Shown: positions 1-64,000 of the stretch, in pieces
How the letters are laid out: the number at the start of each line of letters is the position of its first letter
Numbering within the stretch: the stretch's first letter is position 1
Origin: Escherichia coli
Lineage (GTDB): Bacteria > Pseudomonadota > Gammaproteobacteria > Enterobacterales > Enterobacteriaceae
Length of the DNA: 64,000 nucleotides
Assembly: GCF_044324875.1 (NCBI RefSeq)
Contig: NZ_CP172185.1
Reading direction: 5' to 3' (one strand)
Made by a program: the position numbers and the translations under genes
The notes under the pieces: generated by a model
The model's database searches: none
Told to the model about the DNA's origin: nothing
What the model saw: the letters and a program-made list of their open reading frames with translations, nothing else

Positions 1-894
<894 letters not shown>

Positions 895-1100
895 TTAACA
901 TATGTTGTTATTTTGCACGGTTTTTGTCGGGTATGGATTTGGCGATTGCTTCACAAATGCACACTTTCAGGGCAACAACTGCCTGATTTTTGGGCAAGAT
1001 AATTAACGTTTTCGTATAGTAACAGAGTGAAAGTATTTTAAATCAAGGGATTAGATTTATGCTTTAATCGCAAATTGCGATCTAAATCAAATTAATCAGT

Positions 1101-1127
1101 TAAAGATAACCGCAGCGGGGCCGACAT
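1101..1127 (+). promoter_or_regulatory. Sigma-28 (FliA)-type promoter upstream of aer: TAAAGATA-N11-GCCGACAT
   Basis: Close match to the FliA consensus TAAAGTTT-N11-GCCGATAA about 50 bp upstream of the aer ATG; aer is a known flagellar class III gene. Confidence 0.6.
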
Positions 1128-1176
1128 AAACTCTGACAAGAAGTTAACAACCATATAACCTGCACAGGACGCGAAC

Positions 1177-2697
1177 ATGTCTTCTCATCCGTATGTCACC
1201 CAGCAAAATACCCCGCTGGCGGACGATACCACTCTGATGTCCACTACCGATCTGCAAAGCTATATCACTCATGCTAATGACACTTTTGTGCAGGTGAGCG
1301 GCTTTACCTTGCAAGAGTTACAAGGGCAGCCGCACAACATGGTGCGTCACCCGGATATGCCAAAAGCGGCGTTTGCAGATATGTGGTTCACCCTGAAAAA
1401 AGGGGAGCCCTGGAGCGGCATCGTGAAAAATCGCCGCAAAAATGGCGACCATTATTGGGTGCGGGCCAATGCGGTACCGATGGTGCGCGAGGGAAAAATC
1501 AGTGGCTATATGTCGATTCGTACCCGGGCGACGGATGAAGAGATCGCGGCGGTGGAGCCGCTGTACAAAGCGTTGAACGCCGGACGTACCAGTAAGCGTA
1601 TTCATAAAGGCCTGGTGGTGCGTAAAGGCTGGCTGGGTAAACTGCCTTCATTACCGCTTCGCTGGCGGGCGCGTGGCGTGATGACCCTGATGTTTATCTT
1701 GCTGGCGGTCATGCTTTGGTTTGTTGCTGCCCCGGTGGTGACGTATATCCTCTGTGCGTTAGTGGTATTGTTGGCAAGCGCCTGTTTTGAATGGCAGATT
1801 GTCCGCCCGATAGAAAATGTCGCCCGTCAGGCACTGAAGGTGGCGACCGGAGAGCGTAATAGTGTTGAGCATCTGAATCGCAGCGATGAGCTGGGGCTGA
1901 CATTACGCGCGGTAGGGCAGCTTGGCCTGATGTGCCGTTGGCTAATTAACGATGTCTCAAGCCAGGTGTCCAGTGTCAGAAACGGCAGTGAGACGCTGGC
2001 GAAAGGCACCGATGAACTGAACGAACATACCCAGCAGACAGTTGATAACGTTCAGCAAACGGTGGCGACCATGAACCAAATGGCGGCGTCGGTGAAACAG
2101 AACTCTGCCACGGCGTCGGCTGCCGATAAACTTTCTATCACTGCCAGTAATGCGGCAGTGCAGGGCGGGGAGGCGATGACCACGGTGATCAAGACAATGG
2201 ACGATATCGCCGATAGTACCCAGCGCATTGGCACCATTACTTCGCTGATTAACGATATTGCGTTTCAGACCAATATTCTGGCCCTGAATGCGGCGGTGGA
2301 AGCGGCACGAGCCGGCGAACAAGGCAAAGGTTTTGCAGTGGTGGCAGGGGAAGTGCGTCATTTAGCCAGCCGCAGCGCCAATGCTGCCAACGATATTCGC
2401 AAGCTGATTGATGCCAGTGCTGATAAGGTGCAATCCGGTTCGCAGCAGGTACACGCAGCCGGACGGACGATGGAAGATATTGTGGCACAGGTGAAAAACG
2501 TCACCCAGTTGATCGCCCAGATTAGCCATTCAACGCTGGAACAGGCCGATGGGCTTTCCAGCCTGACCCGTGCAGTGGATGAGCTTAACCTCATCACCCA
2601 GAAAAATGCCGAGCTGGTGGAAGAGAGTGCGCAGGTGTCGGCGATGGTGAAACACCGCGCCAGCCGACTGGAAGACGCGGTGACGGTGCTGCATTAA
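1177..2697 (+). CDS. aer: Aerotaxis receptor Aer (PAS-FAD sensor plus methyl-accepting signalling domain)
   Basis: 506-aa ORF with N-terminal PAS region, membrane hairpin and C-terminal MCP signalling domain; SD AGGA upstream of ATG. Confidence 0.95.
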
Positions 2698-2731
2698 TCG
2701 ATATGCCGGATCCGGTGTTTGATACACGATG

Positions 2732-2793
2732 GCTGATGCGATGCTGGCGCATCTTATCTGGCCTACGGGGGGGTAGGGCACGCCACATCCGGC
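2732..2793. repeat. REP (repetitive extragenic palindromic) elements between the convergent aer and yqjI
   Basis: GCTGATGCGATGCTGGCGCATCTTATCTGGCCTAC matches the REP consensus, followed by a partial second REP-like unit. Confidence 0.55.
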
Positions 2794-2802
2794 AATCGGT
2801 GA

Positions 2803-3426
2803 TTAATCCAGTTGCGTAATATCAAAAGCGGCGCGGTCGATCACCGCAATGATCTTTTTTATCTGCGCATCAGTGATATCGCTCTGGTTGACGCGTAAAT
2901 CCAGCACCGCTTTAAAATTATCCAGTGCCCGCTTCATTTGCGGGTTCTGGCGGAGTGCAGCACCAACGCAACGCGCTTTGATGCGTTCTTCAATCATCTC
3001 TACCTGTTCGCGGTTTTCTTCCAGCCACTGCGCGCCTTGTTCGGTCAGCGCAATCTGCTTCTTACCACCTTCCTCTTCGCGGATGGTAATCAGAGACTGC
3101 TCCTGCAGAAAATCCAGCGTTGGGTAGATGACGCCCGGGCTTGGGGTGTAATTCCCCTGGGTCAGATTTTCAATCGCTTTAATCAACTCGTAACCGTGGC
3201 TGTCATCGCGCGAGAGAATATCCAGAATCACCAGACGCAATTCACCGTGACCAAAGAAACGCTGCCGACGACCGCCGCCGCGACCGTGGCGACCACCGCA
3301 GCATTGACCGTGTTCATGCTGGTGACCGTGTCCGCAGTGCTCATGTTCTGACTTCTCACCTTTGCAGCAGCCTTCATGGCGTGGCTGGCCTTCATGTTTA
3401 CAACACCCTTCGTGATGATGGCTCAT
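2803..3426 (-). CDS. yqjI: PadR-family transcriptional repressor with His/Cys-rich N-terminal metal-binding region
   Basis: 207-aa ORF; N-terminus MSHHHEGCCKHEG...HEHCGHGHQHEHGQCCGG followed by a PadR-like winged-helix region; divergent from yqjH. Confidence 0.9.
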   Translation of the reverse strand: MSHHHEGCCKHEGQPRHEGCCKGEKSEHEHCGHGHQHEHGQCCGGRHGRGGGRRQRFFGHGELRLVILDILSRDDSHGYELIKAIENLTQGNYTPSPGVIYPTLDFLQEQSLITIREEEGGKKQIALTEQGAQWLEENREQVEMIEERIKARCVGAALRQNPQMKRALDNFKAVLDLRVNQSDITDAQIKKIIAVIDRAAFDITQLD

Positions 3427-3444
3427 ATCAGCCTCCTTTTGCTT

Positions 3445-3462
3445 AATTAGATATATCTAATT
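3445..3462. promoter_or_regulatory. 18-bp perfect palindrome AATTAGATATATCTAATT (candidate YqjI operator) abutting the yqjI start
   Basis: Perfect dyad read directly; nested inside a larger 11-bp inverted repeat (GCTCATATCAG at 3421-3431 / CTGATATGAGC at 3468-3478) that spans the yqjI start codon. Confidence 0.6.
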
Positions 3463-3631
3463 TATATCTGATATGAGCGCTCTTGCAAGTATAAAAATGA
3501 TTTTTAAACGTGAATGCACCTCACATCCAGGCCGGATAATACGTTCACGCCGCATCCGCCAGCCTTTCTACGACGTTGAATGTCTTCTCATACCTCAGAT
3601 ATATCAGTTCTACAAATCGCTTGCATTTATC

Positions 3632-3650
3632 ATGATTAACAATCATTATC
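3632..3650 (+). promoter_or_regulatory. Fur-box-like site in the yqjH promoter region
   Basis: ATGATTAACAATCATTATC; the 3' ten bases AATCATTATC match the Fur consensus GATAATGATAATCATTATC exactly. Confidence 0.5.
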
Positions 3651-3663
3651 ATTTACGAAATTT

Positions 3664-3681
3664 ATTTAGATATATCTGATT
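3664..3681. promoter_or_regulatory. Second, imperfect copy of the TTAGATATATCT palindrome, just upstream of yqjH
   Basis: ATTTAGATATATCTGATT about 25 bp upstream of the yqjH ATG; one arm mismatch relative to the 3445-3462 dyad. Confidence 0.5.
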
Positions 3682-3702
3682 AATATCACGAAGGCGATAA
3701 CA

Positions 3703-4467
3703 ATGAATAACTCCCCCCGCTACCCGCAGCGCGTTCGCAATGATCTGCGCTTCCGTGAATTGACTGTGCTACGCGTTGAGCGTATTAGCGTCGGTTTTCA
3801 GCGCATTGTCCTTGGCGGCGAGGCGCTGGACGGTTTTACATCGCGCGGCTTTGACGATCACAGCAAACTCTTCTTTCCTCAATCTGATGCTCACTTTGTG
3901 CCGCCAACGGTAACGGAAGAGGGCATCGTCTGGCCGGAAGGACCACGCCCACCGTCGCGTGACTATACGCCGCTGTATGACGAACTACGCCATGAACTGG
4001 CGATTGATTTCTTTATTCACGAAGGTGGCGTCGCCAGCAGCTGGGCAATGCAGGCGCAACCGGGCGATAAACTCACGGTGGCAGGTCCGCGCGGTTCGCT
4101 GGTGGTGCCAGAGGATTACGCGTATCAGCTGTATGTCTGCGATGAATCCGGAATGCCCGCACTGCGCCGCCGCCTGGAAACGTTGAGCAAACTTGCCGTT
4201 AAACCGCAAGTTAGCGCGCTGGTTAGCGTGCGGGATAACGCCTGTCAGGATTATCTCGCGCACCTTGATGGTTTTAATATCGAATGGCTGGCACATGATG
4301 AGCAGGCAGTAGATGCGCGTCTGGCGCAGATGCAAATCCCTGCCGATGATTACTTCATCTGGATAACCGGCGAAGGCAAAGTCGTTAAGAATTTAAGCCG
4401 CCGCTTTGAAGCGGAACAGTATGACCCACAGCGGGTACGTGCAGCGGCTTACTGGCACGCAAAGTAA
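3703..4467 (+). CDS. yqjH: Siderophore-interacting ferric reductase (FAD-binding, NAD(P)H-dependent)
   Basis: 254-aa ORF with SD GAAGG; siderophore-interacting protein family features; divergent from yqjI with Fur-like and palindromic sites between them. Confidence 0.9.
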   Translation: MNNSPRYPQRVRNDLRFRELTVLRVERISVGFQRIVLGGEALDGFTSRGFDDHSKLFFPQSDAHFVPPTVTEEGIVWPEGPRPPSRDYTPLYDELRHELAIDFFIHEGGVASSWAMQAQPGDKLTVAGPRGSLVVPEDYAYQLYVCDESGMPALRRRLETLSKLAVKPQVSALVSVRDNACQDYLAHLDGFNIEWLAHDEQAVDARLAQMQIPADDYFIWITGEGKVVKNLSRRFEAEQYDPQRVRAAAYWHAK

Positions 4468-4480
4468 CTGATATATATAA

Positions 4481-4516
4481 AGAAAAAGGCTGACGATTTC
4501 TCGTCAGCCTTTGCTA
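4481..4516. terminator. Bidirectional rho-independent terminator between yqjH and ileX
   Basis: Perfect 10-bp stem AGGCTGACGA / TCGTCAGCCT with 4-nt loop, flanked by an A-run upstream and T-rich sequence downstream. Confidence 0.7.
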
Positions 4517-4520
4517 TATC

Positions 4521-4596
4521 TGGTGGCCCCTGCTGGACTTGAACCAGCGACCAAGCGATTATGAGTCGCCTGCTCTAACCACTGAGCTAAGGGGCC
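4521..4596 (-). tRNA. ileX: tRNA with anticodon CAT of the Ile2 (lysidine-modified) type
   Basis: Reverse complement GGCCCCTTAGCTCAGTGGTTAGAGCAGGCGACTCATAATCGCTTGGTCGCTGGTTCAAGTCCAGCAGGGGCCACCA: 76 nt, cloverleaf-compatible, anticodon loop CUCAUAA, encoded CCA end. Confidence 0.9.
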
Positions 4597-4720
4597 ATGG
4601 TAGCGGATTATAAAGTAACTCCGTGTCGCAATCCAGCCATTACCGCGCGCCTGCTGTTTTTATAAACAATGTATTTTCAATCCGTTATACTTTTCCTGGT
4701 GATGTTAGAAAGGAGTAAAT

Positions 4721-5227
4721 ATGGTTGAGGATATTTTGGCTCCAGGGTTACGGGTCGTGTTTTGCGGTATCAACCCTGGGCTTTCATCCGCCGGGACTGG
4801 TTTTCCCTTTGCTCATCCGGCAAATCGCTTCTGGAAGGTGATATATCAGGCCGGGTTTACCGACCGTCAGTTGAAGCCGCAGGAGGCACAGCATCTGCTG
4901 GATTATCGTTGTGGCGTCACCAAACTGGTAGACCGTCCAACGGTGCAAGCCAATGAAGTTTCAAAGCAGGAGCTACACGCAGGCGGGCGTAAGCTGATTG
5001 AAAAAATTGAAGATTATCAGCCGCAGGCGTTGGCGATTCTGGGCAAACAAGCATATGAACAGGGATTCAGCCAGCGCGGTGCACAGTGGGGGAAACAAAC
5101 GCTCACCATTGGTTCGACGCAGATTTGGGTGCTGCCAAATCCCAGCGGTTTAAGTCGCGTTTCACTGGAGAAACTGGTTGAAGCGTATCGCGAGCTGGAC
5201 CAGGCGCTGGTAGTGCGTGGGCGATAA
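4721..5227 (+). CDS. mug: G/U mismatch-specific DNA glycosylase
   Basis: 168-aa ORF with the N-terminal GINPGL motif typical of Mug/TDG; strong SD AAAGGAG. Confidence 0.93.
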
Positions 5228-5255
5228 AAAACGCCACCGAAAAGGTGGCGTTTGT
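5226..5255. terminator. Bidirectional rho-independent terminator between the convergent mug and rpoD
   Basis: Stem ACGCCACC / GGTGGCGT with GAAAA loop, A-run upstream and T-run downstream. Confidence 0.75.
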
Positions 5256-5305
5256 GCGGAGGGACTAGTGCCGGGTGCGGCGTAACACCTGATCCGGCCT
5301 ACCGA

Positions 5306-7147
5306 TTAATCGTCCAGGAAGCTACGCAGTACTTCAGAACGGCTCGGGTGACGCAGTTTGCGCAGCGCCTTCGCTTCGATCTGACGGATACGTTCGCGGG
5401 TAACGTCGAACTGTTTACCCACTTCTTCCAGCGTGTGGTCGGTGTTCATATCGATACCGAAGCGCATACGCAGAACTTTCGCTTCACGCGCGGTCAGGCC
5501 AGCCAGCACGTCGTGCGTTGCCGCACGCAGGCTTTCGGTGGTCGCAGAATCCAGCGGCAGCTCGAGGGTGGTATCCTCGATGAAATCCCCCAGATGCGAA
5601 TCTTCATCATCACCGATCGGCGTTTCCATGGAGATTGGCTCTTTGGCGATCTTCAGCACTTTGCGGATCTTATCTTCCGGCATAAGCATACGTTCAGCCA
5701 GTTCTTCCGGCGTCGGCTCGCGGCCCATCTCTTGCAGCATCTGGCGAGAAATACGGTTGAGTTTGTTGATAGTCTCAATCATATGCACCGGAATACGGAT
5801 GGTGCGCGCCTGATCCGCGATAGAACGGGTGATCGCCTGACGGATCCACCAGGTTGCGTAGGTGGAGAACTTGTAACCACGGCGGTATTCGAATTTATCA
5901 ACCGCTTTCATCAGGCCGATGTTACCTTCCTGAATCAGGTCAAGGAACTGCAAGCCACGGTTGGTGTATTTCTTGGCGATAGAAATAACCAGACGTAAGT
6001 TTGCTTCAACCATCTCTTTCTTCGCACGGCGGGCTTTCGCTTCACCGATGGACATACGACGGTTGATATCTTTAACCTGCTCGATGGTCAGGCCGGTTTC
6101 TTCTTCAATCTGCTGCAGTTTCTGCAGGGCGCGATGCACTTCTTCAGAGACATCGTGCAGTTTTTCCGACCACGGCTTGTTCATTGCAATTGCCGCGTTG
6201 AACCAGGTATCGCTGGTTTCGTTGCCGGTAAACAGGGTAATGAAGTTTTTCTTCGGCATTTTGCACTGCTCAACGCAGAGCTTCATGATCAGACGTTCTT
6301 GCGTACGAACGCGGTCCATCATGACGCGCATGCTGTTGACCAGGTAGTCAAACTGCTTCGGCACCAGGCGGAACTGTTTGAATACTTCAGACAGTTTCAG
6401 GATCTCTTCCTGAGCGGCAGCGTGACTGCGACCTTTCGCTTTGATGGTGTCACGCGTTACAACGTACTGAGCGCGCAGTTCCGCAAATTTTTCGCGAGCC
6501 AGTTCCGGGTCGATGCTGTTGTCATCATCGGCGCTGTCGTCATCGCCATCTTCTTCGTCTTCATCTTCGTCATCGTCCAGATCTTCCTGGGAAAGCTCAG
6601 AACCGACGTGAGTGGCGGTAGGTGCCAGATCTTCTTCTGCGTTCGGGTCAACAAAGCCGGTGATCAGATCGGACAGACGCGCTTCTTCTGCTTCAACACG
6701 ATCGTACTGTTCCAGCAGATAGGTGATCGCTTCCGGATATTCAGCAACGGAGCATTGAACCTGGTTGATCCCGTCTTCAATACGCTTAGCGATGTCAATT
6801 TCGCCTTCGCGGGTCAACAGTTCAACGGTGCCCATTTCACGCATGTACATGCGTACCGGGTCAGTCGTGCGCCCGATTTCAGATTCCACGCTGGAAAGCA
6901 CCTGCGCGGCGGCTTCGGCAGCATCTTCGTCCGCGGTGTTTTCAGCCAGCATCAGATCATCGGCATCCGGTGCTTCTTCCATCACCTGAATGCCCATGTC
7001 GTTGATCATTTGGATGATGTCTTCGATCTGATCTGAATCGACGATATCTTCCGGCAGATGGTCATTGACCTCGGCATAGGTCAGATAGCCTTGCTCCTTA
7101 CCACGGGTGACAAGAAGTTTCAGCTGTGACTGCGGGTTTTGCTCCAT
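5306..7147 (-). CDS. rpoD: RNA polymerase sigma-70 factor
   Basis: 613-aa ORF with sigma-70 regions 1.1-4.2 and the acidic non-conserved insertion ([17 protein letters not shown]). Confidence 0.98.
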
Positions 7148-7341
7148 AAGACGGTATCCACACTTATTTCATGAGGTTGGTGTTGGGCGATTGACCCGAT
7201 GTCCTTCAGCCGTTAACGCTGAAATCCAACGGTTGTTTACCGCCAACGATAATTACGAGGGCGTACTTATATATTTGCCGCTGCCTCTCAGTGCGGCTGT
7301 CGGGGGCTTCCCGATCGCTCTTCGGCACTTAAGCCGTTAAA

Positions 7342-9087
7342 TCACTTTTTCGCCAGCTCCTGGTTTAATGTCCAGAGCTCCAGGCGTTCTTCGTTGCTTA
7401 AACCATGCGTGCGCTCACGAGCGATTAACTCTTCCTGGCGCAGTTCAAGCAGCGAATCAAACATATGGTTGAGTGAGTCGGTGAAGGTTTGCTCAGCAAT
7501 ATTCTTATCTGCTATATCGTCCCACATCGACAGTTTTTCAAGGGTGGCAGCATTATTTGTACCACGATAGTGCTCTAAAAGTTGCCCGGTGGTCAGACCT
7601 GGCTGAGAGAGACAAGTGTTGACCAGTTCTCTGAATAAGCCAAGTCCAGGGAGCTTATTTTCATCCAGATTCTCAAGCGGCGGGACCAACGTCGCTAATT
7701 CTGGATTTTGCACCAGCAACCCTATAAGTATACGCATGGTCGTGCGTTTTAGCTGCGGAACAGGGCGAGAAACGCCGCTCTCTGCCGCTTTTGGCATTAA
7801 TCGTTCAAGCTGGCTGTCATCAAGTATGCCTAATTTGTTGCCTAATTCCTGACGAAGATATATTCGCAGCGTTTCGCCCGGCACTTGCGATATCAATGGC
7901 AGTGCCAGCGTACTCAAACGTGCGCGCCCGTCAGGGGTACTCAGATCAACTTGCGGTATCAGACTGTTAAACAGAAATGCGGAGAGTGGCATCGCCTGCT
8001 CCATCCGCGCTTCAAACGCTTCTTTACCTTCTTTTCGTACCAGCGTGTCAGGGTCTTCGCCATCCGGCAAAAACATAAAGCGTAGCTGACGACCGTCTGT
8101 CATGTAAGGCAGCGCCGTTTCCAGCGCTCGCCAGGCGGCATCGCGGCCTGCACGGTCGCCGTCATAACAGCAAATGACATTGTTGGTCGCGCGGAACAAC
8201 AGTTGTATGTGATCGGCGGTGGTTGACGTACCTAACGACGCAACGGCGTAATTAATGCCGTATTGCGCCAGCGCCACCACGTCCATATAGCCTTCGACCA
8301 CAAGCAGACGATTGGGTTCAGCGTTATCCTGCTGCGCTTCATAAAGACCGTAAAGCTGGCGGCCTTTATGGAAAATGTCCGTTTCCGGCGAGTTCAGGTA
8401 TTTGGGGGTATCGTTGCCCAGCACACGCCCGCCAAAACCAATCACCCGACCGCGTTTATCGCGAATGGGGAACATCACCCGCTCGCGGAAACGATCGTAA
8501 CTGCGTCCCTGATCGTTAGTGACCAACATCCCCGCATCAATCAATGACTGGCGATTTTCTGGATTGCCGCCAAACCGCTTCAGGACGTTGTCCCAGCCAG
8601 GGGGGGCAAAACCAATCGCAAAGCGGGCGATAACCTCGTGGCTTAATCCGCGTTTTTCCAGATACTGGCGCGCAGACGTGGCAACAGGTTGCTGTAAAGA
8701 TTGTTGGTAAAACGTATTCAGACCGTCCATCAACTGATAAAGCGTTTGTCGTTGATGGCGCTCGATCTGGCTGGGGCCGCTACCTGCTTCAAATGGCACT
8801 TCAAGATTGTGCATTGCTGCCAGCTCTTCGACCGTTTCGACGAACTCAAGCTTGTCGTAGTTCATCAGGAAGTCGATCGCGTTGCCGTGCGCGCCACATC
8901 CAAAGCAGTGGTAAAACTGTTTCTCACCGTTAACGGTGAATGACGGGGTTTTCTCGTTGTGGAATGGACAACACGCGTGGAAATTCTTGCCCTGCTTTTT
9001 CAGCTTCACACGGGCATCGATCAGATCGACGATGTCAGTGCGTGCCAGCAGATCATTAATGAATACGCGTGGGATTCGTCCAGCCAT
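7342..9087 (-). CDS. dnaG: DNA primase
   Basis: 581-aa ORF with zinc-ribbon (CHNEKTPSF...HCFGC), TOPRIM and C-terminal helicase-binding regions; sits between rpsU and rpoD. Confidence 0.97.
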   Translation of the reverse strand: MAGRIPRVFINDLLARTDIVDLIDARVKLKKQGKNFHACCPFHNEKTPSFTVNGEKQFYHCFGCGAHGNAIDFLMNYDKLEFVETVEELAAMHNLEVPFEAGSGPSQIERHQRQTLYQLMDGLNTFYQQSLQQPVATSARQYLEKRGLSHEVIARFAIGFAPPGWDNVLKRFGGNPENRQSLIDAGMLVTNDQGRSYDRFRERVMFPIRDKRGRVIGFGGRVLGNDTPKYLNSPETDIFHKGRQLYGLYEAQQDNAEPNRLLVVEGYMDVVALAQYGINYAVASLGTSTTADHIQLLFRATNNVICCYDGDRAGRDAAWRALETALPYMTDGRQLRFMFLPDGEDPDTLVRKEGKEAFEARMEQAMPLSAFLFNSLIPQVDLSTPDGRARLSTLALPLISQVPGETLRIYLRQELGNKLGILDDSQLERLMPKAAESGVSRPVPQLKRTTMRILIGLLVQNPELATLVPPLENLDENKLPGLGLFRELVNTCLSQPGLTTGQLLEHYRGTNNAATLEKLSMWDDIADKNIAEQTFTDSLNHMFDSLLELRQEELIARERTHGLSNEERLELWTLNQELAKK

Positions 9088-9109
9088 AGGCCCCGATTTT
9101 TAGCAATTC

Positions 9110-9150
9110 ATAAACGAAAATAAGCCGCGCATTCCTTTCGGAAGCACGGC
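9110..9150 (-). terminator. Internal partial terminator between rpsU and dnaG (T1-like)
   Basis: On the minus strand a bulged hairpin GCCGUGCUUCC-GAAA-GGAAUGCGCGGC is followed by a U-rich tract. Confidence 0.5.
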
Positions 9151-9197
9151 CTTACAACTACAACTCGGTCTGATCGGAGAGCAACGCTCTCGGGGAA

Positions 9198-9452
<255 letters not shown>

Positions 9453-9650
9453 TCAACGCCAGCTTATTTCAAAATGGTGCGGAATTTTACTGCAATTGCT
9501 GCTGCTTTGTAAAGCACCGCGGCCTTTTTTGAAAGGGACTTTTATAAGGGTGAGGAGTATACACGAGGCTTTCTCCAGGGGCGAACAAAGTTTTACATCA
9601 ACCCGCATTGGTCCTACACTGCGCGGTAATAAAGCGAGGTAAAACAAGTC

Positions 9651-10664
9651 ATGCGTGTACTGGGTATTGAAACTTCCTGCGATGAAACCGGCATCGCCAT
9701 TTACGACGATGAAAAAGGTTTGTTAGCCAACCAATTGTATAGTCAGGTGAAATTGCACGCTGACTACGGCGGCGTCGTGCCTGAACTGGCCTCCCGCGAT
9801 CACGTGCGTAAAACCGTACCGTTGATCCAGGCGGCGCTAAAGGAGTCTGGTTTAACGGCAAAAGACATTGATGCTGTGGCCTATACCGCAGGCCCTGGAT
9901 TAGTCGGCGCGCTGCTGGTTGGCGCGACCGTGGGGCGTTCTCTGGCGTTTGCCTGGGACGTTCCGGCGATCCCGGTACACCATATGGAAGGGCATCTGTT
10001 AGCGCCGATGCTGGAAGATAACCCACCGGAATTTCCGTTTGTGGCGCTACTGGTTTCCGGCGGTCATACGCAGTTAATCAGCGTCACTGGCATTGGTCAG
10101 TATGAGCTGCTCGGCGAGTCTATTGATGATGCCGCCGGGGAAGCGTTTGACAAAACCGCGAAGCTGCTGGGGCTGGATTATCCTGGCGGGCCATTACTGT
10201 CGAAAATGGCGGCTCAGGGTACTGCCGGGCGCTTTGTCTTCCCGCGCCCGATGACCGACCGTCCGGGGCTGGATTTCAGCTTTTCTGGTCTGAAAACCTT
10301 CGCGGCAAATACCATTCGTGATAACGGCACCGACGACCAGACGCGTGCTGATATCGCCCGCGCCTTTGAAGATGCGGTGGTCGATACGTTGATGATTAAG
10401 TGTAAGCGAGCGCTGGATCAGACGGGCTTTAAGCGACTGGTAATGGCAGGTGGCGTGAGTGCTAACCGCACGTTACGGGCGAAGCTGGCTGAAATGATGA
10501 AAAAACGCCGTGGCGAAGTGTTCTACGCGCGTCCGGAATTTTGTACTGATAACGGCGCGATGATCGCCTATGCCGGAATGGTGCGGTTTAAAGCAGGCGC
10601 GACGGCGGATCTTGGCGTTAGCGTGCGTCCGCGCTGGCCGCTGGCAGAGTTACCGGCCGCGTAA
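9651..10664 (+). CDS. tsaD: tRNA N6-adenosine threonylcarbamoyltransferase (Kae1/TsaD family)
   Basis: 337-aa ORF with the HMEGH metal-binding motif; divergent from rpsU. Confidence 0.95.
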
Positions 10665-10672
10665 AACTCTTA

Positions 10673-10698
10673 GGTGCCGGAGAGTCACTTCCGGCACC
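10673..10698. terminator. Hairpin between the convergent tsaD and ttdT
   Basis: GGTGCCGG / CCGGCACC 8-bp stem with 10-nt loop; flanking U-tracts are weak. Confidence 0.4.
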
Positions 10699-10706
10699 GT
10701 CCTCAC

Positions 10707-12170
10707 TTAAAGCAACACCACGGGCATCCACAGTAAGCCGGTAATCACCAGCAACACGAGGAATATCAGCCCAAAAATTGCCCCCAGTCGCCAGTAATCC
10801 ACCGTTGGCAGATAACCACTACCGTAGTAAATCGGACTGGGTCCGGTGGCGTATGGCGTAAGAATGCTCCCCAGACCAATTGCCGCGCCAACCATCAGGC
10901 AGAACACCGGCAGCGGGATTTCCGGCATCGCCAGCGCGGCGGCAATCATCATCGGCGCGAGAGCGGAGGTATACGCCGTGGCGCTGGCAAAGAAGTAGCG
11001 CAGCAGATAAAAGACCACAATCAACGCCACCATCACCATCGTCGGCGAATAACCGCTTAAGCTGCCTGCTAACAGTTTGCCAAACCAGCTAATAAAACCG
11101 GTGTTGTTGAGTCCGGTAGCGAGGGTGATAAGCGAGGCCAGCCAGAAGAAAACGTTCCACGCGGCTTTATTACTGACAATGTCGTCCCAACTGATAATGC
11201 GCAGAAGCAGCATCAGCGCCACCACGCTGTAACCGACCATCGCGGCATCGATATAATCACCGCCGAAAATCCACAGCACCAGCGCGCCTACCATCAGCCC
11301 CAGCATCCGTTTTTCACGCGAACAGAGCGGGCCCATTGCCTGCAGTTCCGTCTCTGCCCAGCGCGGCACTTGATCACCAGACTTCAGTACCGGCGGGTAC
11401 AGCACGTAAGCCAGCCAGGGAACCAGCAGAACCAGTAAAATGCTGAGCGGCAACATCCCGAGGAACCAGTCGCCCCAGCTCAGCGTGGCGTGAGATGCGC
11501 TTTTCATCAGGCCAATTAACAGCAAGTTAGGTGCCATCGCCGTCAGGAAAATGGCGCTGGTCACGCAGTCGGCAACAATCCCCATCCACATGATGTACGA
11601 GCCAATGCTGCGCGAACTGCTGTCGTTTGGTTGTGATTGATAGAGCGGTGGCAGGTTACGGATGATGGGATAGATAATCCCCGCACCACGCGCCGAGTTG
11701 GACGGTGTTACAGGCGCAAGTATCAGCTCGGAGAACATCACTGCATAGCCGAGAAACAGCGTACGATGCCCCATCTTTTTCACCAGAATCAGCGCGATGC
11801 GACGTCCAAGCCCGGTTTTTTCATAGCCCGTACCAAACATAAAGGCGGCGAAAATCAGCCAGATAACCGAATTAGAAAAACCAGAAACCGCCCAGGAGAG
11901 GGATTTGGCGGTGAACTTAAAACCTGGCTGGGCAAGCTGCTCCGGGCTAAACAGTAGCCACGGCGAGAGAATGGCGATAATGGAGATACCCACCATCGCC
12001 ACCACGGCACCCGGCACGGGTTCGAGGATCAGTCCAACGATCACGCCAGTAAAAACGGCAAAGTAGAGCCAGGTATGACTCTCCAGCCCTGCGGGAAGCG
12101 GAAGTAGAGCAATAATGGCGATGACCGCCAGCGGCGCAAGGTATCGCCACCATTCAGTGGAAGGTTTCAT
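10707..12170 (-). CDS. ttdT: L-tartrate/succinate antiporter (DASS family)
   Basis: 487-aa polytopic membrane ORF downstream of ttdAB on the same strand. Confidence 0.9.
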   Translation of the reverse strand: MKPSTEWWRYLAPLAVIAIIALLPLPAGLESHTWLYFAVFTGVIVGLILEPVPGAVVAMVGISIIAILSPWLLFSPEQLAQPGFKFTAKSLSWAVSGFSNSVIWLIFAAFMFGTGYEKTGLGRRIALILVKKMGHRTLFLGYAVMFSELILAPVTPSNSARGAGIIYPIIRNLPPLYQSQPNDSSSRSIGSYIMWMGIVADCVTSAIFLTAMAPNLLLIGLMKSASHATLSWGDWFLGMLPLSILLVLLVPWLAYVLYPPVLKSGDQVPRWAETELQAMGPLCSREKRMLGLMVGALVLWIFGGDYIDAAMVGYSVVALMLLLRIISWDDIVSNKAAWNVFFWLASLITLATGLNNTGFISWFGKLLAGSLSGYSPTMVMVALIVVFYLLRYFFASATAYTSALAPMMIAAALAMPEIPLPVFCLMVGAAIGLGSILTPYATGPSPIYYGSGYLPTVDYWRLGAIFGLIFLVLLVITGLLWMPVVLL

Positions 12171-12218
12171 CGTGTTATGCCTGCGAAAAAGGAGAGGGGG
12201 CGAGCCTCTCCATGAAGG

Positions 12219-12824
12219 TTATTTGATGTAGTGGACGTGCTCGCAGATCTCTTCCACGATGGGCTCGCGGCGTTCGGCGAACAGCTTTCTGTTTTCGGCT
12301 ATCAGGTTGTTGCCGTGGGTATCAATAGAGACAATCAGCGGGCCGAACTCTTTGACCCGGCAGACCCACAGCGACTCCGGCATCCCGAGCTCTGTCCAGT
12401 GCACTTCTTCAATCTCTTCCACCTGGGTTGCCGCCAGCACCGCGCAGCCAGCCGGGAAAATCACATGTAGCGCCTTGAATTTCTGGCAGCCTTCTTCGGT
12501 CAGCGGCCCCATTCCGCCTTTGCCGACCACCAGTTTCACGCCGGTCTGCTCGATAAATTCACGTTCAAAACTTTCCATACGCATACTGGTTGTCGGGCCG
12601 ACGGATACCATCTCCCATTTGTCGCCGTTTTTGCGCACGATGGGGCCAGCGTGGAAAATCGCTTTGCCGTTGAGATCGTAAGGGATCGGACGTTTGAGTT
12701 CGATCAAGCGACGGTGACAAACGTCACGGCAGGTCACCAGCGTACCGGTCAGGTAGATCACATCGCCGACGCGAATATCTTGCAGATCTTCAGCTTTGAT
12801 CGGGGTTGTCAGGATCTTTTTCAT
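12219..12824 (-). CDS. ttdB: L(+)-tartrate dehydratase beta subunit
   Basis: 201-aa ORF of the class I fumarate hydratase C-terminal-domain family; start overlaps the ttdA stop (ATGA at 12821-12824). Confidence 0.93.
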
Positions 12825-13732
12825 AACGCGCTCCGGGTGTGAGACAGATTTTCAAAGGTGAGATCGGCATGAACCAGCAGCGTGCCGCGACGATGCGCCC
12901 AGCAGCCTGTAGAAACAGCAACGCCGATGGTTGACGGATGGCGGGCGGCAGATTCGATATGTACGCCCATCACTGAACTGTTGCCAGTCAGCCCTTGTGG
13001 ACCAATCCCCAGACGGTTGAGTCCTTCTTCCAGGCGTAGCTCCAGCTCTGCCGCTTTCGGATTGGGGTGGCGGCTGCCAATTGGGCGCAAAATGGCTTTA
13101 CGTGAGAGCACAGCGGCGGTTTCCACCGAGGTGGCGATGCCCACGCCTACCAGTACCGGTGGACAGGCGTTTACGGCGAGGGTGGAGATATTTTCGAAGA
13201 CGAATTTCACTACGCCTTCGTAGCCTTCCGACGGCATTAACACTTTCGAACGACCAGGTAGTGTGCAGCCGCCGCCTGCCATGTAAACTTCGATTTCCGC
13301 ATCGTCACCGTCGGGGATGATATCCCAAGTGACCCACGGTACGCCGCTGCCGGTATTTTTGCCGGTATTTACTTCGTCAAAAATTTCCACCGCGTTGTGG
13401 CGCAGTGGCGCTTTGACGGTTGCCTCTTCCACGGCTTGCTTAAGAATGCTTTGCAGCTCGCCAAGCAGTGGGAAGCGGGAACCGACTTTAACGAAGAACA
13501 TAATCTCCCCGGTGTCCTGACAGGCAGGACGATTCAGGTCAATCGCTTTTTGCATGTTGTCGAACATCGTATGGTAGATAATTTTCCCCATCGACGACGT
13601 TTCGGCATTCTTTAGCTGTTTTAGTTTATCCACCACGTCATCAGGCATTCGGGTAGAAATCATGGCGGTAAAGTTAGCGACAATCTCTGTCAACTTATTC
13701 ACTGCCTGTTGCTTATTACTTTCGCTCATCAT
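12821..13732 (-). CDS. ttdA: L(+)-tartrate dehydratase alpha subunit (Fe-S hydro-lyase)
   Basis: 303-aa ORF of the class I fumarate hydratase N-terminal-domain family with conserved Cys residues. Confidence 0.93.
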
Positions 13733-13938
13733 GGCAACTCCAGTTTCTGTATTTGTCTGGAAAAATTAACCGTCACAAACTACCACTAAAAATGTGGTTT
13801 TATATTTTTTGCCACCGTGAATATGTAATTAACAGTTCGTGAATCAACGCGAAAATAAGAATGAATATTGCGCCAGAGCAGGGAATGGCAATGTTTTGCG
13901 AAATACACTGCGCTTATCACAACTGCGGATAATTAACG

Positions 13939-14871
13939 ATGCTGAATAGCTGGCCTTTAGCCAAAGACTTGCAGGTACTGGTAGAAATCGTCCACAGCGG
14001 GAGTTTTAGTGCTGCAGCGGCGACGCTTGGGCAAACGCCTGCATTTGTCACCAAGCGGATCCAAATCCTTGAAAATACGCTGGCAACAACGCTGCTGAAC
14101 CGCTCCGCCCGCGGCGTGGCGCTGACTGAAAGTGGCCAACGTTGTTACGAGCATGCGCTGGAAATCCTCACCCAATATCAGCGACTGGTCGATGACGTCA
14201 CGCAAATCAAAACGCGCCCGGAGGGGATGATTCGTATTGGCTGTAGTTTTGGTTTTGGGCGCAGCCATATTGCGCCAGCTATTACCGAACTGATGCGCAA
14301 TTATCCTGAGTTACAGGTGCATTTTGAATTGTTCGATCGGCAAATTGATTTAGTGCAGGATAATATTGATCTGGATATTCGGATTAATGACGAAATTCCT
14401 GATTATTATATTGCGCATCTTTTGACAAAAAATAAACGAATATTATGTGCAGCACCTGAGTATCTGCAAAAATATCCGCAGCCACAATCCTTGCAGGAAT
14501 TAAGTCGTCATGACTGTCTGGTGACCAAAGAGCGCGATATGACCCACGGAATATGGGAGTTGGGGAACGGTCAGGAGAAAAAATCGGTGAAGGTAAGCGG
14601 GCACCTTTCCTCCAATAGCGGTGAGATTGTGCTGCAATGGGCGCTGGAAGGAAAAGGAATTATGCTGCGTTCTGAGTGGGATGTTTTACCGTTTCTGGAG
14701 AGTGGCAAACTGGTGCGAGTATTGCCGGAGTATGCACAAAGCGCCAATATCTGGGCTGTTTACCGGGAGCCGCTCTATCGCAGCATGAAATTACGTGTCT
14801 GCGTGGAATTTCTGGCGGCATGGTGCCAGCAACGGCTGGGCAAGCCCGACGAAGGCTATCAGGTTATGTAG
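13939..14871 (+). CDS. ttdR: LysR-type transcriptional regulator of the ttd operon
   Basis: 310-aa ORF with N-terminal LysR HTH ([27 protein letters not shown]); divergent from ttdA. Confidence 0.9.
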
Positions 14872-14883
14872 ACTCGCGAAAAA

Positions 14884-15501
14884 TCACTCAGGATCCTTTT
14901 CGCGCTTTCTTTTGAATTTCGTCCAGATTTTTGTCTCTTGACGACGCCACAGACGCTGGATGTTGTCATGATGACGCAGCAGGATCAGGCATGAGAGCAT
15001 CGAAACCGGGAAGGTGAATTGTGGCTTAAACCACCAGACGTAAAATGGAGCAATCAGTGCGCTGACAATCGCTCCCAGCGACGAGTATCCGCTCAATAGC
15101 ACGGTCAGTAACCAGGTTCCCGCCATTACTCCGGTGAGATCCCAGCCAATTGGTGCGATGGCACCAAAAGCGGTAGCAACGCCTTTTCCTCCTTTAAAAC
15201 CGAAGAAAACGGGCCAGATGTGTCCAAGACAGGCGGCGATGGCAATTAAGCCTAGCCAGAAGGGGCTGACACCTAATTCATACGCGCCCCAGACAGGCAA
15301 CATTCCTTTCAGAACGTCGAAAATCAGTACTGCTACGGCTGCTCCCTTGCCACCGATACGTAACACATTGGTTGCGCCTGGATTGCCGGAGCCGCTGGTT
15401 CGCGGATCGGGCAGCCCACACAAGCGGCAAACCAGAATGGCACTGGAAATGGAGCCGCAGAGGTACGCGATGAGGATCATTCCAGGCGCGATTGCACTCA
15501 T
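14884..15501 (-). CDS. plsY: Glycerol-3-phosphate acyltransferase PlsY (acyl-phosphate dependent)
   Basis: 205-aa membrane ORF with the SGNPGATN motif. Confidence 0.93.
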
Positions 15502-15605
15502 AAGCTGTTCCGTTTTGAAAATTCGTGTTCAACGATGAATCTGTGGATAATACGCACATTTCGCCGGAAGTGGTATCCGGTTAGCCAAAAAGCAGGCAGG
15601 ACGTG

Positions 15606-15974
15606 ATGGATATTGTATTTATAGAGCAACTTTCGGTAATCACCACTATTGGTGTTTACGACTGGGAACAGACCATTGAACAGAAGTTAGTGTTCGATAT
15701 CGAAATGGCGTGGGATAACCGTAAAGCGGCGAAAAGTGATGATGTGGCGGATTGCCTCAGTTACGCTGACATTGCAGAAACGGTAGTCAGCCACGTCGAG
15801 GGGGCGCGTTTTGCGCTGGTGGAACGTGTGGCGGAAGAGGTGGCGGAGCTGCTGTTAGCACGCTTCAACTCGCCGTGGGTGCGTATCAAACTCAGCAAGC
15901 CAGGCGCAGTGGCGCGGGCGGCGAATGTTGGCGTCATCATTGAGCGTGGCAATAATCTGAAAGAAAATAATTAA
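15606..15974 (+). CDS. folB: Dihydroneopterin aldolase
   Basis: 122-aa protein from the ATG at 15606 (the track ORF begins at GTG 15603); MDIVFIEQLSVITTIGVYDWEQ... Confidence 0.9.
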   Translation: MDIVFIEQLSVITTIGVYDWEQTIEQKLVFDIEMAWDNRKAAKSDDVADCLSYADIAETVVSHVEGARFALVERVAEEVAELLLARFNSPWVRIKLSKPGAVARAANVGVIIERGNNLKENN

Positions 15975-16064
15975 TTTTACAGCTGTTAAACCAAACGGTT
16001 ATAACCTGGTCATACAGCAGTAGTTCGGACAAGCGTTACATTTTTATAATTTAGGGGTTTATTG

Positions 16065-16886
16065 ATGAGCGATATGCACTCGCTGCTGATAGCGGCAATA
16101 TTGGGTGTGGTCGAAGGATTGACAGAATTTCTGCCGGTATCCAGCACGGGCCATATGATTATTGTCGGTCACTTGTTGGGATTTGAGGGCGACACGGCGA
16201 AAACCTTTGAAGTGGTGATCCAGTTAGGATCAATTCTGGCGGTAGTAGTGATGTTCTGGCGGCGTCTGTTTGGCCTGATTGGCATCCACTTTGGCCGCCC
16301 GTTGCAGCACGAAGGAGAAAGCAAAGGCCGTTTAACGCTGATCCACATTTTGCTGGGGATGATTCCGGCGGTGGTACTGGGGCTGTTGTTCCACGACACG
16401 ATTAAGTCGTTGTTTAATCCAATAAATGTGATGTATGCGCTGGTCGTTGGCGGTCTGTTGCTGATTGCCGCTGAATGCCTGAAACCAAAAGAACCGCGTG
16501 CGCCGGGTCTCGATGATATGACCTATCGTCAGGCGTTTATGATTGGCTGCTTCCAGTGTCTGGCGCTGTGGCCGGGTTTCTCTCGCTCCGGGGCGACCAT
16601 TTCAGGTGGGATGCTGATGGGGGTGAGCCGTTACGCTGCTTCCGAGTTTTCGTTCCTGCTGGCGGTGCCGATGATGATGGGCGCAACGGCGCTCGATCTC
16701 TACAAAAGCTGGGGCTTCCTGACAACCGGCGATATCCCGATGTTTGCCGTTGGGTTTATCACCGCTTTTGTGGTGGCGCTGATAGCGATTAAAACCTTCC
16801 TGCAATTGATTAAGCGCATTTCGTTTATACCGTTCGCCATTTATCGCTTTATTGTGGCGGCTGCGGTGTATGTCGTGTTCTTTTGA
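16065..16886 (+). CDS. uppP: Undecaprenyl-diphosphatase (BacA/UppP)
   Basis: 273-aa membrane ORF from the ATG at 16065 (track ORF starts 3 nt upstream at TTG). Confidence 0.92.
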
Positions 16887-16904
16887 GGTAAAGAACAGTG
16901 TCGG

Positions 16905-17060
16905 ATGCGTGGAATTGTCAACGATTGCGTAGGCCGGATAAGGCGTTCACGCCGCATCCGGCAATCAACGCCTGATGCGACGCTCGCGCGTCTTATCAGG
17001 CCTACAACTGTCGTTGACATGTAGCCGGATAAGGCGTTTACGCCGCATCCGGCAAAATAT
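16905..17060. repeat. BIME: cluster of three REP palindromes between uppP and cca
   Basis: GCCGGATAAGGCGTTCACGCCGCATCCGGC (16934-16963), GCCTGATGCGACGCTCGCGCGTCTTATCAGGCCTAC (16971-17006) and a second GCCGGATAAGGCGTTTACGCCGCATCCGGC (17025-17054). Confidence 0.75.
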
Positions 17061-17067
17061 CCAACAC

Positions 17068-18306
17068 TCACTCAGGTTTTGGGCAACGCTGTTCCTTCCA
17101 GCTGGCTACCGCCGCAATCCGCCGTCGGGTCAGCTCCTCGCGAATCTCCACACCTTTAAATCCCGCTTCAACGACGGCTTTTGTCGGCACTGACTGTGCC
17201 ACTTCCCAGGCTTCGCGCAACCAGCGGCCTTGCGGGTAGTCCGCTGATTCAAAACCGGTTCTGCCGCGCACATCAGCCTCACTGGTCAGCGCCAGTTGCT
17301 CGACACGCTGCGGTTTACGCCAGGCGTCAATGGAATCAAACAATTTGACGATGGTTTTTGGGTTCAGCATTGGGAAGGTGTGGATGAGATCGTGAAACTC
17401 AGCCACCAGTCTGGCTAAATCGCGAATTTCATTTGGCACGCGCAGACGCTGACAGAGTTGTTCCACTAACTTAACACCCGCCGGGCCATGACCATGATGA
17501 CGCGGCCAAAGTTCTGGTGGCGTCAGTCCTTTACCGAGATCGTGGCATAACGTCGCAAAACGGACATCGACCTGCGGACTTAGCATCGCCGCCATGGAGA
17601 GCGTCATTAAGGTATGAATACCGGTGTCGATTTCCGGATGCCACCTGGCAGGGGCCGGAACGCCAAACAGGGCGTCAATTTCCGGGAATAAAACGCGCAG
17701 TGCGCCGCAATCGCGCAGTACCTGGAAGAACACCTGGGGATTGCGGGTAGTGAGGGCGCTTTCCGTCTCTTTCCACACCCGTTCAGGCGTCAGGTGTTCC
17801 AGTTCACCCGCGTGGGTCATCTCGCGCATCAGCGCCAGAGTTTCATCGGCAATACGAAAACCGAGGTGGGCATAACGCGCAGCAAAACGCGCCACGCGCA
17901 GTACGCGTAACGGATCTTCGCCAAAAGCGGGGGATACATGGCGCAACAGACGATTTTGCAGATCGCCCAGACCGTTGTACGGGTCGATAATCTCGCCGTT
18001 ATCGTCCTGGGCCAGCGCATTAATGGTCAGATCACGACGCTGAAGATCATCTTCCAGCGTGACATCCGGTGCGGCATAGCAGGTAAAACCGGTGTAACCG
18101 GAACCGGATTTCCGTTCGGTACGTGCCAGCGCATACTCTTCATGCGTTTGCGGATGCAGAAAAACAGGAAAATCGCGGCCTACCTGCTGGTAGCCCGCGT
18201 CGAGCATCTCCTGTGGCGTACTGCCGACCACCACCCAATCTCTGTCTTTGACCGGTAGCCCTAACAATGCATCCCGAACAGCACCACCGACCAGATAAAT
18301 CTTCAC
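17068..18306 (-). CDS. cca: CCA-adding tRNA nucleotidyltransferase with HD phosphohydrolase domain
   Basis: 412-aa ORF with the GGAVRD head motif and an HD domain. Confidence 0.95.
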
Positions 18307-18369
18307 GCCATCATCCCTTCGTCAAATACACAATTCCTAATAATAAGACAGTGCAACGAAGAAGGCGAT

Positions 18370-18990
18370 TTAGTTCATCCAGCGATCTTTGCGTTTGCGG
18401 CTTGGGATCAGGTGCGGCAGTACCAGACCGAGCAGCAAGCCAAGCCCCAGCACGCCACCGCCATACATAAACCATTGCATGATGATGGTGCGCTGTTTGT
18501 CATCCAGCTGTACGCTGGCGGCATCGACCTTTTTCTGTGCGACAATCAGCTCGTTTTTCAGTTTCTGATTTTCTTCTTTTAACCCGTTGATCACGCTGTC
18601 GCTCTGCGCCACTTTTTGCTGCATTTCTGCGGTGCGCTGATTCCAGGTGTTATCGATATTGGTGAGTTTATCGGTCAGGGTTTTGACCTGATTTTCCAGA
18701 TCTGGCACACGGGAGCGCAGGCTTGGCTCTGTGCTAAGTTGTTTCAACGGGATCCAGGCGGTACGGCCAGAGCTGTCTTTCACCTGGGCATAATTGGTGT
18801 TGGCGTCAGTTTGTAATAAGGTCACTTCCTCGCCGGCGTTAACCGTGCCCACGAGGCGATAATGGTCTCCCGGACCGCTACGGACCCAGGTATTCAGTTC
18901 GTCGGAAACATAGCGCGTTTCTTCAGCGTGTGAGACGGCAGTGGCGCTAAGTGCGAGTAAAGTTAATCCGATCAGGCGTAATTTTGGCAT
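18370..18990 (-). CDS. ygiM: SH3-domain protein with signal peptide and C-terminal membrane anchor
   Basis: 206-aa ORF: N-terminal signal peptide, SH3b-like region, coiled coil, C-terminal hydrophobic helix. Confidence 0.85.
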   Translation of the reverse strand: MPKLRLIGLTLLALSATAVSHAEETRYVSDELNTWVRSGPGDHYRLVGTVNAGEEVTLLQTDANTNYAQVKDSSGRTAWIPLKQLSTEPSLRSRVPDLENQVKTLTDKLTNIDNTWNQRTAEMQQKVAQSDSVINGLKEENQKLKNELIVAQKKVDAASVQLDDKQRTIIMQWFMYGGGVLGLGLLLGLVLPHLIPSRKRKDRWMN

Positions 18991-19231
18991 CAGGCTGTCG
19001 TTATTGTCATGGAAAGTGGAACGATAGTAGTGGCATCAGTGTCGCTACGCAAAGCATTCGACATCAATCGGAATCCTCTGTGTCAGGTCTTGCCACTGCT
19101 TCAAACTTTTACGCCCGTCAAATTGCCCGTTGCATGGCAATTTGGCGCAAAATACTATCTACTGACAAAAAAGATCGCATTAAGTTCGCCGTTCATCGTC
19201 ACTTATGTGACATAACCGATAAGTAAAGGCC

Positions 19232-20533
19232 ATGGCTCAGGAAATCGAATTAAAGTTTATTGTTAATCACAGTGCCGTTGAGGCGTTGCGTGACCATCTC
19301 AATACGCTGGGCGGCGAGCACCATGACCCCGTGCAGTTGTTGAATATTTACTACGAAACGCCGGATAACTGGCTGCGTGGGCACGACATGGGCTTGCGTA
19401 TTCGTGGCGAAAACGGTCGCTATGAGATGACCATGAAAGTTGCAGGAAGAGTGACAGGCGGCTTACACCAGCGCCCGGAATATAACGTGGCGTTGAGCGA
19501 ACCGACGCTCGACCTGGCGCAGTTACCGACGGAAGTCTGGCCGAACGGCGAATTGCCTGCCGATCTCGCTTCCCGCGTACAACCGCTGTTCAGCACCGAT
19601 TTTTATCGCGAAAAGTGGCTGGTAGAGGTTGATGGTAGCCAAATTGAAATCGCCCTCGACCAGGGGGAAGTGAAAGCAGGTGAATTTGCTGAACCTATCT
19701 GCGAGCTGGAACTGGAACTGCTTAGCGGCGACACGCGCGCGGTGCTGAAACTGGCGAACCAACTGGTATCGCAAACCGGATTACGCCAGGGCAGCCTGAG
19801 CAAAGCGGCGCGTGGCTATCATCTGGCGCAGGGCAATCCGGCGCGTGAAATCAAACCGACCACCATTTTGCATGTTGCGGCAAAAGCCGATGTGGAACAG
19901 GGGCTGGAAGCGGCGTTCGAGCTGGCGTTAGCGCAATGGCAGTATCATGAAGAACTGTGGGTACGCGGCAACGATGCGGCGAAAGAACAGGTGCTGGCAG
20001 CCATTAGCCTGGTCCGTCATACGCTGATGCTGTTCGGTGGTATTGTGCCGCGTAAAGCGAGCACTCACTTACGTGATTTGCTGACCCAATGCGAAGCGAC
20101 CATTGCTTCTGCGGTTTCTGCCGTGACGGCGGTCTACTCTACCGAAACGGCAATGGCGAAGCTGGCGTTGACCGAATGGTTGGTAAGCAAAGCATGGCAG
20201 CCATTTTTAGATGCCAAAGCGCAGGGCAAAATCAGCGATTCCTTCAAACGCTTTGCCGATATCCATCTTTCCCGCCATGCCGCGGAACTGAAAAGCGTTT
20301 TCTGCCAGCCGTTAGGCGATCGCTACCATGACCAGTTGCCACGCCTGACGCGTGATATTGATTCGATATTGTTGCTGGCGGGTTACTACGATCCTGTCGT
20401 GGCGCAAGCCTGGCTGGAGAACTGGCAGGGGCTGCGTCACGCTATTACGACTGGGCAACGCATTGAAATTGAACATTTCCGTAATGAGGCAAACAATCAG
20501 GAACCGTTCTGGTTGCACAGCGGAAAACGTTAA
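19232..20533 (+). CDS. ygiF: Inorganic triphosphatase (CYTH domain fused to CHAD domain)
   Basis: 433-aa ORF; N-terminal EIELKF CYTH signature. Confidence 0.9.
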
Positions 20534-20555
20534 TCAGGCAAGGATAAAATCGCTT

Positions 20556-23396
20556 ATGAAGCCGCTCTCTTCACCGTTACAGCAGTACTGGCAGACCGTT
20601 GTTGAGCGGCTGCCAGAGCCTTTAGCCGAGGAATCACTTAGCGCACAGGCGAAGTCAGTACTTACTTTCAGTGATTTTGTGCAGGACAGCGTGATTGCGC
20701 ATCCAGAGTGGCTGACGGAACTGGAAAGCCAACCGCCGCAGGCCGACGAATGGCAGCATTACTCTGCATGGTGGCAGGAGGCGCTCAGTAATGTGAGTGA
20801 CGAAGCCGGGTTAATGCGCGAGCTGCGGCTATTCCGGCGGCGCATTATGGTGCGCATCGCCTGGGCGCAAACGCTGGCATTGGTTACTGAAGAGAGCATT
20901 TTGCAGCAGCTCAGCCATCTGGCGGAGACGCTGATTGTTGCGGCGCGTGACTGGCTGTATGACGCCTGCTGCCGCGAATGGGGAACGCCGTGCAATGCGC
21001 AGGGCGAAGCGCAACCGCTGCTGATTTTAGGCATGGGTAAGCTGGGCGGAGGGGAACTGAATTTCTCCTCAGATATCGATCTGATTTTTGCCTGGCCGGA
21101 ACATGGTTGTACGCAGGGTGGACGCCGGGAACTGGATAACGCCCAGTTTTTTACCCGCATGGGGCAGCGGCTGATTAAAGTGCTGGATCAACCAACGCAG
21201 GATGGCTTCGTCTATCGCGTGGATATGCGACTGCGTCCGTTTGGCGAAAGTGGCCCGCTGGTGCTGAGCTTTGCGGCACTGGAAGATTATTACCAGGAGC
21301 AGGGGCGCGACTGGGAGCGTTACGCGATGGTCAAGGCGCGGATTATGGGCGATAGCGAAGGCGTCTATGCTAACGAGTTGCGTGCGATGCTGCGCCCGTT
21401 TGTTTTCCGTCGTTACATCGATTTCAGCGTGATTCAGTCGCTGCGCAACATGAAAGGGATGATTGCCCGTGAAGTGCGTCGGCGCGGTTTGACCGACAAT
21501 ATCAAACTTGGCGCGGGTGGCATTCGTGAAATTGAATTTATTGTCCAGGTATTCCAGCTCATTCGCGGCGGGCGCGAACCATCGCTGCAATCGCGCTCTT
21601 TACTGCCAACGCTCAGCGCCATTGCCGCGCTGCATCTGCTTTCTGAAAACGATGCTGAACAATTGCGAGTGGCGTATCTGTTCCTGCGGCGTCTGGAAAA
21701 CCTGCTGCAAAGTATTAACGACGAACAAACCCAGACGCTTCCTTCTGATGAGCTTAACTGTGCGCGGTTGGCGTGGGCGATGGACTTTGCTGACTGGCAG
21801 CAACTGACTGGGGCGCTGACCGGACATATGACCAATGTGCGCCGGGTGTTTAATGAATTGATTGGCGACGACGAAAGTGAAACTCAGGAAGAGTCGCTGT
21901 CGGAACAGTGGCGTGAGCTGTGGCAGGACGCGTTGCAGGAAGATGACACTACACCAGTGCTGGCGCATCTTAGCGAGGACGATCGCAAACAGGTGCTGAC
22001 GCTGATTGCCGATTTTCGCAAAGAGCTGGATAAGCGTACCATCGGGCCGCGCGGGCGTCAGGTGCTCGACCATCTGATGCCGCATCTGCTAAGTGATGTC
22101 TGTGCGCGTGAAGACGCTGCTGTCACGCTGTCGCGCATTACCGCCTTGCTGGTGGGGATTGTTACTCGCACCACTTATCTTGAGCTGCTTAGTGAATTCC
22201 CTGCGGCGCTTAAACATTTGATTTCTCTGTGTGCTGCATCGCCGATGATTGCCAGCCAGCTAGCGCGTTATCCATTATTGCTGGACGAACTGCTCGATCC
22301 AAATACCCTTTACCAACCAACGGCGACGGATGCCTACCGTGATGAACTGCGCCAGTATTTGCTGCGTGTGCCGGAAGATGACGAAGAACAACAGCTTGAG
22401 GCGCTGCGTCAGTTCAAACAGGCGCAACTGTTACGTATTGCGGCAGCGGATATCGCCGGTACGCTACCGGTAATGAAAGTGAGCGATCACTTAACCTGGC
22501 TGGCGGAGGCTATGATAGATGCCGTCGTTCAGCAGGCGTGGGTTCAAATGGTTGTCCGCTACGGTAAGCCAAATCACCTGAACGAACGCGAAGGGCGTGG
22601 TTTTGCGGTGGTCGGCTACGGCAAGCTGGGCGGCTGGGAGTTAGGCTACAGTTCCGATCTTGACCTGATCTTCCTCCATGATTGCCCAATGGATGCGATG
22701 ACTGACGGCGAGCGGGAAATCGACGGGCGACAGTTTTATCTGCGTCTGGCGCAACGCATTATGCATCTGTTCAGTACGCGAACCTCTTCCGGCATTTTGT
22801 ATGAAGTGGATGCTAGACTGCGTCCGTCCGGGGCGGCGGGAATGCTGGTTACCTCCGCAGAAGCGTTTGCCGATTATCAGAAAAACGAGGCCTGGACGTG
22901 GGAACATCAGGCGCTGGTGCGTGCGCGTGTAGTGTACGGCGATCCGCAGCTCACCGCGCACTTTGACGCAGTACGCCGGGAGATTATGACGCTGCCGCGC
23001 GAAGGCAAAACCCTGCAAACAGAAGTGCGGGAAATGCGCGAGAAAATGCGTGCCCATCTCGGCAATAAACATCGCGATCGCTTTGATATCAAAGCCGATG
23101 AAGGCGGAATTACCGATATCGAATTTATTACTCAATATCTGGTGTTGCGCTACGCTCATGAAAAACCGAAGTTAACGCGCTGGTCAGACAACGTGCGCAT
23201 TCTGGAACTACTGGCGCAAAACGACATTATGGAAGAGCAGGAAGCGATGGCGCTGACCCGTGCTTACACGACGCTGCGCGATGAACTTCATCATCTGGCA
23301 TTACAGGAATTGCCGGGCCATGTGTCGGAGGATTGCTTCACCGCAGAGCGTGAACTGGTGCGGGCAAGCTGGCAGAAGTGGCTGGTGGAAGAATGA
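20556..23396 (+). CDS. glnE: Glutamine synthetase adenylyltransferase / deadenylylase
   Basis: 946-aa protein from the ATG at 20556 ([12 protein letters not shown]...); two nucleotidyltransferase domains. The track ORF from 20352 is an upstream extension that overlaps ygiF. Confidence 0.95.
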
Positions 23397-23443
23397 AGTA
23401 TGGTATTATCGCGCGCAAATTTTGAATCTCTCAGGAGACAGGA

Positions 23444-24877
23444 ATGAAAGTAACGCTGCCAGAGTTTGAACGTGCAGGAGTGATGGTGGTTGGTGATGTG
23501 ATGCTGGATCGTTACTGGTACGGCCCCACCAGTCGTATCTCGCCGGAAGCGCCGGTGCCCGTGGTTAAAGTGAATACCATCGAAGAACGTCCGGGCGGCG
23601 CGGCTAACGTGGCGATGAATATCGCTTCTCTCGGTGCTAATGCACGCCTGGTCGGGTTGACGGGCATTGACGATGCAGCGCGCGCGCTGAGTAAATCTCT
23701 GGCCGACGTCAACGTCAAATGCGACTTCGTTTCTGTACCGACGCATCCGACCATCACCAAATTACGGGTACTTTCCCGCAACCAACAGCTGATCCGTCTG
23801 GATTTTGAAGAAGGTTTCGAAGGGGTTGATCCGCAGCCGCTGCACGAGCGGATTAATCAGGCGCTGAGTTCGATTGGCGCGCTGGTGCTCTCTGACTACG
23901 CGAAAGGTGCGCTGGCAAGCGTGCAGCAGATGATCCAACTGGCGCGTAAAGCGGGCGTTCCGGTGCTGATTGATCCAAAAGGCACCGATTTTGAGCGCTA
24001 CCGCGGCGCTACGCTGTTAACGCCGAATCTCTCGGAATTTGAAGCTGTTGTCGGTAAATGTAAGACCGAAGAAGAGATTGTTGAACGCGGCATGAAACTG
24101 ATTGCCGATTACGAACTCTCGGCTCTGTTAGTGACCCGTTCCGAACAGGGTATGTCGCTGCTGCAACCGGGCAAAACGCCGCTGCATATGCCAACTCAGG
24201 CGCAGGAAGTGTATGACGTTACCGGTGCGGGCGACACGGTGATTGGTGTCCTGGCGGCAACGCTGGCGGCGGGTAATTCGCTGGAAGAAGCCTGCTTCTT
24301 TGCTAATGCGGCGGCAGGCGTAGTGGTCGGCAAACTGGGGACATCCACGGTTTCGCCGATCGAGCTGGAAAACGCAGTACGTGGACGTGCAGATACCGGC
24401 TTTGGTGTGATGACCGAAGAGGAACTGAAGCTTGCTGTGGCGGCGGCGCGTAAACGCGGCGAAAAGGTGGTAATGACCAATGGCGTCTTTGACATCCTGC
24501 ACGCCGGGCACGTCTCTTATCTGGCAAATGCCCGTAAACTGGGTGACCGTTTGATTGTCGCCGTCAACAGCGATGCTTCCACCAAACGGCTGAAAGGGGA
24601 TTCCCGCCCCGTTAACCCTCTCGAGCAGCGTATGATTGTGCTGGGTGCACTGGAAGCGGTCGACTGGGTGGTGTCGTTTGAAGAAGACACGCCGCAGCGC
24701 CTGATCGCCGGGATCTTGCCAGACCTGCTGGTGAAAGGCGGCGACTATAAACCAGAAGAGATTGCCGGGAGTAAAGAAGTCTGGGCCAACGGTGGCGAAG
24801 TGTTGGTGCTCAACTTTGAAGACGGTTGCTCGACGACCAACATCATCAAGAAGATCCAACAGGATAAAAAAGGCTAA
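23444..24877 (+). CDS. hldE: Bifunctional D-glycero-beta-D-manno-heptose-7-phosphate kinase / heptose-1-phosphate adenylyltransferase
   Basis: 477-aa ORF with N-terminal ribokinase-like and C-terminal cytidylyltransferase-like domains; SD AGGAGA. Confidence 0.95.
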
Positions 24878-24921
24878 CCGGAAAGCGGTTCACAGATCTC
24901 GCTTCGAACCTGGCAGGCCTA

Positions 24922-24949
24922 TTGACGCTGTTTTTTTTCAACCTAAAGT
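24922..24949 (+). promoter_or_regulatory. Sigma-70-type promoter of the repeat-1 antisense RNA: TTGACG-N16-TAAAGT
   Basis: -35 TTGACG (24922-24927), 16-bp spacer, -10 TAAAGT (24944-24949); duplicated in repeat 2. Confidence 0.5.
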
Positions 24950-24956
24950 AAAGGAA

Positions 24957-25104
24957 CAAGGGTGAGGGAGGATTTCTCCCCCCTCTGATTGGCTGTTAAT
25001 AAGCTGCGAAACTTACGAGTAACAACACAATCAGTATGATGACCAGCTTCATCATAACCCTTTCCTTATACAAGGCCCCTTCTTCGGGAGGGGCTTTCCC
25101 GTTT
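24957..25104 (+). ncRNA. sibE: Sib-family antisense sRNA (antitoxin), repeat 1; ends are approximate
   Basis: Inferred transcript from the promoter to an intrinsic terminator (8-bp stem GCCCCUUC / GGAGGGGC with UUCG tetraloop at 25075-25094, then a U-rich tract); fully complementary to the 19-codon ORF on the opposite strand. The D versus E label rests on recalled K-12 gene order. Confidence 0.55.
24996..25055 (-). CDS. ibsE: Ibs-family type I toxin, 19-aa hydrophobic peptide MMKLVIILIVLLLVSFAAY
   Basis: Minus-strand ATG ATG AAG CTG GTC ATC ATA CTG ATT GTG TTG TTA CTC GTA AGT TTC GCA GCT TAT TAA, preceded by SD AAGGAAAGGG. Below the 60-aa cutoff of the ORF track. Confidence 0.7.
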   Translation of the reverse strand: MMKLVIILIVLLLVSFAAY

Positions 25105-25242
25105 CAGCCCCTTGCTGACTCCCCGATTGTTGATGAGCGCCAGACCCCGCGCAATGCTTTCCCTGATGCAGTTTTGCCTTCCCCGAGCCGTCACGCAAAA
25201 TGCTGCAACAGCCTGATCATTTGCACCTTTTAGCGGAACGCA

Positions 25243-25277
25243 GATATAAAAAATCCCCGGCTTTTTGGGCCAGGGAT
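25243..25277 (-). terminator. Minus-strand intrinsic terminator at the end of repeat unit 1
   Basis: On the minus strand CCCUGGC-CCAAAAA-GCCGGGG followed by a U-tract; duplicate of the 25621-25654 element. Confidence 0.55.
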
Positions 25278-25296
25278 GTGGGATAGAGAAACCTTC

Positions 25297-25325
25297 TTGA
25301 CGCTGATTTTTTTTCAACCTAAAGT
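25297..25325 (+). promoter_or_regulatory. Sigma-70-type promoter of the repeat-2 antisense RNA: TTGACG-N17-TAAAGT
   Basis: Same hexamers as repeat 1 with one extra base in the spacer. Confidence 0.5.
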
Positions 25326-25332
25326 AAAGGAA

Positions 25333-25481
25333 CAAGGGTAAGGGAGGATTTCTCCCCCCTCTGAATTGGTTGTTAATAAGCCTGGAAACTTACTAGTAAC
25401 AACACAATCAGTATGATGACGAGCTTCATCATAACCCTTTCCTTCTATAAGGCCCCTTCTTCGGGAGGGGCTTTCCCGTTT
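25333..25481 (+). ncRNA. sibD: Sib-family antisense sRNA (antitoxin), repeat 2; ends are approximate
   Basis: Promoter-to-terminator inference as for repeat 1 (hairpin at 25452-25471 with UUCG loop); complementary to the second 19-codon ORF. Confidence 0.55.
25373..25432 (-). CDS. ibsD: Ibs-family type I toxin, 19-aa hydrophobic peptide MMKLVIILIVLLLVSFQAY
   Basis: Minus-strand ATG ATG AAG CTC GTC ATC ATA CTG ATT GTG TTG TTA CTA GTA AGT TTC CAG GCT TAT TAA with the same SD as repeat 1. Confidence 0.7.
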   Translation of the reverse strand: MMKLVIILIVLLLVSFQAY

Positions 25482-25620
25482 CAGCCCCCTGCTGACTCCC
25501 CGATTGTTGATGAGCGCCAGACCCCGCGCAACGCTTTCCCAGAGGCAGTTTTCCCTTCCCCGAGCGGTCACGCAAAATGCTGCAACAGCCTGATCATTTG
25601 CACCTTTTAGCGGAACGCAG

Positions 25621-25654
25621 ATATAAAAAATCCCCGGCTTTTTGGGCCAGGGAT
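25621..25654 (-). terminator. Intrinsic terminator immediately downstream of yqiK
   Basis: Minus-strand hairpin CCCUGGC / GCCGGGG followed by UUUUUUAU, 18 bp after the yqiK stop. Confidence 0.6.
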
Positions 25655-25671
25655 TATTCATAGAAGAGGGT

Positions 25672-27333
25672 TTACTCTGTTTTTTCTTCGACGGGAGTTG
25701 TTGAGGTTAAGGGTGAAGTCAATGCCGCCAGCGAGCCGCCAGAAACACCGATTTCATTGAGCAAGGAGTCAATCAGTGGTGCCTGTGTGCGGTAAGAAAG
25801 GGCGGCAGACAATGCCTGTTCTGCCAGGTTTCCGCCACTAACGCTGCCTGATGCCGCATTCCCCGCAGCGCCACCTCGGTTTAATCCATCGACCTGAATA
25901 ATCTTGATGCCGTCAATGGACTTCATCGGCTCAACGGATTTCTCTATTACCGCAGGTAATGATTGTAATAGCGCCAGTTTGAATTTAAGGCTGGTTTGCT
26001 CGTCAGAAAGTACGTTGATAGCGTCGTTCAGCGCACGTTGCGCTTCTGCTTCCGCCAGACCCTTTTTACGCGTAGCTTCGGCTAACTCAACGATTGCCGC
26101 CGCCTGCATCTCTGCGGCTTCTTTTTCAGCTTTCGCCCGGACGGTCAGTTCGACTGCTTTGGTTTCCGCGTCCTGCGCGGCAGCGATTAGGGCAACTTGT
26201 TTAGCACGATCGGCTTCTGCGGTCTGGCGAGTGGTTTCAACGTTTTGCTGGGCGCTTACCGCTTCTGCAAGTGCAAGGTTGGCACGCGCTTCCGCTTGTG
26301 ACTGCTGTTCCGATTTGGCGGCAATAGCGATCGATTTCGTCTGGTTGGCGATTTCGGTGACCTGCTGCTGTTCGATCTCTTTAATGCGAACTTCACGTTC
26401 AGCTTCAACTTTTCTGGAACGGACGGCCTGTTCGCGGTCGATTTCCGTTTCCTGAATCTGTCGTTCAGCCAGAATTCGCGTCTGCTCTGCTTCCCGACGA
26501 CGCTCGGCCTCAAAAGCCGCAATTTTCGCATTCTGCTCAGCGGTACGGGTTTTAACCTGCTGCTCCTGCTCAAGCGTCATAAACGCTTCTTGTTGTTCAA
26601 TCTCCAGCTTGCGCGAAAGCGCATCACGGTTTTTCTCACGCACCGCAACTTCTACATCCTGTTCAACTTCGTTACGTTCGCGACGACGGCGCTCCGTCTC
26701 CTGCGTCAGCTTGGTTAAACCTTCGGCGTCAAAGGCGTTGTTAGGATTGAAATGTTCTTTCGACGTCTGGTTAAAGTTGGTAAGTGAAACGCTTTCCAGT
26801 TCCAGGCCGTTTTTCGACAGATCTTCAGCTACGGTATTTTGTACTCCCTGCACGAAGTTCTCGCGGGTATCCTGTAACTCATGCATGGTCATTTGTGCAG
26901 CTGTTGCACGGAGGGCATCGACAAATTTATCTTCAACCAACATACGTAAGTCTTCAGGCGACAGGGTGCGTTGTCCCAGCGTCTGGGCGGCGGTGGCAAT
27001 CCCTTCAACTGAAGGTTTTACCCGCACAAAGAAAGCGACCACGACATCGACGCGCATACGATCTTTCGTAATCAGGCTATCAATGGTTGAGCGGCTGACT
27101 TCCAGCTTCAGGGTATTCATATTGATGGGGATTATTTCATGAAAGATCGGCATCACGATTGCGCCACCGCTCATTACCACTTTTTGCCCACCTAAACCAG
27201 TACGAACAAAAGCTTGCTCTGCCGAAGCGCGACGATAGAGCCTGGCGAAAATAATTCCAATAATAAACAGAATGCATACGGCAATAATTGCGGTAAACAT
27301 CCAGGAGGGCACAGAATTAACAATATCATCCAT
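25672..27333 (-). CDS. yqiK: Flotillin-like SPFH (band 7) domain membrane protein
   Basis: 553-aa ORF: N-terminal TM helix, SPFH domain, long Glu/Ala/Arg/Gln-rich coiled coil. Confidence 0.9.
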   Translation of the reverse strand: MDDIVNSVPSWMFTAIIAVCILFIIGIIFARLYRRASAEQAFVRTGLGGQKVVMSGGAIVMPIFHEIIPINMNTLKLEVSRSTIDSLITKDRMRVDVVVAFFVRVKPSVEGIATAAQTLGQRTLSPEDLRMLVEDKFVDALRATAAQMTMHELQDTRENFVQGVQNTVAEDLSKNGLELESVSLTNFNQTSKEHFNPNNAFDAEGLTKLTQETERRRRERNEVEQDVEVAVREKNRDALSRKLEIEQQEAFMTLEQEQQVKTRTAEQNAKIAAFEAERRREAEQTRILAERQIQETEIDREQAVRSRKVEAEREVRIKEIEQQQVTEIANQTKSIAIAAKSEQQSQAEARANLALAEAVSAQQNVETTRQTAEADRAKQVALIAAAQDAETKAVELTVRAKAEKEAAEMQAAAIVELAEATRKKGLAEAEAQRALNDAINVLSDEQTSLKFKLALLQSLPAVIEKSVEPMKSIDGIKIIQVDGLNRGGAAGNAASGSVSGGNLAEQALSAALSYRTQAPLIDSLLNEIGVSGGSLAALTSPLTSTTPVEEKTE

Positions 27334-27359
27334 TATTAAATTTCCTTTTGATTAATAAA

Positions 27360-27989
27360 TTACAATATTTGGGGCCAGGGATTGTTATCCGCCAAATATC
27401 GCGTTGCAGAAAGTCGGCAAATAATTAACACTTTGTCTCCTTTAGTGAAAATTTTTCCTTCTTCAGGCTCCAGTAGTAAATAATGTATTTGGCCAAATTG
27501 ATCGGTGAGTTTTCCTTCGCAGGGATTACCTGAAGTCGCTTGATGTCCGGTAATTAACGCCATGCTACCAATATATTCTTCTTCTGTAATAGCTGAACTA
27601 TGGTCGCGTGGAATCCAGGGCGCAACTATTTTACCGGTATAATGCACCGCAATAATCGTAAACAGTAAACTGACAGGAACCACGAACAGGTTCGAGAGTG
27701 GTGATTGCCAGACCATGATGCAGGTATGCTGCAACAGGATGCCAATAAGACCAAAAAAACCAGCCAGTAAGCAGAGAACGACGAGAGCTGGCAATCTTCC
27801 GATATTGAGATAATGAAGTGCCTGGCTAATATGACCTGTGGTTATGGAATCATAATGGTCAAGATGTGCATCAAGAGCACCGGAGAGCATATGACCGCAG
27901 ATAAGCGCAAAAATTTCTAAAAGGCCGATCAACAGTACAAAGGAAATAGCGAAAAGATAAGGGGTGTTATAGTCGGCGAATAAAATCAT
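27360..27989 (-). CDS. yqiJ: Inner-membrane protein partner of YqiK (NfeD-like)
   Basis: 209-aa ORF with several TM helices and a C-terminal soluble region; 26 bp upstream of yqiK on the same strand. Confidence 0.85.
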
Positions 27990-28257
27990 ATGTCACTCCA
28001 ATGTCCATTTAGTGACGCAATATTTACTTTAGGATAGTTTCCTTGCTTACATTTATCTTTGTTAATAATAACACATGTTAGAGAAGTTCTGGAAGAGAAA
28101 GTCTTTTAATATGGTTTTTTATTTTTCACTAAAAAGTGTGATCGGGGACAATATATTTACGCACGTTATGTTTAAAGGCACTACACTGATTGGGGAATAC
28201 TGAAATCAGAAAAAGCATATGGCCTTAAAAGGTATGCGATAACCGGAGGATGTGCTT

Positions 28258-28458
28258 ATGGATCATAGTCTTAATTCTTTAAATAATTTCGATTTCCTGG
28301 CGCGTAGTTTTGCCAGAATGCACGCAGAAGGTCGCCCGGTCGATATTCTGGCCGTTACTGGTAACATGGATGAAGAACATAGAACCTGGTTTTGCGCACG
28401 TTATGCCTGGTATTGCCAACAGATGATGCAAACCAGAGAACTTGAATTAGAACACTGA
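28258..28458 (+). CDS. glgS: Small surface-composition regulator GlgS
   Basis: 66-aa protein [66 protein letters not shown]; SD GGAGGA 8 nt upstream of the ATG. Confidence 0.9.
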
Positions 28459-28461
28459 TAT

Positions 28462-28486
28462 TACGGGCCGTCTGGCCCGTTTTTGT
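28462..28486. terminator. Rho-independent terminator after glgS, shared with the convergent ubiK
   Basis: ACGGGCC-GTCT-GGCCCGT followed by TTTTTG. Confidence 0.7.
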
Positions 28487-28492
28487 GTTGCT

Positions 28493-28792
28493 TTATTCTG
28501 CTTTATCAATAGGCGGGATAGCCGGAGGAGATTGAAGATCTGCTACCGAATTATTGCGCGCTTCCAGTTCACTGATGCGCTGCTCCAGTAATGCCAGTTT
28601 CTCACGAGTCCGTAACAGGACTTGCGTCTGTACGTCGAATTCTTCGCGGCTCACCAGATCGAGACGCGTCAGCTGCGCTTGTAGGGTTTGGCGGATTTTT
28701 TTCTCCACATCTTCCCCGAACTCCCTGATTCCTTTAGGCATTGATTCGTGAACCTGGCGAGCGATTTGCTCAATTTTTTTCGGGTCAATCAT
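28493..28792 (-). CDS. ubiK: Ubiquinone biosynthesis accessory factor (BMFP coiled-coil family)
   Basis: 99-aa protein [28 protein letters not shown]... from the ATG at 28792, which has SD AGGGAA; the track ORF extends 20 codons further upstream without an SD. Confidence 0.85.
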
Positions 28793-28878
28793 TGTAGTTT
28801 CCCTGTACTGATAGGTGTTGAATGCCATTGTAGTGCGATAAGGGTAAGTCATAAACCAGAATTATGTGAAGCTATGCG

Positions 28879-28907
28879 TTGCTGCCGCTAATCATTAGCG
28901 TTATAGT
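28879..28907 (+). promoter_or_regulatory. ribB promoter: TTGCTG-N17-TATAGT
   Basis: -35 at 28879-28884 and -10 at 28902-28907, immediately upstream of the riboswitch aptamer. Confidence 0.55.
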
Positions 28908-28913
28908 GAACCC

Positions 28914-29160
28914 GCTTATTCTCAGGGCGGGGCGAAATTCCCCACCGGCGGTAAATCAACTCAGTTGAAAGCCCGCGAGCGCTTTGGGTGCGAACTCAAA
29001 GGACAGCAGATCCGGTGTAATTCCGGGGCCGACGGTTAGAGTCCGGATGGGAGAGAGTAACGATTCTGTCGGGCATGGACCCGCTCACGTTATTTTGGCT
29101 ATATGCCGCCACTCCTAAGACTGCCCTGATTCTGGTAACCATAATTTTAGTGAGGTTTTT
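28914..29160 (+). promoter_or_regulatory. sroG: FMN riboswitch (RFN element) in the ribB leader
   Basis: Conserved FMN-aptamer blocks present: CAGGGCGGGGCGAAAUUCCCCACCGGCGGUA, GCCCGCGAGCG, GCCGACGGUUAGAGUCCGGAUGGGAGA, followed by the expression platform and SD GAGG. Confidence 0.85.
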
Positions 29161-29165
29161 TTACC

Positions 29166-29819
29166 ATGAATCAGACGCTACTTTCCTCTTTTGGTACGCC
29201 TTTCGAACGTGTTGAAAATGCACTGGCTGCGCTGCGTGAAGGACGCGGTGTAATGGTGCTTGATGATGAAGACCGTGAAAACGAAGGCGATATGATCTTC
29301 CCGGCAGAAACCATGACCGTTGAGCAGATGGCGCTGACCATTCGCCACGGTAGCGGTATTGTTTGCCTGTGCATTACTGAAGATCGCCGTAAACAACTCG
29401 ATCTGCCAATGATGGTAGAAAATAACACCAGCGCCTATGGCACCGGTTTTACCGTGACCATTGAAGCGGCTGAAGGTGTGACTACCGGTGTTTCTGCCGC
29501 TGACCGTATTACGACCGTTCGCGCAGCGATTGCCGATGGCGCAAAACCTTCTGATCTGAATCGCCCGGGCCACGTTTTCCCACTTCGCGCGCAGGCAGGT
29601 GGAGTACTGACGCGTGGCGGTCATACTGAAGCAACTATTGATCTAATGACGCTGGCAGGCTTTAAACCGGCTGGTGTGCTGTGTGAGCTGACTAATGACG
29701 ATGGCACGATGGCGCGTGCACCAGAGTGCATTGAGTTTGCCAATAAACACAATATGGCGCTCGTGACTATTGAAGATCTGGTGGCATACCGTCAGGCACA
29801 TGAGCGTAAAGCCAGCTGA
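29166..29819 (+). CDS. ribB: 3,4-dihydroxy-2-butanone 4-phosphate synthase
   Basis: 217-aa ORF with the [10 protein letters not shown] motif. Confidence 0.95.
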
Positions 29820-29851
29820 AAACCGCTGCTTAATTTACTGCCTTAATCAAG

Positions 29852-29888
29852 AAACCGAAGTTGTAGCAGGCTTCGGTTTTTATTTTTC
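29852..29888 (+). terminator. Rho-independent terminator of ribB
   Basis: AAACCGAAG / CTTCGGTTT stem followed by TTTTATTTTT. Confidence 0.75.
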
Positions 29889-30080
29889 CCTGCTATGCAA
29901 GATGTTAATTCCGCTTCTCTTTCTATGAGAAAATTTCATTAATATCAGGCATTCTTTTTCATTATGATCAAAATCATATAATTGTTCCGTTATTATGCGA
30001 CCATATGAATATATCCGAAAAAGGATATGTGAAATTTATGCGCTAAATGTTTAGTATTGTTAAATATTAAGGGTAAAAGG

Positions 30081-30251
30081 ATGTTTATCGCCTGGTACTG
30101 GATTGTATTGATTGCTCTGGTTGTGGTGGGTTATTTCCTGCATTTAAAACGTTATTGTCGGGCGTTTCGCCAGGATAGAGACGCACTGCTTGAAGCGCGG
30201 AACAAATACTTAAACAGTACGAGAGAAGAGACAGCCGAAAAGGTAGAATAA
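30081..30251 (+). CDS. Small single-TM protein, 56 aa (MFIAWYWIVLIALVVVGYFLHLKRYCRAFRQDRDALLEARNKYLNSTREETAEKVE)
   Basis: ORF with SD AAAAGG 5 nt upstream of the ATG, one hydrophobic helix and a charged tail. I have a vague recollection of a small annotated gene at this position in E. coli but cannot confirm it. Confidence 0.45.
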   Translation: MFIAWYWIVLIALVVVGYFLHLKRYCRAFRQDRDALLEARNKYLNSTREETAEKVE

Positions 30252-30268
30252 GACTTTAGTGAAGCTGA

Positions 30269-30299
30269 CAGAAGTTGTCCATGCGCTGGACAACTTCTG
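30269..30299. terminator. Hairpin between the small ORF and the 3' end of zupT
   Basis: 13-bp perfect stem CAGAAGTTGTCCA / TGGACAACTTCTG with TGCGC loop. Confidence 0.6.
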
Positions 30300-30308
30300 A
30301 TGTTGCTT

Positions 30309-31082
30309 TTAACCAATTCCCGCCGTTTGTAGCAGCACTAAACTGAATCCCATCACTGACATTCCACATAGTACGCCATAGCTGGGGTTATTATTAGGGT
30401 CAATCTCTTTGGCGAGCGGCATTAATTCATCAACCGAGAGCGCCACCATAATTCCTGCAACCGCCGCCATGATTGCCGCCATGACCACCGGGGAAATCAT
30501 GCTACCGAGGATTAACCACGCCAGCACACCACCAAGAATTTCTGCCAGTCCAGAAATCCCCGCCCACAGAATCGCGGTACGTTTCGATCCTGTTGCAGCG
30601 TAAACCGGCCCTGCAACGGCCAGACCTTCAGGAATATTGTGCAACGCTACGGCCAGGGCGATACCAAATCCCAGCTCCAGGTTGCTGCTCGCCGTGACAA
30701 AGGTGGCAATCCCTTCCGGGAAGTTATGCAGACTGATACCGAGAGTGAGCAGAATGGCTGTGCGCTTGATCGATTTTGGCAACGGCTGCACCGATTTTTG
30801 CATTAAATCCTGCGGATGCGCATGTGGCAACATGCGGTCCAGGCCAAAATAGCCAAGCAGACCGAAGATAAACATTCCATAACCCAACACAGGCGACATT
30901 CCTTCAGCTGCTAGTGCGGCAGGAAGCATTTCCATTAATGAGATGAGCAACATGATCCCCGCCGCAAATCCTAGCGAAAACGCCAGTAAGCGGTTCGAGG
31001 GTTTTTGCCCGAGAACGCCGAGAAACGCGCCAATAAACGTGGCTGCCCCCGCCAGTATGGTCAGAATGAGAGGTACTGACAT
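30309..31082 (-). CDS. zupT: ZIP-family zinc transporter
   Basis: 257-aa protein [20 protein letters not shown]... from the ATG at 31082 (SD AAGGAG); conserved HNFPEG / HNIPEG motifs. Confidence 0.92.
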
Positions 31083-31197
31083 CGACAACTCCTTATAAAT
31101 CTTCACCTTCAGGCAGATCGTCAAAATAACTGATGATCATCATCATTGTTATCCGGGTTCTTACTCCGCCGAACAAGCGTATTGTGAGGATATCAAA

Positions 31198-32013
31198 ATG
31201 ACACCTTTAGTTAAGGATATCATCATGTCTTCAACACGTATGCCAGCATTGTTTTTAGGTCACGGTAGTCCGATGAACGTGCTGGAAGATAATTTGTATA
31301 CCCGCAGCTGGCAGAAGTTGGGGATGACATTGCCACGCCCGCAAGCGATTGTGGTGGTTTCGGCTCACTGGTTTACCCGTGGAACAGGAGTGACCGCGAT
31401 GGAGACGCCGCCCACGATTCATGACTTTGGTGGCTTCCCGCAGGCGCTGTACGACACGCATTATCCTGCTCCGGGTTCGCCTGCGCTGGCACAGCATCTG
31501 GTTGAGCTGTTAGCGCCGGTCCCGGTGACGCTGGATAAAGAAGCCTGGGGCTTTGACCACGGCTCGTGGGGCGTGCTGATTAAGATGTATCCTGACGCCG
31601 ATATCCCGATGGTGCAGTTGAGTATCGACAGTAGCAAACCTGCTGCCTGGCATTTCGAAATGGGGCGCAAACTGGCAGCGCTGCGAGATGAAGGAATAAT
31701 GTTGGTCGCCAGCGGTAACGTGGTGCATAACCTGCGCACAGTGAAGTGGCACGGTGATAGTTCACCGTATCCGTGGGCGACGTCGTTTAATGAGTATGTG
31801 AAAGCGAATCTGACGTGGCAAGGGCCGGTAGAGCAGCATCCTCTGGTGAATTATCTCGACCATGAAGGTGGCGCGTTATCGAACCCAACGCCAGAGCACT
31901 ATCTGCCGTTGTTGTATGTCTTAGGTGCGTGGGATGGGCAGGAGCCAATTACCATTCCGGTCGATGGTATAGAAATGGGCAGTTTAAGTATGTTGTCGGT
32001 GCAGATAGGCTAA
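31198..32013 (+). CDS. ygiD: 4,5-DOPA dioxygenase extradiol-like protein
   Basis: 271-aa ORF of the extradiol ring-cleavage dioxygenase class III family; an alternative in-frame ATG 9 codons downstream also has an SD. Confidence 0.85.
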   Translation: MTPLVKDIIMSSTRMPALFLGHGSPMNVLEDNLYTRSWQKLGMTLPRPQAIVVVSAHWFTRGTGVTAMETPPTIHDFGGFPQALYDTHYPAPGSPALAQHLVELLAPVPVTLDKEAWGFDHGSWGVLIKMYPDADIPMVQLSIDSSKPAAWHFEMGRKLAALRDEGIMLVASGNVVHNLRTVKWHGDSSPYPWATSFNEYVKANLTWQGPVEQHPLVNYLDHEGGALSNPTPEHYLPLLYVLGAWDGQEPITIPVDGIEMGSLSMLSVQIG

Positions 32014-32021
32014 TAAAAGAA

Positions 32022-32048
32022 CCCGAAGCCAGAACGACTGGCTTCGGG
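32022..32048. terminator. Bidirectional terminator between ygiD and dsbI
   Basis: 11-bp perfect stem CCCGAAGCCAG / CTGGCTTCGGG with AACGA loop; A/T-rich flank on the dsbI side. Confidence 0.65.
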
Positions 32049-32058
32049 TGTTGCTGAG

Positions 32059-32730
32059 TTAGCCTCTGACGATTTTAAGCGCCCATGCGCCACTCATAAT
32101 GACCAGCAGCACCAGACACATACCAAAAGCCAGCATACAAGCCTGAGCCATATTCATAAAATGCCATGGTGGTAGCAGATACCAGCCTTCAGATTGCTGA
32201 TACATTTCCACAAACCACTGTTGCGTGCTGCTCAGTGTGACGCCATCAGGAACGATTGGGGCGTCATAGCCGCAATCCCCGGTAGGCTTGAACCAATTTG
32301 GTGCCCACTGTGCCAGTGGCAGGTTAAAGGGAAAAGTTGGATCGGTAGAGCAACCCTGTACGCCAAACAGTGAATCGGGATCCGGATTATGTACTGCATG
32401 GTGGATATCGTTCAGTTTGAGCGAAAACTTCAGTCCCAAAATGCTGCCGTAAAATGCCATCACGCAGCCAATTAGCTTTAGGATGATGTTCTTTGGGTTG
32501 ATCGCTGCAACCAATCCTCCAATAACCATCACAAACATGGCGTAGCGAATGTATACACATTGCTCACAGGGTGCCATGTAGAGATAGATCTGGAAGAAAG
32601 AGTGCGCCAGGATAATTAACGCGCCCATCGCAATGGCCATTAACAACCACAAAAAACGTTGTTCTTGCCATCTTACCAGCGTATCCACCGGTGAAGTGCG
32701 AAGGTCTTTCCACATTCCCTTAATACCCAT
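32059..32730 (-). CDS. dsbI: DsbB-family membrane disulfide oxidoreductase, DsbL partner
   Basis: 223-aa membrane ORF with the CEQC motif; immediately downstream of dsbL. Confidence 0.85.
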
Positions 32731-32744
32731 AGCCTGTTTCCCTG

Positions 32745-33413
32745 TTATTTGCTTGCTAACTCGCGGATAAGGTCTGCCATTGAGTCAATAGATTTAATAC
32801 TCTTGGTGTAGATCAGGTATTTACCATTGACGACATACGCCGGAACGCCCTGGATTTTTGCAACTTCATAAGAGGCTTTCCATTTTTCCAGTGTTTCTTG
32901 AACCGCTGGTTCTTTCAGTGCCGCTTCAAAATCCGCCTGACTCATACCTGCGGCATCCAGACCGGTTTTGATAAAAGCAGCCGGATCTTTACCATCAGAC
33001 CAGCGTTCTTTTTTGTCATGATAAGCCGCGTAATAAGCAAACTTGGCTTTCTTAAACTGAGAGTTAGCATCAAATAAGGAAATGCCTGCTGCTTTATCTT
33101 TATTGATCAAGACCGCAAAGACTTCGCTTGCTTGTTTGCCGTATTCACCTTTTGTTTCCAGATGGAATGGAGTAAAAGCAACGATATCTTTCACTTTTTC
33201 CGATACCGGACCGGTAACCGCTTTGTCGTACTTGTAACAGAACGGGCAGGCGTAGCTAAATACCTTAATCAGCGTTTTGTCGGCATTCGGAATAGGTTTT
33301 TCCAGAACCATGTAATCCGTGCCTTCGGTAAATGCAGAAGCGGTAAATGAAACAGCCAAAGCTGCGGTAAGCAGTATGGTTTTAAATAGTGATGAGATCC
33401 CTAATTTCGACAT
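32745..33413 (-). CDS. dsbL: Periplasmic thiol:disulfide oxidoreductase, DsbA paralogue
   Basis: 222-aa ORF with signal peptide and the thioredoxin-fold active site CPFC. Confidence 0.85.
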
Positions 33414-33430
33414 TTTTATTCCCTTCTTAA

Positions 33431-35227
33431 TTATTTGAACATCTGTTGTGGACGGACTAACAGTGCACGATAGTGAGTCTGATTGGGTTTATCTGACAGC
33501 ACGTCGATTTCCACTTTCACTTCTTTGGTTTTGTAATCGATTTCGTTCAACTTACCGACGGTTGGCTGCCCGACATCGAACAAATGAATAGAACCACCGA
33601 AGCCAAACATGGTGTTACGGTCGGCTTGATATTCAATGATGGAGGTAATCGGGCTATAGAAATCGTAGCCACGTTCTTTACCGTATTCCCACACTTGCTG
33701 AACGGTGCCTTTCTTCTCATCAATCTTATATTCCACAAAGCGGGAGTATTTCATGGTTGGTAAGGCAGGTTGTTCCAGATGACGCCCATCGCCATTATCA
33801 AAAATGGTGAGCGTTCCTTTGCTGGAAATCCAGGCGGTATGCTGGGTGTAGGTAAAGTCGAAGTCTGAGTTTTCGCACAGGCCATTTTCGTTACAGGTAA
33901 TTGGCTTCCCGTTAGCATCAACCGGTTTCAGCAGCTTGCTGGCCAGCGGTTTTTCCCAACCTTTAGAGGGCGCAAGGATCCATTTCACTTGCTTATCACG
34001 ACCAATTTTCACAACACCCTGGTGGCGAGAGGAGAGGATGATTGAGTCATCTTTTGCGTCATAGGCGATTGAGTTAACGTGCGCCCAGTTACGACCTGGC
34101 CCTACACCCAGCGCGTCGCCGAACGGTGTATCTGGTTCCAGTTTTGCCTGTTGTCCTGCATGGGCAAGGTCAACGTTAACGCAAACTGCACCTGCATCCA
34201 GCGCGCCGAGCAGTGCATCGCGTTTCGGATCGAGGATCTTGGTCAGATCCCATACATCGACAACGCGACCAGATTTATCGACTTCGAGGATATGGTCACG
34301 AATGGTGGTGACGTGTACGCCGTCATCGCGACGGTAATTGCTCTTACCTACGCGCAACAATACTGTGCCATTAGGCGTCTCAATGGACTCATGAGTGGCG
34401 TCAGCAAATCCGCGCGGTAGTTTGTGATCTTCGAGCACCTGCCCCATCATGTCGAACTCGTACCAGTGCTGACCTTGTACAGCGGTAAAGGTGCCGCGTG
34501 GTGTTTCGCGGATACCCATCAGATAACCACGCTTGTTGATATCGCGGTCACGACCATCGTAGAAGGTGTTTTGATCCAACCACCAGCGGTATTCGCCTTC
34601 GGTATCGACGATAAAGGTGAATGGCGCGATATCAAAAGGGAGTGCGCCAGTTGCCGGACCCGCATCAAGGATACCGGCATTTTTATCTTTCTCACCATGC
34701 CAGTGGAGATCGGAACCTTGGGCGGTAAAGGTGTGGGTATTAACCAGATAGAGGCGATCTTCAAAACCCGGTGCGACTTTAATAACTTTGGTCTGTTGTA
34801 AATCGGAGATAGAGCGGTTATCCATGTAATTATTGACGATGGCCGAAGTGTGCACCACATAATCATCTTTCATGACCTTGCCGTTTTCTTTCCACTCAAC
34901 GGTCACTTTGTTAGCAAATTTCTGATAAAGACCAAAAATCGGTACACCATCATAAGTTTTTAGTGATTCCTGACCCACGGGATAGCTGATTTCTACGCCT
35001 TTTTCGCCCTTCCCATGGACGGTAACTTTGACATCAGAAATGACATGGCTATCTAAGTCAACCAAAGCGGTCAGTGGTGCATTGCCGTAGGGATCGACAA
35101 TGACCGCACCCAGTTGCCCGGCAGGTGGTGCGGGTTTAAAACCTGCTGCCATCACCCCCGGTGCTGACAAACCCAGAGTTATCGCCACAGCTCCGGCTAC
35201 CAGAGTTTTTCTATATTTATCAAACAT
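33431..35227 (-). CDS. assT: Periplasmic arylsulfate sulfotransferase
   Basis: 598-aa ORF with signal peptide and beta-propeller-like arylsulfotransferase sequence; first gene of the assT-dsbL-dsbI block. Confidence 0.88.
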   Translation of the reverse strand: MFDKYRKTLVAGAVAITLGLSAPGVMAAGFKPAPPAGQLGAVIVDPYGNAPLTALVDLDSHVISDVKVTVHGKGEKGVEISYPVGQESLKTYDGVPIFGLYQKFANKVTVEWKENGKVMKDDYVVHTSAIVNNYMDNRSISDLQQTKVIKVAPGFEDRLYLVNTHTFTAQGSDLHWHGEKDKNAGILDAGPATGALPFDIAPFTFIVDTEGEYRWWLDQNTFYDGRDRDINKRGYLMGIRETPRGTFTAVQGQHWYEFDMMGQVLEDHKLPRGFADATHESIETPNGTVLLRVGKSNYRRDDGVHVTTIRDHILEVDKSGRVVDVWDLTKILDPKRDALLGALDAGAVCVNVDLAHAGQQAKLEPDTPFGDALGVGPGRNWAHVNSIAYDAKDDSIILSSRHQGVVKIGRDKQVKWILAPSKGWEKPLASKLLKPVDANGKPITCNENGLCENSDFDFTYTQHTAWISSKGTLTIFDNGDGRHLEQPALPTMKYSRFVEYKIDEKKGTVQQVWEYGKERGYDFYSPITSIIEYQADRNTMFGFGGSIHLFDVGQPTVGKLNEIDYKTKEVKVEIDVLSDKPNQTHYRALLVRPQQMFK

Positions 35228-35677
35228 GGATATATCTCCTTATATAACGCAAATATATAATAATGATGAATATCGACTGTTGAGGTGGTGCTAATAAATT
35301 TGTTTTGTGAATTAAAATGTATTAATAATAATCGTTATGAATATTTTTACTGGTTTTAGATTTTTTGTATTTCTCTGTAACAAATATTTTCTTTTGGTCG
35401 ATACTAGGTGGGCAATATATCAATAACAATATTCAATATTGTGTAGTGTGATCCCAGCGACATTGTTTTTTAATTATTAAATCTATTTTTGATGCGGTGT
35501 TTGATATAAATAAACTTATAAAACAATAGGTTACAAAGTGATTTTATTGATTAATTTAATTACAGTATCGCTTACATATGACGATTTAATATTAAATTAG
35601 GAATTAATGTTAAATAAAAGTGATGGATGTGATTGATTATATATAGATGGGGGTGATGATTTGCGAAGTATAATAAA

Positions 35678-35698
35678 TTGCCCCGGTAAACGGGGCAA
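35678..35698 (-). terminator. Rho-independent terminator after ygiC
   Basis: TTGCCCCG-GTAAA-CGGGGCAA hairpin with a U-rich tract on the minus strand. Confidence 0.6.
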
Positions 35699-35710
35699 TA
35701 TTGAACAGTA

Positions 35711-36871
35711 TTACTCAACAAAAATATGCGGATAAAACCGAGACATATCCTGGGTGATCAACGCACGGTCTTCACGAATGCCAATTCCGGCAGGTTGATC
35801 GTTCACCAGCCAGCTACCAATCAGCATATAGCTGTCGCCGAATTTCGGTAACGGGTGGAATTGCTGAACAATCATCCCTTCTTCGCCATACGGACCTTCC
35901 GCTGCTTCAATGGTTTTGCCGTTCTCAATGATCGACACGTTTGCGCCTTCACGGGAGAAGAGCGGTTTAACCACATATTTTTCCATTTGCGGATGATCAT
36001 CTTCCGCAAAATAAGCGGGCAGCAGGTTCGGGTGATTCGGGAACATCTCCCACAACAGCGGTAGAAGCGCTTTGTTGGAGATAATGCTCTTCCACGCCGG
36101 TTCCAGCCAGCGTACGCCTGCATCCTCCAGCTTGGTGGAGAACATCTCACGCAGCATAAATTCCCACGGATACAGCTTGAACAGGTTAGAAATCACCTGA
36201 TCTTGTAAATCCGTGAACTGACCTTTTTCGCCTAAACCGATATCGTCGATGTAGAGGAATTCAGTAGCGATTTCAGCTTCTGTCGCGCAGTCCTGCAAAT
36301 ACTGGATGGTTCCGCGATCTTCCACCGTGTCGCGACAGCAGGTGAGATGCAGCAACTGGAAGCCATACTGTTCACGCAACTCGACAAAGCGATCGATTAG
36401 CTTTTCTTGCAGACTGTTAAACTGGTCGCTGCCTTCCGGCAGGTTACCGGCGTTAAGCTGATCTTCCAGCCAGATCCACTGAAAGAATGCGGCTTCATAC
36501 AGTGACGTTGGCGTATCGGCGTTATTTTCCAGAAGTTTAGGTTCGCCAGTACCATCCCACGCCAGATCAAGACGCGAATAAAGCGATGGCTGGTGAGTCA
36601 GCCATGACTGGCGCACAAAACTCCAGGTGTGTTTTGGAATGCGGAATTTGGTCATCAGCTCATCGCTGGCGATCACTTTTTCAACCACTTTCAGGCACAT
36701 CTGGTGCAGTTCGGCGGTGACTTCTTCCAGCTTTTCAACCTGGGCGAGGGTCAACTTGTAGTAAGCATCTTCACACCAGTACGGTTCGCCGTACATGGTG
36801 TGAAAATTGAAACCGTATTCGTGGGCTTTTTCGCGCCAGTCCGGGCGCTCGGTAATACTGACTCTTTCCAT
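35711..36871 (-). CDS. ygiC: ATP-grasp enzyme related to glutathionylspermidine synthetase
   Basis: 386-aa ORF with GspS-like synthetase-domain similarity; last gene of the tolC-ygiB-ygiC string. Confidence 0.9.
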
Positions 36872-36876
36872 CGGTA

Positions 36877-37548
36877 TCAGCCACCCATTGAACGAGAAGA
36901 GGTGCCGGTTGCGCTACGCTGCATAGTGCTTTGTTTGGCAACAGATTCACCAAAACCGCCACGAGTAACGGTGGTGGTGGTTGCCGGTTTTGGTGCCATT
37001 GCCGTCTTCGGTACGGTCATGGTGCGGCCTGGCTGGGCTGCGCCATAGTTTTTACCGGTCGCGTCGGTATATTTACCGTAAGCCGGGCTGGCCGGGTTTT
37101 TCGAGGAGAACAGCGGCTGCTGTGCAAATCCCGCGCCGCCGCCCATCAGACGACCCATCATGTAACCGGCCATCAGCGGCATCCAGAAACTCCCGCTGGA
37201 TTGCTGGGCCTGCGCCTGGTTTTCTGGTGCCATGCCAGCCTGGGCTGGTGCCTGCTGGCACTGACCTTCACCAAATTCAGCAACACAGTCTTCACGGGTG
37301 GCGTATTTCGGCGCAGTACGTTCGGCTTCTTTCAGCGCATTGTTGTACGCGGTGGTACATTCGGCGCTTTTGCCTGGGTTTGCAGCTGAACAGTCGTCAG
37401 CATTTTGATAGAGAGACACTGTTTCATCACTCTTTTCACAGCCAGCCAGCATAAAAACAGTGGCAACCGCGAGAGCGACTGGTGTCAGATGGCGTGCGCT
37501 CCAGTTTTTGCGGAACGATGCGTGGCGTATGGATTTTGTCCGTTTCAT
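36877..37548 (-). CDS. ygiB: DUF1190 lipoprotein
   Basis: 223-aa protein from the ATG at 37548 ([12 protein letters not shown]...) with a lipobox-like LAGC; the track ORF extends 11 codons further upstream. Confidence 0.85.
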
Positions 37549-37669
37549 TTTTGTCTTCCGGGACCAGTGGTAAATACCCATCAGAATAGAGGATGGCTGG
37601 TCGAAATTGAAGCGAGAAGGGGGAAGAATGCGGCAGATAACCCGTATCTTTACGTTGCCTTACGTTTAG

Positions 37670-37689
37670 ACGGGGCCGAAGCCCCGTCG
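37670..37689 (-). terminator. Hairpin between tolC and ygiB (probable partial terminator)
   Basis: GACGGGGC-TTCG-GCCCCGTC perfect stem immediately after the tolC stop. Confidence 0.45.
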
Positions 37690-37695
37690 TAGTCA

Positions 37696-39177
37696 TCAGT
37701 TACGGAAAGGGTTATGACCGTTACTGGTGGTAGTGCGTGCGGATGTTTGCTGAACGACGGGTGCCGGGCTATCAGGCGCATAACCATCAGCAATAGCATT
37801 CTGTTCCGGCGTTTGCGGGGCAACGTTTTCCGGATTAGTGGAAACCGGTTTGCTCAGCGCATTGTTCAGTGCCAGCAGATCCTGCTCGTTCAACGTACCC
37901 AGGGCTGACTTAATATTCAGCTGATTAATCAGGTAGTTATAACGCGCATTCGCCAGCTCTTGCTTGGCGTTGTACAGCGTGGTGGTCGCATCCAACACAT
38001 CAACAATGGTACGCGTACCGACCGAGTAGCCCGCTTCCATCGCATCTAATGAGCTTTGAGCGGAAACTACGGCTTGTTTGTAGGCGTTAATGCTACTGAT
38101 AGAAGCATTAATGTTGTTGAAGGAGGAACGTACGGTTTGCACGACGCTACGATGGGCGCTTTCCAGTTGCTCACTGGCACCAACAAAGTTGTACTGGGCC
38201 TGTTTCACCTGCGAGTTAACCATTCCGCCCTGATAAATCGGCAGCGAGAAGCTCAGGCCAACTTTGTTCTGGCCCATATTGCTATCGTCATACTGGGTAC
38301 CAGCGGCACCTCGGGTTTTCGAACCGCTATATGAGGTGTCAGAAATCCCGGTAGAAGCCGTTAAATCCAGAGTCGGTAAGTGACCATCCTGCGCCTGGCG
38401 AATTTGCTCGCGCGCCAGGTCCTGGCTCAAGCGCGCCTGTAACAACGACAGGTTGCGTTTTTCGGCTTCTTTCAGCAGCGCGTTAACCGGCTGTGGTTTG
38501 TCGGTTTTAAAGTTTTCGACATTCAGCGCCGCCAGTTCCGGATAGTAGTTACCGGTGATCTGGCGCAGCTGCTCTACCGCGTTATCAAGGTTATTACGTG
38601 CGGTCACTTCGTTCGCCAGCACGGTATCGTACTGTGCGCGGGCGTTCTGCACGTCAGTGATCGCTACCAGGCCCACGTTAAAACGTTGGGTGGTTTGATC
38701 TAATTGACGGTAGATCGCTTCTTTTTGCGCCTGTGTATAGGAAAGAACGTCAATAGCATTCAACACGTTGAAATAAGCGGTCGCGGTGTTGAGGATCAAG
38801 GTTTGTTGATCGGTCTGATACGTGACGTCCTGAATCCCAGCTGCTTTTTCCTGCAGCGTTAACGCACGCCATTTCGACATATCAAAAATGGATTGAGTTA
38901 ACTGCAGGGACGCACTGGTCGCGTTAGAGTTGATGCCGTTCGCGTCGCGGTAGCCGTTGCTATAGGTGTAATCTGCACCTAAACCTAGCTGTGGCAGTAA
39001 TGGACTGCGCGCTTCATTAATTTTTTCAAAGGCAGCATCACGATCGGCGGCAGACTTACGCAATTCCGGGTTACTAAGGCGTGCTTGCTGATAAACTTGC
39101 ATCAGGTTCTCGGCCTGGCTCAACGAACTGAACCCAGAGAGGCTCAGGCCGATAAGAATGGGGAGCAATTTCTTCAT
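37696..39177 (-). CDS. tolC: Outer-membrane efflux channel TolC
   Basis: 493-aa protein from the ATG at 39177 (MKKLLPILIGLSLSGFSSLSQA signal peptide); the track ORF has 13 extra upstream codons. Confidence 0.97.
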   Translation of the reverse strand: MKKLLPILIGLSLSGFSSLSQAENLMQVYQQARLSNPELRKSAADRDAAFEKINEARSPLLPQLGLGADYTYSNGYRDANGINSNATSASLQLTQSIFDMSKWRALTLQEKAAGIQDVTYQTDQQTLILNTATAYFNVLNAIDVLSYTQAQKEAIYRQLDQTTQRFNVGLVAITDVQNARAQYDTVLANEVTARNNLDNAVEQLRQITGNYYPELAALNVENFKTDKPQPVNALLKEAEKRNLSLLQARLSQDLAREQIRQAQDGHLPTLDLTASTGISDTSYSGSKTRGAAGTQYDDSNMGQNKVGLSFSLPIYQGGMVNSQVKQAQYNFVGASEQLESAHRSVVQTVRSSFNNINASISSINAYKQAVVSAQSSLDAMEAGYSVGTRTIVDVLDATTTLYNAKQELANARYNYLINQLNIKSALGTLNEQDLLALNNALSKPVSTNPENVAPQTPEQNAIADGYAPDSPAPVVQQTSARTTTSNGHNPFRN

Positions 39178-39249
39178 TTGCATTCCTTGTGGTGAAGCAG
39201 TATTTAGCGCGATCAAACTGTAAAATTATTGCGGATTCTAGCAGAAGCC

Positions 39250-39282
39250 GCTACCGCAAAAGGTTGGCGTTACGTGCCATAG
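39250..39282 (-). promoter_or_regulatory. mar/sox/rob box in the tolC promoter
   Basis: Minus-strand ATGGCACGTAACGCCAACCTTTTGCGGTAGCGG matches the tolC marbox as I recall it, about 80-110 bp upstream of the tolC ATG. Confidence 0.6.
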
Positions 39283-39381
39283 GGCGTTAATGTGCCTCAA
39301 TTTAACACATGACTGCTCAAACGGCAGTCAAACGTCGCTGAAATTCACATTTAATTCACTATTAGTGCCAGGACATTAACA

Positions 39382-40011
39382 ATGCTTAAGCCAGACAACC
39401 TGCCCGTTACATTTGGCAAAAACGATGTAGAAATTATTGCACGAGAAACACTTTATCGCGGCTTTTTTTCATTAGATCTTTATAGATTTCGTCATCGTCT
39501 ATTCAACGGGCAAATGAGTCATGAGGTACGGCGGGAAATTTTTGAGCGCGGTCACGCCGCAGTCTTGCTACCCTTTGACCCAGTGCGTGATGAAGTTGTG
39601 CTGATTGAGCAGATTCGGATTGCCGCGTACGACACCAGCGAAACCCCCTGGCTACTGGAGATGGTTGCCGGGATGATTGAAGAGGGTGAAAGTGTGGAAG
39701 ATGTTGCCCGTCGCGAAGCGATTGAAGAGGCGGGACTGATAGTCAAACGGACCAAACCGGTGTTAAGTTTCCTGGCAAGCCCGGGGGGCACCAGTGAGCG
39801 TTCGTCAATTATGGTGGGCGAAGTGGACGCCACGACCGCAAGCGGTATTCACGGTCTGGCTGATGAAAACGAAGATATTCGCGTTCATGTGGTAAGCCGG
39901 GAACAGGCATACCAGTGGGTAGAAGAGGGGAAAATCGACAACGCAGCGTCGGTCATCGCTTTGCAATGGCTGCAGCTGCATCATCAAGCGTTAAAAAATG
40001 AGTGGGCATAA
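39382..40011 (+). CDS. nudF: ADP-ribose pyrophosphatase (Nudix)
   Basis: 209-aa ORF with the Nudix box [22 protein letters not shown]. Confidence 0.93.
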
Positions 40012-40434
40012 ATGAAGCGTTACACACCTGACTTTCCTGAAATGATGCGCCTGTGCGAGATGAACTTTTCGCAATTGCGCCGTTTGTTGCCGCGCAATGA
40101 CGCACCCGGCGAAACTGTAAGCTATCAGGTGGCAAACGCACAATATCGGCTAACGATTGTGGAATCGACCCGATACACTACCCTGGTGACAATAGAACAG
40201 ACTGCGCCCGCGATCAGTTACTGGAGCCTTCCGTCAATGACGGTGCGTCTGTATCATGACGCGATGGTGGCTGAAGTGTGTTCAAGCCAGCAGATTTTTC
40301 GCTTCAAAGCGCGGTATGATTATCCTAATAAAAAGTTGCATCAACGCGACGAAAAGCATCAAATTAATCAGTTTCTAGCGGACTGGTTGCGATACTGTTT
40401 AGCACATGGAGCGATGGCGATTCCGGTTTACTAG
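40012..40434 (+). CDS. yqiB: DUF1249 protein
   Basis: 140-aa ORF starting one base after the nudF stop (TAAATG). Confidence 0.85.
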
Positions 40435-40458
40435 CGTCGTGAAACCTAAGGACACCAT

Positions 40459-41286
40459 TTGGAAAGCCTGTTAACCCTTCCTCTGGCTGGTGAGGCCAGA
40501 GTCAGGATTTTACAAATTACCGACACTCACCTGTTTGCGCAAAAGCACGAAGCCCTGTTAGGGGTAAACACCTGGGAAAGCTACCAGGCGGTGCTGGAGG
40601 CGATTCGGCCACACCAGCACGAATTCGACCTGATTGTCGCGACAGGTGATTTAGCGCAGGATCAATCCTCTGCGGCCTATCAGCATTTCGCTGAAGGCAT
40701 CGCAAGTTTTCGTGCGCCCTGCGTCTGGCTGCCGGGCAACCACGATTTCCAGCCCGCGATGTACAGCGCGTTACAGGATGCGGGTATCTCCCCGGCGAAG
40801 CGGGTGTTTATTGGTGAGCAATGGCAAATCCTGTTGCTGGATAGCCAGGTGTTTGGCGTGCCGCACGGTGAGCTGAGCGAGTTTCAGCTTGAGTGGCTGG
40901 AACGTAAACTGGCCGATGCGCCAGAACGCCATACGTTGCTGCTGCTGCATCATCATCCGCTACCTGCGGGTTGTAGTTGGCTTGATCAACACAGCCTGCG
41001 TAACGCGGGCGAACTGGATACCGTGCTGGCGAAGTTTCCGCACGTCAAATACTTGCTGTGCGGTCATATTCATCAGGAGCTGGATCTCGACTGGAACGGT
41101 CGCCGCCTGCTGGCAACGCCGTCGACCTGTGTGCAGTTTAAGCCGCACTGTTCCAACTTTACGCTGGACACCATCGCGCCCGGCTGGCGTACTCTCGAGT
41201 TACATGCTGATGGCACGCTGACCACCGAGGTGCATCGCCTGGCGGACACACGTTTCCAACCTGATACCGCTTCAGAAGGCTACTGA
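40459..41286 (+). CDS. cpdA: 3',5'-cyclic AMP phosphodiesterase (class III metallophosphoesterase)
   Basis: 275-aa ORF with GDLAQD and GNHD metallophosphatase motifs; start codon is TTG with SD AAGGA. Confidence 0.92.
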
Positions 41287-41867
41287 TGTCTACGCTTCTT
41301 TATTTACACGGTTTCAACAGCTCGCCGCGCTCTGCAAAAGCGAGCTTGTTAAAAAACTGGTTGGCGGAACATCACCCTGACGTAGAGATGATCATTCCGC
41401 AGTTGCCGCCGTATCCTTCCGATGCGGCAGAACTGCTGGAATCCATTGTCCTGGAACATGGCGGCGATTCGCTGGGTATTGTCGGTTCGTCACTGGGGGG
41501 ATATTACGCCACCTGGTTGTCGCAATGTTTTATGCTGCCCGCAGTGGTGGTCAACCCGGCGGTGCGCCCGTTTGAACTGCTGACGGACTATCTCGGTCAG
41601 AACGAGAACCCCTACACCGGGCAGCAATATGTGCTAGAGTCACGCCATATTTACGATCTCAAAGTCATGCAGATTGACCCGCTGGAAGCGCCGGATTTGA
41701 TCTGGCTGCTGCAACAGACGGGAGATGAAGTGCTGGATTACCGCCAGGCGGTGGCGTACTACGCTTCCTGCCGCCAGACTGTCATAGAAGGCGGCAACCA
41801 CGCATTCACGGGCTTCGAAGATTATTTCAACCCGATCGTCGATTTTCTTGGTCTGCACCATCTCTGA
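41286..41867 (+). CDS. yqiA: Esterase YqiA (alpha/beta hydrolase)
   Basis: 193-aa ORF with the GSSLGG nucleophile elbow; start overlaps the cpdA stop (TGATG). Confidence 0.9.
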
Positions 41868-41892
41868 CGATCAACTCGAATTGCTAACTTAA

Positions 41893-43788
<1,896 letters not shown>

Positions 43789-43816
43789 TAATCCTCCCGC
43801 CAGAAGAATAAAACAT

Positions 43817-43850
43817 AGCCCGGTATACAAGTGTATACCGGGCTTTTTTG
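43817..43850. terminator. Bidirectional rho-independent terminator between parE and the TonB-dependent receptor gene
   Basis: 12-bp perfect stem AGCCCGGTATAC / GTATACCGGGCT with 4-nt loop, then TTTTTT. Confidence 0.8.
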
Positions 43851-43851
43851 A

Positions 43852-45993
43852 TCAAAATTCCATTTTCACCGTGAATTGCACTTCACGCGGATCGCCAATC
43901 TGATTCCCCAGATTATTTGTGGCGATGGAAGAGGTGTAATACGTTTTATCAAACAGTTTTTTGACGTTTAATTGCAGTGTGACCGGATACTGCAATTTCA
44001 TTTTGTATGCGGCGAAGGCATCGGCAACGAAATAGCCTGGCAGATAATAGTCAGCCCCATTGGTTGCCGAACGACGGCTTACGCCATGTCCACCACCGCC
44101 AAACGTCAGTGTGTTATTGCCTGGCATGTTATGAATGTCATAGGTCAGGAATAGCGAACCGGTATGACGAGGAACATTCGGCAATGGTTTCCCTGCATAA
44201 TCAGGATCTTCCAGAACCTTAGCATCGGTATAGCCGTAGCTGGCAATGATATTAATGTTTTCAGTTAATGCTCCCGCAAGGTCGACTTCTACCCCTCTTG
44301 AACGAACGCGGCCTGCCGTTTTGGCGATGGTTTCATCACCAATACTTTCGGTATACAACACGTTACGTTTATGGATATCAAACAGCGCAATATCTGCGGT
44401 TATACCATCGAACAGCTCGAATTTTGCCCCGACTTCGTAAGCATTAGATGATTCCGGTGGAAGATCTCCGATGTAGCTGGCAATTGACGATTGCGGCATA
44501 AATGTTTGCGAATAATTAGCAAATAAGGATACCGATGGCGTCAGTTTGTAGACTAACCCCAGTTTGGGCGTCCATTGTTCATCGCGGCTGTCAGTATTGA
44601 CATTAAAAGGACGGCCTTTACCCGCATACTGCGTGTAATACTGATAGCGGATCCCGGCGACGGCAATCCAGTTATCGGTCAGATAGAGCGCGTCCTGTGC
44701 ATACGCTGAGTAGCTCTCCTGTTTGATCGTCTGATCGCTGTCCGACGCCGAGACAGTTGTGCATTTGCTGGTATTGCCGTAAACAGGGTTGTAGATATTG
44801 AAATCTTTAGCGTTTTTACAGCGAATCATATCTGTGCGCAGAAGATCATAATATTCATATGACACCCCACCCAGAATCTCATTATAGAACCCAGCAATAT
44901 CAACATTCCCTTGCAGATCCGCACGAGTAGCATGCATACGCTGGGTAGATCCCTGAGTTGCATCAACACGCCGTGTCAGCGTTCCTGTCGTTGCATCATA
45001 CGCGGTAACACGAGCCTGATTATCGCCGTATTTATCCTGGCTGTAGCTGTAATCAAAGCGCGCTGTCCACTGGCTATTGAGATGATATTCTGCGTTGAGT
45101 TGCGCCAGATCGGACTGACCATCTGTAATATTAAACGGTTCGTCAAAACGTATTTTTCGATCAACGTTTACGGGCTGTTTCGTCGTAAGGTCGAAAATCG
45201 TTCCACGATCGAACGGAGTTTTATAATCCCGATGGGAATAGAGCATGGTTACTGTTGCATTATCACCAAACCAGGTGAGTGATGGGGCAATAAATGTACT
45301 GCGCTCTTTACCAAAGTTTCGCCAGTAATCTTCATCCTGCACTTCCCCGGTAAGGCGATACGCCAGTTGAGTGCCTTCAATGGGGCCAGTGATATCAAGT
45401 TGCCCGGTGCCACCACCGAAACTGGAGGACGTGGCTGAGACAGAACCATGGAATGTTTTTTCCGGGCGTTTGGTCACGACGTTAATCAATCCACCAGGAT
45501 CGAGAATGCCATACAGCGTGGAGGCCGGGCCTTTTAGCACTTCCACACGTTCTGTGGCGGCGTTGAAACTGCGAGGAAGTACAGTTCGCAGGCCGTTGGT
45601 CATGATGGAGCCATCCCGGTTAGCACCAAACCCACGACGTACAAAGGCGTCCTGAGTTCCGCCTAATGTATTGGTCTGTACCACGTTACTGACGTTATAA
45701 AGCGCTTCATCCAGCGTCGTTGCATTCTGATTTTCCAGAACCTGATCGCTAACCGTATTGACCACCTGCGGGATATCCAGCATCGGCATATCGGTTAATG
45801 TCGCCGTGGAGGTGCTCAGAGGTTGATAACCATCGGTTGCTTCAGTTGCGGTATTTGCATCTGCTGTAACAGTGATTGTTTCGCCATCTTTGGTCGTTAC
45901 AGAGTCTGTTGCATGAATCATCGGTGCCGCAAAAAGCAGTGAAAAGAGCGCCCGACCTTTGAGTCCTGAGAATGAAGGTGTGAACATAGCCAT
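43852..45993 (-). CDS. TonB-dependent outer-membrane receptor (siderophore-type)
   Basis: 713-aa ORF with signal peptide, plug region and a beta-barrel ending in the aromatic C-terminal residue (...FTVKMEF). Confidence 0.85.
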   Translation of the reverse strand: MAMFTPSFSGLKGRALFSLLFAAPMIHATDSVTTKDGETITVTADANTATEATDGYQPLSTSTATLTDMPMLDIPQVVNTVSDQVLENQNATTLDEALYNVSNVVQTNTLGGTQDAFVRRGFGANRDGSIMTNGLRTVLPRSFNAATERVEVLKGPASTLYGILDPGGLINVVTKRPEKTFHGSVSATSSSFGGGTGQLDITGPIEGTQLAYRLTGEVQDEDYWRNFGKERSTFIAPSLTWFGDNATVTMLYSHRDYKTPFDRGTIFDLTTKQPVNVDRKIRFDEPFNITDGQSDLAQLNAEYHLNSQWTARFDYSYSQDKYGDNQARVTAYDATTGTLTRRVDATQGSTQRMHATRADLQGNVDIAGFYNEILGGVSYEYYDLLRTDMIRCKNAKDFNIYNPVYGNTSKCTTVSASDSDQTIKQESYSAYAQDALYLTDNWIAVAGIRYQYYTQYAGKGRPFNVNTDSRDEQWTPKLGLVYKLTPSVSLFANYSQTFMPQSSIASYIGDLPPESSNAYEVGAKFELFDGITADIALFDIHKRNVLYTESIGDETIAKTAGRVRSRGVEVDLAGALTENINIIASYGYTDAKVLEDPDYAGKPLPNVPRHTGSLFLTYDIHNMPGNNTLTFGGGGHGVSRRSATNGADYYLPGYFVADAFAAYKMKLQYPVTLQLNVKKLFDKTYYTSSIATNNLGNQIGDPREVQFTVKMEF

Positions 45994-46366
45994 TTAGTCT
46001 GTTATCCCAAAAACTCGCGGATTGTCGCGAGTGAAAATTGTTTCTTATTGCTCACTAAGCACTATCCGTTTGTTATTTCGCCATCGGATATGTAATTGAG
46101 AATCATTCAATCATGCGGTAATGTAGTAGTAAATGAGAAATAACAAAAAATTGCTACATGTGTTTTTATGAGAGGTTAATGCAATTCAATTGATGGTAAT
46201 TTATTAATATTTAATGATTTTATTTTTATCTTTAAAAAAATTTCACCTGTTATTTACCTTGTTTTTGTATGGCTTTTAACTTCTTGACTACTACATTTTG
46301 TGGCGTCAAACTCTCAAAGGAGAATGAGTTTTATTTTTGTTTGTCTTTGATTAAGTTGGCGTACAC

Positions 46367-47176
46367 GTGGCACATAACGCAAAAGGGCAGGGGCTGATCC
46401 TCGACAATGTTTCTGCCGGGTATCACAAGAAAATCATTGTTGATGGTGTTTCTTTCTCCGTTCCCACAGAAAAAATGACCGTTCTGGTTGGGGCAAACGG
46501 CTGTGGAAAGTCGACGTTGCTCAGCACCATTGCACGTATCTTGCAACCTATGGGCGGCTCGATATTGCTGGATGGTAAAGCGATTCACGAGCAACCAACG
46601 AAAGCGTTATCCCGTAGACTTGGGATCTTGCCGCAGTCGCCATTATTGCCGGAGGGCTTAACCGTTTATGAACTGGTGTCGCGTGGGCGTTTTCCCTGGC
46701 AGAATTTCATTCGTCAATGGAGCGACGCCGACGAGCAGGCGGTAGAAGAGGCCCTGAAATTAACCGGTACGCAGGAGTTTGCACATTTACCTGTTGAAAA
46801 ACTTTCTGGTGGGCAGCGCCAGCGTTGCTGGATTGCGATGGTGTTGGCGCAAAAGACGCCTTATATCCTACTGGATGAACCCACAACCTGGCTTGATTTA
46901 CGTTATCAGGTTGAAATTCTTGAGTTATTACATGATTTAACGCGTCATCACGGGCGTACAGTCGTCGTGGTGTTGCATGATCTGAATTTTGCCGTCAATT
47001 ATGGTGATACGTTGATATTTTTACGCCAGGGGAAAGTGGTGCGTGTGTTGAATGAGGGGGAGCATTGCACGCCTGAGCTGGTAAAAGCTGTCTTTGACGT
47101 TGATGTTCACGCATCAATAAATCCTCTGACGGGAAAGCCGTTCTTCATGCCGTTTCGTGGTGTAGAAAAAGTATGA
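46367..47176 (+). CDS. ABC transporter ATP-binding protein (iron-siderophore / FepC-FecE type)
   Basis: 269-aa ORF with Walker A GANGCGKST, signature LSGGQRQR and Walker B ILLDEPT; the start codon is GTG in the track and is uncertain. Confidence 0.85.
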   Translation: MAHNAKGQGLILDNVSAGYHKKIIVDGVSFSVPTEKMTVLVGANGCGKSTLLSTIARILQPMGGSILLDGKAIHEQPTKALSRRLGILPQSPLLPEGLTVYELVSRGRFPWQNFIRQWSDADEQAVEEALKLTGTQEFAHLPVEKLSGGQRQRCWIAMVLAQKTPYILLDEPTTWLDLRYQVEILELLHDLTRHHGRTVVVVLHDLNFAVNYGDTLIFLRQGKVVRVLNEGEHCTPELVKAVFDVDVHASINPLTGKPFFMPFRGVEKV

Positions 47177-48156
47177 TGCGCACAGGGCTGGTTACTGTAA
47201 TTTTCCTCGCCTTACTGCTGGTGGGATGCGTGGTATATCCAGGGATTGGTGCCCGATTTATTGCACCACAAACGGTGTTGCAGGCATTTCTTCATTTTGA
47301 TCCGCAAAACTTCGATCACAACGTAATTGTAAGACTCCGTTTGCCGCGTTTAGCGGCAGCATTGCTTACCGGTGCTTCTCTTGGAGTTGCTGGTGCTTTG
47401 TTGCAGGCTGTCATTCGTAACCCATTGGGGGAGCCACATATTTTAGGCTTAAATGCCGGAGCCGCTCTTGCTGTCGTTGCTGCCAGTGCGCTTGGGCTGG
47501 CCTTTCCGGTTGGACGCCCACTGCTGGCATCTACGGGCGGCGCGTTATTGTTCCTGTTGATATTGCTGCTTTCCTCCGCAGGGCGTTCAGGGTTAACGCC
47601 AATGAAAGTTACTTTATGCGGCGTGGCGCTATCGGCGTTCGTGTCCTCAATAACGGCTGCAATCCTGATTCTTGACGAACAAACACTGCTGGCGATGCGG
47701 ACATGGCTAGCAGGTGATTTAGCGGGGCAGGATTGGGCGACGCTGGGTACGTCCGCCTGGTTTTCTCTGGGGGGATTTGTGTTAGCCCTTTACCTTGCAC
47801 CCTCCCTTAACATGTTGGCACTGGGCGATCGCATGGCGCAGGGGCTGGGCGTCTCTGTACTCCGCACGCGAACATTCACCCTGCTTGCGATCGCGTTGCT
47901 CTGTGGCGCAGCCGTATCGATTGCTGGCCCCATTGGTTTTGTCGGCCTGCTAGTACCGCAGATTGTCCGGCGTCTGGTATCAGCGGATCTGCGCGTTCTG
48001 CTCCCTCTTTCAGCTTGTGTCGGCGCGCTTTTGTTATTACTGGCAGATATTATTGCCCGGACGCTTTTCACGCCCCATGAGTTAGCGACCGGTGTCATGA
48101 CGGCGTTAGTTGGTGCGCCTGTTTTTGTCATTATGGCGACGAGGATGTTCAAATGA
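47173..48156 (+). CDS. ABC transporter permease, FecCD family
   Basis: 327-aa polytopic membrane ORF with the FecCD-family signature; ATGA overlap with the upstream ATPase stop. Confidence 0.85.
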   Translation: MMRTGLVTVIFLALLLVGCVVYPGIGARFIAPQTVLQAFLHFDPQNFDHNVIVRLRLPRLAAALLTGASLGVAGALLQAVIRNPLGEPHILGLNAGAALAVVAASALGLAFPVGRPLLASTGGALLFLLILLLSSAGRSGLTPMKVTLCGVALSAFVSSITAAILILDEQTLLAMRTWLAGDLAGQDWATLGTSAWFSLGGFVLALYLAPSLNMLALGDRMAQGLGVSVLRTRTFTLLAIALLCGAAVSIAGPIGFVGLLVPQIVRRLVSADLRVLLPLSACVGALLLLLADIIARTLFTPHELATGVMTALVGAPVFVIMATRMFK

Positions 48157-49202
48157 GTCGGATAATGAACGTCGGGCTACGCCCACTACGTGTTGGTAAG
48201 TTTTCGACACTGGTACGCCCTAAAAATCTGGTGTTGCTTGGTGGGTTGTTTCTGTTTGCGGTTGGAATACTGATATTCGGTCTGATGCAGGGTTCTTTCT
48301 CCGTCCCGGCATCGGAAGTAGGACGAGCATTGTTCTCTCCAGAAAACGTAAGCACAGACGCACGTTATATTGTGCAGGATATTCGCTTGCCGAGAGTCAT
48401 CATGGCATTGCTATGCGGGGCCATGTTAGGTATGGCGGGGGCCGCGATGCAATCCATTGCGCGTAACGGCCTTGCCGATCCTGGTTTAATCGGCGTCAAA
48501 GAAGGATGTAGCGTGGCGGTGCTGTGGCTGATTTTCCAGTTTCCAATGCTGGGAATGTTCTGGCGTCCAGTGGCTGGTCTTGCTGGTGGCTTGTTGGTGG
48601 CTTTAATCGTGATTTTTTGTGCGCGCGATATTTCCCGCCCGCGATTTGTTCTGATTGGTATTGGTGTTTCCTGGTTTTTCGCCGCCGGTATCGGTGTATT
48701 TATGACCACTGCAGATGTTCGAGATGTACAAACTGCATTGATGTGGTTATCGGGAAGCCTGCATGCAGCTAACTGGATGTTAGTCGGTATTTCAGCCTGT
48801 TGGATGTTGCCAGCCGCTCTTTTATTGCTGTTCACCGCCAGGGCGGCGGATATCGCTCTGCTTGGTCATCAGGTTGCAACCGGGTTAGGGGTGAATAGTT
48901 CTCGTCTGGCGTTGTTACGTGTCGCCGCACCCATAATCCTGACAGCCGTCTGCGTTTCGTGTGTTGGTAACATCGGTTTTGTCGGATTGATAGCACCCCA
49001 TATATCACGTTTTATTCTACGTGGCGGGCAGACGACATTACTGCTGGGGAGCGCCGTATCGGGGGCGTTGTTAGTCATCCTGGCGGATAGCATTGGTCGT
49101 TTGGCTTTTTTGCCTTTGCAACTGCCTGCCGGAATCATTATTTCATTGATTGGTGGACCATTCTTTTTGCTACTGCTCTGGCAGCGCAGGAACAGTTTTT
49201 AA
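48153..49202 (+). CDS. ABC transporter permease, FecCD family (second copy)
   Basis: 349-aa polytopic membrane ORF; ATGA overlap with the first permease. Confidence 0.85.
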   Translation: MSRIMNVGLRPLRVGKFSTLVRPKNLVLLGGLFLFAVGILIFGLMQGSFSVPASEVGRALFSPENVSTDARYIVQDIRLPRVIMALLCGAMLGMAGAAMQSIARNGLADPGLIGVKEGCSVAVLWLIFQFPMLGMFWRPVAGLAGGLLVALIVIFCARDISRPRFVLIGIGVSWFFAAGIGVFMTTADVRDVQTALMWLSGSLHAANWMLVGISACWMLPAALLLLFTARAADIALLGHQVATGLGVNSSRLALLRVAAPIILTAVCVSCVGNIGFVGLIAPHISRFILRGGQTTLLLGSAVSGALLVILADSIGRLAFLPLQLPAGIIISLIGGPFFLLLLWQRRNSF

Positions 49203-49212
49203 TGGGAGTTAT

Positions 49213-50160
49213 ATGCGTTTATTTTTTTCTCTGCTGATACTGTTGTCATTCTTTGCCCGCGCGACAGAACCTGTTCAGGTCTTTACTGATGATTTAGGGC
49301 GCAAAGTCACTGTTCCTGCTCATCCAAAGAGAATTGTCTCTTTACACGATCTTGATATCACTATTCCTCTGATTGAGCTCGGTGTACCTCCTGTCGCCAG
49401 CCACGGGCGAACCCGGCCTGACGGTAGCCATTTCATTCGATCAGGCGCGTTATTGACAGGTGTCGACTTTGATAATTCATCGATCGCTTTTATTGGCACC
49501 GCTGATATTGATATTGAAGCGATTGTGGCGGCAAAACCTGACCTGATCATCACAGAACCGACCCGTAATACGCCCATTGAACAACTGGAAAAAATTGCGC
49601 CCACGGTGAGCATTGATCATCTCAAAGGAGGCGCGCCAGAAATCTACCGCAAGCTGGCAGAACTTACAGGAACGCAGTCGCAGCTGGCGATACTTGAACG
49701 CCGCTATCAGGCACAAATCAATGCGCTGAAGGCGACGCTGGACAGCCAAAAAATAACGGTATCGGTGATTCAGGCAAATCAGGGAAAAATTAATGTGATG
49801 CATAGCTATCATTCGCTGGGGCGGGTATTACGCGATGCTGGTTTTCGCTTTCCGCCGCTGATTGAGAGCATTCCTGAAGGTGGGCGAATGGATGTGAGCG
49901 CAGAGCGTTTACCTGAACTGGATGCCGATTTTGTTTTTGCAACCTGGCGCGGTGACACCGGTGGTAAACCTCAGGATGAGCTGGCAGCAATGGAAAAAGT
50001 CATGCCGGGATGGTGTCAGTTTCTGACGGCCTGTCGTTCCGGGCGCTATGTGCTGATTTCTCGTGAAGAGGCGATTTCTAACTCCTTTGCATCTCTGGGG
50101 CTGATGGCTGCGCAGATACAATCACAAATTGCGGGACGACCTCTACCGGAGGCTAAATGA
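49213..50160 (+). CDS. Periplasmic substrate-binding protein (FhuD/FecB-like)
   Basis: 315-aa protein from the ATG at 49213 with SD GGGAG and signal peptide MRLFFSLLILLSFFARA; the track ORF start at 49150 overlaps the permease. Confidence 0.8.
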   Translation: MRLFFSLLILLSFFARATEPVQVFTDDLGRKVTVPAHPKRIVSLHDLDITIPLIELGVPPVASHGRTRPDGSHFIRSGALLTGVDFDNSSIAFIGTADIDIEAIVAAKPDLIITEPTRNTPIEQLEKIAPTVSIDHLKGGAPEIYRKLAELTGTQSQLAILERRYQAQINALKATLDSQKITVSVIQANQGKINVMHSYHSLGRVLRDAGFRFPPLIESIPEGGRMDVSAERLPELDADFVFATWRGDTGGKPQDELAAMEKVMPGWCQFLTACRSGRYVLISREEAISNSFASLGLMAAQIQSQIAGRPLPEAK

Positions 50161-51044
50161 TCCAGAAAGACAAAACGCGGGTTGATATTTATGGTGAGCG
50201 TTTTCGCACTCGCGCGAGTCAGTTAACGCCTGGGTTAAGAACTGTCGCAAGCTACATTAATGAGCATCGTGAAGTGGTACTCGAGCAAACGGCGATGGAA
50301 ATTGCGGCCACGTTGAACACTTCCGATGCCACAGTTATCAGGGCTATACAGGCTCTGGGGTTTGCCGGGCTGCGTGATCTGAAACGCACTCTGGAACAGT
50401 GGCTTGGTCCAGCCCTTAGTTCCAGCGAAAAGATGTCTACGACGGTGAGTAACTTGACGAGCGATGTTAACACCGCAATCGACTTTGTTCTTGAAGGGCA
50501 TTTGTATACTTGTAATGTCCTGTCAGAGCCTGAAAACCGCCACGCGCTTGCGCAAGCTGTAGCGTTGTTGGTGCAGGCACGGCAAGTCGCTATTTTTGGC
50601 ATTGGCGCTTCGGGTATCCTGGCGGACTATACCGCACGACTATTCAACCGCATAGGTTTGCCTGCCACGGCACTAAACCGTACGGGTATTGGCCTTGCCG
50701 AGCAACTGATCGCGCTTCAACGTGGCGATGTTCTGATCATGATGGCGCAAAAATCTGCGCACCGGGAAGGGCTGACAACGCTTCGTGAGGCGAGGCGGCT
50801 GGGGATCCCTGTTATTTTGCTGACAAACGCGCTGGATTCACGTTTTAGCAAAGACGCCAGTATCGTGATTCATGTTCCGCGCGGGGATGAAAAGGGGAAA
50901 ACGCCACTACATGGTACGGTATTGTTGTGCCTGGAAATGATTGTTTGGTCGGTGGCTTCCGCGATGCCGCAGCGTGCGGTTAAAACCATTAAGCGAATTA
51001 ACGATTTCCATCGGGGTTTGAAAACGGGAAGAAAGAATGGCTAA
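50157..51044 (+). CDS. RpiR/MurR-family transcriptional regulator (HTH_6 plus SIS domain)
   Basis: 295-aa ORF with N-terminal RpiR-type HTH and a SIS sugar-phosphate-binding fold; ATGA overlap with the binding-protein stop. Confidence 0.8.
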   Translation: MIQKDKTRVDIYGERFRTRASQLTPGLRTVASYINEHREVVLEQTAMEIAATLNTSDATVIRAIQALGFAGLRDLKRTLEQWLGPALSSSEKMSTTVSNLTSDVNTAIDFVLEGHLYTCNVLSEPENRHALAQAVALLVQARQVAIFGIGASGILADYTARLFNRIGLPATALNRTGIGLAEQLIALQRGDVLIMMAQKSAHREGLTTLREARRLGIPVILLTNALDSRFSKDASIVIHVPRGDEKGKTPLHGTVLLCLEMIVWSVASAMPQRAVKTIKRINDFHRGLKTGRKNG

Positions 51045-51052
51045 TCTGACCT

Positions 51053-51080
51053 GAGGCCGGTAGCAACACCGGCCTCTTTT
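51053..51080. terminator. Bidirectional terminator between the RpiR-family gene and ygiN
   Basis: 9-bp stem GAGGCCGGT / ACCGGCCTC then TTTT. Confidence 0.7.
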
Positions 51081-51088
51081 CAGGAATG

Positions 51089-51403
51089 TTAAATCCCCGG
51101 TTGCAGAATACGGATATTCATCTCCAGCACGTCGCCTTTTACGGCTTCGCTGTACGCCTTCATGTGCGGGGTTTGCAGATGCGCTTCAAGATGCGCGATG
51201 CTTTCCCACTGCTCAATCATCACGATAGAATCCGGTGCCATAGACTGGAAACTCACGCCAGCAGCGCAATCCACCATTGGCGCATAGCCGTGGCAACCTT
51301 CTTCTTTCAGTACGGTTGGAACGATTTTAGCAAACTGATCCAATACCGCCTGACGGTGATGTTGACCAGGACGAGTACGGATTTCTGCGATTACGGTAAG
51401 CAT
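51089..51403 (-). CDS. ygiN: Quinol monooxygenase (ABM domain)
   Basis: 104-aa ORF 30 bp downstream of mdaB on the same strand. Confidence 0.9.
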   Translation of the reverse strand: MLTVIAEIRTRPGQHHRQAVLDQFAKIVPTVLKEEGCHGYAPMVDCAAGVSFQSMAPDSIVMIEQWESIAHLEAHLQTPHMKAYSEAVKGDVLEMNIRILQPGI

Positions 51404-51433
51404 GGTTAACTCCTTCTAAAGCCTAAGCTCTAG

Positions 51434-52015
51434 TTAACCAAAAATTTCCACAAGATGCTTGCGATATTCTTCAGTATAGCGGGGAACATCAGGCATTTTT
51501 ATCACGTCATTAGCGATAAATGTCGGCAGCGGTTCCATGCCAAGGAATTGGTTTGCTTTATGGAACGGCAGATACACACCGTCAACGCCAACGCCGTGGA
51601 AGAACTGATCTTTTTCGGTGAAGGCTTCCATTGGTGCGTTCCAGGTCAGAGAAAGCATATATTTTTTGCCCTGTACCAGGCCGCCGGAACCGTATTTTTT
51701 CGACGGATCTTTGCGGGTACGACCATCGCTGGCATACAGCGTCCCGTGACCTTCGGTGAATACATCATCAATGTATTTTTTCACTGTCCACGGCGCGCCC
51801 ATCCACCAGCCTGGCATCTGCCAAATCACCACATCAGCCCAGAGAAAGTTTTGTACTTCCGCTTTGACATCGTAGTCGCTGTCGGCGCGAACGATGCGGA
51901 CATCATGCCCGAGGTCGCGCAGTGTGCCATCCGCGACTTCGGTCAGGGTGTCGTTCAGTTGACCATTGGAGTGGGCGAATTTTTTCGCGCCGTTGATAAT
52001 TAGGATGTTGCTCAT
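51434..52015 (-). CDS. mdaB: NADPH:quinone oxidoreductase MdaB
   Basis: 193-aa flavodoxin-like ORF MSNILIINGAKKFAHSNGQLN... Confidence 0.93.
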   Translation of the reverse strand: MSNILIINGAKKFAHSNGQLNDTLTEVADGTLRDLGHDVRIVRADSDYDVKAEVQNFLWADVVIWQMPGWWMGAPWTVKKYIDDVFTEGHGTLYASDGRTRKDPSKKYGSGGLVQGKKYMLSLTWNAPMEAFTEKDQFFHGVGVDGVYLPFHKANQFLGMEPLPTFIANDVIKMPDVPRYTEEYRKHLVEIFG

Positions 52016-52074
52016 TTTTTAACCTCAAGGTGAGACGTTTGTCGACTATAGTACGTCACAGAGCGGTACGGTGA

Positions 52075-52118
52075 AATTAGCAAAATGTGCAAAGTCTTTT
52101 GCTAATTTAGCAAAAGTC
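52075..52118. repeat. Palindrome array built from the 9-mer TTAGCAAAA in the qseC-mdaB spacer
   Basis: AATTAGCAAAA (52075-52085), its exact complement TTTTGCTAATT (52097-52107), and a 19-bp perfect palindrome TTTTGCTAATTTAGCAAAA (52097-52115). Confidence 0.6.
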
Positions 52119-52124
52119 TTACCC

Positions 52125-53474
52125 TTACCAGCTCACCTTCGCCTCAAATCCACGTTGTTCCGCATTCCCAAACTCAACATTCATGCCATGCAATTTGGCG
52201 ATTCGCTGGACAATCGATAGCCCAAGTCCACTGCCGGTAGCGGTTTGTCCGGGTGGGCGATAGAAGCGTTCGCCAATTCTCGCCAGTGCCTCTGGCGTCA
52301 CACCGGGGCCGTTATCCCTCACGATGAAACTATCGGCATTCAGCGTGACGTCCACCACGCTGCCCTGTGGACTGTAGCGCACGGCGTTATCCAGAAGGTT
52401 TCGTACCAACAAACTTAGCAACAGCGGTTGTCCGGTGCGTTTGATGCCGTGGGCATTGAGTGTCAGTCGCACGTCAATTTTCGCCTGCTGCGCCGTGTGG
52501 TAAATATCCATCACCGATGATTGCAGGAGATCTTCAAGCGGGATCTCCGCGACGTCCTGAAGGTTATCCAGTGAGTCCAGCCGCGATAGCGTGAGCAGTT
52601 GATCAACCAGACGAGTAGCACGATCGATTCCGGAATGTAATTGAAGCAGCGCTTTTTTCCGCGCCTGCGGATCATCGTCAGAGAGCTGCGCAACTTCGGT
52701 TTGCACTTTCAGCGCCGTTAACGGGCTACGAAGTTCGTGAGCTGCGTCGGAGGTAAAGCGTCGTTCTCGAACCATCATCGCATGTGTGCGGGCGAACAGT
52801 TGATTCAACGACTCAACCAGTGGACGCACTTCGCTGGGTACGCCCGTCGCGTTTAGTGGTTTTTCCGAGTCAGGGTCACGCATACGTAGTGCCAGCGCCA
52901 GTTTGTTCAGCGGCGCGAGTTCACGACCCAGTAGTACCATCATGATGATTAACATAATCGGCAGTGCGACAAGCCACGGGATCAATTGCCCTGCAACAAT
53001 CGCCAGCGCCATGTCTTCGCGGTATTCCCATTCCTGACCAACAACGATGCGATATTTGCCATCAGGTGAGGTCATCCAGACAAAACGCCAGGGATCGTCT
53101 TCACCGACCAGTTGCCCGTCAGCAAAACCTTCCCGTTGATAGCTATAGGGAATATCTTCTCCGTTATCGCCATCGTTAAGGACCATTCTGCCGTCGTGGG
53201 TAAAGATGGCAAAGGTTAGCGCATCGTCATCAACATGACCGTGTTTTAATTTATTTGGCGTCTGTGCCATGCGATCTGCCGCGTTGATTTCGTTGAGATC
53301 GAGCGTACTTAACCGCTTGGCAAACAGCATCAGTTGGGTGTCGAACAACTCATCGACGTTATCCGTTGTTTGTTTCCAGGCGACAAAGCTGGAAAGCAGC
53401 CAGGTCACTGAGGCCAGAATTAAAAAGATTAGCGTCAGCCTGACTCGCAGACTAAGACGTTGGGTAAATTTCAT
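52125..53474 (-). CDS. qseC: Two-component sensor histidine kinase QseC
   Basis: 449-aa ORF with two TM helices, HAMP, HisKA (HELRSPL) and HATPase_c domains; start overlaps the qseB stop. Confidence 0.93.
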
Positions 53475-54130
53475 TTCTCACCTAATGTGTAGCCAATACC
53501 ATGAACGGTACGAATAAAATCACTGCCGAGTTTGCGTCGCAGATGATGCACATGCACTTCAACGGCATTACTGGTGACCTCTTCGTCCCAGGTATACAGT
53601 TTCTCTTCAATCAGTTTGCGCGGCAGTACCCGACCAGCGTTACGCATCAGTAATTCCAGCAGGGCAAATTCTTTTGGTTTCAGAGTTAAGGGTTCGCCAG
53701 CCAGCGTGGCGATACGTTTGCCGGGGTCGAGCATGACGTTACCGTGGCGCAGTTCGTTGCTGGCCTGGCCGTTGGTTCGGCGCATCAGAGCTTCCAGCCT
53801 GGCGGCGACTTCTATCAACGCAAAAGGTTTACACAGATAATCGTCAGCTCCCAGACGCAGCCCCTCTACACGTTCCGCTAACGCATCGCGCGCGGTCAGG
53901 ATCAGTACCGGCTCACGCTGACCTTTTTCTCGCCATTCGCGCAAAATATCGCGACCATCCATGCCTGGTAAGGTTAAATCCAGGATCACCGCATCATAAG
54001 GCGCACTATATAGCGCCTCTTTTCCCTGACGACCTTGTGTAAACCAGTCGACGCTAAAACCCATTTTACTAAGGCCCGTTTTGATGCCGTCGCCAATCAG
54101 CATGTCATCTTCTATCAGTAAAATTCGCAT
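53471..54130 (-). CDS. qseB: Two-component response regulator QseB (OmpR/PmrA family)
   Basis: 219-aa ORF with a receiver domain and winged-helix DNA-binding domain. Confidence 0.93.
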
Positions 54131-54215
54131 TTTTTCATCCCTGCGATAACCGTATTTGCTGCCAGTAAACCGTGTTGTAACGAGCTCTGTACAGCATTAA
54201 ATTTTATTTTTTTCC

Positions 54216-54247
54216 CTTAAGAAGTTGTTAAGGACTATCTTGTTAAA
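54216..54247 (+). promoter_or_regulatory. Direct repeats CTTAAG-N5-GTTAAG, plus a third GTTAA half-site, upstream of ygiW (PmrA/QseB-box-like)
   Basis: Hexamers at 54216 and 54227 are spaced one helical turn apart and resemble the PmrA-family box CTTAAT-N5-CTTAAT; they lie 35-65 bp upstream of the ygiW ATG in the qseB-ygiW divergent region. Confidence 0.45.
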
Positions 54248-54281
54248 TGCTCGGAAACAGACATTAAAGGGAGTAATAAAC

Positions 54282-54674
54282 ATGAAAAAATTCGCAGCAG
54301 TAATCGCAGTAATGGCCCTGTGCAGCGCACCGGTGATGGCAGCAGAGCAGGGCGGTTTTTCTGGCCCATCGGCAACGCAAAGTCAGGCCGGAGGATTCCA
54401 GGGGCCGAACGGCAGCGTAACGACCGTAGAAAGCGCAAAATCCCTGCGTGACGACACCTGGGTAACCCTGCGCGGCAATATCGTTGAACGCATCTCTGAC
54501 GATCTCTACGTGTTCAAAGATGCCAGCGGTACTATCAATGTTGATATCGACCACAAACGCTGGAACGGCGTGACGGTGACGCCGAAAGATACGGTTGAGA
54601 TTCAGGGTGAAGTCGATAAAGACTGGAATTCTGTTGAAATTGACGTCAAACAGATCCGCAAAGTAAATCCGTAA
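54282..54674 (+). CDS. ygiW: Periplasmic OB-fold (BOF family) stress protein
   Basis: 130-aa protein from the ATG at 54282 (SD AAAGGGAG) with signal peptide MKKFAAVIAVMALCSAPVMA. Confidence 0.88.
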   Translation: MKKFAAVIAVMALCSAPVMAAEQGGFSGPSATQSQAGGFQGPNGSVTTVESAKSLRDDTWVTLRGNIVERISDDLYVFKDASGTINVDIDHKRWNGVTVTPKDTVEIQGEVDKDWNSVEIDVKQIRKVNP

Positions 54675-54726
54675 TTGTTACCGCTCCCGGGACACATTCC
54701 CGGGAATAATTTCGCAGGGAGGCAAA

Positions 54727-55209
54727 ATGACAAACCTGACACTGGATGTAAATATTATCGATTTCCCATCAATCCCTGTGGCGATGTTGCCGCACCGCTG
54801 TAGCCCTGAGTTGCTCAACTACAGCGTGGCGAAATTTATCATGTGGCGTAAAGAGACGGGGCTTTCTCCTGTTAACCAAAGCCAGACTTTTGGCGTCGCC
54901 TGGGATGACCCTGCCACCACCGCACCGGAAGCGTTTCGCTTTGATATCTGCGGCAGCGTTAGCGAACCGATCCCCGATAATCGTTATGGTGTGAGTAATG
55001 GTGAACTTACCGGTGGACGTTATGCTGTGGCCCGCCATGTTGGCGAGCTGGACGATATTTCACACACGATATGGGGCATCATTCGCCACTGGCTACCTGC
55101 AAGCGGCGAGAAAATGCGTAAAGCACCGATTCTGTTTCACTACACCAATCTTGCCGAAGGGATGACAGAGCAGCGACTGGAAACAGATGTTTATGTGCCG
55201 TTGGCGTGA
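54727..55209 (+). CDS. ygiV: GyrI-like small-molecule-binding domain protein (AraC effector-domain type)
   Basis: 160-aa ORF with SD GGGAGG. Confidence 0.85.
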   Translation: MTNLTLDVNIIDFPSIPVAMLPHRCSPELLNYSVAKFIMWRKETGLSPVNQSQTFGVAWDDPATTAPEAFRFDICGSVSEPIPDNRYGVSNGELTGGRYAVARHVGELDDISHTIWGIIRHWLPASGEKMRKAPILFHYTNLAEGMTEQRLETDVYVPLA

Positions 55210-55754
55210 TGAAGAATCTTTACCGGAGTGTGAGCCAAATCACTCGCGATAAGTTTGAGCGAATAATGCCACAGGCGTATTGTTGTTGGGCTTATAATTT
55301 CTCCGGTAAGGAATACCATGTATACGCGAAATTTATTATCCGGTGCGCCGTAAGCCGTCTCGAGGGTACCCATGAGCAGGCCGCACTTATGGCAGGAGGC
55401 GCGGGGCACAGGTGGAGACACTGCTAAGCTGGGCTGAACCGTATACTTACAGACGACTACTTTGATGCTTTAGGCTTCCCTGGACTCGCATAACCTCAAC
55501 TTCTCGAATCGCCCGGTGCGGACCCGCATGCCGAGTGGTGTGGCATGGGCGCAACCTTGTGTTGCCCCCTATGCCGATCAAGTCTACAGCAAAGAGTTGT
55601 ATATCAAGACACATTGATGTCTTTATCGCCGTCGGAGCACGTCCGGCGGCGCTATTCACGCTGATCTCCTGTGACTCGACGCGGCAGATAATGTAGTATC
55701 TCCGGCAATATTGCCCCTTTGAAGGCTGGCGAATAAGTTGAGGAATCAGAATTA

Positions 55755-58013
55755 ATGAGCGATATGGCAGAGCGCCTTGCGCTACATGAATTTACGGAAA
55801 ACGCCTACTTAAACTACTCCATGTACGTGATCATGGACCGCGCGTTGCCGTTTATTGGTGATGGTCTGAAACCTGTTCAGCGCCGCATTGTGTATGCGAT
55901 GTCTGAGCTGGGCCTGAATGCCAGCGCCAAATTTAAAAAATCGGCCCGTACCGTCGGTGACGTACTGGGTAAATACCATCCGCACGGCGATAGCGCTTGT
56001 TATGAAGCGATGGTCCTGATGGCGCAGCCGTTCTCTTACCGTTATCCGCTGGTTGATGGTCAGGGGAACTGGGGCGCGCCGGACGATCCGAAATCGTTCG
56101 CAGCAATGCGTTACACCGAATCCCGGTTGTCGAAATATTCCGAGCTGCTATTGAGCGAGCTGGGGCAGGGGACGGCTGACTGGGTGCCAAACTTCGACGG
56201 CACTTTGCAGGAGCCGAAAATGCTACCTGCCCGTCTGCCAAACATTTTGCTTAACGGCACCACCGGTATTGCCGTCGGCATGGCGACCGATATTCCACCG
56301 CATAACCTGCGTGAAGTGGCTCAGGCGGCAATCGCATTAATCGACCAGCCGAAAACCACGCTCGACCAGCTGCTGGATATCGTGCAGGGGCCGGATTATC
56401 CGACTGAAGCGGAAATTATCACTTCGCGCGCCGAGATCCGTAAAATCTACGAGAACGGACGTGGTTCAGTGCGTATGCGCGCGGTTTGGAAGAAAGAAGA
56501 TGGCGCGGTGGTTATCAGCGCATTGCCGCATCAGGTTTCAGGTGCGCGCGTACTGGAGCAAATTGCTGCGCAAATGCGCAACAAAAAGCTGCCGATGGTT
56601 GACGATCTGCGCGATGAATCTGACCACGAGAACCCGACCCGTCTGGTGATTGTGCCGCGTTCCAACCGCGTGGATATGGATCAGGTGATGAACCACCTCT
56701 TCGCAACCACCGATCTGGAAAAGAGCTATCGTATTAACCTCAATATGATCGGTCTGGATGGTCGTCCGGCGGTGAAAAACCTGCTGGAAATCCTCTCCGA
56801 ATGGCTGGTGTTCCGCCGCGATACCGTGCGCCGCCGACTGAACTATCGTCTGGAGAAAGTCCTCAAGCGCCTGCATATCCTCGAAGGTTTGCTGGTGGCG
56901 TTTCTCAATATCGACGAAGTGATTGAGATCATTCGTAATGAAGATGAACCGAAACCGGCGCTGATGTCGCGGTTTGGCCTTACGGAAACCCAGGCGGAAG
57001 CGATCCTCGAACTGAAACTGCGTCATCTTGCCAAACTGGAAGAGATGAAGATTCGCGGTGAGCAGAGTGAGCTGGAAAAAGAGCGCGACCAGTTGCAGGG
57101 CATTTTGGCTTCCGAGCGTAAAATGAATAACCTGCTGAAGAAAGAACTGCAGGCAGACGCGCAAGCCTACGGTGACGAACGTCGTTCGCCGTTGCAGGAA
57201 CGCGAAGAAGCGAAAGCGATGAGCGAGCACGACATGCTGCCGTCTGAACCTGTCACCATTGTGCTGTCGCAGATGGGCTGGGTACGCAGCGCTAAAGGCC
57301 ATGATATCGACGCGCCGGGCCTGAATTATAAAGCGGGCGATAGCTTCAAAGCGGCGGTGAAAGGTAAGAGCAACCAACCGGTAGTGTTTGTTGATTCCAC
57401 CGGTCGTAGCTATGCCATCGACCCGATTACGCTGCCGTCGGCGCGTGGTCAGGGCGAGCCGCTCACCGGCAAATTAACGTTGCCGCCTGGAGCGACCGTT
57501 GACCATATGCTGATGGAAAGCGACGATCAGAAACTGCTGATGGCTTCCGATGCGGGTTACGGTTTCGTCTGCACCTTTAACGATCTGGTAGCGCGTAACC
57601 GTGCAGGTAAGGCTTTGATCACCTTACCGGAAAATGCCCATGTTATGCCGCCGGTGGTGATTGAAGATGCTTCCGATATGCTGCTGGCAATCACTCAGGT
57701 AGGCCGTATGTTGATGTTCCCGGTAAGCGATCTGCCGCAGCTGTCGAAGGGCAAAGGCAACAAGATTATCAACATTCCATCGGCAGAAGCCGCGCGTGGA
57801 GAAGATGGTCTGGCGCAACTGTACGTTCTGCCGCCGCAAAGCACGCTGACCATTCATGTTGGGAAACGCAAAATTAAACTGCGTCCGGAAGAGCTACAGA
57901 AAGTCACTGGCGAACGTGGACGCCGCGGTACGTTGATGCGCGGTTTGCAGCGTATCGATCGTGTTGAGATCGACTCTCCTCGCCGTGCCAGCAGCGGTGA
58001 TAGCGAAGAGTAA
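55755..58013 (+). CDS. parC: DNA topoisomerase IV subunit A
   Basis: 752-aa ORF with the active-site region ...AAMRYTE... Confidence 0.97.
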
Positions 58014-58246
58014 TATGCCGGGGAGGGCGCTGTTTCCTCCCGCTTGCAAGGAACGCCGGATGAAACGTTAAGTCGTCATCCGGCAGCGTATTCAACCCCC
58101 GGAAACGATAAAAATTCCCTTGAAACCGTTGTTTATTCATGCGTTGCGATTAACAATACGCTTTTCCAGAGAGCGGCTTTTAACAATGCCCTAACCTGAT
58201 TTCAGGTGACGTACAATGCCAGTCTCTCAGACCTTCAGAGGGTGTT

Positions 58247-58984
58247 ATGCTATATATCTTTCGTCTTATTATTACCGTGATTTACAGCATCTTAGTCTGT
58301 GTATTCGGCTCCATTTACTGCCTTTTCAGCCCGCGTAACCCGAAACATGTGGCCACCTTTGGGCATATGTTTGGCCGTCTTGCGCCGCTTTTCGGCCTGA
58401 AAGTGGAGTGCCGCAAACCTGCAGACGCTGAAAGCTACGGCAATGCTATCTATATCGCTAACCACCAGAACAACTATGACATGGTGACAGCATCGAACAT
58501 TGTGCAACCGCCGACGGTGACGGTGGGGAAAAAGAGCTTGCTGTGGATCCCCTTCTTCGGGCAGTTGTACTGGTTAACCGGCAACCTATTGATCGACAGA
58601 AACAATCGCACTAAAGCTCACGGCACTATTGCGGAAGTCGTGAATCACTTCAAAAAACGCCGTATTTCCATCTGGATGTTCCCGGAAGGTACCCGCAGCC
58701 GTGGTCGCGGCCTGCTACCGTTCAAGACCGGGGCATTTCACGCGGCAATTGCGGCGGGCGTCCCGATTATTCCCGTGTGCGTCTCTACAACTTCGAATAA
58801 GATTAATCTTAATCGACTGCACAACGGTCTGGTGATTGTCGAAATGTTGCCGCCAATTGACGTCAGTCAGTATGGCAAAGATCAGGTTCGCGAGTTGGCT
58901 GCCCATTGTCGTTCGATAATGGAACAAAAAATCGCTGAGCTCGATAAAGAAGTCGCAGAGCGCGAAGCCGCCGGAAAAGTTTAA
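58247..58984 (+). CDS. plsC: 1-acyl-sn-glycerol-3-phosphate acyltransferase
   Basis: 245-aa ORF with the NHQN acyltransferase motif (HX4D type) and FPEGTR. Confidence 0.93.
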   Translation: MLYIFRLIITVIYSILVCVFGSIYCLFSPRNPKHVATFGHMFGRLAPLFGLKVECRKPADAESYGNAIYIANHQNNYDMVTASNIVQPPTVTVGKKSLLWIPFFGQLYWLTGNLLIDRNNRTKAHGTIAEVVNHFKKRRISIWMFPEGTRSRGRGLLPFKTGAFHAAIAAGVPIIPVCVSTTSNKINLNRLHNGLVIVEMLPPIDVSQYGKDQVRELAAHCRSIMEQKIAELDKEVAEREAAGKV

Positions 58985-59058
58985 GTCGGCAATCTGTATT
59001 TTTGCGGGGAACACTTTCCTGCACGGTATTACTTTAGCCAGTTTTACATGGAGCAAAT

Positions 59059-60471
59059 ATGTCACTCAGTCGGCGTCAGTTCATTCAGGCATCGGGGATT
59101 GCACTTTGTGCAGGCGCTGTTCCCCTGAAGGCCAGCGCAGCCGGGCAACAGCAACCGCTACCCGTTCCGCCGCTGCTTGAATCTCGCCGTGGGCAACCGC
59201 TGTTTATGACTGTACAACGTGCGCACTGGTCATTTACGCCAGGGACACGCGCGTCGGTTTGGGGAATCAATGGTCGTTACCTGGGGCCGACTATCCGCGT
59301 CTGGAAGGGCGACGATGTTAAGCTTATTTACAGCAACCGCCTGACAGAAAATGTCTCAATGACGGTGGCCGGGCTACAGGTACCTGGCCCGCTGATGGGC
59401 GGTCCGGCACGGATGATGTCGCCAAACGCTGACTGGGCACCCGTACTGCCTATTCGCCAGAACGCAGCTACTCTGTGGTATCACGCCAATACTCCCAACC
59501 GCACGGCTCAGCAGGTCTATAACGGCCTTGCCGGAATGTGGCTGGTGGAAGATGAAGTCAGCAAGTCGCTGCCTATCCCCAACCATTATGGTGTGGATGA
59601 TTTTCCGGTCATTATTCAGGATAAACGGCTGGATAACTTTGGTACGCCAGAATACAACGAACCGGGAAGCGGCGGCTTTGTTGGTGATACGCTGCTGGTT
59701 AACGGTGTACAAAGCCCGTACGTTGAAGTCTCGCGTGGCTGGGTGCGCTTGCGTCTGTTGAACGCGTCGAACTCTCGTCGCTATCAACTACAGATGAGCG
59801 ATGGTCGCCCGTTACATGTGATTTCTGGCGATCAGGGATTCCTGCCCGCTCCTGTATCGGTGAAGCAACTTTCGCTGGCACCGGGCGAGCGTCGTGAGAT
59901 TCTGGTGGATATGAGCAACGGTGATGAAGTGTCGATCACCTGTGGCGAAGCGGCGAGCATTGTTGATCGTATTCGTGGCTTCTTTGAGCCATCCAGCATT
60001 CTGGTTTCTACGCTGGTGCTAACGCTGCGCCCAACCGGCCTTCTGCCGCTGGTCACAGACAGTCTTCCGATGCGCTTGCTGCCAACTGAAATCATGGCTG
60101 GTTCGCCGATTCGCAGTCGTGATATCAGTCTGGGTGATGACCCGGGTATTAATGGACAACTGTGGGACGTTAACCGTATTGATGTCACCGCGCAGCAAGG
60201 AACGTGGGAACGCTGGACGGTACGCGCGGACGAGCCGCAAGCGTTCCATATTGAAGGTGTGATGTTCCAGATCCGTAACGTGAATGGCGCGATGCCGTTC
60301 CCGGAAGACAGAGGCTGGAAAGATACCGTTTGGGTTGACGGACAAGTGGAGCTGCTTGTTTATTTCGGTCAGCCTTCCTGGGCGCACTTCCCGTTCTACT
60401 TCAACAGTCAGACGCTGGAAATGGCGGACCGTGGCTCGATAGGGCAACTGTTGGTCAATCCGGTACCGTAA
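59059..60471 (+). CDS. ftsP: Tat-exported cell-division protein FtsP (multicopper-oxidase fold)
   Basis: 470-aa ORF with twin-arginine signal MSLSRRQFIQASGIALCAGAVPLKASA. Confidence 0.93.
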   Translation: MSLSRRQFIQASGIALCAGAVPLKASAAGQQQPLPVPPLLESRRGQPLFMTVQRAHWSFTPGTRASVWGINGRYLGPTIRVWKGDDVKLIYSNRLTENVSMTVAGLQVPGPLMGGPARMMSPNADWAPVLPIRQNAATLWYHANTPNRTAQQVYNGLAGMWLVEDEVSKSLPIPNHYGVDDFPVIIQDKRLDNFGTPEYNEPGSGGFVGDTLLVNGVQSPYVEVSRGWVRLRLLNASNSRRYQLQMSDGRPLHVISGDQGFLPAPVSVKQLSLAPGERREILVDMSNGDEVSITCGEAASIVDRIRGFFEPSSILVSTLVLTLRPTGLLPLVTDSLPMRLLPTEIMAGSPIRSRDISLGDDPGINGQLWDVNRIDVTAQQGTWERWTVRADEPQAFHIEGVMFQIRNVNGAMPFPEDRGWKDTVWVDGQVELLVYFGQPSWAHFPFYFNSQTLEMADRGSIGQLLVNPVP

Positions 60472-60581
60472 TCTTCATACTCGCCCGAGGAGGGCGAGTA
60501 TGGAATACCTTTCGATTTCTCTTTCGTTCCGGCTTATAATCCCCGGCCTTTGATTATTTTTTTATCATTTCTGGAAGCAAA

Positions 60582-62801
60582 ATGAGCTCTATCTCCCTGA
60601 TCCAACCGGATCGCGACCTGTTCTCCTGGCCGCAGTACTGGGCCGCCTGTTTTGGACCGGCACCGTTTTTGCCGATGTCTCGTGAAGAGATGGATCAACT
60701 TGGCTGGGATAGCTGCGACATCATTTTGGTTACTGGCGACGCGTATGTCGATCACCCAAGCTTCGGGATGGCGATTTGCGGTCGTATGCTGGAAGCGCAG
60801 GGCTTTCGTGTCGGGATCATTGCCCAACCGGACTGGAGCAGCAAAGACGACTTTATGCGTCTGGGTAAACCGAATCTGTTTTTCGGTGTTACTGCTGGCA
60901 ACATGGACTCGATGATCAACCGCTATACCGCCGATCGCCGTTTACGTCATGACGATGCCTACACACCGGATAACGTCGCGGGTAAGCGCCCGGATCGCGC
61001 CACGCTAGTTTATACCCAGCGTTGTAAAGAGGCGTGGAAAGATGTGCCGGTGATCCTCGGCGGTATTGAGGCTAGTCTGCGCCGTACCGCGCATTATGAT
61101 TACTGGTCCGATACCGTGCGCCGTTCCGTGCTGGTGGATTCGAAAGCCGACATGCTGATGTTCGGTAACGGTGAGCGTCCGCTGGTGGAAGTGGCGCATC
61201 GTCTGGCGATGGGCGAGCCGATTAGTGAAATCCGCGATGTGCGTAATACCGCGATTATCGTAAAAGAGGCGTTGCCAGGCTGGAGCGGTGTGGATTCCAC
61301 CCGTCTTGATACCCCAGGGAAAATCGACCCAATCCCGCATCCGTATGGCGAAGATTTGCCCTGTGCGGATAACAAACCGGTGGCCCCGAAAAAGCAGGAA
61401 GCCAAAGCCGTAACCGTGCAGCCGCCGCGCCCGAAACCGTGGGAAAAAACCTACGTATTGCTGCCTTCTTTCGAGAAAGTGAAGGGCGATAAAGTGCTGT
61501 ACGCCCATGCTTCGCGTATTCTGCACCACGAAACCAACCCTGGCTGCGCCCGCGCATTGATGCAAAAACACGGCGACCGCTATGTGTGGATCAACCCGCC
61601 TGCTATCCCGCTTTCTACCGAAGAGATGGACAGCGTTTTTGCGCTGCCGTACAAGCGCGTGCCGCATCCGGCCTATGGCAATGCTCGTATTCCGGCTTAC
61701 GAAATGATCCGTTTCTCGGTCAACATTATGCGTGGCTGCTTTGGTGGCTGTTCTTTCTGTTCTATTACCGAGCATGAAGGGCGCATTATTCAGAGCCGTT
61801 CGGAAGATTCGATCATCAATGAGATCGAAGCGATCCGCGACACCGTTCCAGGTTTTACGGGCGTAATTTCCGATCTCGGTGGGCCAACTGCCAACATGTA
61901 TATGTTGCGCTGCAAATCGCCACGCGCTGAGCAAACCTGCCGTCGTTTGTCGTGCGTTTATCCGGATATTTGTCCGCACATGGACACGAACCACGAACCA
62001 ACGATCAACCTCTATCGCCGTGCGCGTGATCTGAAAGGCATTAAAAAGATCCTGATTGCCTCTGGTGTGCGTTATGACATCGCCGTGGAAGATCCGCGCT
62101 ATATCAAAGAACTGGCGACCCATCACGTCGGCGGTTATCTGAAGATTGCCCCGGAACATACCGAAGAAGGGCCGTTATCGAAGATGATGAAGCCGGGCAT
62201 GGGCAGCTATGATCGCTTTAAAGAGCTGTTCGATACCTACTCGAAACAGGCAGGTAAAGAGCAGTATTTGATCCCGTATTTCATCTCGGCACACCCCGGT
62301 ACGCGCGATGAAGATATGGTGAATCTGGCGCTGTGGCTGAAAAAGCACCGCTTCCGCCTCGACCAGGTACAGAACTTCTACCCGTCGCCGCTGGCTAACT
62401 CGACCACTATGTATTACACCGGCAAAAACCCGCTGGCGAAGATTGGTTATAAAAGTGAAGACGTCTTTGTACCGAAGGGCGACAAGCAGCGTCGCCTGCA
62501 TAAAGCGTTGTTGCGTTACCACGATCCGGCAAACTGGCCGTTAATCCGCCAGGCGCTAGAAGCGATGGGCAAAAAGCATCTGATTGGCAGCCGTCGCGAT
62601 TGCTTAGTGCCTGCGCCAACCATTGAAGAGATGCGTGAGGCTCGTCGCCAGAACCGCAATACCCGTCCGGCGTTGACTAAACATACGCCGATGGCGACCC
62701 AGCGTCAGACGCCTGCTACGGCAAAAAAAGCGTCGTCTACGCAATCTCGTCCGGTGAATGCTGGTGTGAAGAAACGCCCTAAAGCGGCGGTTGGACGTTA
62801 A
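60582..62801 (+). CDS. ygiQ: Radical SAM superfamily protein (UPF0313)
   Basis: 739-aa ORF with the Cys-rich radical SAM region CFGGCSFCS and a basic C-terminal tail. Confidence 0.9.
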
Positions 62802-62804
62802 AAA

Positions 62805-62842
62805 ATATCCCCGGTAACAGAATGCTACCGGGAATTTTTTTA
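62805..62842. terminator. Bidirectional rho-independent terminator between ygiQ and yqhH
   Basis: CCCGGTA / TACCGGG stem then AATTTTTTT. Confidence 0.8.
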
Positions 62843-63100
62843 TCATTCTGCGTACATACGCAAGCAGCGCAGGCAATCAAAATAGTCCTGAGCATCAAGA
62901 CGCGTATTGGCTCTGTTAGCGTCGGATTTGGCAGCATAGATTTGTGGGCGTAATGCTTTCATATCCTGCTCAAGCCGGGCGATTTTGGCATTTAATGTTT
63001 GCACATTGCTCGCCAGCTGATTGACCTTTTGCTCATTGACGCAGCCACTGAGCAAGCAGGTTGCCAGAACAACAGCTCCCACGGTGAAAATCGTTTTCAT
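62843..63100 (-). CDS. yqhH: Lpp-paralogue lipoprotein
   Basis: 85-aa ORF with signal peptide and lipobox LSGC followed by a coiled coil ([24 protein letters not shown]...). Confidence 0.85.
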
Positions 63101-63150
63101 ATAGTGTTCCCTTTTATTTATTGTTCCGGCTAATTGTTATTTAATTCAGC

Positions 63151-64000
63151 TCATTGCTTTAATCTGGCGGCGGTTTTTGCCTCAATTTGCTTAAGTAGGC
63201 TGCCGCTGTTCGGGCGGATAAAATCAGCGATTTCCCACTTACCTTCGCGCCGCTGTAAAATCAGTTCTTGCTCTTCGTTGTTGCCATTGGTCAGCGTAAA
63301 ACGAACATGAATGCGGGCGGAATCGGCGGTTTTCTCCAGGACACGGATTTCATCAACGCGTGAAAATAGCGACTCTTCGCCAAAACAGATCGGATTGTCG
63401 TAAATAAATTGCCGTTCTATTTGCATATCTTCATCGGGATTGTTGGCAGTCTTGAAGGTGGTTTTATAGAAGGCATTGACCGCCTGGCGGTAAGAGTCGG
63501 AAACCACCCACGTCCACGGCCAGCTATAATCAGCAATATGTTCAAAGAGTTCGGCAACAAAGGCTTCCGGCTGTTCTTTTTGCAACGAAGCTATAGCGGC
63601 CAGCGTTTTTTCATTCTCGCTATTAACTGCTTGTAAGACGCTGCCATGATTGCTGACAATATCGTCAATGACCCAACGACCATTTTCCGCCACCATTTTC
63701 AGTGTCTGTGTGGTCTTTTCTTTATCGTCTTTAAAGATACGAAAGCGCACAACGGCATCGGCATGATCGGCGTCAGGTTGGGTTATCGCTACGCTTTCTA
63801 ACACCAGATCGCCAAAATCCTGACAATCACAAACCGGATCATAATCCAGCCAGCCAATATTGCCCGGTAGTGTAAGATTATCGTTCAGGGTAAGCGCCTG
63901 TTGAATACGCGCTGAAGTTATCGCCCGCTCTCCGGTTTCACCGAAATAAGGCGTACTGGCATCTGATTTATAGTTCTGATAAATCTGCCGGACTGTTTGT
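63151..64000 (-). CDS. yqhG: DUF3828 protein, 5' end outside the window
   Basis: Minus-strand frame is open from the stop at 63151 to the window edge; the track ORF (63151-63804) starts at an internal GTG. Gene symbol from recalled synteny, upstream of yqhH. Confidence 0.7.
   Translation of the reverse strand, partial: QTVRQIYQNYKSDASTPYFGETGERAITSARIQQALTLNDNLTLPGNIGWLDYDPVCDCQDFGDLVLESVAITQPDADHADAVVRFRIFKDDKEKTTQTLKMVAENGRWVIDDIVSNHGSVLQAVNSENEKTLAAIASLQKEQPEAFVAELFEHIADYSWPWTWVVSDSYRQAVNAFYKTTFKTANNPDEDMQIERQFIYDNPICFGEESLFSRVDEIRVLEKTADSARIHVRFTLTNGNNEEQELILQRREGKWEIADFIRPNSGSLLKQIEAKTAARLKQ

Follow-up and report, generated by a model that had tools for sequence, protein, structure and literature searches.

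Within the window, the 64,000-nucleotide stretch of Escherichia coli DNA analysed here, the 7193-bp interval 43852-51044 between parE and ygiN carries six genes, with fitA on the minus strand divergent from fitB-fitC-fitD-fitE-fitR on the plus strand (Table 1). Open reading frames and family profile searches confirmed both what the genes encode and the divergent arrangement proposed in the first-pass annotation, namely a TonB-dependent receptor facing an ABC transporter ATPase, two FecCD-family permeases, a periplasmic binding protein and an RpiR/MurR-family regulator. The plus-strand genes had been described as joined by four ATGA overlaps. Three of these hold, at fitB/fitC (47173-47176), fitC/fitD (48153-48156) and fitE/fitR (50157-50160), whereas fitD ends with TAA at 49200-49202 and a 10-nt gap separates it from the fitE ATG at 49213, which follows a GGGAG Shine-Dalgarno sequence. 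Whether fitC and fitD overlap hinges on the start chosen: PGAP uses the ATG at 48165 in O157, and the 350-aa fitD orthologues of six genera use the 4-nt overlap. The fitB coordinates match the PGAP call in O157, and its GTG start aligns with ATG in other genera.

Hairpins flank the block on both sides, and the earlier description of both as strong bidirectional terminators stands for the left one only. The left hairpin has a 12-bp stem with seven GC pairs, T-rich tails on both strands and folding energies of -21.8 and -22.3 kcal/mol (z -6.4 and -7.1). The right hairpin is also stable (-23.6 and -24.3 kcal/mol), but its plus-strand tail is just four T long and the minus strand has no T-run; because of this short tail, the terminator scan of the window did not call it.

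Table 1. Features of the fit block and its borders (window coordinates; a dot marks features without an assigned strand)
Feature	Position	Strand	Basis
Bidirectional terminator hairpin common to parE (+) and fitA (-)	43817..43844	.	Terminator scan, folding
fitA, TonB-dependent outer-membrane siderophore receptor, 713 aa	43852..45993	-	ORF, profiles, primers
fitA-fitB divergent promoter/operator region, 373 bp, 69% A+T	45994..46366	.	Primers, alignment
ATGTAATTGAGAATCATTCAA, candidate Fur box over candidate extended -10 of fitA (TGnTTGAAT, minus strand)	46090..46110	.	Alignment
Box 1, TGTAGTAGTAAA (towards fitA TTTACTACTACA), candidate FitR operator	46122..46133	+	Overlaps -35-like TTTACT of fitA
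Box 2, TTGACTACTACA on + strand, candidate FitR operator	46284..46295	-	Overlaps -35 TTGACT of fitB
Candidate fitB -10 hexamer CAAACT	46307..46312	+	17 nt after TTGACT; inferred from sequence
GAGAATGAGTTTTATTTTT, second candidate Fur box just 3' of fitB -10	46320..46338	.	12/19 Fur consensus, conserved in 8 genera
fitB, ABC transporter ATPase, 269 aa, GTG start	46367..47176	+	ORF, profiles, primers
fitC, FecCD-family permease, 327 aa	47173..48156	+	ORF, profile, ATGA overlap with fitB
fitD, FecCD-family permease, 349 aa	48153..49202	+	ORF, profile, ATGA overlap with fitC
fitE, periplasmic binding protein, 315 aa including signal peptide	49213..50160	+	Class-III family (Peripla_BP_2), PDB match, primers
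fitR, RpiR/MurR-family autorepressor, 295 aa	50157..51044	+	HTH_6 + SIS, primers, ATGA overlap with fitE
GC-rich hairpin, 9-bp stem (51053-51076) + T4, between fitR and ygiN	51053..51080	.	Sequence, folding

Primer mapping in the window placed all ten published primer pairs (Ouyang & Isaacson 2008, PMC2593036) in the expected fit genes, 18 of the 20 primers with 0-1 mismatches. The qPCR primers for fitA (45173-45249) and the 'fit promoter' EMSA/lacZ primers (46015-46036 and 46350-46373) match without mismatch; the others lie at 46524-46610 (fitB), 47792-47887 (fitC), 48857-48916 (fitD), 49760-49831 (fitE) and 50214-50231, 50260-50347 and 51024-51041 (fitR). Primer fitR2_F has three mismatches, owing to an N-terminal K-T-R versus K-V-R difference, and the 15-nt fitR2_R additionally finds two three-mismatch off-target matches elsewhere in the window. 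FitE residues 19-315 align along the full 297-residue chains of 3BE5/3BE6 (E 2.2e-195); the depositors' label is only 'putative iron compound-binding protein', and 3BE6 is named Ec-FitE in PMC10553834. The interval first delimited equals in length the 7193-bp "fit operon" (GR22, ygiN..parE) of a 2026 paper (PMC12928451), the O157:H7 RefSeq annotation of the same block agrees with the fit gene calls, and identity to copies in other complete genomes is 97.4-99.2%.

We are therefore virtually certain that this is the fit locus of the E. coli chromosome, which encodes a TonB-dependent importer of ferric chelates and is controlled by two independent repressors; the identification rests on exact sequence matches and is essentially irrefutable. 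The fit systems of strain i484, CFT073 (c3771-c3775) and BEN2908 (GR22) (Ouyang & Isaacson 2006, 2008) have the same six genes in the same order, together with the divergent promoter, the parE/ygiN site and the 7193-bp extent, and control by Fur and FitR is published for the locus. We see no substantive difference, and the window copy is an allele. The first-pass suspicion that the block might correspond to an iron-uptake locus described in pathogenic E. coli thus proved right on the strength of the primers, the FitE structure and GR22, and its alternative of a new, unnamed system falls, given a named locus with identical gene order and regulator. Since fit is already named and partly characterised, the find is ordinary.

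FitA scores 363.5 bits against the TonB-dependent siderophore receptor profile TIGR01783 (cut-off 223.5) and comprises a Plug and a beta-barrel domain; the domain search found no STN or N-terminal signalling domain, so FecIR-type control is absent. In the profile search FitA reached no NCBIfam equivalog cut-off, so its substrate specificity is a guess. Its nearest solved or curated relatives (FoxA, FhuA, FhuE, FetA and FptA) score only 150-233 bits, far below every equivalog cut-off, and the profile nearest to FitB is FecE (284.6 bits, cut-off 375). Besides FitE itself, its nearest solved relatives are YfiY and FhuD at only 54-61 bits, so substrate specificity cannot be transferred from them. 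3BE5 and 3BE6 are not known to contain a bound siderophore, and the structures consequently do not reveal the substrate.

In overall architecture, fit resembles FhuBCD/FecBCDE-type systems, in which a plugged, TonB-dependent 22-strand-barrel receptor is combined with a class III binding protein and with two FecCD permeases driven by an ATPase, and it shares Fur control with hydroxamate- and mixed-type siderophore systems. Its dedicated regulator, however, is of the RpiR/SIS type rather than an AraC protein, an ECF sigma factor or a two-component system. The substrate is reported not to be enterobactin and is otherwise given as unknown (PMC5907654), and PMC9409007 found no functional data on FitA. 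No neighbouring gene seems to make the substrate; other organisms probably supply it, as a siderophore of the hydroxamate or mixed anionic type.

FitR matches HTH_6 (3.6e-10) and SIS (1.3e-13), an organisation it shares with MurR, HexR, Vibrio NanR (4IVN) and AlsR/RpiR. Like other members of the RpiR/MurR family, it represses the adjacent transport operon and binds promoter DNA of the operon that encodes it; unlike these phosphosugar-responsive repressors, it controls an iron-chelate importer. Similarity to solved family members reaches only about 55-60 bits, and a 51%-identical FitR relative at another locus has no adjoining importer. The first SIS loop, GIGASG, is kept and conserved. The second reads AQKSAHRE (residues 197-204), without the canonical S-x-S-G-x-S/T, and its Q198, K199, S200, H202, R203 and E204 are invariant in 11 orthologues. 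This A-Q-K-S-A-H-R-E loop makes a canonical phosphosugar an improbable effector of FitR, and the absence of the motif likewise weakens the earlier chain of reasoning from SIS domain to phosphosugar to a non-siderophore substrate.

That FitR is nevertheless a true phosphosugar sensor comparable to MurR, HexR and NanR, so that fit would follow carbon or cell-wall-sugar status and not the substrate it imports, strikes us as improbable. Membership of the RpiR family through HTH_6 and SIS, the retained GIGASG loop, the possibility that K199, H202 and R203 could still hold an anionic or phosphorylated ligand, and PTS and glycoside-hydrolase genes adjoining the cassette in Serratia and Erwinia would all fit such a role. 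However, the aligned second loop (MAQKSAHRE in FitR, AYGxxYxE as the consensus of the wider clade) is unlike those of HexR (ISQSGRSKD) and Vibrio NanR (VSSSGSTKE), FitR reaches none of the MurR, HexR and AlsR NCBIfam equivalog cut-offs, and the conserved six-gene unit includes no sugar-metabolism gene, its neighbours varying by genus.

We give almost no credence to the further proposal of a novel and uncharacterised accessory importer, with its RpiR/SIS regulator as the sign that the cargo is no classical siderophore but, for instance, haem, B12 or a metal chelate that is sugar-derived or phosphorylated. The SIS domain is truly present, the literature still offers no identification of the fit substrate (PMC9409007, PMC5907654), fit has been summarised as related to Fe2+, Co2+ and Cd2+ uptake (PMC12928451), and a distant homologous locus, L011, has two extra PstS-like binding-protein genes, placed between its binding-protein gene and its regulator gene. 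Against this, the PstS-like matches are below cut-off and come from that single locus, and the literature already refutes novelty, with a named, published locus, regulator genetics and a crystal structure. FitA, above the siderophore-receptor cut-off, falls far below those for haem (92.6 versus 316.85) and B12 (40.8 versus 599.7) receptors, FitR lacks the canonical phosphosugar loop, and in CFT073 Fur targets fit directly (PMC7157518).

The fit block occurs in 1870 of 5426 complete genomes (34%) and is missing from K-12; in K-12 derivatives parE and ygiN lie 47 bp apart, in agreement with the first-pass annotation. The first-pass view of the block as an accessory insertion is open to doubt. 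In Lelliottia, too, the cassette adjoins parE at this junction, where the arms and T-run of the left hairpin are kept, and the Lelliottia fit proteins (75-89% identical to those of E. coli) show a divergence similar to that of the flanking core proteins (70-95%). The cassette thus appears to be ancestral at parE-ygiN and lost from K-12-like lineages. Its neighbourhoods are unrelated in Salmonella, Kosakonia, Raoultella, Sodalis, Serratia and Erwinia, so horizontal movement clearly happened at some point.

The opposite history, in which pathogenic lineages recently gained an islet within the parE-ygiN terminator and K-12-like ones did not lose an ancestral locus, is rather unlikely. Carriage by only 34% of complete genomes, absence from K-12, the unrelated sites in other genera, reports of fit mainly from B2/AIEC and pathogenic isolates (PMC9409007, PMC5907654) and the variability of the site, which holds IS1 and an MFS gene in one strain, speak for recent arrival. 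Conversely, the shared Lelliottia junction with its homologous hairpin and the core-like divergence speak against it, as does carriage beyond B2, in O157:H7 and ST38 genomes. Features of the block itself also count against it: the interval contains no integrase or transposase ORF, in line with the earlier remark that mobility genes are absent, its borders show neither direct repeats nor att-like sites, and its GC content (49.3%) is near that of its surroundings (51.5% for the window).

Transcription leaves the spacer in both directions and, according to the literature, is repressed by Fur-Fe2+ and by FitR. FitR represses both fit promoters and binds a spacer fragment, and the two repressors act independently (PMC2593036), so the first-pass idea of an RpiR/SIS regulator in place of Fur was mistaken. 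As fitR is the last gene of the operon, FitR represses its own synthesis; the published effects of FitR control are small (2- to 5-fold).

An eight-genus alignment of the spacer revealed four invariant islands. The block over the candidate fitA -10 is invariant at 20 of 21 positions, only G at 46100 varying (T in Salmonella); it matches the Fur consensus at 12/19, and a near-identical TTGACAATCATTCTCAAT occurs in L011. We tentatively assign this block to Fur. At the candidate fitB -10, the aligned hexamers elsewhere are CAATAT, CATGAT and TAAGAT, with A2 and T6 invariant.

Boxes 1 and 2 are invariant in the eight genera, and box 2 repeats box 1 in the opposite orientation (inverted repeat I2, 93% complementary). 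Footprinting of their motif, ACTACTACAT, across nine loci showed the inverted pair next to Fur-like boxes. The 64-kb window contains only two copies of the motif (0.24 expected), and each of 8 fit loci has exactly two. In L011, whose genome is 67% GC, an inverted pair (0.00 expected) precedes the gene for a 53%-identical FitA, although no divergent gene is present there. The FitR relative without an importer (L010) has no such box. On this comparative evidence the paired inverted boxes are a candidate FitR operator. The Enterobacterales boxes, however, coincide with -35 hexamers, elements expected to be conserved in any case. They are also not palindromic and lie 124 to 185 bp apart across loci; such distant, non-palindromic boxes are unusual for a dimeric helix-turn-helix repressor and differ from the compact palindrome of the RpiR/MurR family. 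Given two 12/19 boxes, a spacer of 69% A+T and 73 sites of at least 12/19 in the window, the assignment of blocks to Fur and FitR could be swapped or shared.

Judging from the protein families, FitA would bring a ferric xenosiderophore over the outer membrane with energy from TonB, FitE would ferry it across the periplasm, and FitB-powered FitC and FitD would move it into the cytoplasm. At the promoters, Fur may sit on the two conserved GAGAAT-type blocks and FitR on the inverted ACTACTACAT boxes over both -35 regions, from which a cytoplasmic effector would free it. The locus may thereby act as an AND gate, with fit switched on when iron is low and the effector is present.

The six-gene block lying between parE and ygiN is the published Escherichia coli fit locus, since the published description, the primers, the FitE structure and the position and length of the block all agree; the first-pass annotation thus correctly described a known system, with nothing new in its identity. 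The locus has carried its name since 2006; characterisation of the regulator dates from 2008, a crystal structure of the binding protein is available, and Fur-regulon and comparative-genomics papers already include the locus. Six genes were reported by Ouyang and Isaacson (PMC2593036): fitA for a receptor, fitB for an ATPase, fitC and fitD for permeases, fitE for a binding protein, and fitR for a protein combining an HTH with a sugar-isomerase domain, with fitA and fitB separated by a bidirectional promoter. ORFs and family assignments in the window gave the same genes in the same arrangement, with fitA divergent from fitB-fitC-fitD-fitE-fitR, and the ORF list and NCBIfam/Pfam matches bore out the open reading frames, divergent layout and gene families that had been read from the DNA alone.

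Primer mapping placed all 20 published primers (PMC2593036, Table 2) in the expected genes and order, 18 of them with 0-1 mismatches; primer fitR2_F has 3 mismatches to the window, and the "fit promoter" pair falls at 46015-46036 and 46350-46373. Mature FitE, as encoded in the window, aligns with PDB entries 3BE5/3BE6 over the full chain (E 2.2e-195), and 3BE6 is labelled Ec-FitE in PMC10553834. A 2026 comparative paper (PMC12928451) lists region GR22, ygiN..parE, with a "fit operon" feature of 7193 bp, exactly the length of the interval 43852-51044. The flanking genes end at 43788 (parE) and 51089 (ygiN) in the ORF list, and O157:H7 carries the block at the same position. The first-pass annotation had stated that its reading would be refuted by a match to a locus already named and characterised that shares the gene order and regulator, and the fit locus is such a match. 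A defence-system reading was rejected: among the six proteins, PADLOC matched the ABC ATPase alone, and those matches were generic P-loop ones.

Genes of the fit locus and conserved elements of the fitA-fitB spacer in the window
Feature	Coordinates	Strand	Sequence	Basis or remark
fitA	43852-45993	-		713 aa, ORF list
Fur-like block 1	46090-46110		ATGTAATTGAGAATCATTCAA	Eight-genus alignment
Box 1	46122-46133		TGTAGTAGTAAA	Eight-genus alignment
Box 2	46284-46295		TTGACTACTACA	Eight-genus alignment
Fur-like block 2	about 46317-46343		contains GAGAATGAGTTTTATTTTT	Eight-genus alignment
fitB	46367-47176	+		GTG start, ORF list
fitC	47173-48156	+		ORF list
fitD	48153-49202	+		ORF list
fitE	49213-50160	+		ORF cut back from upstream TTG to the ATG preceding the signal peptide
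fitR	50157-51044	+		ORF list

Two further claims needed correction. ATGA overlaps had been assigned to all four junctions of the fitB-fitR string; three of the four (fitB/fitC, fitC/fitD and fitE/fitR) do overlap in this way, but at fitD/fitE a TAA stop at 49200-49202 is followed by a GGGAG Shine-Dalgarno sequence and then by the ATG at 49213. Likewise, of the two strong bidirectional terminators proposed for the block, the left hairpin (43817-43844) is convincing in both directions, but the right hairpin (51053-51076), although equal to it in stability, has a plus-strand tail of just four T and no T tail on the minus strand. The start of fitD is called differently among genomes: RefSeq/PGAP uses an internal ATG (48165 instead of 48153, 345 aa) in E. 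coli and Salmonella, and the annotated fitD orthologues of six other genera begin at the start that gives the 4-nt overlap (350 aa). Inconsistent start-site annotation probably explains the shorter version.

Among 5426 complete E. coli genomes, 1870 carry the block between parE and ygiN at 97.4-99.2% identity, including O157:H7 and an ST38 strain. Its reported absence from K-12 was confirmed, parE and ygiN being 47 bp apart in K-12 derivatives. FitR orthologues with 69-89% identity are spread across Enterobacterales, and the six-gene unit is intact in Salmonella, Kosakonia, Raoultella, Sodalis, Serratia and Erwinia, where its neighbourhoods are unrelated. In Lelliottia, the fit unit directly follows parE, with ygiN-mdaB-qseCB further on; the hairpin and T-run of the parE-fitA junction are conserved, and the fit proteins are 75-89% identical to those of the window, compared with 70-95% for the flanking core proteins.

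The ORF list also upheld the earlier statement that no mobility gene is present, as integrase and transposase ORFs are absent from the block. Alignment of the K-12 and window junctions revealed neither direct repeats nor a duplicated target, the left hairpin arm being all that the two have in common, and is by itself compatible with insertion or deletion alike. GC content is 49.3% in the block and 51.5% in the window. The hallmarks of a genomic island or mobile insertion (mobility genes, direct repeats, a tRNA or att site, deviant composition) were not found at this locus. Because the Lelliottia junction is homologous, divergence of the fit and flanking proteins is alike, mobility genes and repeats are missing and GC content is similar, we infer that the cassette has probably long resided between parE and ygiN and that K-12-like lineages lost it.

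Several additional features of this region were observed. What occupies the parE-ygiN spot varies: a seawater E. coli has an MFS transporter and IS1 there. In the Lelliottia locus (L009), fit is followed by genes for an AraC-type regulator, a DUF2264 protein, a LacY-like protein and a GH88 protein before ygiN (10995-16333), and its fit junctions (3599-3680 and 10889-10994) carry palindromic CCCTCTCCC...GGGAGAGGG REP-type repeats that the E. coli junctions lack. The ygiZ gene (DUF2645) is absent between mdaB and qseC in the window (52016-52124), as it is in O157:H7 SS52, and is present in the K-12 derivative NEB10-beta (L002, 4382-4714).

Profile comparisons identified FitA as a TonB-dependent siderophore receptor (TIGR01783, 363.5 bits against a curated cut-off of 223.5) with a plug at residues 72-168, a barrel at 240-678 and no signalling domain. 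Against the FhuA, FoxA, FhuE, Fiu, FecA, FauA, BtuB and haem receptor profiles, FitA missed every equivalog or subfamily cut-off, with best scores of 233 against 884 for PRK14050, 225 against 803 for FhuA and 163 against 1300 for FoxA; the haem-receptor score was 92.6 against 316.85 and the B12 score 40.8 against 599.7. Its nearest relatives are FoxA, FhuA, FhuE, FetA and FptA, all far below their equivalog cut-offs, and those of FitE, apart from itself, are YfiY and FhuD. At NCBIfam family level the transporter is of the FecCD/BtuCD (type II) kind, with two FecCD permeases, an ABC ATPase and a Peripla_BP_2 class III binding protein in one operon, and the corresponding Pfam domains (PF01032, PF00005, PF01497) are present in orthologous fit loci. 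No NCBIfam equivalog cut-off was reached by the transporter genes (for example, FecE at 284.6 against 375).

As judged from these families, TonB-energised FitA would take up a ferric chelate, FitE would deliver it, and FitCD, powered by FitB, would import it. No biosynthesis genes travel with the cassette in the fit loci of the other genera compared. Given this absence and the nearest relatives of FitA and FitE, our best guess is that the substrate may be a hydroxamate- or mixed-type xenosiderophore. According to a citing paper (PMC5907654), the Fit substrate is not enterobactin, and a 2022 paper (PMC9409007) found no functional data on FitA. The summary of fit in PMC12928451 as "related to Fe2+, Co2+ and Cd2+ uptake" fits poorly with the presence of a TonB receptor and an importer of the siderophore type; the metal-repression data in the 2006 fit paper may have been misread there.

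The first-pass annotation had assumed that an RpiR-type regulator stands in place of Fur; this premise is wrong, because both Fur and FitR act on the locus (PMC2593036). Repression by both regulators and induction under iron limitation have been published for i484 and CFT073 (PMC2593036, PMC7157518). FitR represses both promoters and specifically binds the spacer fragment; its overexpression cuts reporter activity about 3-fold, and the fitR knockout gives 211 units against 139 in the wild type, about 1.5-fold, and 4.9-fold over the FitR-overexpressing strain (PMC2593036). The same study states that the positions of the FitR and Fur sites were unmapped.

An eight-genus alignment of the 373-bp fitA-fitB spacer revealed four invariant islands within otherwise diverged DNA. 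Two of them, boxes 1 and 2, are inverted copies of one motif, each abutting a -35-like hexamer (TTTACT for fitA, TTGACT for fitB). The 64-kb window contains two copies of this motif, where 0.24 would be expected, and each of the eight fit loci (8/8) has exactly two; a motif search found none in the K-12 locus. The other two islands each match the Fur consensus at 12 of 19 positions, a weak agreement that is not significant alone in A+T-rich DNA. The promoter assignment is based on cross-genus conservation rather than on a simple promoter scan, which yielded 6 sigma-70-like sites against 10.7 in shuffles and recovered none of the inferred promoters.

Conservation of the box pair extends from E. 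coli as far as L011, a locus in a 67% GC genome whose FitA and FitR-like proteins are 53% and 45% identical, respectively, to those of E. coli. There, TTTACTACTACAT followed by TTGACAATCATTCTCAAT lies upstream of the receptor gene, and an inverted TGTAGTAGT lies another 124 bp upstream, in a stretch that lacks a divergent gene (expected count 0.00). This pair is the strongest evidence for the candidate operator. On the basis of the invariant islands, the motif counts across loci and the L011 pair, we propose that the ACTACTACAT pair is a candidate FitR operator and that the GAGAAT blocks are candidate Fur boxes, with the caveat that the boxes of the pair are not palindromes and that the distance between them ranges from 124 to 185 bp.

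FitR itself is an RpiR/MurR regulator with HTH_6 (PF01418, 3.6e-10, residues 14-81) and SIS (PF01380, 1.3e-13, residues 138-247) domains. The canonical phosphosugar-binding second SIS loop reads S-x-S-G-x-S/T, as exemplified by HexR-like 8K3B (ISQSGRSKD) and Vibrio NanR 4IVN (VSSSGSTKE). This loop is not present in FitR, where MAQKSAHRE occupies the aligned position, with Q198, K199, S200, H202, R203 and E204 invariant across 11 orthologues. Relatives with 29-51% identity have a common non-canonical loop (clade consensus AYGxxYxE); about 80 representative clusters (50% identity) of such relatives reach E<=1e-30, and they score far above canonical RpiR proteins, solved family members reaching about 60 bits. 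The earlier argument from a SIS domain to a phosphosugar ligand is therefore unsafe for FitR, given the non-canonical loop in both FitR and its relatives. The conserved basic loop residues still suggest that the ligand may be anionic.

We tentatively propose, at somewhat less than even confidence, that FitR and its relatives form a separate RpiR/SIS clade that has lost the phosphosugar motif. Its members would bind a distant inverted ACTACTACAT pair, perhaps through DNA looping, and would sense an imported chelate or its breakdown product rather than a sugar phosphate; FitR and Fur together would act as an AND gate for substrate and iron that controls a xenosiderophore importer. Among FitR relatives that are not orthologues, the closest (51% identity; L010, 9001-9897) is located after an RND efflux pair. 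In that locus no TonB receptor or FecCD importer adjoins the regulator and no TGTAGTAGT box is present, so the regulator-importer link is not universal in the clade. In L011, two PstS-family-like binding-protein genes (7010-8946; 69.8 and 51.8 bits, under the cut-off of 206.6) lie between a siderophore-type binding protein and the FitR-like regulator.

The gene fitA is used as a marker of B2, AIEC and ExPEC strains and is iron-induced in Klebsiella ST258. Relative to published fit work, what is new here is the specific candidate operator sites predicted by comparative alignment. Together with the Fur-like blocks and the non-canonical SIS loop, the candidate box pair offers specific targets for site-directed tests of the signal, and thereby of the substrate.

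Follow-up and report, generated by a model that had tools for sequence, protein, structure and literature searches.

The fit iron-uptake system of Ouyang and Isaacson is the closest described relative of the locus analysed here. Its fitA-fitB intergenic DNA is a bidirectional promoter for both genes, and iron represses promoter fusions of fitA and of fitB constructed from it; such fusions are induced approximately 3-fold under iron deprivation and, as promoter-lacZ fusions of the spacer, still respond to iron without FitR (PMC2593036). In the same study, fitA was derepressed 23-fold in a fur mutant independently of FitR, purified FitR shifted a 347-bp intergenic fragment in EMSA, the site not being localised within the fragment, and Fur and FitR were described as independent repressors of fit with multiplicative derepression figures of 23-fold, 2.2-fold, and 52-fold; Fur-Fe2+ repression was cited there as unpublished work, and the exact Fur and FitR binding sites were still to be identified as of 2008 (PMC2593036). 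We found nothing on operator mapping in the wider literature on the fit operon, and no mention of the fit locus, by gene or protein-family name, in the Fur pan-regulon ChIP-exo paper and its supplements.

Three other comparisons are useful. The K-12 fepA-fes, fepB-entC, and fepD-entS regions resemble fit in that a short spacer between divergent siderophore genes carries GATAATGATAATCATTATC-type sites of 19 bp. The predicted fit sites are weaker (10.7 to 12.1 bits versus 16 to 19.5 bits leave-one-out for those three regions) and, unlike them, combine one good half (GAGAAT) with a poor second half and are accompanied by a second, pathway-specific repressor. That repressor, FitR, shares its HTH_6 plus SIS architecture with the RpiR-family regulators RccR and HexR of Pseudomonas, which target carbon metabolism, whereas the fit target is an iron transporter. 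RccR binds pseudo-palindromes with TGTAGT/ACTACA half-sites separated by linkers of differing length (PMC5489143). The fit spacer contains exactly these hexamers, but in a 37-bp spaced pair and as single boxes over −35 hexamers rather than in the 15- or 28-bp palindromes of RccR. The fecABCDE system of E. coli has also been compared with fit, since expression of either depends on iron limitation, acting through Fur, together with a signal specific to the system (PMC2593036). The fec operon is controlled positively, by FecA-FecR-FecI surface signalling, whereas the additional regulator of fit is a second cytoplasmic repressor whose sensor domain is of the sugar-isomerase type.

The DNA studied here is a 64,000-nucleotide stretch of E. 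coli sequence (the window), to which all coordinates refer. Its gene order runs from tolC-nudF-yqiB-cpdA-yqiA-parE through an island (43852-51044) to ygiN-mdaB-qseCB, the island being inserted exactly between parE and ygiN, two genes that are adjacent in K-12. It holds a receptor gene divergent from genes for an ATPase, two FecCD permeases, a binding protein, and the RpiR/SIS-type FitR. Judged by gene order and domains, this receptor/ABC block is the fit iron-uptake island, fitA being divergent from fitBCDE-fitR (gene names from PMC2593036).

43852-45993, minus strand: fitA, TonB-dependent siderophore receptor, 713 aa (ORF; Pfam Plug and TonB_dep_Rec_b-barrel; NCBIfam TonB-siderophor; RefSeq annotation of the near-identical strain MEW).
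46367-50160, plus strand: fitB (ATPase, GTG start), fitC and fitD (FecCD permeases), and fitE (periplasmic binding protein) (ORFs, Pfam, RefSeq annotation).
50157-51044, plus strand: fitR, RpiR/MurR-family repressor with HTH_6 and SIS domains (Pfam, NCBIfam; function per PMC2593036).

The gene set, gene order, and bidirectional promoter spacer are the same as those of the published system, with no system-level difference. Of 5426 complete E. coli genomes, 1873 (approximately 34%) carry the island at 95% identity or more, O157:H7 among them, and one copy is plasmid-borne.

The initial annotation had proposed 2 weak Fur-like segments in the divergent promoter, each matching 11 to 12 of the 19 consensus positions. 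Counting consensus matches proved uninformative as a discriminator because 103 positions in the window reach at least 12/19. We scored the 373-bp fitA-fitB spacer with a 19-bp Fur matrix built by consensus-seeded iteration from 18 K-12 Fur promoter regions (fepA-fes, fepD-entS, fepB-entC, fhuA, fur, fiu, fhuE, tonB, cirA, exbB, feoA, ryhB, sodA, fecI, fecA, fhuF, sufA, and bfd). The same 2 sites emerged as the top matches in the spacer, and both score above background with this matrix from validated Fur targets.

46092-46110, plus strand: Fur-like site A (GTAATTGAGAATCATTCAA), proposed Fur operator of PfitA (10.7 bits; within the conserved block 46090-46113).
46320-46338, minus strand: Fur-like site B (AAAAATAAAACTCATTCTC; GAGAATGAGTTTTATTTTT on the plus strand), proposed Fur operator of PfitB (12.1 bits; within the conserved block 46316-46340).

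Site B is the best match and site A the second best. The third match, at 46326-46344 (9.0 bits), shares bases with site B, and the best site independent of both (46034-46052) reaches only 7.1 bits. In 5000 dinucleotide shuffles of the spacer, a best score of at least 12.1 bits was seen with a probability of 0.035, and a second non-overlapping score of at least 10.7 bits with a probability of 0.002, so that the pair arises in approximately 0.2% of shuffles. In a further 164 kb of E. coli DNA, a score of 10.7 bits was reached at only 7 positions. One of them, at 3638-3656 in the window (15.5 bits), served as an untrained control and lies between an ORF for a PadR-family regulator (2803-3426, minus strand, 207 aa) and a reductase-like ORF (3703-4467, plus strand, 254 aa), a pair that from gene order and size we take to be yqjI/yqjH, a known Fur target. 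The leave-one-out best scores of the 18 training promoters ranged from 6.5 to 19.9 bits, and 4 of these bona fide Fur promoters scored below 10.7 bits, so that the fit sites, although weak, lie inside the range covered by real Fur sites.

The positions of the sites needed some correction. The segment AATTGAGAATCATTCAATC does lie at 46094-46112, as had been reported, but the best Fur register begins two bases leftward, at 46092-46110. The second segment, GAGAATGAGTTTTATTT, is likewise present, but at 46320-46336; it had been placed 8 bases off, at 46328-46344, an interval that reads GTTTTATTTTTGTTTGT. The consensus counts hold for 46092-46110 (12/19) and 46320-46338 (12/19 on the plus strand and 13/19 on the minus strand) but not for the literal register 46094-46112, which by hand count matches only 8 of the 19 positions.

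A strong side match in the window is GAAAATAAGAATGAATATT at 13851-13869 (17.1 bits), above either fit site, in the ttdA-ttdR spacer. It adjoins ttdA, which encodes L-tartrate dehydratase, an Fe-S enzyme, and we know of no report of Fur control at ttdA-ttdR.

To follow the spacer across genera, we collected 75 loci with a FitR-based scan and sorted them into 2 architectures by tblastn of all six Fit proteins. Architecture 1, with fitA divergent from fitBCDE-fitR, occurs in Escherichia, Enterobacter, Kosakonia, Citrobacter, Klebsiella, Raoultella, Kluyvera, Erwinia, Rosenbergiella, Acerihabitans, and Xanthobacter. In architecture 2, found in Pantoea, Serratia, Rahnella, Tatumella, and others, a different receptor (approximately 36% identity to FitA) is divergent from fitR alone. 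Erwinia sp. JUb26 and Pantoea coffeiphila carry approximately 3 kb of extra DNA between fitE and fitR, and the genes there could point to the ligand of FitR.

When 22 spacers of architecture 1 were aligned, sequence and length proved divergent except in five near-invariant blocks: TGTAATTGAGAATCATTCAA (site A), TGTAGTAGTAAA, CTTGACTACTACA, a CA..AT hexamer 17 bp past TTGACT, and AAAGAGAATGAG..TTATTT (site B). The two best matches of a matrix trained on K-12 alone thus coincide with 2 of the 5 phylogenetic footprints, and the sites are kept, linked to iron genes, in orthologous promoters of approximately 10 enterobacterial genera. Among 8 Escherichia sequences, SNPs occur elsewhere in the spacer and none falls in site A or site B. 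Site A is invariant across genera at 19 of 19 positions and is identical in 40 of 66 loci, the remaining variants mostly showing changes in the 5′ flank only or a GAGAAT to GATAAT or GATTAT replacement. Its central 10 bp (GAGAATCATT) equal the log-odds consensus of the matrix. Site B is more variable, with its core AAAGAGAATGAG..TTATTT kept; it scores 13.4 to 16.7 bits in Erwinia, Kosakonia, and Enterobacter chuandaensis, forms a near-perfect palindrome in Rosenbergiella (GAGAATGAGAGTCATTCTT), and reaches only 3.5 to 4.9 bits in Kluyvera. Variants nearer the consensus were found in other genera (AATAATGAGAATCATTCAA, 12.4 bits; GATAATGAGATTTATTTTT, 15.5 bits; one site B, 16.7 bits). Per-position conservation compared with the information content of the matrix gave a rho of 0.46 for site A, similar in shifted registers, and a rho near 0 for site B.

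Other regulators were considered for site A. By inspection, an FNR/CRP-type TTGA-N6-TCAA site was rejected because the spacing present here is N7, and the consensus sequences of Zur, MntR, and NikR likewise do not fit. A HexR-like TGTAAT half-site was rejected because positions 2 and 3 vary (GCAATT, GGAATT, GTTATT) while the GAGAAT core is constant.

The remaining footprints outline 2 predicted divergent promoters and the boxes that we assign to FitR.

46284-46289, plus strand: predicted −35 hexamer TTGACT of PfitB, inside O3.
46307-46312, plus strand: putative −10 hexamer CAAACT of PfitB, 17 bp after TTGACT (from conserved columns).
46133-46128, minus strand: −35-like TTTACT of PfitA, inside O1.
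46113-46105, minus strand: candidate extended −10 of PfitA, TGaTTGAAT, 17 bp after TTTACT (sequence reading; TG and TTGAAT conserved).
46122-46133, plus strand: FitR box O1, TGTAGTAGTAAA, unchanged in every genus, Xanthobacter included; the −35-like TTTACT of PfitA lies within it on the minus strand.
46153-46158, plus strand: FitR box O2, GCTACA, conserved in Escherichia; with O1 it forms TGTAGT-N25-GCTACA, a 37-bp span.
46284-46295, plus strand: FitR box O3, TTGACTACTACA, invariant in all 22 aligned spacers and in Xanthobacter; its first six bases are the predicted −35 TTGACT of PfitB.

The PfitB −10 follows the pattern CA(A/T)N(A/C)T in all enterobacterial genera (CATGAT, CAATAT, CAAAAT), with A2 and T6 always kept, and site B would extend from approximately +1 to +20, just past this −10. 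The PfitA −10 is uncertain because the candidate has no usual A at −11; an alternative, AATGAT, is separated from the −35 by 20 bp. All −10 candidates that can be paired with TTTACT are located within site A, which on this reading would span the −10 region to approximately +7 of PfitA. A sigma-70 scan of the spacer detected neither of the conserved promoter candidates, its sole match being a non-conserved promoter-like site at 46246-46217 on the minus strand. The promoter geometry appears plausible. A small perfect palindrome in the AT-rich middle of the spacer, CAATT-C-AATTG (46182-46192), is probably insignificant since it is kept only in part of Escherichia.

The TGTAGT/ACTACA-type boxes O1, O2, and O3 are likely the FitR operator. 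O1 and O3 form the arms of a 13-of-14 inverted repeat (I2), and inverted half-sites of this type accompany the regulator gene: next to a FitR orthologue the boxes never vary, in both architectures and in one alphaproteobacterium. The O1-O2 spacing recurs in 24 of 26 architecture-2 loci, where the box starts 23 nt past the 8-mer GTAGTAGT, and another ACTACA-type box follows approximately 155 to 183 nt further on (approximately 90 nt in three short spacers). Overall, 52 ACTACA-type boxes were observed at the fixed positions compared to 7 expected.

Four dissociations, the identity with the RccR half-sites among them, led us to assign the TGTAGT/ACTACA boxes to FitR and the GAGAAT blocks to Fur. 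In Xanthobacter and a related MAG (FitR 53% identical), TGTAGTAGTAAA and TTGACTACTACA are exact, while GC-rich, unrelated sequence occupies the positions of sites A and B. Iron control in the Xanthobacter lineage is not known to proceed via a gamma-type Fur box, and the absence of both sites is what we would expect there, although it counts as one evolutionary event only. The receptor promoter of architecture 2 retains site A and GTAGTAGT at the same 31-nt offset, and the fitR-proximal promoter has an ACTACA box without a Fur-like site (median best score −3.7 bits; 2 of 26 loci at 8 bits or more). For the Fur-like site of the architecture-1 PfitB, the median score is 10.9 bits, and 28 of 40 loci reach 8 bits or more (PfitB versus PfitR, Mann-Whitney p = 6e-8, for loci that are not phylogenetically independent). 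High scores at PfitB and low scores at the regulator-only PfitR suggest that the Fur-like sites go with the transporter genes and not with the boxes of the regulator. The initial proposal of weak Fur-like sites at this divergent promoter is supported by this pattern, by their rank in the matrix scoring, and by their place among the cross-genus footprints.

The predicted transcribed part of the spacer on the fitA side appears to be structured.

46009-46032, minus strand: GC-rich hairpin (stem ACTCGCG/CGCGAGT) of the fitA 5′ leader with a U-run after it, immediately preceding the ribosome-binding region (RNA fold).
46063-46090, minus strand: stem P1 (UAUCC...GGAUA) at the 5′ end of the fitA leader (RNAalifold).

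Within Escherichia, the hairpin shows compensatory G:C to A:T changes, and one variant pairs (G.U) on the minus-strand RNA only. Other genera have a hairpin of different sequence at the same place in the leader. Among the 5 base pairs that RNAalifold gave for P1 from 19 leaders, 4 show compensatory changes on both sides; P1 was the only element recovered in this way because MAFFT misaligned the divergent hairpin. An automated count of hairpins followed by a U-run flagged 1 of 40 leaders; the counter was poorly designed, and the hairpins are visible by eye. A terminator scan of the spacer called no terminator, the leader hairpin included, and an Rfam scan of the spacer gave no match, only a sub-threshold plant miRNA that we regard as noise. 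The hairpin is possibly an attenuator or a translational control element.

On the other side of the spacer, E. coli fitB has a GTG start without a recognisable Shine-Dalgarno sequence, and most other genera have a longer GC-rich fitB leader that ends in GGAG-N-ATGCCACAG. An AAGGAG-A-ATG sequence conserved inside site B could open an upstream ORF of 8 codons (ATGAGTTTTATTTTTGTTTGTCTTTGA), and in Kluyvera its ATG is in frame with fitB. Translation of such an upstream ORF is doubtful because the spacing between the Shine-Dalgarno sequence and the ATG is 1 nt.

We consider it likely that sites A and B are Fur operators of PfitA and PfitB, and 2 alternatives have to be weighed against this prediction. 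The simpler of them, that the matches are functionless chance products of an AT-rich intergenic region, draws on the consensus counts of only 12 to 13 of 19 positions, common as such counts are in the window, and on the 3.5% of shuffles with a single match as good as site B. The rarity of both matches together argues against it, and it is contradicted by the conservation data, both sites lying in blocks kept across approximately 10 genera and in the 8 Escherichia sequences while their flanks vary; we regard it as very improbable. The more serious alternative accepts the conserved blocks as functional and makes their resemblance to Fur sites the coincidence: they would be core-promoter or initial-transcribed elements, or the outer part of an extended FitR operator, and Fur would act at another position in the spacer or by an indirect route such as RyhB or the structured fitA leader.

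Several observations speak for this second alternative or against Fur operators. The scores are modest, that of the Kluyvera site B is poor, and site A is more invariant than the degenerate specificity of Fur alone requires. Site A also stands at a fixed 31-nt offset from a FitR box in more than 60 loci, including those with the different receptor family, so that it could belong to the promoter or to a larger FitR operator; its excess invariance and constant association with the box mean that it may be constrained mainly as promoter DNA or as a composite operator. Every plausible PfitA −10 is contained in it, the agreement between conservation and the information content of the Fur matrix is unconvincing, and the structured fitA leader leaves room for post-transcriptional control. 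On the other hand, the published spacer fusions are transcriptional and iron-responsive, with the 23-fold effect on fitA in the fur mutant (PMC2593036), and yet the best independent site elsewhere in the E. coli spacer scores only 7.1 bits, the 9.0-bit match being an overlap with site B. Xanthobacter and the architecture-2 PfitR promoters retain FitR boxes but lack the blocks, an RpiR-type operator is already explained by the TGTAGT/ACTACA half-sites, and the match between the centre of site A and the matrix consensus would have to be fortuitous. We judge coincidental resemblance to be unlikely, though far less so than chance.

Under the preferred reading, in which sites A and B are Fur operators, the 373-bp spacer would contain 2 divergent sigma-70-type promoters, each with 2 independent repressors. 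Fur-Fe2+ on site A (46092-46110) would cover the −10 region and the start of PfitA, and on site B (46320-46338) it would sit just downstream of the PfitB −10, blocking initiation or escape at both promoters when iron is plentiful. FitR would bind the TGTAGT/ACTACA half-sites (46122-46133, 46153-46158, and 46284-46295), overlapping both −35 hexamers, and would presumably be released by a ligand of its SIS domain. With two repressors per promoter, full expression would need both low iron and the FitR signal (an AND-type control), a model that fits the published multiplicative derepression (PMC2593036). The Fur and iron dependence, the repression by FitR, and its binding to the intergenic fragment are taken from the literature; the matrix scores, the conservation, and the distribution of the sites over the loci are results of this analysis, and the bases touched and the promoter positions are those that we infer here. 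Iron control alongside the RpiR-type regulator, which the initial annotation had suggested, is supported by the iron-repressible fit fusions and by the response of fitA to loss of fur (PMC2593036).

A broader reading of these data is possible, although we lean against it as a whole: the spacer may be a portable dual-repressor cassette, with a multiply read site A, a control layer in the leader, and an SIS regulator gating siderophore uptake. Its layout may be a Fur-like box, 12 bp, TGTAGTAGTAAA, N19, ACTACA, approximately 130 bp, and a second ACTACA-containing promoter, and it may have been reused with 2 unrelated TonB-dependent receptor families in Enterobacterales, Alphaproteobacteria having a version for FitR alone. 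RNA polymerase, Fur, and possibly FitR would then all read the same stretch of DNA at site A, which would account for its invariance, the terminator-like hairpin in the structured fitA leader would add a third control layer, and a sugar-sensing SIS-domain regulator would gate the uptake of siderophores.

Fur control of fit was already known, nothing at this locus departs from standard Fur-box repression, and the analysis does not change what is known of iron regulation. What it adds is incremental and predictive in kind: candidate operators at base level, RccR-like half-sites for FitR, the apparent reuse of the module, and a structured fitA leader. The positions give point mutations with which the iron signal could be separated from the FitR signal, and they offer a route toward the ligand of FitR and the substrate of the fit system. 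Together, these results suggest a promoter design common to many Enterobacterales and shared with a second receptor family.

Follow-up and report, generated by a model that had tools for sequence, protein, structure and literature searches.

Known PmrA- and QseB-dependent promoters

The closest described relatives of the site considered here are the promoters activated by the response regulator PmrA (BasR). In these promoters the pmra-box, which consists of two XTTAAY hexamers 5 nt apart, replaces the -35 element; in the complex of PmrA with RNA polymerase, the two DNA-binding domains occupy the box head to tail and make contact with sigma region 4 and the beta flap. Four PmrA/BasR promoters of Escherichia coli K-12 share a simple layout of box, 10 bp and -10-like hexamer. 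For arnB (pbgP) it reads CTTAAGGTTAAGTTAAT, 10 bp and TAAAAT, and eptA (pmrC), waaH (yibD) and pmrR are built alike. In all four the promoter-proximal hexamer of the box ends in T (CTTAAT or GTTAAT). Other class II promoters of the OmpR/PhoB family, such as those with a PhoB pho box or a PhoP box, also place an 11-bp direct repeat over the -35 region and involve contacts with sigma region 4 and the beta flap; however, their half-sites differ in sequence from the TTAA core discussed below, and no membership in those regulons is claimed for the present site.

A second relevant system is QseBC. In Aggregatibacter actinomycetemcomitans, which has no PmrAB, ygiW and qseBC form a single operon with one promoter; its main transcription start site (TSS) has been published at -53, with repeats said to flank the -35 region, and deletion or mutation of the QseB site is reported to abolish QseB-dependent induction. 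For E. coli, the sequence CTTAA-N6-CTTAA has been named as the PmrA site of the qseBC promoter, as suggested by Guckes et al. (2013), and perhaps also as a QseB site. It is reported to be identical to the mutationally validated Aggregatibacter QseB site. Direct binding of PmrA to the qseBC promoter has been reported, and both PmrA and QseB are described as required for the return of qseBC expression to baseline. A PmrA/QseB-type box common to the control of ygiW and qseBC is therefore already in the literature. For the same regulator, QseB, Clarke and Sperandio proposed the consensus CAATTACGAATTA (GYRACAATWA-N4-TT), which was derived partly from the qseBC upstream region and was accompanied by DNase footprints. 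[quoted passage not shown]

The published expression data point repeatedly to ygiW. It is up 355-fold with PreA in Salmonella, is the most upregulated gene of UTI89 lacking qseC, and is up to 300-fold higher in a Klebsiella qseC deletion strain. In uropathogenic E. coli, Salmonella and Klebsiella, over-activation of QseB also brings a sharp increase in qseB expression. In Citrobacter rodentium the pair formed by QseCB and the ygiW promoter works as a gut biosensor, according to a preprint that also notes that ygiW is not linked to QseB in E. coli databases. The regulators that databases do list for ygiW are GlaR and Lrp.

The box between qseB and ygiW and its conservation

The DNA analysed is a 64,000-nucleotide (64-kb) stretch of E. 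coli sequence, here called the window. Within it, qseB (53471-54130, minus strand), the gene for the response regulator expected to act at the box, and ygiW (54282-54674, plus strand; ATG at 54282), the gene for an OB-fold periplasmic protein, are divergent and separated by an intergenic region of 151 bp (54131-54281). An earlier note on this sequence had described a direct repeat of the PmrA/QseB type in this region, and the repeat is as claimed: on the plus strand, CTTAAG (54216-54221), AAGTT and GTTAAG (54227-54232) form a box at 54216-54232 with two TTAA-core hexamers and an 11-bp period, followed by GACTATCTT and GTTAA (54242-54246). The placement of these elements upstream of ygiW, from 66 to 35 bp before its ATG, was likewise borne out. 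The minus strand of the box reads CTTAAC-AACTT-CTTAAG, or CTTAA-N6-CTTAA, the form in which the literature had already described the repeat, a point missing from the earlier note. With respect to the pmra-box consensus YTTAAK-N5-YTTAAK, the box agrees at 11 of 12 positions in either orientation. The polarity of the repeat cannot be read from the half-sites, because TTAA and CTTAAG are self-complementary.

The window alone gives only a weakly significant signal for the box, with one occurrence of YTTAA-N6-YTTAA found against 0.5 expected, although the exact 12-base pattern is unique in the window. The full module, in which TTAA-N7-TTAA is followed after 11 nt by TnnAnT, also occurs once, against 0.02 expected. 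Two near-matches to the module, at 15014 and 46215, have one core mismatch each, where 0.64 would be expected by chance. A second box was also sought upstream of mdaB, because this gene is activated by PreA in Salmonella, and none was found in the E. coli ygiZ-mdaB intergenic region.

Comparison across species is far more informative. The comparative set comprised 80 qseB loci, one per species, with ygiW located in each. Exactly one NTTAAG-N5-NTTAAG is present in each of the 43 divergent qseB-ygiW loci from other Enterobacterales species, as it is in the window (44/44), while shuffling predicts a box in 0.43 of the 44 regions. These loci span the order from Escherichia to Providencia, Pectobacterium and Budvicia. 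Read towards ygiW, their consensus is CTTAAGA-N4-GTTAAG, with positions 6, 7 and 17 invariant and a G at position 12 in 42 of 43. The module of box, 10 bp and TnnAnT extends to 67 loci, namely the 43 divergent ones and 24 of other organization: in Pasteurellaceae it precedes ygiW-qseBC, and in Serratia and Rahnella, which have no adjacent ygiW, it directly precedes qseB. Orthologous loci thus keep the site, which is inherited together with the regulator gene. A box, 10 bp and TTTAAT also stand upstream of a qseB homologue in a Neisseria metagenome-assembled genome (locus L081, 1354-1386), outside Enterobacterales and Pasteurellaceae. Some Haemophilus and Actinobacillus loci carry a real third half-site, in phase and on the upstream side of the box, for example ATTAAC-N5-CTTAAC-N5-CTTAAG (L064, 965-992; L065, 516-543; L072, 521-548; L077, 871-898).

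Within E. coli, the 37-nt core at 54214-54250 is 100% identical in 5411 of 5416 genomes. The 152-nt stretch at 54131-54282 is matched in 5,421 of 5,426 complete genomes, yet the intergenic region as a whole is polymorphic, and just 1,487 genomes reach 99% identity or more across it. The polymorphisms in K-12, O157 and ATCC 11775 all lie outside the functional elements. As a detail, none of the matches listed for the 152-nt stretch is 100% identical, and the sole intergenic difference from ATCC 11775 is at 54183, a spacer position of the qseB proximal promoter where the window has A, ATCC 11775 has C and the cryptic-clade isolate SC418 has T.

The box here differs from the K-12 PmrA boxes in two respects. 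It is flanked by divergent genes and associated with qseB, whereas the PmrA boxes go with LPS-modification genes; and the promoter-proximal hexamer, which ends in T in the latter, ends in G in the qseB-linked boxes, namely in 43/43 divergent modules and 21/24 of the others. A G or a T at this position might separate boxes preferred by QseB from those preferred by PmrA.

A probable ygiW promoter and its regulator

The ygiW side of the box resembles the four K-12 PmrA targets not only in the box itself but in its geometry, which upholds the PmrA-family likeness that had been proposed. A spacer of 10 bp (54233-54242, plus strand), of the same length in all 67 modules, separates the box from the -10-like hexamer TTAAAT (54243-54248, plus strand), so that the box takes the position of a -35 element and the -10-like hexamer follows after a short, constant interval. 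Among the divergent regions, a TnnAnT hexamer exactly 10 bp past the box begins with T in 43/44, and its fourth and sixth bases are A and T in 44/44; the variants seen across loci are TTTAAT, TGTAAT, TTAAAT, TTTACT and TCTACT. Unlike this fixed spacing, the distance to the ygiW ATG ranges between 47 and 85 bp. The consensus, TTTAAT, agrees with TATAAT at 5 of 6 positions, but the A at -11 is usually missing (TTAAAT, TTTAAT). A generic promoter scan of the intergenic region returned nothing useful and no -35-like hexamer, which is unsurprising because activator-dependent promoters are expected to escape such a scan. From the position of the hexamer and the geometry in A. actinomycetemcomitans, the ygiW start is predicted at 54255-54256 (plus strand). 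Primer extension in Salmonella is at odds with this prediction, giving starts at -161 for ygiW and at -423 for preA.

The mapped promoter of A. actinomycetemcomitans also has the module. Its orthologous module is CTTAATACTTTCTTAAC, 10 bp and TTTAAT (1135-1140), and the TSS at -53 falls on an A 8 nt after TTTAAT; the description of repeats flanking the -35 region also fits. When A. segnis was used as a stand-in for this species, the fit was to a start at -50 rather than -53, a mismatch that the real sequence resolved. A conserved hairpin (CAACAAAGC...GCTTTGTT) opens the ygiW leader right after the mapped TSS (L088, 1149-1170, and Pasteurellaceae loci). The E. coli arrangement differs from that of A. 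actinomycetemcomitans in that the genes are divergent, so that one box must serve two promoters, and in that cross-talk with PmrA exists. We also considered a symmetric pair of -10 elements around the box, formed by TAAAAT at 9 nt in the direction of qseB and TTAAAT at 10 nt in the direction of ygiW; this was rejected, as the qseB-side hexamer is not conserved (GAAAAT, GAGATA, GATTCT).

The genome carries the gene for a cognate regulator, QseB, whose DNA-reading helix is PmrA-like. QseB shares 46% identity with BasR/PmrA, including the base-reading N188 and the recognition helix (EVHxHxLRxK), and its closest solved structures are PmrA-DNA (4s04/4s05) and the activation complex of PmrA with RNA polymerase (8jo2). 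Because the box persists in Pasteurellaceae, which lack PmrAB, QseB would be its cognate reader; cross-binding by PmrA in E. coli is plausible and reported. It had further been suggested that QseB, or cross-talking PmrA, controls both ygiW and qseBC, and this is plausible in view of a module that travels with qseB and ygiW through 67 loci and of published PmrA binding and QseB-dependent ygiW expression.

We consider it quite probable that the box is an operator for QseB, a member of the OmpR/PhoB family, usable also by its paralogue PmrA/BasR, and that it serves as a class II activator site for ygiW and also underlies the autoregulation of qseBC. According to this model, the two TTAA-core hexamers, 11 bp apart, would bind the two winged-helix domains of a phosphorylated dimer, with QseB presumably occupying this exact site in E. 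coli. Towards ygiW, the box would stand in for the -35 element (about -40 to -24), followed by the fixed 10-bp spacer and the weak -10. Because of this replacement of the -35, with a fixed spacer and a weak -10, the bound regulator is predicted to recruit sigma-70 RNA polymerase as a class II activator, in a manner comparable to the solved PmrA complex, and so to turn on ygiW(-ygiV). The same dimer, located about 67 bp upstream of the conserved qseBC proximal start and across an A/T tract, would most likely give positive autoregulation of qseBC.

There are other ways to read the repeats. The earlier note counted the GTTAA at 54242-54246 as a third half-site, in which case QseB or PmrA would occupy CTTAAG, GTTAAG and GTTAA together and the ygiW promoter would lie further downstream. 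The pentamer is indeed present, and arrays of three repeats do occur in the Haemophilus and Actinobacillus loci described above; but those third repeats are in phase and on the upstream side, whereas the element here begins 15 bp after the second hexamer rather than 11 or 22. Many orthologues have lost its TTAA core (TGTAAT, TTTACT), as has SC418, where the hexamer is TTTAAT, GTTAA is gone and the match to TATAAT is better; what stays invariant is the T, A and T of hexamer positions 1, 4 and 6. Moreover, the TSS of A. actinomycetemcomitans suits the orthologous hexamer as a -10. We therefore regard a three-site array as unlikely; because of the out-of-phase offset and the unconserved core, the supposed third half-site is, on sequence grounds, most likely the -10 element of ygiW, whose hexamer takes in the TTAA of the pentamer. 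A different possibility is that CTTAA-N7-TTAAG is a palindrome bound symmetrically by another regulator, such as YgiV or another factor listed for ygiW, of which GlaR and Lrp are the database entries. The self-complementarity of TTAA would allow this, and among the flanking bases conservation is highest at the outer C and outer G. However, the site travels with qseB where ygiW or ygiV is absent (Serratia, Rahnella), it fits the pmra-box and the promoter geometry of that box, and mutation of the Aggregatibacter site is reported to abolish QseB-dependent induction, so that symmetric binding by another factor is very improbable. Least credible of all is a chance similarity between A/T-rich sequences with no function: although a degenerate pattern expected 0.5 times in 64 kb is unimpressive by itself, the universal conservation of the box with fixed geometry refutes this idea.

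The qseBC side and implications

With the QseB operator as the preferred reading, the question is how the same box relates to qseBC. When the closer Enterobacteriaceae are aligned, two blocks on the qseB side of the box, CTGTACA and GGTTTACTG, prove to be conserved. The first contains the -35-like hexamer TGTACA (54188-54193, minus strand), which in at least 20 loci stands 22-23 nt away from the box, and the second the -10-like hexamer TTTACT (54164-54169, minus strand), with a spacer of 17-18 nt. In E. coli, TGTACA-18-TTTACT predicts a start at 54157 (minus strand), which is -27 from the qseB ATG and coincides with the published EHEC proximal TSS; the hexamers and their spacing within 17 +/- 1 bp are those of a sigma-70 promoter. 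The O157 sequence has this promoter at identical coordinates. The block around the -10 (GGTTTACTG) exceeds a hexamer, which hints at an extra constraint.

The box is centred near -67 of the proximal promoter. Between it and the qseB -35 lies an A/T-rich tract of 22 bp (54194-54215), and the A-tract adjoining the box is conserved in Enterobacteriaceae. The two predicted starts (about 54256 and 54157) are separated by 99 bp, and the tract is at UP-element distance from each of them. Between box and -35 there are 22-23 nt in most taxa, with outliers of 34 nt in one Cedecea locus and of 64-66 nt in Edwardsiella, Buttiauxella, another Cedecea locus and Enterobacter sp. Ag1. Because this spacing is only roughly in helical phase across taxa, a class I-like action from upstream on qseBC is put forward here conditionally: QseB may act on qseBC in this way.

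An alternative that has to be weighed on this side is that the box exists mainly for the EHEC distal qseBC promoter (TSS -77/-78), overlapping its -10 region and modulating or repressing qseBC, with ygiW as a secondary or indirect target. The requirement for both PmrA and QseB in the return of qseBC to baseline would agree with such a role. The distal TSS corresponds to window position 54207/8, inside the A/T tract and 8-9 nt from the box. The published assignment of QseB dependence to this start counts against the preferred reading, since at this distance occlusion rather than activation would be predicted. Against a primary role at the distal promoter, the aligned loci show no conserved -10 or -35 suited to a start at 54207/8, and it is on the ygiW side that a conserved element keeps constant spacing to the box. 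In addition, the same module directly drives the operon in taxa without the divergent gene, and the induction of ygiW is at least as great as that of qseB. We consider this alternative improbable, if less so than an array of three half-sites.

A stronger version of the class II reading can be offered tentatively, with somewhat less than even confidence. It holds that what the literature calls the PmrA/QseB site of the qseBC promoter is a class II activator site for ygiW, and that qseBC autoregulation in Enterobacteriaceae is secondary, exerted by the same dimer from about -67, over the common A/T tract, on the -27 promoter, the two starts being back to back and 99 bp apart. If this is true, the distal TSS (-78) and the classical QseB consensus are poor guides to QseB action. 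The Clarke and Sperandio consensus has no match in the qseB-ygiW intergenic region. Its sole perfect match, at 54666-54681 on the minus strand, lies on the ygiW stop codon just upstream of ygiV and is specific to E. coli, with four mismatches in E. albertii and absence from other genera.

Downstream of this locus the window has parC directly after ygiV (55210-55754), with neither ygiS nor mqsRA, a junction shared by 1,353 of 5,426 complete E. coli genomes. By comparison, both mqsRA and ygiS are present in K-12, and of these only ygiS in ATCC 11775.

With a common box already described, the refinements made here, namely the assignment of the ygiW -10, the direction in which the module points, the conserved -27 promoter and the lack of conservation of the classical QseB motif, are new but incremental. 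Their interest lies in the regulatory system to which they apply. In pathogenic E. coli, cross-talk between QseBC and PmrAB has effects on polymyxin tolerance, on virulence and on cell shape, and ygiW-ygiV is the most strongly induced output, with YgiV conferring resistance to albicidin and cystobactamid. A defined architecture of operator and promoter offers clean targets for mutagenesis and a ready-made biosensor promoter, and it helps to sort out the conflicting QseB motifs that have been published.

Follow-up and report, generated by a model that had tools for sequence, protein, structure and literature searches.

The ygiV-parC spacer of Escherichia coli as a probable ygiS pseudogene scar holding a decayed group II intron tail

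What occupies the interval between ygiV and parC in an Escherichia coli genome that lacks the genes K-12 carries there? In the 64,000-nucleotide stretch of DNA analysed here (assembly GCF_044324875.1, contig NZ_CP172185.1; hereafter the window), ygiW, ygiV, parC and plsC are plus-strand genes, qseC and qseB minus-strand ones, and only 545 bp (55210-55754) separate the stop of ygiV at 55209 from the ATG of parC at 55755. Both flanking genes are plus-strand open reading frames, named after their counterparts in identical or near-identical genomes in the case of ygiV (54727-55209, 160 aa) and in matching genomes in the case of parC (55755-58013, 752 aa). An initial annotation had delimited this spacer correctly and stated that mqsR-mqsA and ygiS stand there in K-12. 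The K-12 derivative CJ236 bears this out, with the order ygiV-mqsR-mqsA-ygiS-parC in one orientation and 2775 bp between ygiV and parC. For the short form the annotation had offered a deletion scar, the ancestral state, a small RNA or the parC promoter. Our analysis indicates that the spacer is in all likelihood the scar of a ygiS pseudogene, in which the body of the gene has been replaced by the decayed tail of a group II intron.

Composition of the spacer and ancestry of the locus

We dissected the spacer by sensitive blastn against the K-12 locus, with a word size of 7, and then by direct sequence comparison. An alignment with K-12 over the full length of the spacer fails: only 55217-55339 and 55576-55754 find a counterpart by blastn, and the middle 236 bp or so are missing from K-12. 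Comparison with CFT073, O157:H7 and K-12 identifies the left part (55210-55317, plus strand, like every feature below unless stated) as the 108-bp ygiV-ygiS intergenic region of an allele free of mqsRA. It is followed by the first 22 nt of ygiS (55318-55339; ATG TAT ACG CGA AAT TTA TTA T), identical in K-12, CFT073 and O157. On the other side of the foreign DNA, the last 36 nt of ygiS (nt 1573-1608; 55582-55617, stop codon TGA at 55615-55617) align with K-12, CFT073, O157 and a further five Escherichia records, E. albertii and E. whittamii among them, and lead into the 137-bp ygiS-parC intergenic region (55618-55754), whose conservation makes it the presumed site of the parC promoter and 5' UTR. 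The two remnants, nt 1-22 and 1573-1608, thus keep their order and orientation between ygiV and parC, while nt 23-1572 are gone. Immediately before the second remnant, positions 55579-55581 read CAA, as against TAT in all intact ygiS alleles.

The locus as a whole occurs in three alleles, namely mqsRA together with ygiS, as in K-12; ygiS only, with a 108-bp ygiV-ygiS spacer, as in CFT073 and O157:H7; and the scar. In a collection of 5426 complete E. coli genomes, the full 545-bp spacer, with identical junctions, is found in 1353 (about 25%), the body of ygiS in 4056 and the mqsRA block in only 2299, with at least 99% identity in all of them. The window shares with K-12 the flanking genes, the 101 nt upstream of ygiS and the ygiS-parC intergenic region; K-12 differs in having the 927-bp mqsRA block and in keeping ygiS nt 23-1572 intact. 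In K-12 the 927-bp block (L001 2401-3327) stands in place of a hexamer, GGGAAT or AAGAAT, which occupies 55212-55217 in the window. Compared with CFT073 and O157:H7, the window's 108 bp differ in two bases of this hexamer after the ygiV stop (AAGAAT versus GGGAAT) and in a few scattered substitutions (1-3 across 55214-55339).

Which of these states came first? The order ygiV-ygiS-parC without mqsRA is found in E. albertii, in E. whittamii and in a record labelled E. coli SCPM-O-B-8794, and since these genomes have ygiS and lack mqsRA, the ancestor had ygiS and no mqsRA. The scar arose from that state, as did, by later insertion in part of E. coli, the allele with mqsRA. It would be natural to suppose, from K-12, which does carry mqsR, mqsA and ygiS at the locus, that a single deletion from a K-12-like ancestor had removed all three. 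We regard this as highly improbable. The 108-bp spacer of the window shares its layout with CFT073, O157 and the outgroups, and the word-size-7 blastn against the K-12 locus found nothing from the 927-bp block in the spacer, hence no mqsR or mqsA remnant. Moreover, roughly 1750 genomes have ygiS without mqsRA, and the block is so nearly identical, and confined to so limited a part of the genomes, that it looks recently inserted. We conclude that mqsRA was never present in the scar allele. The opposite supposition, that the short spacer is ancestral and ygiS entered other lineages later, has in its favour that the short allele is both widespread (25% of genomes) and old. It has next to no chance of being right, however, given that both ends of ygiS are present, flanking foreign DNA, and that full ygiS stands at the same place in E. 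albertii, E. whittamii and SCPM-O-B-8794. Of the two readings offered at the outset, then, the deletion scar holds for ygiS, whose 22 nt and 36 nt flank an insert and which is intact in the outgroups, and fails for mqsRA. The ancestral state fails for ygiS and holds for the absence of mqsRA, which CFT073, O157:H7, E. albertii and E. whittamii lack as well.

The scar also has one origin, because IAI1 and the window have both of its junctions in common. The decay of ygiS as such has occurred independently at least three times in the genus: besides the scar, two cryptic-clade Escherichia, MOD1-EC7003 and E1V33, have their own internal ygiS deletions with no intron. In MOD1-EC7003 the gene keeps aa 155-227 and 452-535 (L013 6481-7062), and in E1V33 aa 27-86 and 452-535 (L015 3689-4280).

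A class C intron fragment and its inferred carrier

The foreign DNA between the two ygiS remnants is the 5'-truncated, 3'-terminal fragment of a class C (IIC) group II intron, some 234-239 nt long (55340-55578), recognised by matches to intron 3' ends. Its 236-bp core matches 310 plasmid records, and a search of a phage collection with the same core gave no match. In Polaromonas and Cupriavidus the matches span the 3' end of an annotated ltrA gene and about 85 nt downstream of it. Within E. coli the closest copies (91-92% identity) belong to degenerate introns, found on pHum4b, in a chromosomally integrated plasmid region, and on IncF plasmids a short way upstream of sopA. Two IncF plasmids were examined (L006 1199-1379, 92% identity; L011 3001-3181, 91%), and in them some 150 nt separate the fragment from sopA or a SopA-like ORF downstream. 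For the 3' half of the core, about 200 E. coli plasmids give matches of about 84% identity.

The 5' part of the fragment encodes what is left of a reverse transcriptase/maturase, its last 50 or so codons (55345-55493), as translation and protein alignment indicate. The translation reads ..LEGTHEQAALMAGGAGHRWRHC, a premature TAA (55425-55427), AGLNRILTDDYFDALGFPGLA and then the native TAA (55491-55493), and 26 of 43 residues (60%, E=2e-15) are identical to the C-terminus of the Polaromonas LtrA, itself a bona fide group II RT/maturase (413 bits with TIGR04416, whose cut-off is 300). The ORF in the window is therefore a remnant and not a gene. The initial annotation had seen no recognisable domain in the small ORFs of the spacer; in fact the ORF at 55206-55427, continued in frame to 55493, bears the C-terminus of the maturase. 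This plus-strand ORF joins intergenic DNA to the maturase relic and is thus chimeric; the small minus-strand ORFs are antisense to the intron relic. The ygiS start codon now opens an orphan ORF of 11 codons, MYTRNLLSGAP, that enters the relic and stops at a TAA (55351-55353).

Downstream of the maturase relic lie domain V (55508-55539) and domain VI with the intron 3' end (55542-55578; domain VI proper, 55542-55575). We modelled the two domains by aligning the last 80 nt of nine copies and comparing the pairing with controls in which the partners were slid. In the model 96.6% of cells are paired, compared with 40-52% with slid partners, and four pairs covary. Domain V has 13 pairs; its triad is CGC, with the usual G.U wobble, and its bulge consists of 2 nt (UG). 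One of its pairs covaries as C-G, U-A and G-C over the nine copies, and there the window and IAI1 have a mismatch, C x A. In domain VI three stem pairs carry compensatory changes among the copies (GCAAC/GTTGC, GCAGC/GCTGC, GCGGC/GCCGC). The palindrome GCAAC-CTTGT-GTTGC, which the initial annotation had rightly picked out at 55551-55565, is the distal stem of this domain. A bulged branch-site A lies at 55571, 8 nt from the intron end, and the intron terminates in AU (..GAT, 55576-55578); all copies end ..CTATGCCG(A/T)T, with similarity lost right after. It is in the copies of the window and IAI1 that the unpaired cells of the model cluster, and the relic folds at -33.4 kcal/mol, against -45.7 for a better-preserved copy. 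These features of domains V and VI agree with the general description of group II introns, in which CGC is a variant triad (PMC4424553).

How much of an intron is this? The alignment places the start of homology within the maturase ORF, at about 55340-55345, and the relic lacks a 5' GUGYG, domains I-IV and an RT. The absence of the 5' GUGYG and of domains I-IV makes it a fragment rather than a working intron, and with domains I-IV and the RT missing it can neither splice nor move. A GTGCG at 55343 was considered as the 5' end of an intron and dropped, because in the alignment it falls within the maturase ORF. Searches with Rfam agree with the loss and also expose a limit of the models. The D1-D4 models have no match in the window, and the relatives match RF02001; at gathering thresholds the DV-DVI and D1-D4 models miss the 3' ends of the intact relatives too. 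RF00029 (Intron_gpII) gives nothing at E<=10 in the window, and nothing in the intact relatives either, which however were scanned at gathering thresholds only, so that this model appears not to cover the present intron lineage.

The class assignment rests on the sites that the relatives occupy as well as on structure. Insertion after terminators or other stem-loops is a hallmark of class C introns (PMC1702495; PMC4424553). The Cupriavidus intron begins directly after a textbook terminator, GCCCGCTGCGAAGCGGGCTTTTTTT, which runs straight into GTGCG, and the Polaromonas, pHum4b and chromosomal E. coli copies come after a hairpin and AGGATGT, where a tnpB gene or pseudogene ends. In Polaromonas and pHum4b the AGGATGT runs into GTGCG, and Polaromonas has two tandem copies at its site. 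Like B.h.I1 (PMC1702495) and other class C introns, the relic has a CGC-type domain V, a domain VI with the bulged A 8 nt from the ..AU end and a maturase C-terminus without En; its relatives sit after a terminator or stem-loop and occur in tandem, as such introns do. It differs in being only the last 12% or so of an intron and in having lost its own 5' exon. A class D (RmInt1-like) intron had been suspected from many Sinorhizobium plasmid matches, and was dropped since the behaviour of the relatives is that of class C, which is also the class given in the literature.

That published class belongs to the same piece of DNA, and the intron part of the scar is thus already known. Leclercq and Cordaux (2012, PLoS One 7:e52268, PMC3522654; Tables S2 and S3) list E.c.F12 as a 118-bp class C fragment, 79% similar to P.s.I1, orthologous in IAI1, SE11, E24377A, 55989 and several Shigella (B1 strains and Shigella) and lying outside plasmids and islands. 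Its IAI1 coordinates (NC_011741 3251207-3251324) fall in the parC-ygiV spacer, 177-294 nt upstream of parC, which corresponds to 55461-55578 in the window. Locus and DNA are the same, and the published 3' end coincides exactly with the one we infer. What the present analysis adds is, first, that the relic reaches about 120 nt further 5' than the published 118 bp, into the maturase ORF, and second, its setting, since the E.c.F12 tables make no mention of ygiS, an IS remnant or a deletion. The copy in the window is a 4%-diverged variant from a lineage outside the 90 strains of that survey.

Where did the intron come from? CAA also lies directly 3' of the intron in the pHum4b and Polaromonas copies. 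An intron-free IS200/IS605 element of Acidovorax, with tnpA and tnpB, has a right end ..CCGGGAGGATGTCAA, after which comes flanking DNA; its end can also be written ..CCCGGTTCTTCAGGGCCGGGAGGATGTCAA, and similarity stops there. In IS608 the right-end cleavage site is a TCAA 10 nt 3' of a hairpin, and the element inserts 3' of a tetranucleotide with no gain or loss of target (PMC3201880). The intron relatives thus home between GT and CAA, 3 nt from the right end of the IS. The homing site of this class C lineage can be described as 3 nt before the TnpB-element right end (TCAA), just past the right-end hairpin (L005 2377-6091; L004 2412-4221; L018; L019 2560-2620). The right-end region of TnpB elements encodes the guide (omega) RNA of TnpB.

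As for the likeness to this family, the intron relatives occupy the right end of TnpB elements, and without the intron these elements end, as in IS608 (PMC3201880), in a hairpin plus 10 nt closing with ..TCAA. An IS608-type insertion 3' of a tetranucleotide without duplication fits the fact that ygiS resumes directly after CAA, exactly at nt 1573, just past TTAT. From three nucleotides and analogy, the best reading of the CAA at 55579-55581 is that an element of IS200/IS605 type had its right end there, with CAA as its terminal 3 nt. Those three are all that survive of such an element in the window, where tnpA, tnpB, the left end and the hairpin are absent. A search among other copies for the left end of the IS and its target tetranucleotide found no close second copy and located only the hairpin in the Acidovorax element.

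Insertion, deletion and an alternative

The comparisons establish what the spacer is made of, the identity of the intron, the single origin, the ancestral state and the neutral drift; the IS carrier and the order of events we infer as follows. From the ancestral Escherichia order ygiV-ygiS-parC, without mqsRA, an IS200/IS605-family element of the TnpB type would have entered ygiS in one ancestor, between nt 1572 and 1573 and 3' of TTAT, bearing a group II intron of class C at a distance of 3 nt from its own right end. A later single deletion would then have run from ygiS nt 23 into the maturase ORF of the intron, taking 1550 nt of ygiS, the entire body of the IS and about 85% of the intron. 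It would have left behind the two ends of ygiS and, between them, an intron tail of some 239 nt (the maturase C-terminus, domain V and domain VI) followed by CAA from the end of the IS. The relic has since drifted neutrally, and the ygiS leader region, the two hairpins at the stop codon and the region upstream of parC stayed conserved. By analogy with the relatives, an IS insertion followed by one deletion is the most economical history that we can propose.

An intermediate with IS and intron in ygiS was sought with 1.6 kb of the 5' part of the closest intron against the 5426 complete E. coli genomes, and none was found. Near-full intron copies occur in 3 of these genomes, and the one examined sits in an integrated plasmid region, not at parC; no ygiS or parC annotation appears among the matches listed for this search.

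Could the intron have reached ygiS without an IS? A 5'-truncated fragment with a precise 3' end is what one expects of incomplete cDNA, and truncated copies make up the majority of bacterial group II introns (PMC4424553). One might therefore imagine an abortive retrotransposition, in which intron RNA invaded ygiS directly, reverse transcription halted after about 239 nt and the joining of the cDNA deleted 1.5 kb of the target. However, CAA between the intron end and ygiS fits neither of them (ygiS has TAT there), although it fits the native 3' exon of the relatives, that is, the IS right end; moreover, the site has no preceding terminator or hairpin, which class C introns need. We consider this course of events unlikely and prefer insertion of the IS followed by deletion.

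Neutral decay, conserved flanks and the neighbourhood of parC

Do any parts of the scar still serve a function? Between the window and IAI1 the relic differs at 10 of 239 positions (4.2%), and the fourfold sites of ygiW, ygiV and parC at 20 of 527 (3.8%); the relic has thus drifted neutrally since an old split between the window and IAI1 lineages. Nothing in its sequence suggests a function, and the intron relic is apparently non-functional. The flanks have changed less. In the same comparison there is 1 difference in the ygiS leader region (122 nt), and there are 2 in the 176 nt that precede parC. E. coli and E. albertii differ at only 4-6 positions in the last 173 nt upstream of parC (the 36-nt ygiS tail and the 137 bp), as against 9.5% in parC itself.

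Two hairpins at and after the ygiS stop (55606-55651) account for part of this region; they fold at -24.2 kcal/mol (z = -4.5), are conserved across Escherichia and have no U-tract after either. The first (55606-55623), which lies over the ygiS stop codon, is the second palindrome that had been picked out initially, AAGACA-CATTGA-TGTCTT. It has this form in the window alone, a double compensatory change that preserves the stem, and reads AAGGCA-CATTGA-TGCCTT in K-12, CFT073, O157, IAI1 and five other Escherichia records. These two changes are the sole differences between the window and IAI1 within the 176 nt before parC. The second (55627-55651) is a strong, GC-rich stem-loop of 10 bp just past ygiS, in which a T.G wobble of E. 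coli is a T-A pair in E. albertii; it is a candidate either for a stabiliser of the ygiS 3' end or for a part of parC control.

At the other end, the 108-bp ygiV-ygiS region contains a weak terminator-like hairpin (55266-55278). A perfect TATAAT (55293-55298), an AAGGA Shine-Dalgarno sequence and the ygiS ATG are all retained, and promoter activity of ygiS, if any, would now point at parC, 437 nt away. From the pattern of conservation, the conserved parts probably serve ygiV termination, the orphaned expression signals of ygiS, its 3'-end hairpins and parC control. As to the suggestion that the parC promoter lies in the spacer, the strong conservation of about 173 nt before parC fits parC control, although a scan for consensus promoters called none on the plus strand.

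The relic or the orphan ygiS leader might instead have been co-opted, as a small RNA or a cis-regulator of parC. The 101 nt upstream of ygiS, its start codon and its Shine-Dalgarno sequence are retained and well conserved (1 of 122 nt, window versus IAI1), as are the hairpins and the region upstream of parC, one hairpin with a compensatory double change, and transcription from a ygiS promoter, if there is one, would start only 437 nt from parC. The intron piece, however, drifts at the neutral rate and gathers broken pairs. Rfam run on 54600-56000 at permissive E-values returned only a chance snoRNA-like match (E=0.75) and nothing significant in the spacer, and the plus strand has no promoter-like site called. 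Finally, strains whose ygiS is intact conserve the flanks to the same degree, and no new function is required to account for this. We therefore judge co-option to be very improbable, and the small RNA that had been imagined in the spacer finds no evidence, in view of the neutral relic and the lack of an Rfam match. The scar is an ordinary decayed mobile-element remnant inside a dead accessory gene.

What might the loss of ygiS mean for the cell? Both ygiS and mqsRA show accessory-gene behaviour in pan-genome studies. In work cited in PMC6918082, YgiS is reported to promote the import of deoxycholate, a bile salt, and a link to MqsR is disputed. It is possible that the loss of ygiS was adaptive. 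A bolder proposal would be that the loss is recurrent and adaptive, possibly via bile-salt uptake, and that the orphan ygiS promoter may alter the expression of topoisomerase IV in a quarter of E. coli strains; this we put forward as a speculation that is more probably wrong than right by a good distance.

The scar accounts for an unannotated gap of 545 bp that recurs beside an essential gene, in about 25% of the E. coli genomes, with little reach past annotation. It would represent a nested decay of mobile elements in three layers, a gene hit by an IS605-type element that bore a group IIC intron and then by a deletion, and, as the relic is neutral and of single origin, it could serve as a lineage marker. 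More generally, the gene order of K-12 at this locus is the derived state, which corrects the idea that strains with the scar have lost a toxin-antitoxin system.

What the first reader, a model, noticed from the sequence alone, without database searches (positions are those of the whole stretch)
60582..62801. Large radical SAM protein YgiQ with no assigned reaction
A 739-aa radical SAM protein with a lysine/arginine-rich C-terminal tail is conserved core genome, but I am not aware of a defined substrate. The basic tail suggests nucleic-acid or ribosome association.
Basis: partly seen in the sequence, partly recalled or inferred. Interest (0 to 1): 0.2.

Follow-up and report, generated by a model that had tools for sequence, protein, structure and literature searches.

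The report
Orphan radical SAM enzyme YgiQ
This is ygiQ, a well-known, near-universal E. coli gene for a large iron-sulfur "radical SAM" enzyme whose reaction is still unknown; its features point towards a role on RNA or the ribosome, but nothing here proves that.

Summary
Window 60582-62801 (+) is a 739-aa ORF, the E. coli gene ygiQ. It scores 883 bits against NCBIfam TIGR03904 (cutoff 462) and is present in 5425 of 5426 complete E. coli genomes.

I found no assigned reaction in Pfam, NCBIfam (June 2026), RefSeq names, the PDB or the 29 held papers that mention it. Two apparent function claims are errors: "RsmJ encoded by ygiQ" is a typo for yhiQ, and a review's "YgiQ" P-methylase is Sden_1168.

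New anatomy:
- The canonical CX3CX2C motif is invariant.
- A second, family-wide four-Cys insert (C-X2-9-C-X4-C-X5-C) lies inside the barrel and is probably a second metal cluster.
- The N-domain is Rossmann-like, resembling a cobalamin-binding domain.
- The basic disordered tail is conserved as a property across phyla, with RGG-type extensions of up to about 340 aa after DUF3362.
- In Proteobacteria the tail contains a conserved linear motif (PALTKHT / LTQHTGLPPR).

The gene stands alone, with no conserved neighbours or riboswitch. Two studies find it co-expressed with ribosomal and RNA-modification genes. It also carries a strong RyhB pairing site over its SD and AUG.

Best reading, at moderate confidence: a two-cluster radical SAM enzyme that modifies RNA or a ribosome-bound target. 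It is a known orphan of modest interest.

The parts
60582..62801 (+). ygiQ coding sequence, 739 aa plus TAA stop
   Evidence: ORF list; RefSeq annotation of the 99%-identical locus; TIGR03904 at 883 bits
60666..61718 (+). N-terminal module (aa 29-379, Pfam Radical_SAM_N). It is a Rossmann-like domain resembling a cobalamin-binding domain, plus a linker sheet. It has no conserved Cys but many invariant or near-invariant polar residues: D46, D53, D57-H58-P59, D109-S110, R122, D125, R136-P137, Y144, G160-G161-x-E-A-S-x-R-R-x-x-H-x-D173 and E198.
   Evidence: Pfam; conservation in 81 and 66 diverse homologs; structural matches to cobalamin-binding and receiver-like domains; the Pfam B12-binding model matches only sub-threshold, 17.4 bits against 32.1
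61308..61433 (+). Disordered Pro/Lys-rich insert (aa 243-284), mostly absent from the diverse (mainly non-proteobacterial) representatives
   Evidence: pLDDT below 50; alignment occupancy 0.07-0.18 across aa 241-280 in diverse representatives; most distant homologs match in two stretches that skip it
61719..62336 (+). Radical SAM core barrel (aa 380-585)
61737..61760 (+). Canonical radical SAM motif C386-x3-C390-x2-C393, the site for the [4Fe-4S] cluster and SAM
   Evidence: Direct reading; invariant in 81 of 81 diverse homologs
61911..61973 (+). Family-specific four-Cys insert C444-x8-C453-x4-C458-x5-C464, sitting after the GGPTAN strand. It is a probable second metal site (auxiliary Fe-S cluster or Zn).
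   Evidence: Conservation of 88/96/98/99% by column; the first Cys shifts position, giving the motif C-x(2-9)-C-x4-C-x5-C. Present in 74 of 81 under a strict pattern and in 219 of 229 long homologs. It is an insertion relative to MgmA and RimO. pLDDT is 91-93. No known metal-binding module matches it.
62361..62744 (+). DUF3362 (aa 594-721): the last barrel strand motif ([20 protein letters not shown]) followed by short helices
   Evidence: Pfam; DSSP of the model; segment alignment
62622..62798 (+). Basic C-terminal tail (aa 681-739; net charge +12; disordered from aa 702)
   Evidence: Composition; pLDDT; family-wide charge conservation, with a mean last-40 net charge of +7.1 and 55 of 81 members at +6 or more, against +0.3 in the background
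62667..62687 (+). Short linear motif PALTKHT (aa 696-702) inside the tail, conserved across Gamma-, Beta- and Alphaproteobacteria as hydrophobic-x-T-[KQR]-[HY]-x (for example LLTQHTGLPPR)
   Evidence: 32 of 48 proteobacterial tails carry it, against a mean of 0.21 and a maximum of 3 in 1000 shuffles
60570..60593 (+). RyhB sRNA pairing site over the Shine-Dalgarno sequence and AUG (-12..+12). The 10-nt perfect complement CUGGAAGCAA is at 60571-60580.
   Evidence: Duplex of -24.8 kcal/mol with RyhB nt 37-61; 0 of 2000 dinucleotide shuffles reach it; best of 80 ORF starts in the window; exact in E. albertii. Ribo-seq lists ygiQ as RyhB-repressed (PMC4666370).
60535..60540 (+). Consensus TATAAT, a likely -10 box for ygiQ's own promoter
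   Evidence: Direct reading; conserved upstream of ygiQ in E. albertii, Citrobacter, Enterobacter and Acerihabitans. The promoter scan did not call it because the -35 element is weak.
62800..62841 (.). Bidirectional intrinsic terminator (A-tract, GC stem-loop, T-tract) shared by the convergent genes ygiQ and yqhH
   Evidence: Terminator scan; sequence; fold of -14.5 kcal/mol, z = -3.55

Best explanation
ygiQ encodes the archetype of the YgiQ/UPF0313 family, a stand-alone housekeeping radical SAM enzyme. Shown: it has the invariant CX3CX2C site that, in this superfamily, binds a [4Fe-4S] cluster and SAM to generate a 5'-deoxyadenosyl radical. Inferred: a family-specific four-Cys insert next to the SAM-binding strand carries a second metal centre, most likely an auxiliary Fe-S cluster. 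Shown: the N-terminal Rossmann-like domain, with its many conserved acidic, Arg and His residues, resembles the cobalamin-binding domains of class-B enzymes and the N-domains of methylthiotransferases. Inferred: the enzyme acts on a polyanionic macromolecule of the translation apparatus, either RNA or a protein held in an RNA-protein complex such as the ribosome. Its disordered, strongly basic tail would tether it there, and in Proteobacteria the tail also carries a conserved docking motif (PALTKHT / LTQHTGLPPR). The chemistry (C-methylation, sulfur insertion or something else) and the exact substrate remain unknown. Expression follows the growth-rate-coupled translation regulon, and under iron limitation RyhB shuts it off by pairing over the SD and AUG, as expected for a dispensable iron-consuming enzyme.
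Against: There is no direct evidence of RNA or ribosome binding, and none of any modification. From my own knowledge, every known E. coli rRNA and tRNA modification already has an assigned enzyme, so there is no orphan modification waiting for YgiQ. A delta-ygiQ strain keeps m6A2030, and the gene is dispensable, since the Keio strain JW5501 exists. Basic disordered tails can also bind DNA, polyphosphate or acidic membranes. Co-expression with ribosomal genes is shared by many growth-rate-regulated genes that have nothing to do with translation. The four-Cys site could be structural zinc. Most of the closest folds act on small molecules (TsrM, TokK, CysS, AprD4, OxsB).
Confidence: 0.45

Rival explanations
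1. YgiQ is a cobalamin-dependent (class-B-like) radical SAM methylase. Its N-domain would bind cobalamin and the enzyme would C-methylate an unactivated carbon. Because ordinary laboratory media lack B12, the product would have gone unnoticed.
Against: PF02310 scores 17.4 bits against a cutoff of 32.1. The loop reads D57-H58-P-S-F-G rather than the canonical DxHxxG (direct reading). All class-B family models score far below their cutoffs, for example 27 against 360 and 19 against 575. AprD4 has the same domain and is cobalamin-independent (its PDB title says dehydratase; cofactor status from my own knowledge). None of the loci scanned has a cobalamin riboswitch. Identity to these enzymes is only 9-18%.
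Confidence: 0.2
2. YgiQ is a sulfur-inserting enzyme of the LipA / MiaB / RimO kind. The Cys insert would hold an auxiliary [4Fe-4S] cluster that donates or carries sulfur to a substrate radical.
Against: All four Cys are conserved, which suggests a fully ligated cluster with no open iron site. The motif lies inside the barrel rather than in an N-terminal domain. The N-domain has no conserved Cys, and there is no TRAM domain. Methylthiotransferase models score 26 bits against a cutoff of 251. From my own knowledge, no orphan thiolated product is known in E. coli.
Confidence: 0.12
3. YgiQ acts on a small molecule, lipid or cofactor, and the basic tail merely localises it to the membrane, to polyphosphate or to DNA.
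For: Most structurally similar enzymes are natural-product or small-molecule enzymes. In E. coli the gene lies next to plsC and ftsP. No RNA modification is missing an enzyme (my own knowledge).
Against: The plsC-ftsP neighbourhood is confined to Enterobacterales, and no neighbour recurs elsewhere, which is unusual for a pathway enzyme. RGG/RDG-rich extensions and the co-expression data point to RNA rather than lipid.
Confidence: 0.18
4. The protein has a documented function already, as RsmJ or as a P-methylase, so the finding is moot.
For: PMC5577257 states that RsmJ is encoded by ygiQ. PMC8950095 lists YgiQ among characterised cobalamin-dependent methylases.
Against: From my own knowledge, RsmJ is YhiQ, a small class-I methyltransferase, and no such family matches this protein. 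The review's reference 24 is the Shewanella denitrificans enzyme Sden_1168, whose family model NF038361 scores 18.9 bits against a cutoff of 575 here. NCBIfam release 20 (June 2026) and RefSeq still use 'YgiQ family radical SAM protein'.
Confidence: 0.03

Closest known systems
YgiQ / UPF0313 family (NCBIfam TIGR03904; Pfam PF08497 + PF04055 + PF11842)
   Same: It is a full-length member, in fact the namesake: 883 bits against a cutoff of 462, with the same three-part architecture.
   Different: Nothing differs in sequence or architecture. The window's allele is from a divergent E. coli lineage and is 99% identical in protein sequence to the main E. coli cluster. The family itself has no known function.
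MgmA / QCMT, the cobalamin-dependent radical SAM glutamine C-methyltransferase of methyl-coenzyme M reductase (PDB 9ccb)
   Different: Identity is only 14-18%. TIGR04014 scores 27 bits against a cutoff of 360. MgmA lacks the four-Cys insert (22 residues where YgiQ has 46 profile positions), the extended N-module, DUF3362 and the basic tail. Whether YgiQ binds cobalamin is untested.
Methylthiotransferases RimO / MiaB / MtaB
   Different: YgiQ has no conserved Cys in its N-domain (no UPF0004 cluster) and no TRAM domain. Its second Cys cluster lies inside the barrel and has four Cys. Family models score far below cutoff.
Other class-B or B12-domain radical SAM enzymes (TsrM, TokK, CysS, OxsB, and the cobalamin-independent AprD4)
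   Different: These are small-molecule enzymes encoded in biosynthetic clusters, whereas ygiQ stands alone. Identity is 9-16%, and the Pfam B12-binding model is not matched at threshold.
Sden_1168 P-methyltransferase (NF038361), called 'YgiQ' in one review
   Same: Both fall under the catch-all COG1032, which is named 'radical SAM superfamily enzyme YgiQ'.
   Different: It is a different family: 18.9 bits against a cutoff of 575, matching only around the CxxxCxxC region.

Membership tests
Radical SAM superfamily | CX3CX2C motif that ligates the [4Fe-4S] cluster | tested here: met
   C386, C390 and C393 are invariant in 81 of 81 diverse homologs
Radical SAM superfamily | Pfam PF04055 at or above its gathering score, and a partial TIM-barrel fold | tested here: met
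Radical SAM superfamily | Reductive cleavage of SAM to the 5'-deoxyadenosyl radical | not testable with these tools
   Needs anaerobic biochemistry
YgiQ / UPF0313 family (TIGR03904) | Equivalog HMM score above the curated cutoff | tested here: met
   883.5 bits against 462.35, covering profile positions 1-557 of 558
YgiQ / UPF0313 family (TIGR03904) | Architecture Radical_SAM_N + Radical_SAM + DUF3362 | tested here: met
   All three Pfam domains are above their cutoffs
Class-B cobalamin-dependent radical SAM methyltransferases | N-terminal cobalamin-binding domain recognised by PF02310 | tested here: not met
   17.4 bits against a gathering score of 32.1, and no stretch passes on its own. The fold similarity is nonetheless real.
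Class-B cobalamin-dependent radical SAM methyltransferases | Membership of a characterised class-B family model (MgmA TIGR04014, Sden_1168 NF038361, HpnR, HpnJ and others) | tested here: not met
   15-27 bits against cutoffs of 251-650, matching only around the Cys motif
Class-B cobalamin-dependent radical SAM methyltransferases | Bound cobalamin and SAH co-product | not testable with these tools
   Needs cofactor analysis and turnover assays
Methylthiotransferases (MiaB / RimO / MtaB) | N-terminal UPF0004 domain with three conserved Cys for the auxiliary cluster | tested here: not met
   No Cys in aa 1-379 is conserved: C23, C45, C66, C148, C261 and C322 are each Cys in no more than 16% of homologs
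Methylthiotransferases (MiaB / RimO / MtaB) | C-terminal TRAM domain and a family HMM above cutoff | tested here: not met
   No TRAM hit. The C-terminus is helical. TIGR00089 scores 25.9 bits against 251.
Lipoyl synthase-type auxiliary cluster | CX4CX5C motif N-terminal to the radical SAM motif, plus a C-terminal Ser ligand (from my own knowledge) | tested here: inconclusive
   The CX4CX5C spacing is present (C453, C458, C464), but it lies C-terminal to CX3CX2C and comes with a fourth conserved Cys. No LipA family hit appears. Only generic barrel similarity to LIAS is seen, at E of about 4e-3.
RsmJ (16S rRNA m2G1516 methyltransferase), claimed in PMC5577257 | Class-I SAM methyltransferase family match | tested here: not met
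   No such family appears in the Pfam or NCBIfam results. The claim is a typo for yhiQ (and my own knowledge).
RyhB regulon (iron-sparing targets) | Base-pairing site at the translation initiation region, and repression when RyhB is expressed | tested here: met
   A -24.8 kcal/mol duplex over -12..+12, reached by 0 of 2000 shuffles. Ribo-seq log2 repression of 1.04, p=0.024 (PMC4666370). Not validated with compensatory mutations.

The most novel reading that the evidence does not exclude
YgiQ would found a new functional class of radical SAM enzymes: two-cluster enzymes with an in-barrel four-Cys auxiliary site. They would dock through an Arg/Lys-rich disordered tail and a short linear motif onto RNA or the ribosome, and would install a modification not yet detected. 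The modification may be conditional on anaerobiosis, iron sufficiency or cobalamin supply, which would explain why no orphan modification has been seen in standard cultures.
Probability: 0.3. Interest if true: 0.7.

Novelty: already known. Interest (0 to 1): 0.3.

Why it matters
From my own knowledge, YgiQ is one of the very few radical SAM enzymes of E. coli K-12 that still has no reaction. Its family is large and spans many bacterial phyla, with 1476 representative clusters at 50% identity scoring E<=1e-30. Assigning its reaction would annotate a very large number of genes and could reveal a new modification of RNA or the ribosome.

The features found here turn a vague orphan into a set of concrete experiments: a probable second metal site, a charge-conserved tail with a docking motif, iron-sparing control by RyhB, and a stand-alone gene. 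As a scan finding, though, it is a known unknown rather than a discovery.

Tried and rejected
1. **Published functions.** Both apparent assignments turned out to be misattributions: RsmJ is a typo for yhiQ, and the 'YgiQ' P-methylase is Sden_1168, probably via COG1032 naming. The Allen & Wang paper itself is not held.
2. **Literature under other identifiers.** UPF0313, DUF3362, PF08497, TIGR03904, b4469, JW5501, PA4928, PP_4872 and ygiR gave nothing functional. The second of these searches returned mostly noise.
3. **Guilt by neighbourhood.** Clustering the neighbours in 80 proteobacterial loci, plus 9 diverse contexts, gave no recurrent partner. My gene caller was crude and missed the ygiQ ORF in 11 loci.
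4. **Domain fusions.** Ten unusually long homologs have no added Pfam domain, only low-complexity extensions.
5. **Riboswitches or cis-regulatory RNAs.** There are none near ygiQ in the window or in 20 loci.
6. **Defence-system role.** No PADLOC match.
7. **Cys insert and tail against Pfam and the PDB.** No meaningful match.
8. **Word-index homolog searches.** Both the single-sequence and the profile search were saturated by Enterobacterales and added little. The exhaustive representative search was the useful one.
9. **RyhB duplex folding.** An unrestricted fold paired the whole sRNA and was discarded in favour of a fold restricted to the RyhB core (then).
10. **Modelling DUF3362 alone.** Abandoned, because the folded part is only two or three short helices.
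11. **Technical limits.** Model coordinates are not exposed, so Cys-Cys distances could not be measured. The afdb50 library was unavailable.
12. **Species of origin.** E. albertii was tested and rejected, at 90.7% DNA identity.
Full report
**Observation.** Window 60582-62801 (+) is an ATG-initiated ORF of 739 aa. It lies between ftsP (59059-60471, +) and the convergent lipoprotein gene yqhH (62843-63100, -). This is the arrangement annotated in the nearest complete genome, where the CDS is named 'YgiQ family radical SAM protein'. Pfam splits the protein into Radical_SAM_N (aa 29-379, E=3e-140), Radical_SAM (aa 380-585) and DUF3362 (aa 594-721). NCBIfam's equivalog model TIGR03904 scores 883.5 bits against a cutoff of 462. 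The region matches 5425 of 5426 complete E. coli genomes, so the gene is core. The last 59 residues hold 15 K/R, no D and 3 E, for a net charge of +12. Every factual element of the finding is confirmed.

None of the 29 held papers that contain 'YgiQ' has it in the title or abstract. Searches under the family's other identifiers added nothing functional. Two statements look like function assignments, and both are errors.
- PMC5577257 says RsmJ is 'encoded by the ygiQ gene'. From my own knowledge RsmJ is YhiQ, a small class-I methyltransferase, and no such family matches this protein.
- PMC8950095 lists 'YgiQ' among characterised cobalamin-dependent methylases. Its reference is Allen & Wang's work on Shewanella denitrificans Sden_1168. 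That family model (NF038361) scores 18.9 bits against a cutoff of 575 on our protein. [quoted passage not shown]

All source names across phyla are simply 'YgiQ family radical SAM protein'. No structure of a relative is solved. The y-ome paper states that ygiQ's only annotation is superfamily membership. One caveat applies: the library holds only open-access papers and bioRxiv.

**Anatomy.** The exhaustive representative search shows a large, deep family, with 6993 representatives at E<=1e-3 and 1476 at E<=1e-30. Named members come from Planctomycetota, Elusimicrobiota and Cloacimonadota as well as Proteobacteria. In 81 diverse full-length members:
- The radical SAM motif C386-x3-C390-x2-C393 is invariant.
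- A second cysteine cluster is almost as well conserved: C444 in 88%, C453 in 96%, C458 in 98% and C464 in 99%.
- Inspection shows that members apparently lacking C444 simply have the first Cys closer in, so the family motif is C-x(2-9)-C-x4-C-x5-C. It is present in 74 of 81 under a strict pattern; three more have four Cys at other spacings and four are broken sequences. In a larger set it is present in 219 of 229 long homologs.
- Profile alignment to MgmA and RimO brackets this segment but does not cross it: MgmA has 22 residues where YgiQ has 46 profile positions, directly after the GGPTAN strand. It is therefore a YgiQ-specific insertion.
- The insert is modelled confidently (pLDDT 91-93) and matches no known metal-binding module.

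I infer a second metal centre, most likely an auxiliary Fe-S cluster. Structural zinc cannot be excluded from sequence alone.

The N-terminal module has no conserved Cys but many near-invariant polar residues: D46, D53, D57-H58-P59, D109-S110, R122, D125, R136-P137, Y144, GGxEASxRRxxHxD (160-173) and E198.

All are at 9-18% identity, and Foldseek agrees. YgiQ therefore shares the architecture of a Rossmann-like N-domain plus a radical SAM barrel, as in class-B (cobalamin-domain) enzymes and methylthiotransferases, but it is a member of neither group. The Pfam B12-binding model is sub-threshold at 17.4 bits against 32.1. The loop after strand 1 reads DHPSFG rather than DxHxxG. There is no UPF0004 Cys triad and no TRAM domain, and all family models score far below their cutoffs. 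DUF3362 is the last barrel strand motif followed by two or three short helices.

**The tail.** Its sequence is not conserved across phyla, but its charge is. The last 40 residues of 81 diverse members have a mean net charge of +7.1 and 27% K+R, and 55 of 81 reach +6 or more. A crude background of 32 long ORFs from the window gives a mean of +0.3 and 3 of 32. Several members carry extensions of 150-340 aa after DUF3362. These have no Pfam domain and are 11-27% Arg (20-27% in most), with RGG, RDG or RRDGDRP-type repeats and net charges of +7 to +28. From general knowledge, this composition is typical of disordered RNA-binding tails.

Unexpectedly, the proteobacterial tails also hide a short linear motif: PALTKHT in Enterobacterales (window aa 696-702), (I/L)LTQHTGLPPR in Pseudomonas and Burkholderiales, FATKHTK in Vibrio, and FMTQHT in a Rhodospirillales MAG. 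It occurs in 32 of 48 tails, against a mean of 0.21 and a maximum of 3 in 1000 composition-preserving shuffles. Another clade carries GGYRP[HG]R instead. This argues for specific docking to a conserved partner, beyond electrostatic attraction.

**Context and regulation.**
- ygiQ appears to be its own transcription unit. A 13-bp hairpin (-23.5 kcal/mol) follows the ftsP stop. A consensus TATAAT at 60535-60540 is conserved in other Enterobacterales. A bidirectional intrinsic terminator at 62800-62841 is shared with yqhH.
- There is no conserved neighbourhood. The most recurrent neighbour family occurs in only 5 of about 69 proteobacterial loci, and nine contexts from other phyla share nothing.
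- No Rfam element lies near ygiQ in the window or in 20 loci, and there is no defence-system match.
- Two independent expression analyses put ygiQ with the translation apparatus. It is the only y-gene in module M21, and it sits in a ribosomal-protein community that includes rlmN, trmA, trmD, truB, rimM, rbfA, queA, dusB and mnmG.
- Ribo-seq lists ygiQ as translationally repressed by the iron-sparing sRNA RyhB. I confirmed a pairing site in the window. RyhB nt 37-61 pair with ygiQ -12..+12: 10 perfect base pairs on CUGGAAGCAA over the SD, a 2x2 internal loop, then 5 bp over the AUG. The duplex is -24.8 kcal/mol, is reached by 0 of 2000 dinucleotide shuffles, and is the best of 80 ORF starts in the window. 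The site is exact in E. albertii, weaker in Citrobacter and Enterobacter, and absent in Yersinia.
- Weaker hints: YgiQ protein rises about 5-fold after gentamicin, together with IbpAB, RpoH, DeaD and YceA. A delta-ygiQ strain retains 23S m6A2030.

**Interpretation.** Shown: this is a bona fide radical SAM enzyme of the YgiQ family, with a conserved extra four-Cys site, a Rossmann-like N-domain and a charge-conserved disordered tail carrying a linear motif. It stands alone, is dispensable, is co-expressed with translation genes and is targeted by RyhB. Inferred, at about 0.45: it modifies RNA or a ribosome-bound target, with the tail acting as tether and dock. The chemistry is open. Rivals are a cobalamin-dependent C-methylase (about 0.2), a LipA/MiaB-like sulfur inserter (about 0.12), and a small-molecule or lipid enzyme with a localising tail (about 0.18). 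The main argument against the RNA reading is that, from my own knowledge, no E. coli RNA modification lacks an enzyme. A conditional modification, requiring anaerobiosis, iron or B12, would reconcile the two.

**Verdict.** The finding is real and correctly described, and it concerns a known orphan. Novelty: already known as an entity. Interest is modest (0.3), with some added value from the testable features documented here.

Noticed in passing
window 60570-60593: There is a strong RyhB sRNA pairing site over the ygiQ Shine-Dalgarno sequence and start codon, including the 10-nt perfect complement CUGGAAGCAA. The duplex is -24.8 kcal/mol and no shuffle out of 2000 reaches it. This matches published Ribo-seq repression of ygiQ.
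   Followed up: yes
window 62667-62687 (aa 696-702): A conserved short linear motif (PALTKHT; LTQHTGLPPR in Pseudomonas and Burkholderiales) sits inside the otherwise variable, disordered basic tail. It occurs in 32 of 48 proteobacterial homologs against about 0.2 expected. Its partner is unknown.
   Followed up: yes
window 61911-61973 (aa 444-464): A family-wide four-Cys insert (C-x(2-9)-C-x4-C-x5-C) lies inside the radical SAM barrel. As far as I know, the databases annotate only one cluster for this family. Whether it binds Fe-S or Zn is undetermined.
   Followed up: yes
P0123, P0124, P0229, P0244 (C-terminal tails): A different tail motif, GGYRP[HG]R, recurs in four representatives; the cluster of one (P0124) includes a Thermoguttaceae (Planctomycetota) member. 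This suggests clade-specific docking motifs.
   Followed up: partly
window 60474-60504 and 60535-60540: A 13-bp GC-rich hairpin (-23.5 kcal/mol) with no T-tract follows the ftsP stop directly. It is followed by a consensus TATAAT that is conserved upstream of ygiQ in several Enterobacterales. Together they suggest that ygiQ has its own promoter.
   Followed up: partly
window 62800-62841: A bidirectional intrinsic terminator (A-tract, stem-loop, T-tract) is shared by the convergent genes ygiQ and yqhH. It starts within the ygiQ stop codon.
   Followed up: partly
window 61308-61433 (aa 243-284): A disordered Pro/Lys-rich insert in the N-module is mostly absent from the diverse representatives from other phyla. 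Its role is unknown.
   Followed up: partly
whole window (tested at 20000-24000 and 54000-64000): The window comes from a divergent E. coli lineage. Only 1-2 of 5426 complete genomes reach 99% identity or more, and nearly all lie at 95-99%. It is 99.0% identical to strain GN25 (night heron), 98.5-98.7% to the ST2747 strain records, and only 90.7% to E. albertii.
   Followed up: partly
literature (PMC5577257, PMC8950095, bioRxiv 10.1101/2024.09.16.613360): The name YgiQ is misapplied in print: 'RsmJ encoded by ygiQ' is a typo for yhiQ, 'YgiQ' is used for the Sden_1168 P-methylase, and COG1032 'YgiQ' is used for assorted B12-type radical SAM proteins in archaea. This is a trap for automated annotation.
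   Followed up: yes
L009 and L018 (Acerihabitans arboris): This species carries two ygiQ paralogs (80% and 81% identical to the query) on different contigs. The second has a variant tail motif (ALTRFT).
   Followed up: no
L003 5721-5942; L094 641-1648: There are anecdotal RNA-related neighbours in distant taxa: a cold-shock-domain gene 58 bp upstream of one homolog, and a dihydrouridine synthase gene near another. Neither is recurrent.
   Followed up: no
window 62843-63100 (-): yqhH encodes an 85-aa lipoprotein with a lipobox (LLSGC) and looks like an Lpp paralog. It is convergent with ygiQ.
   Followed up: no
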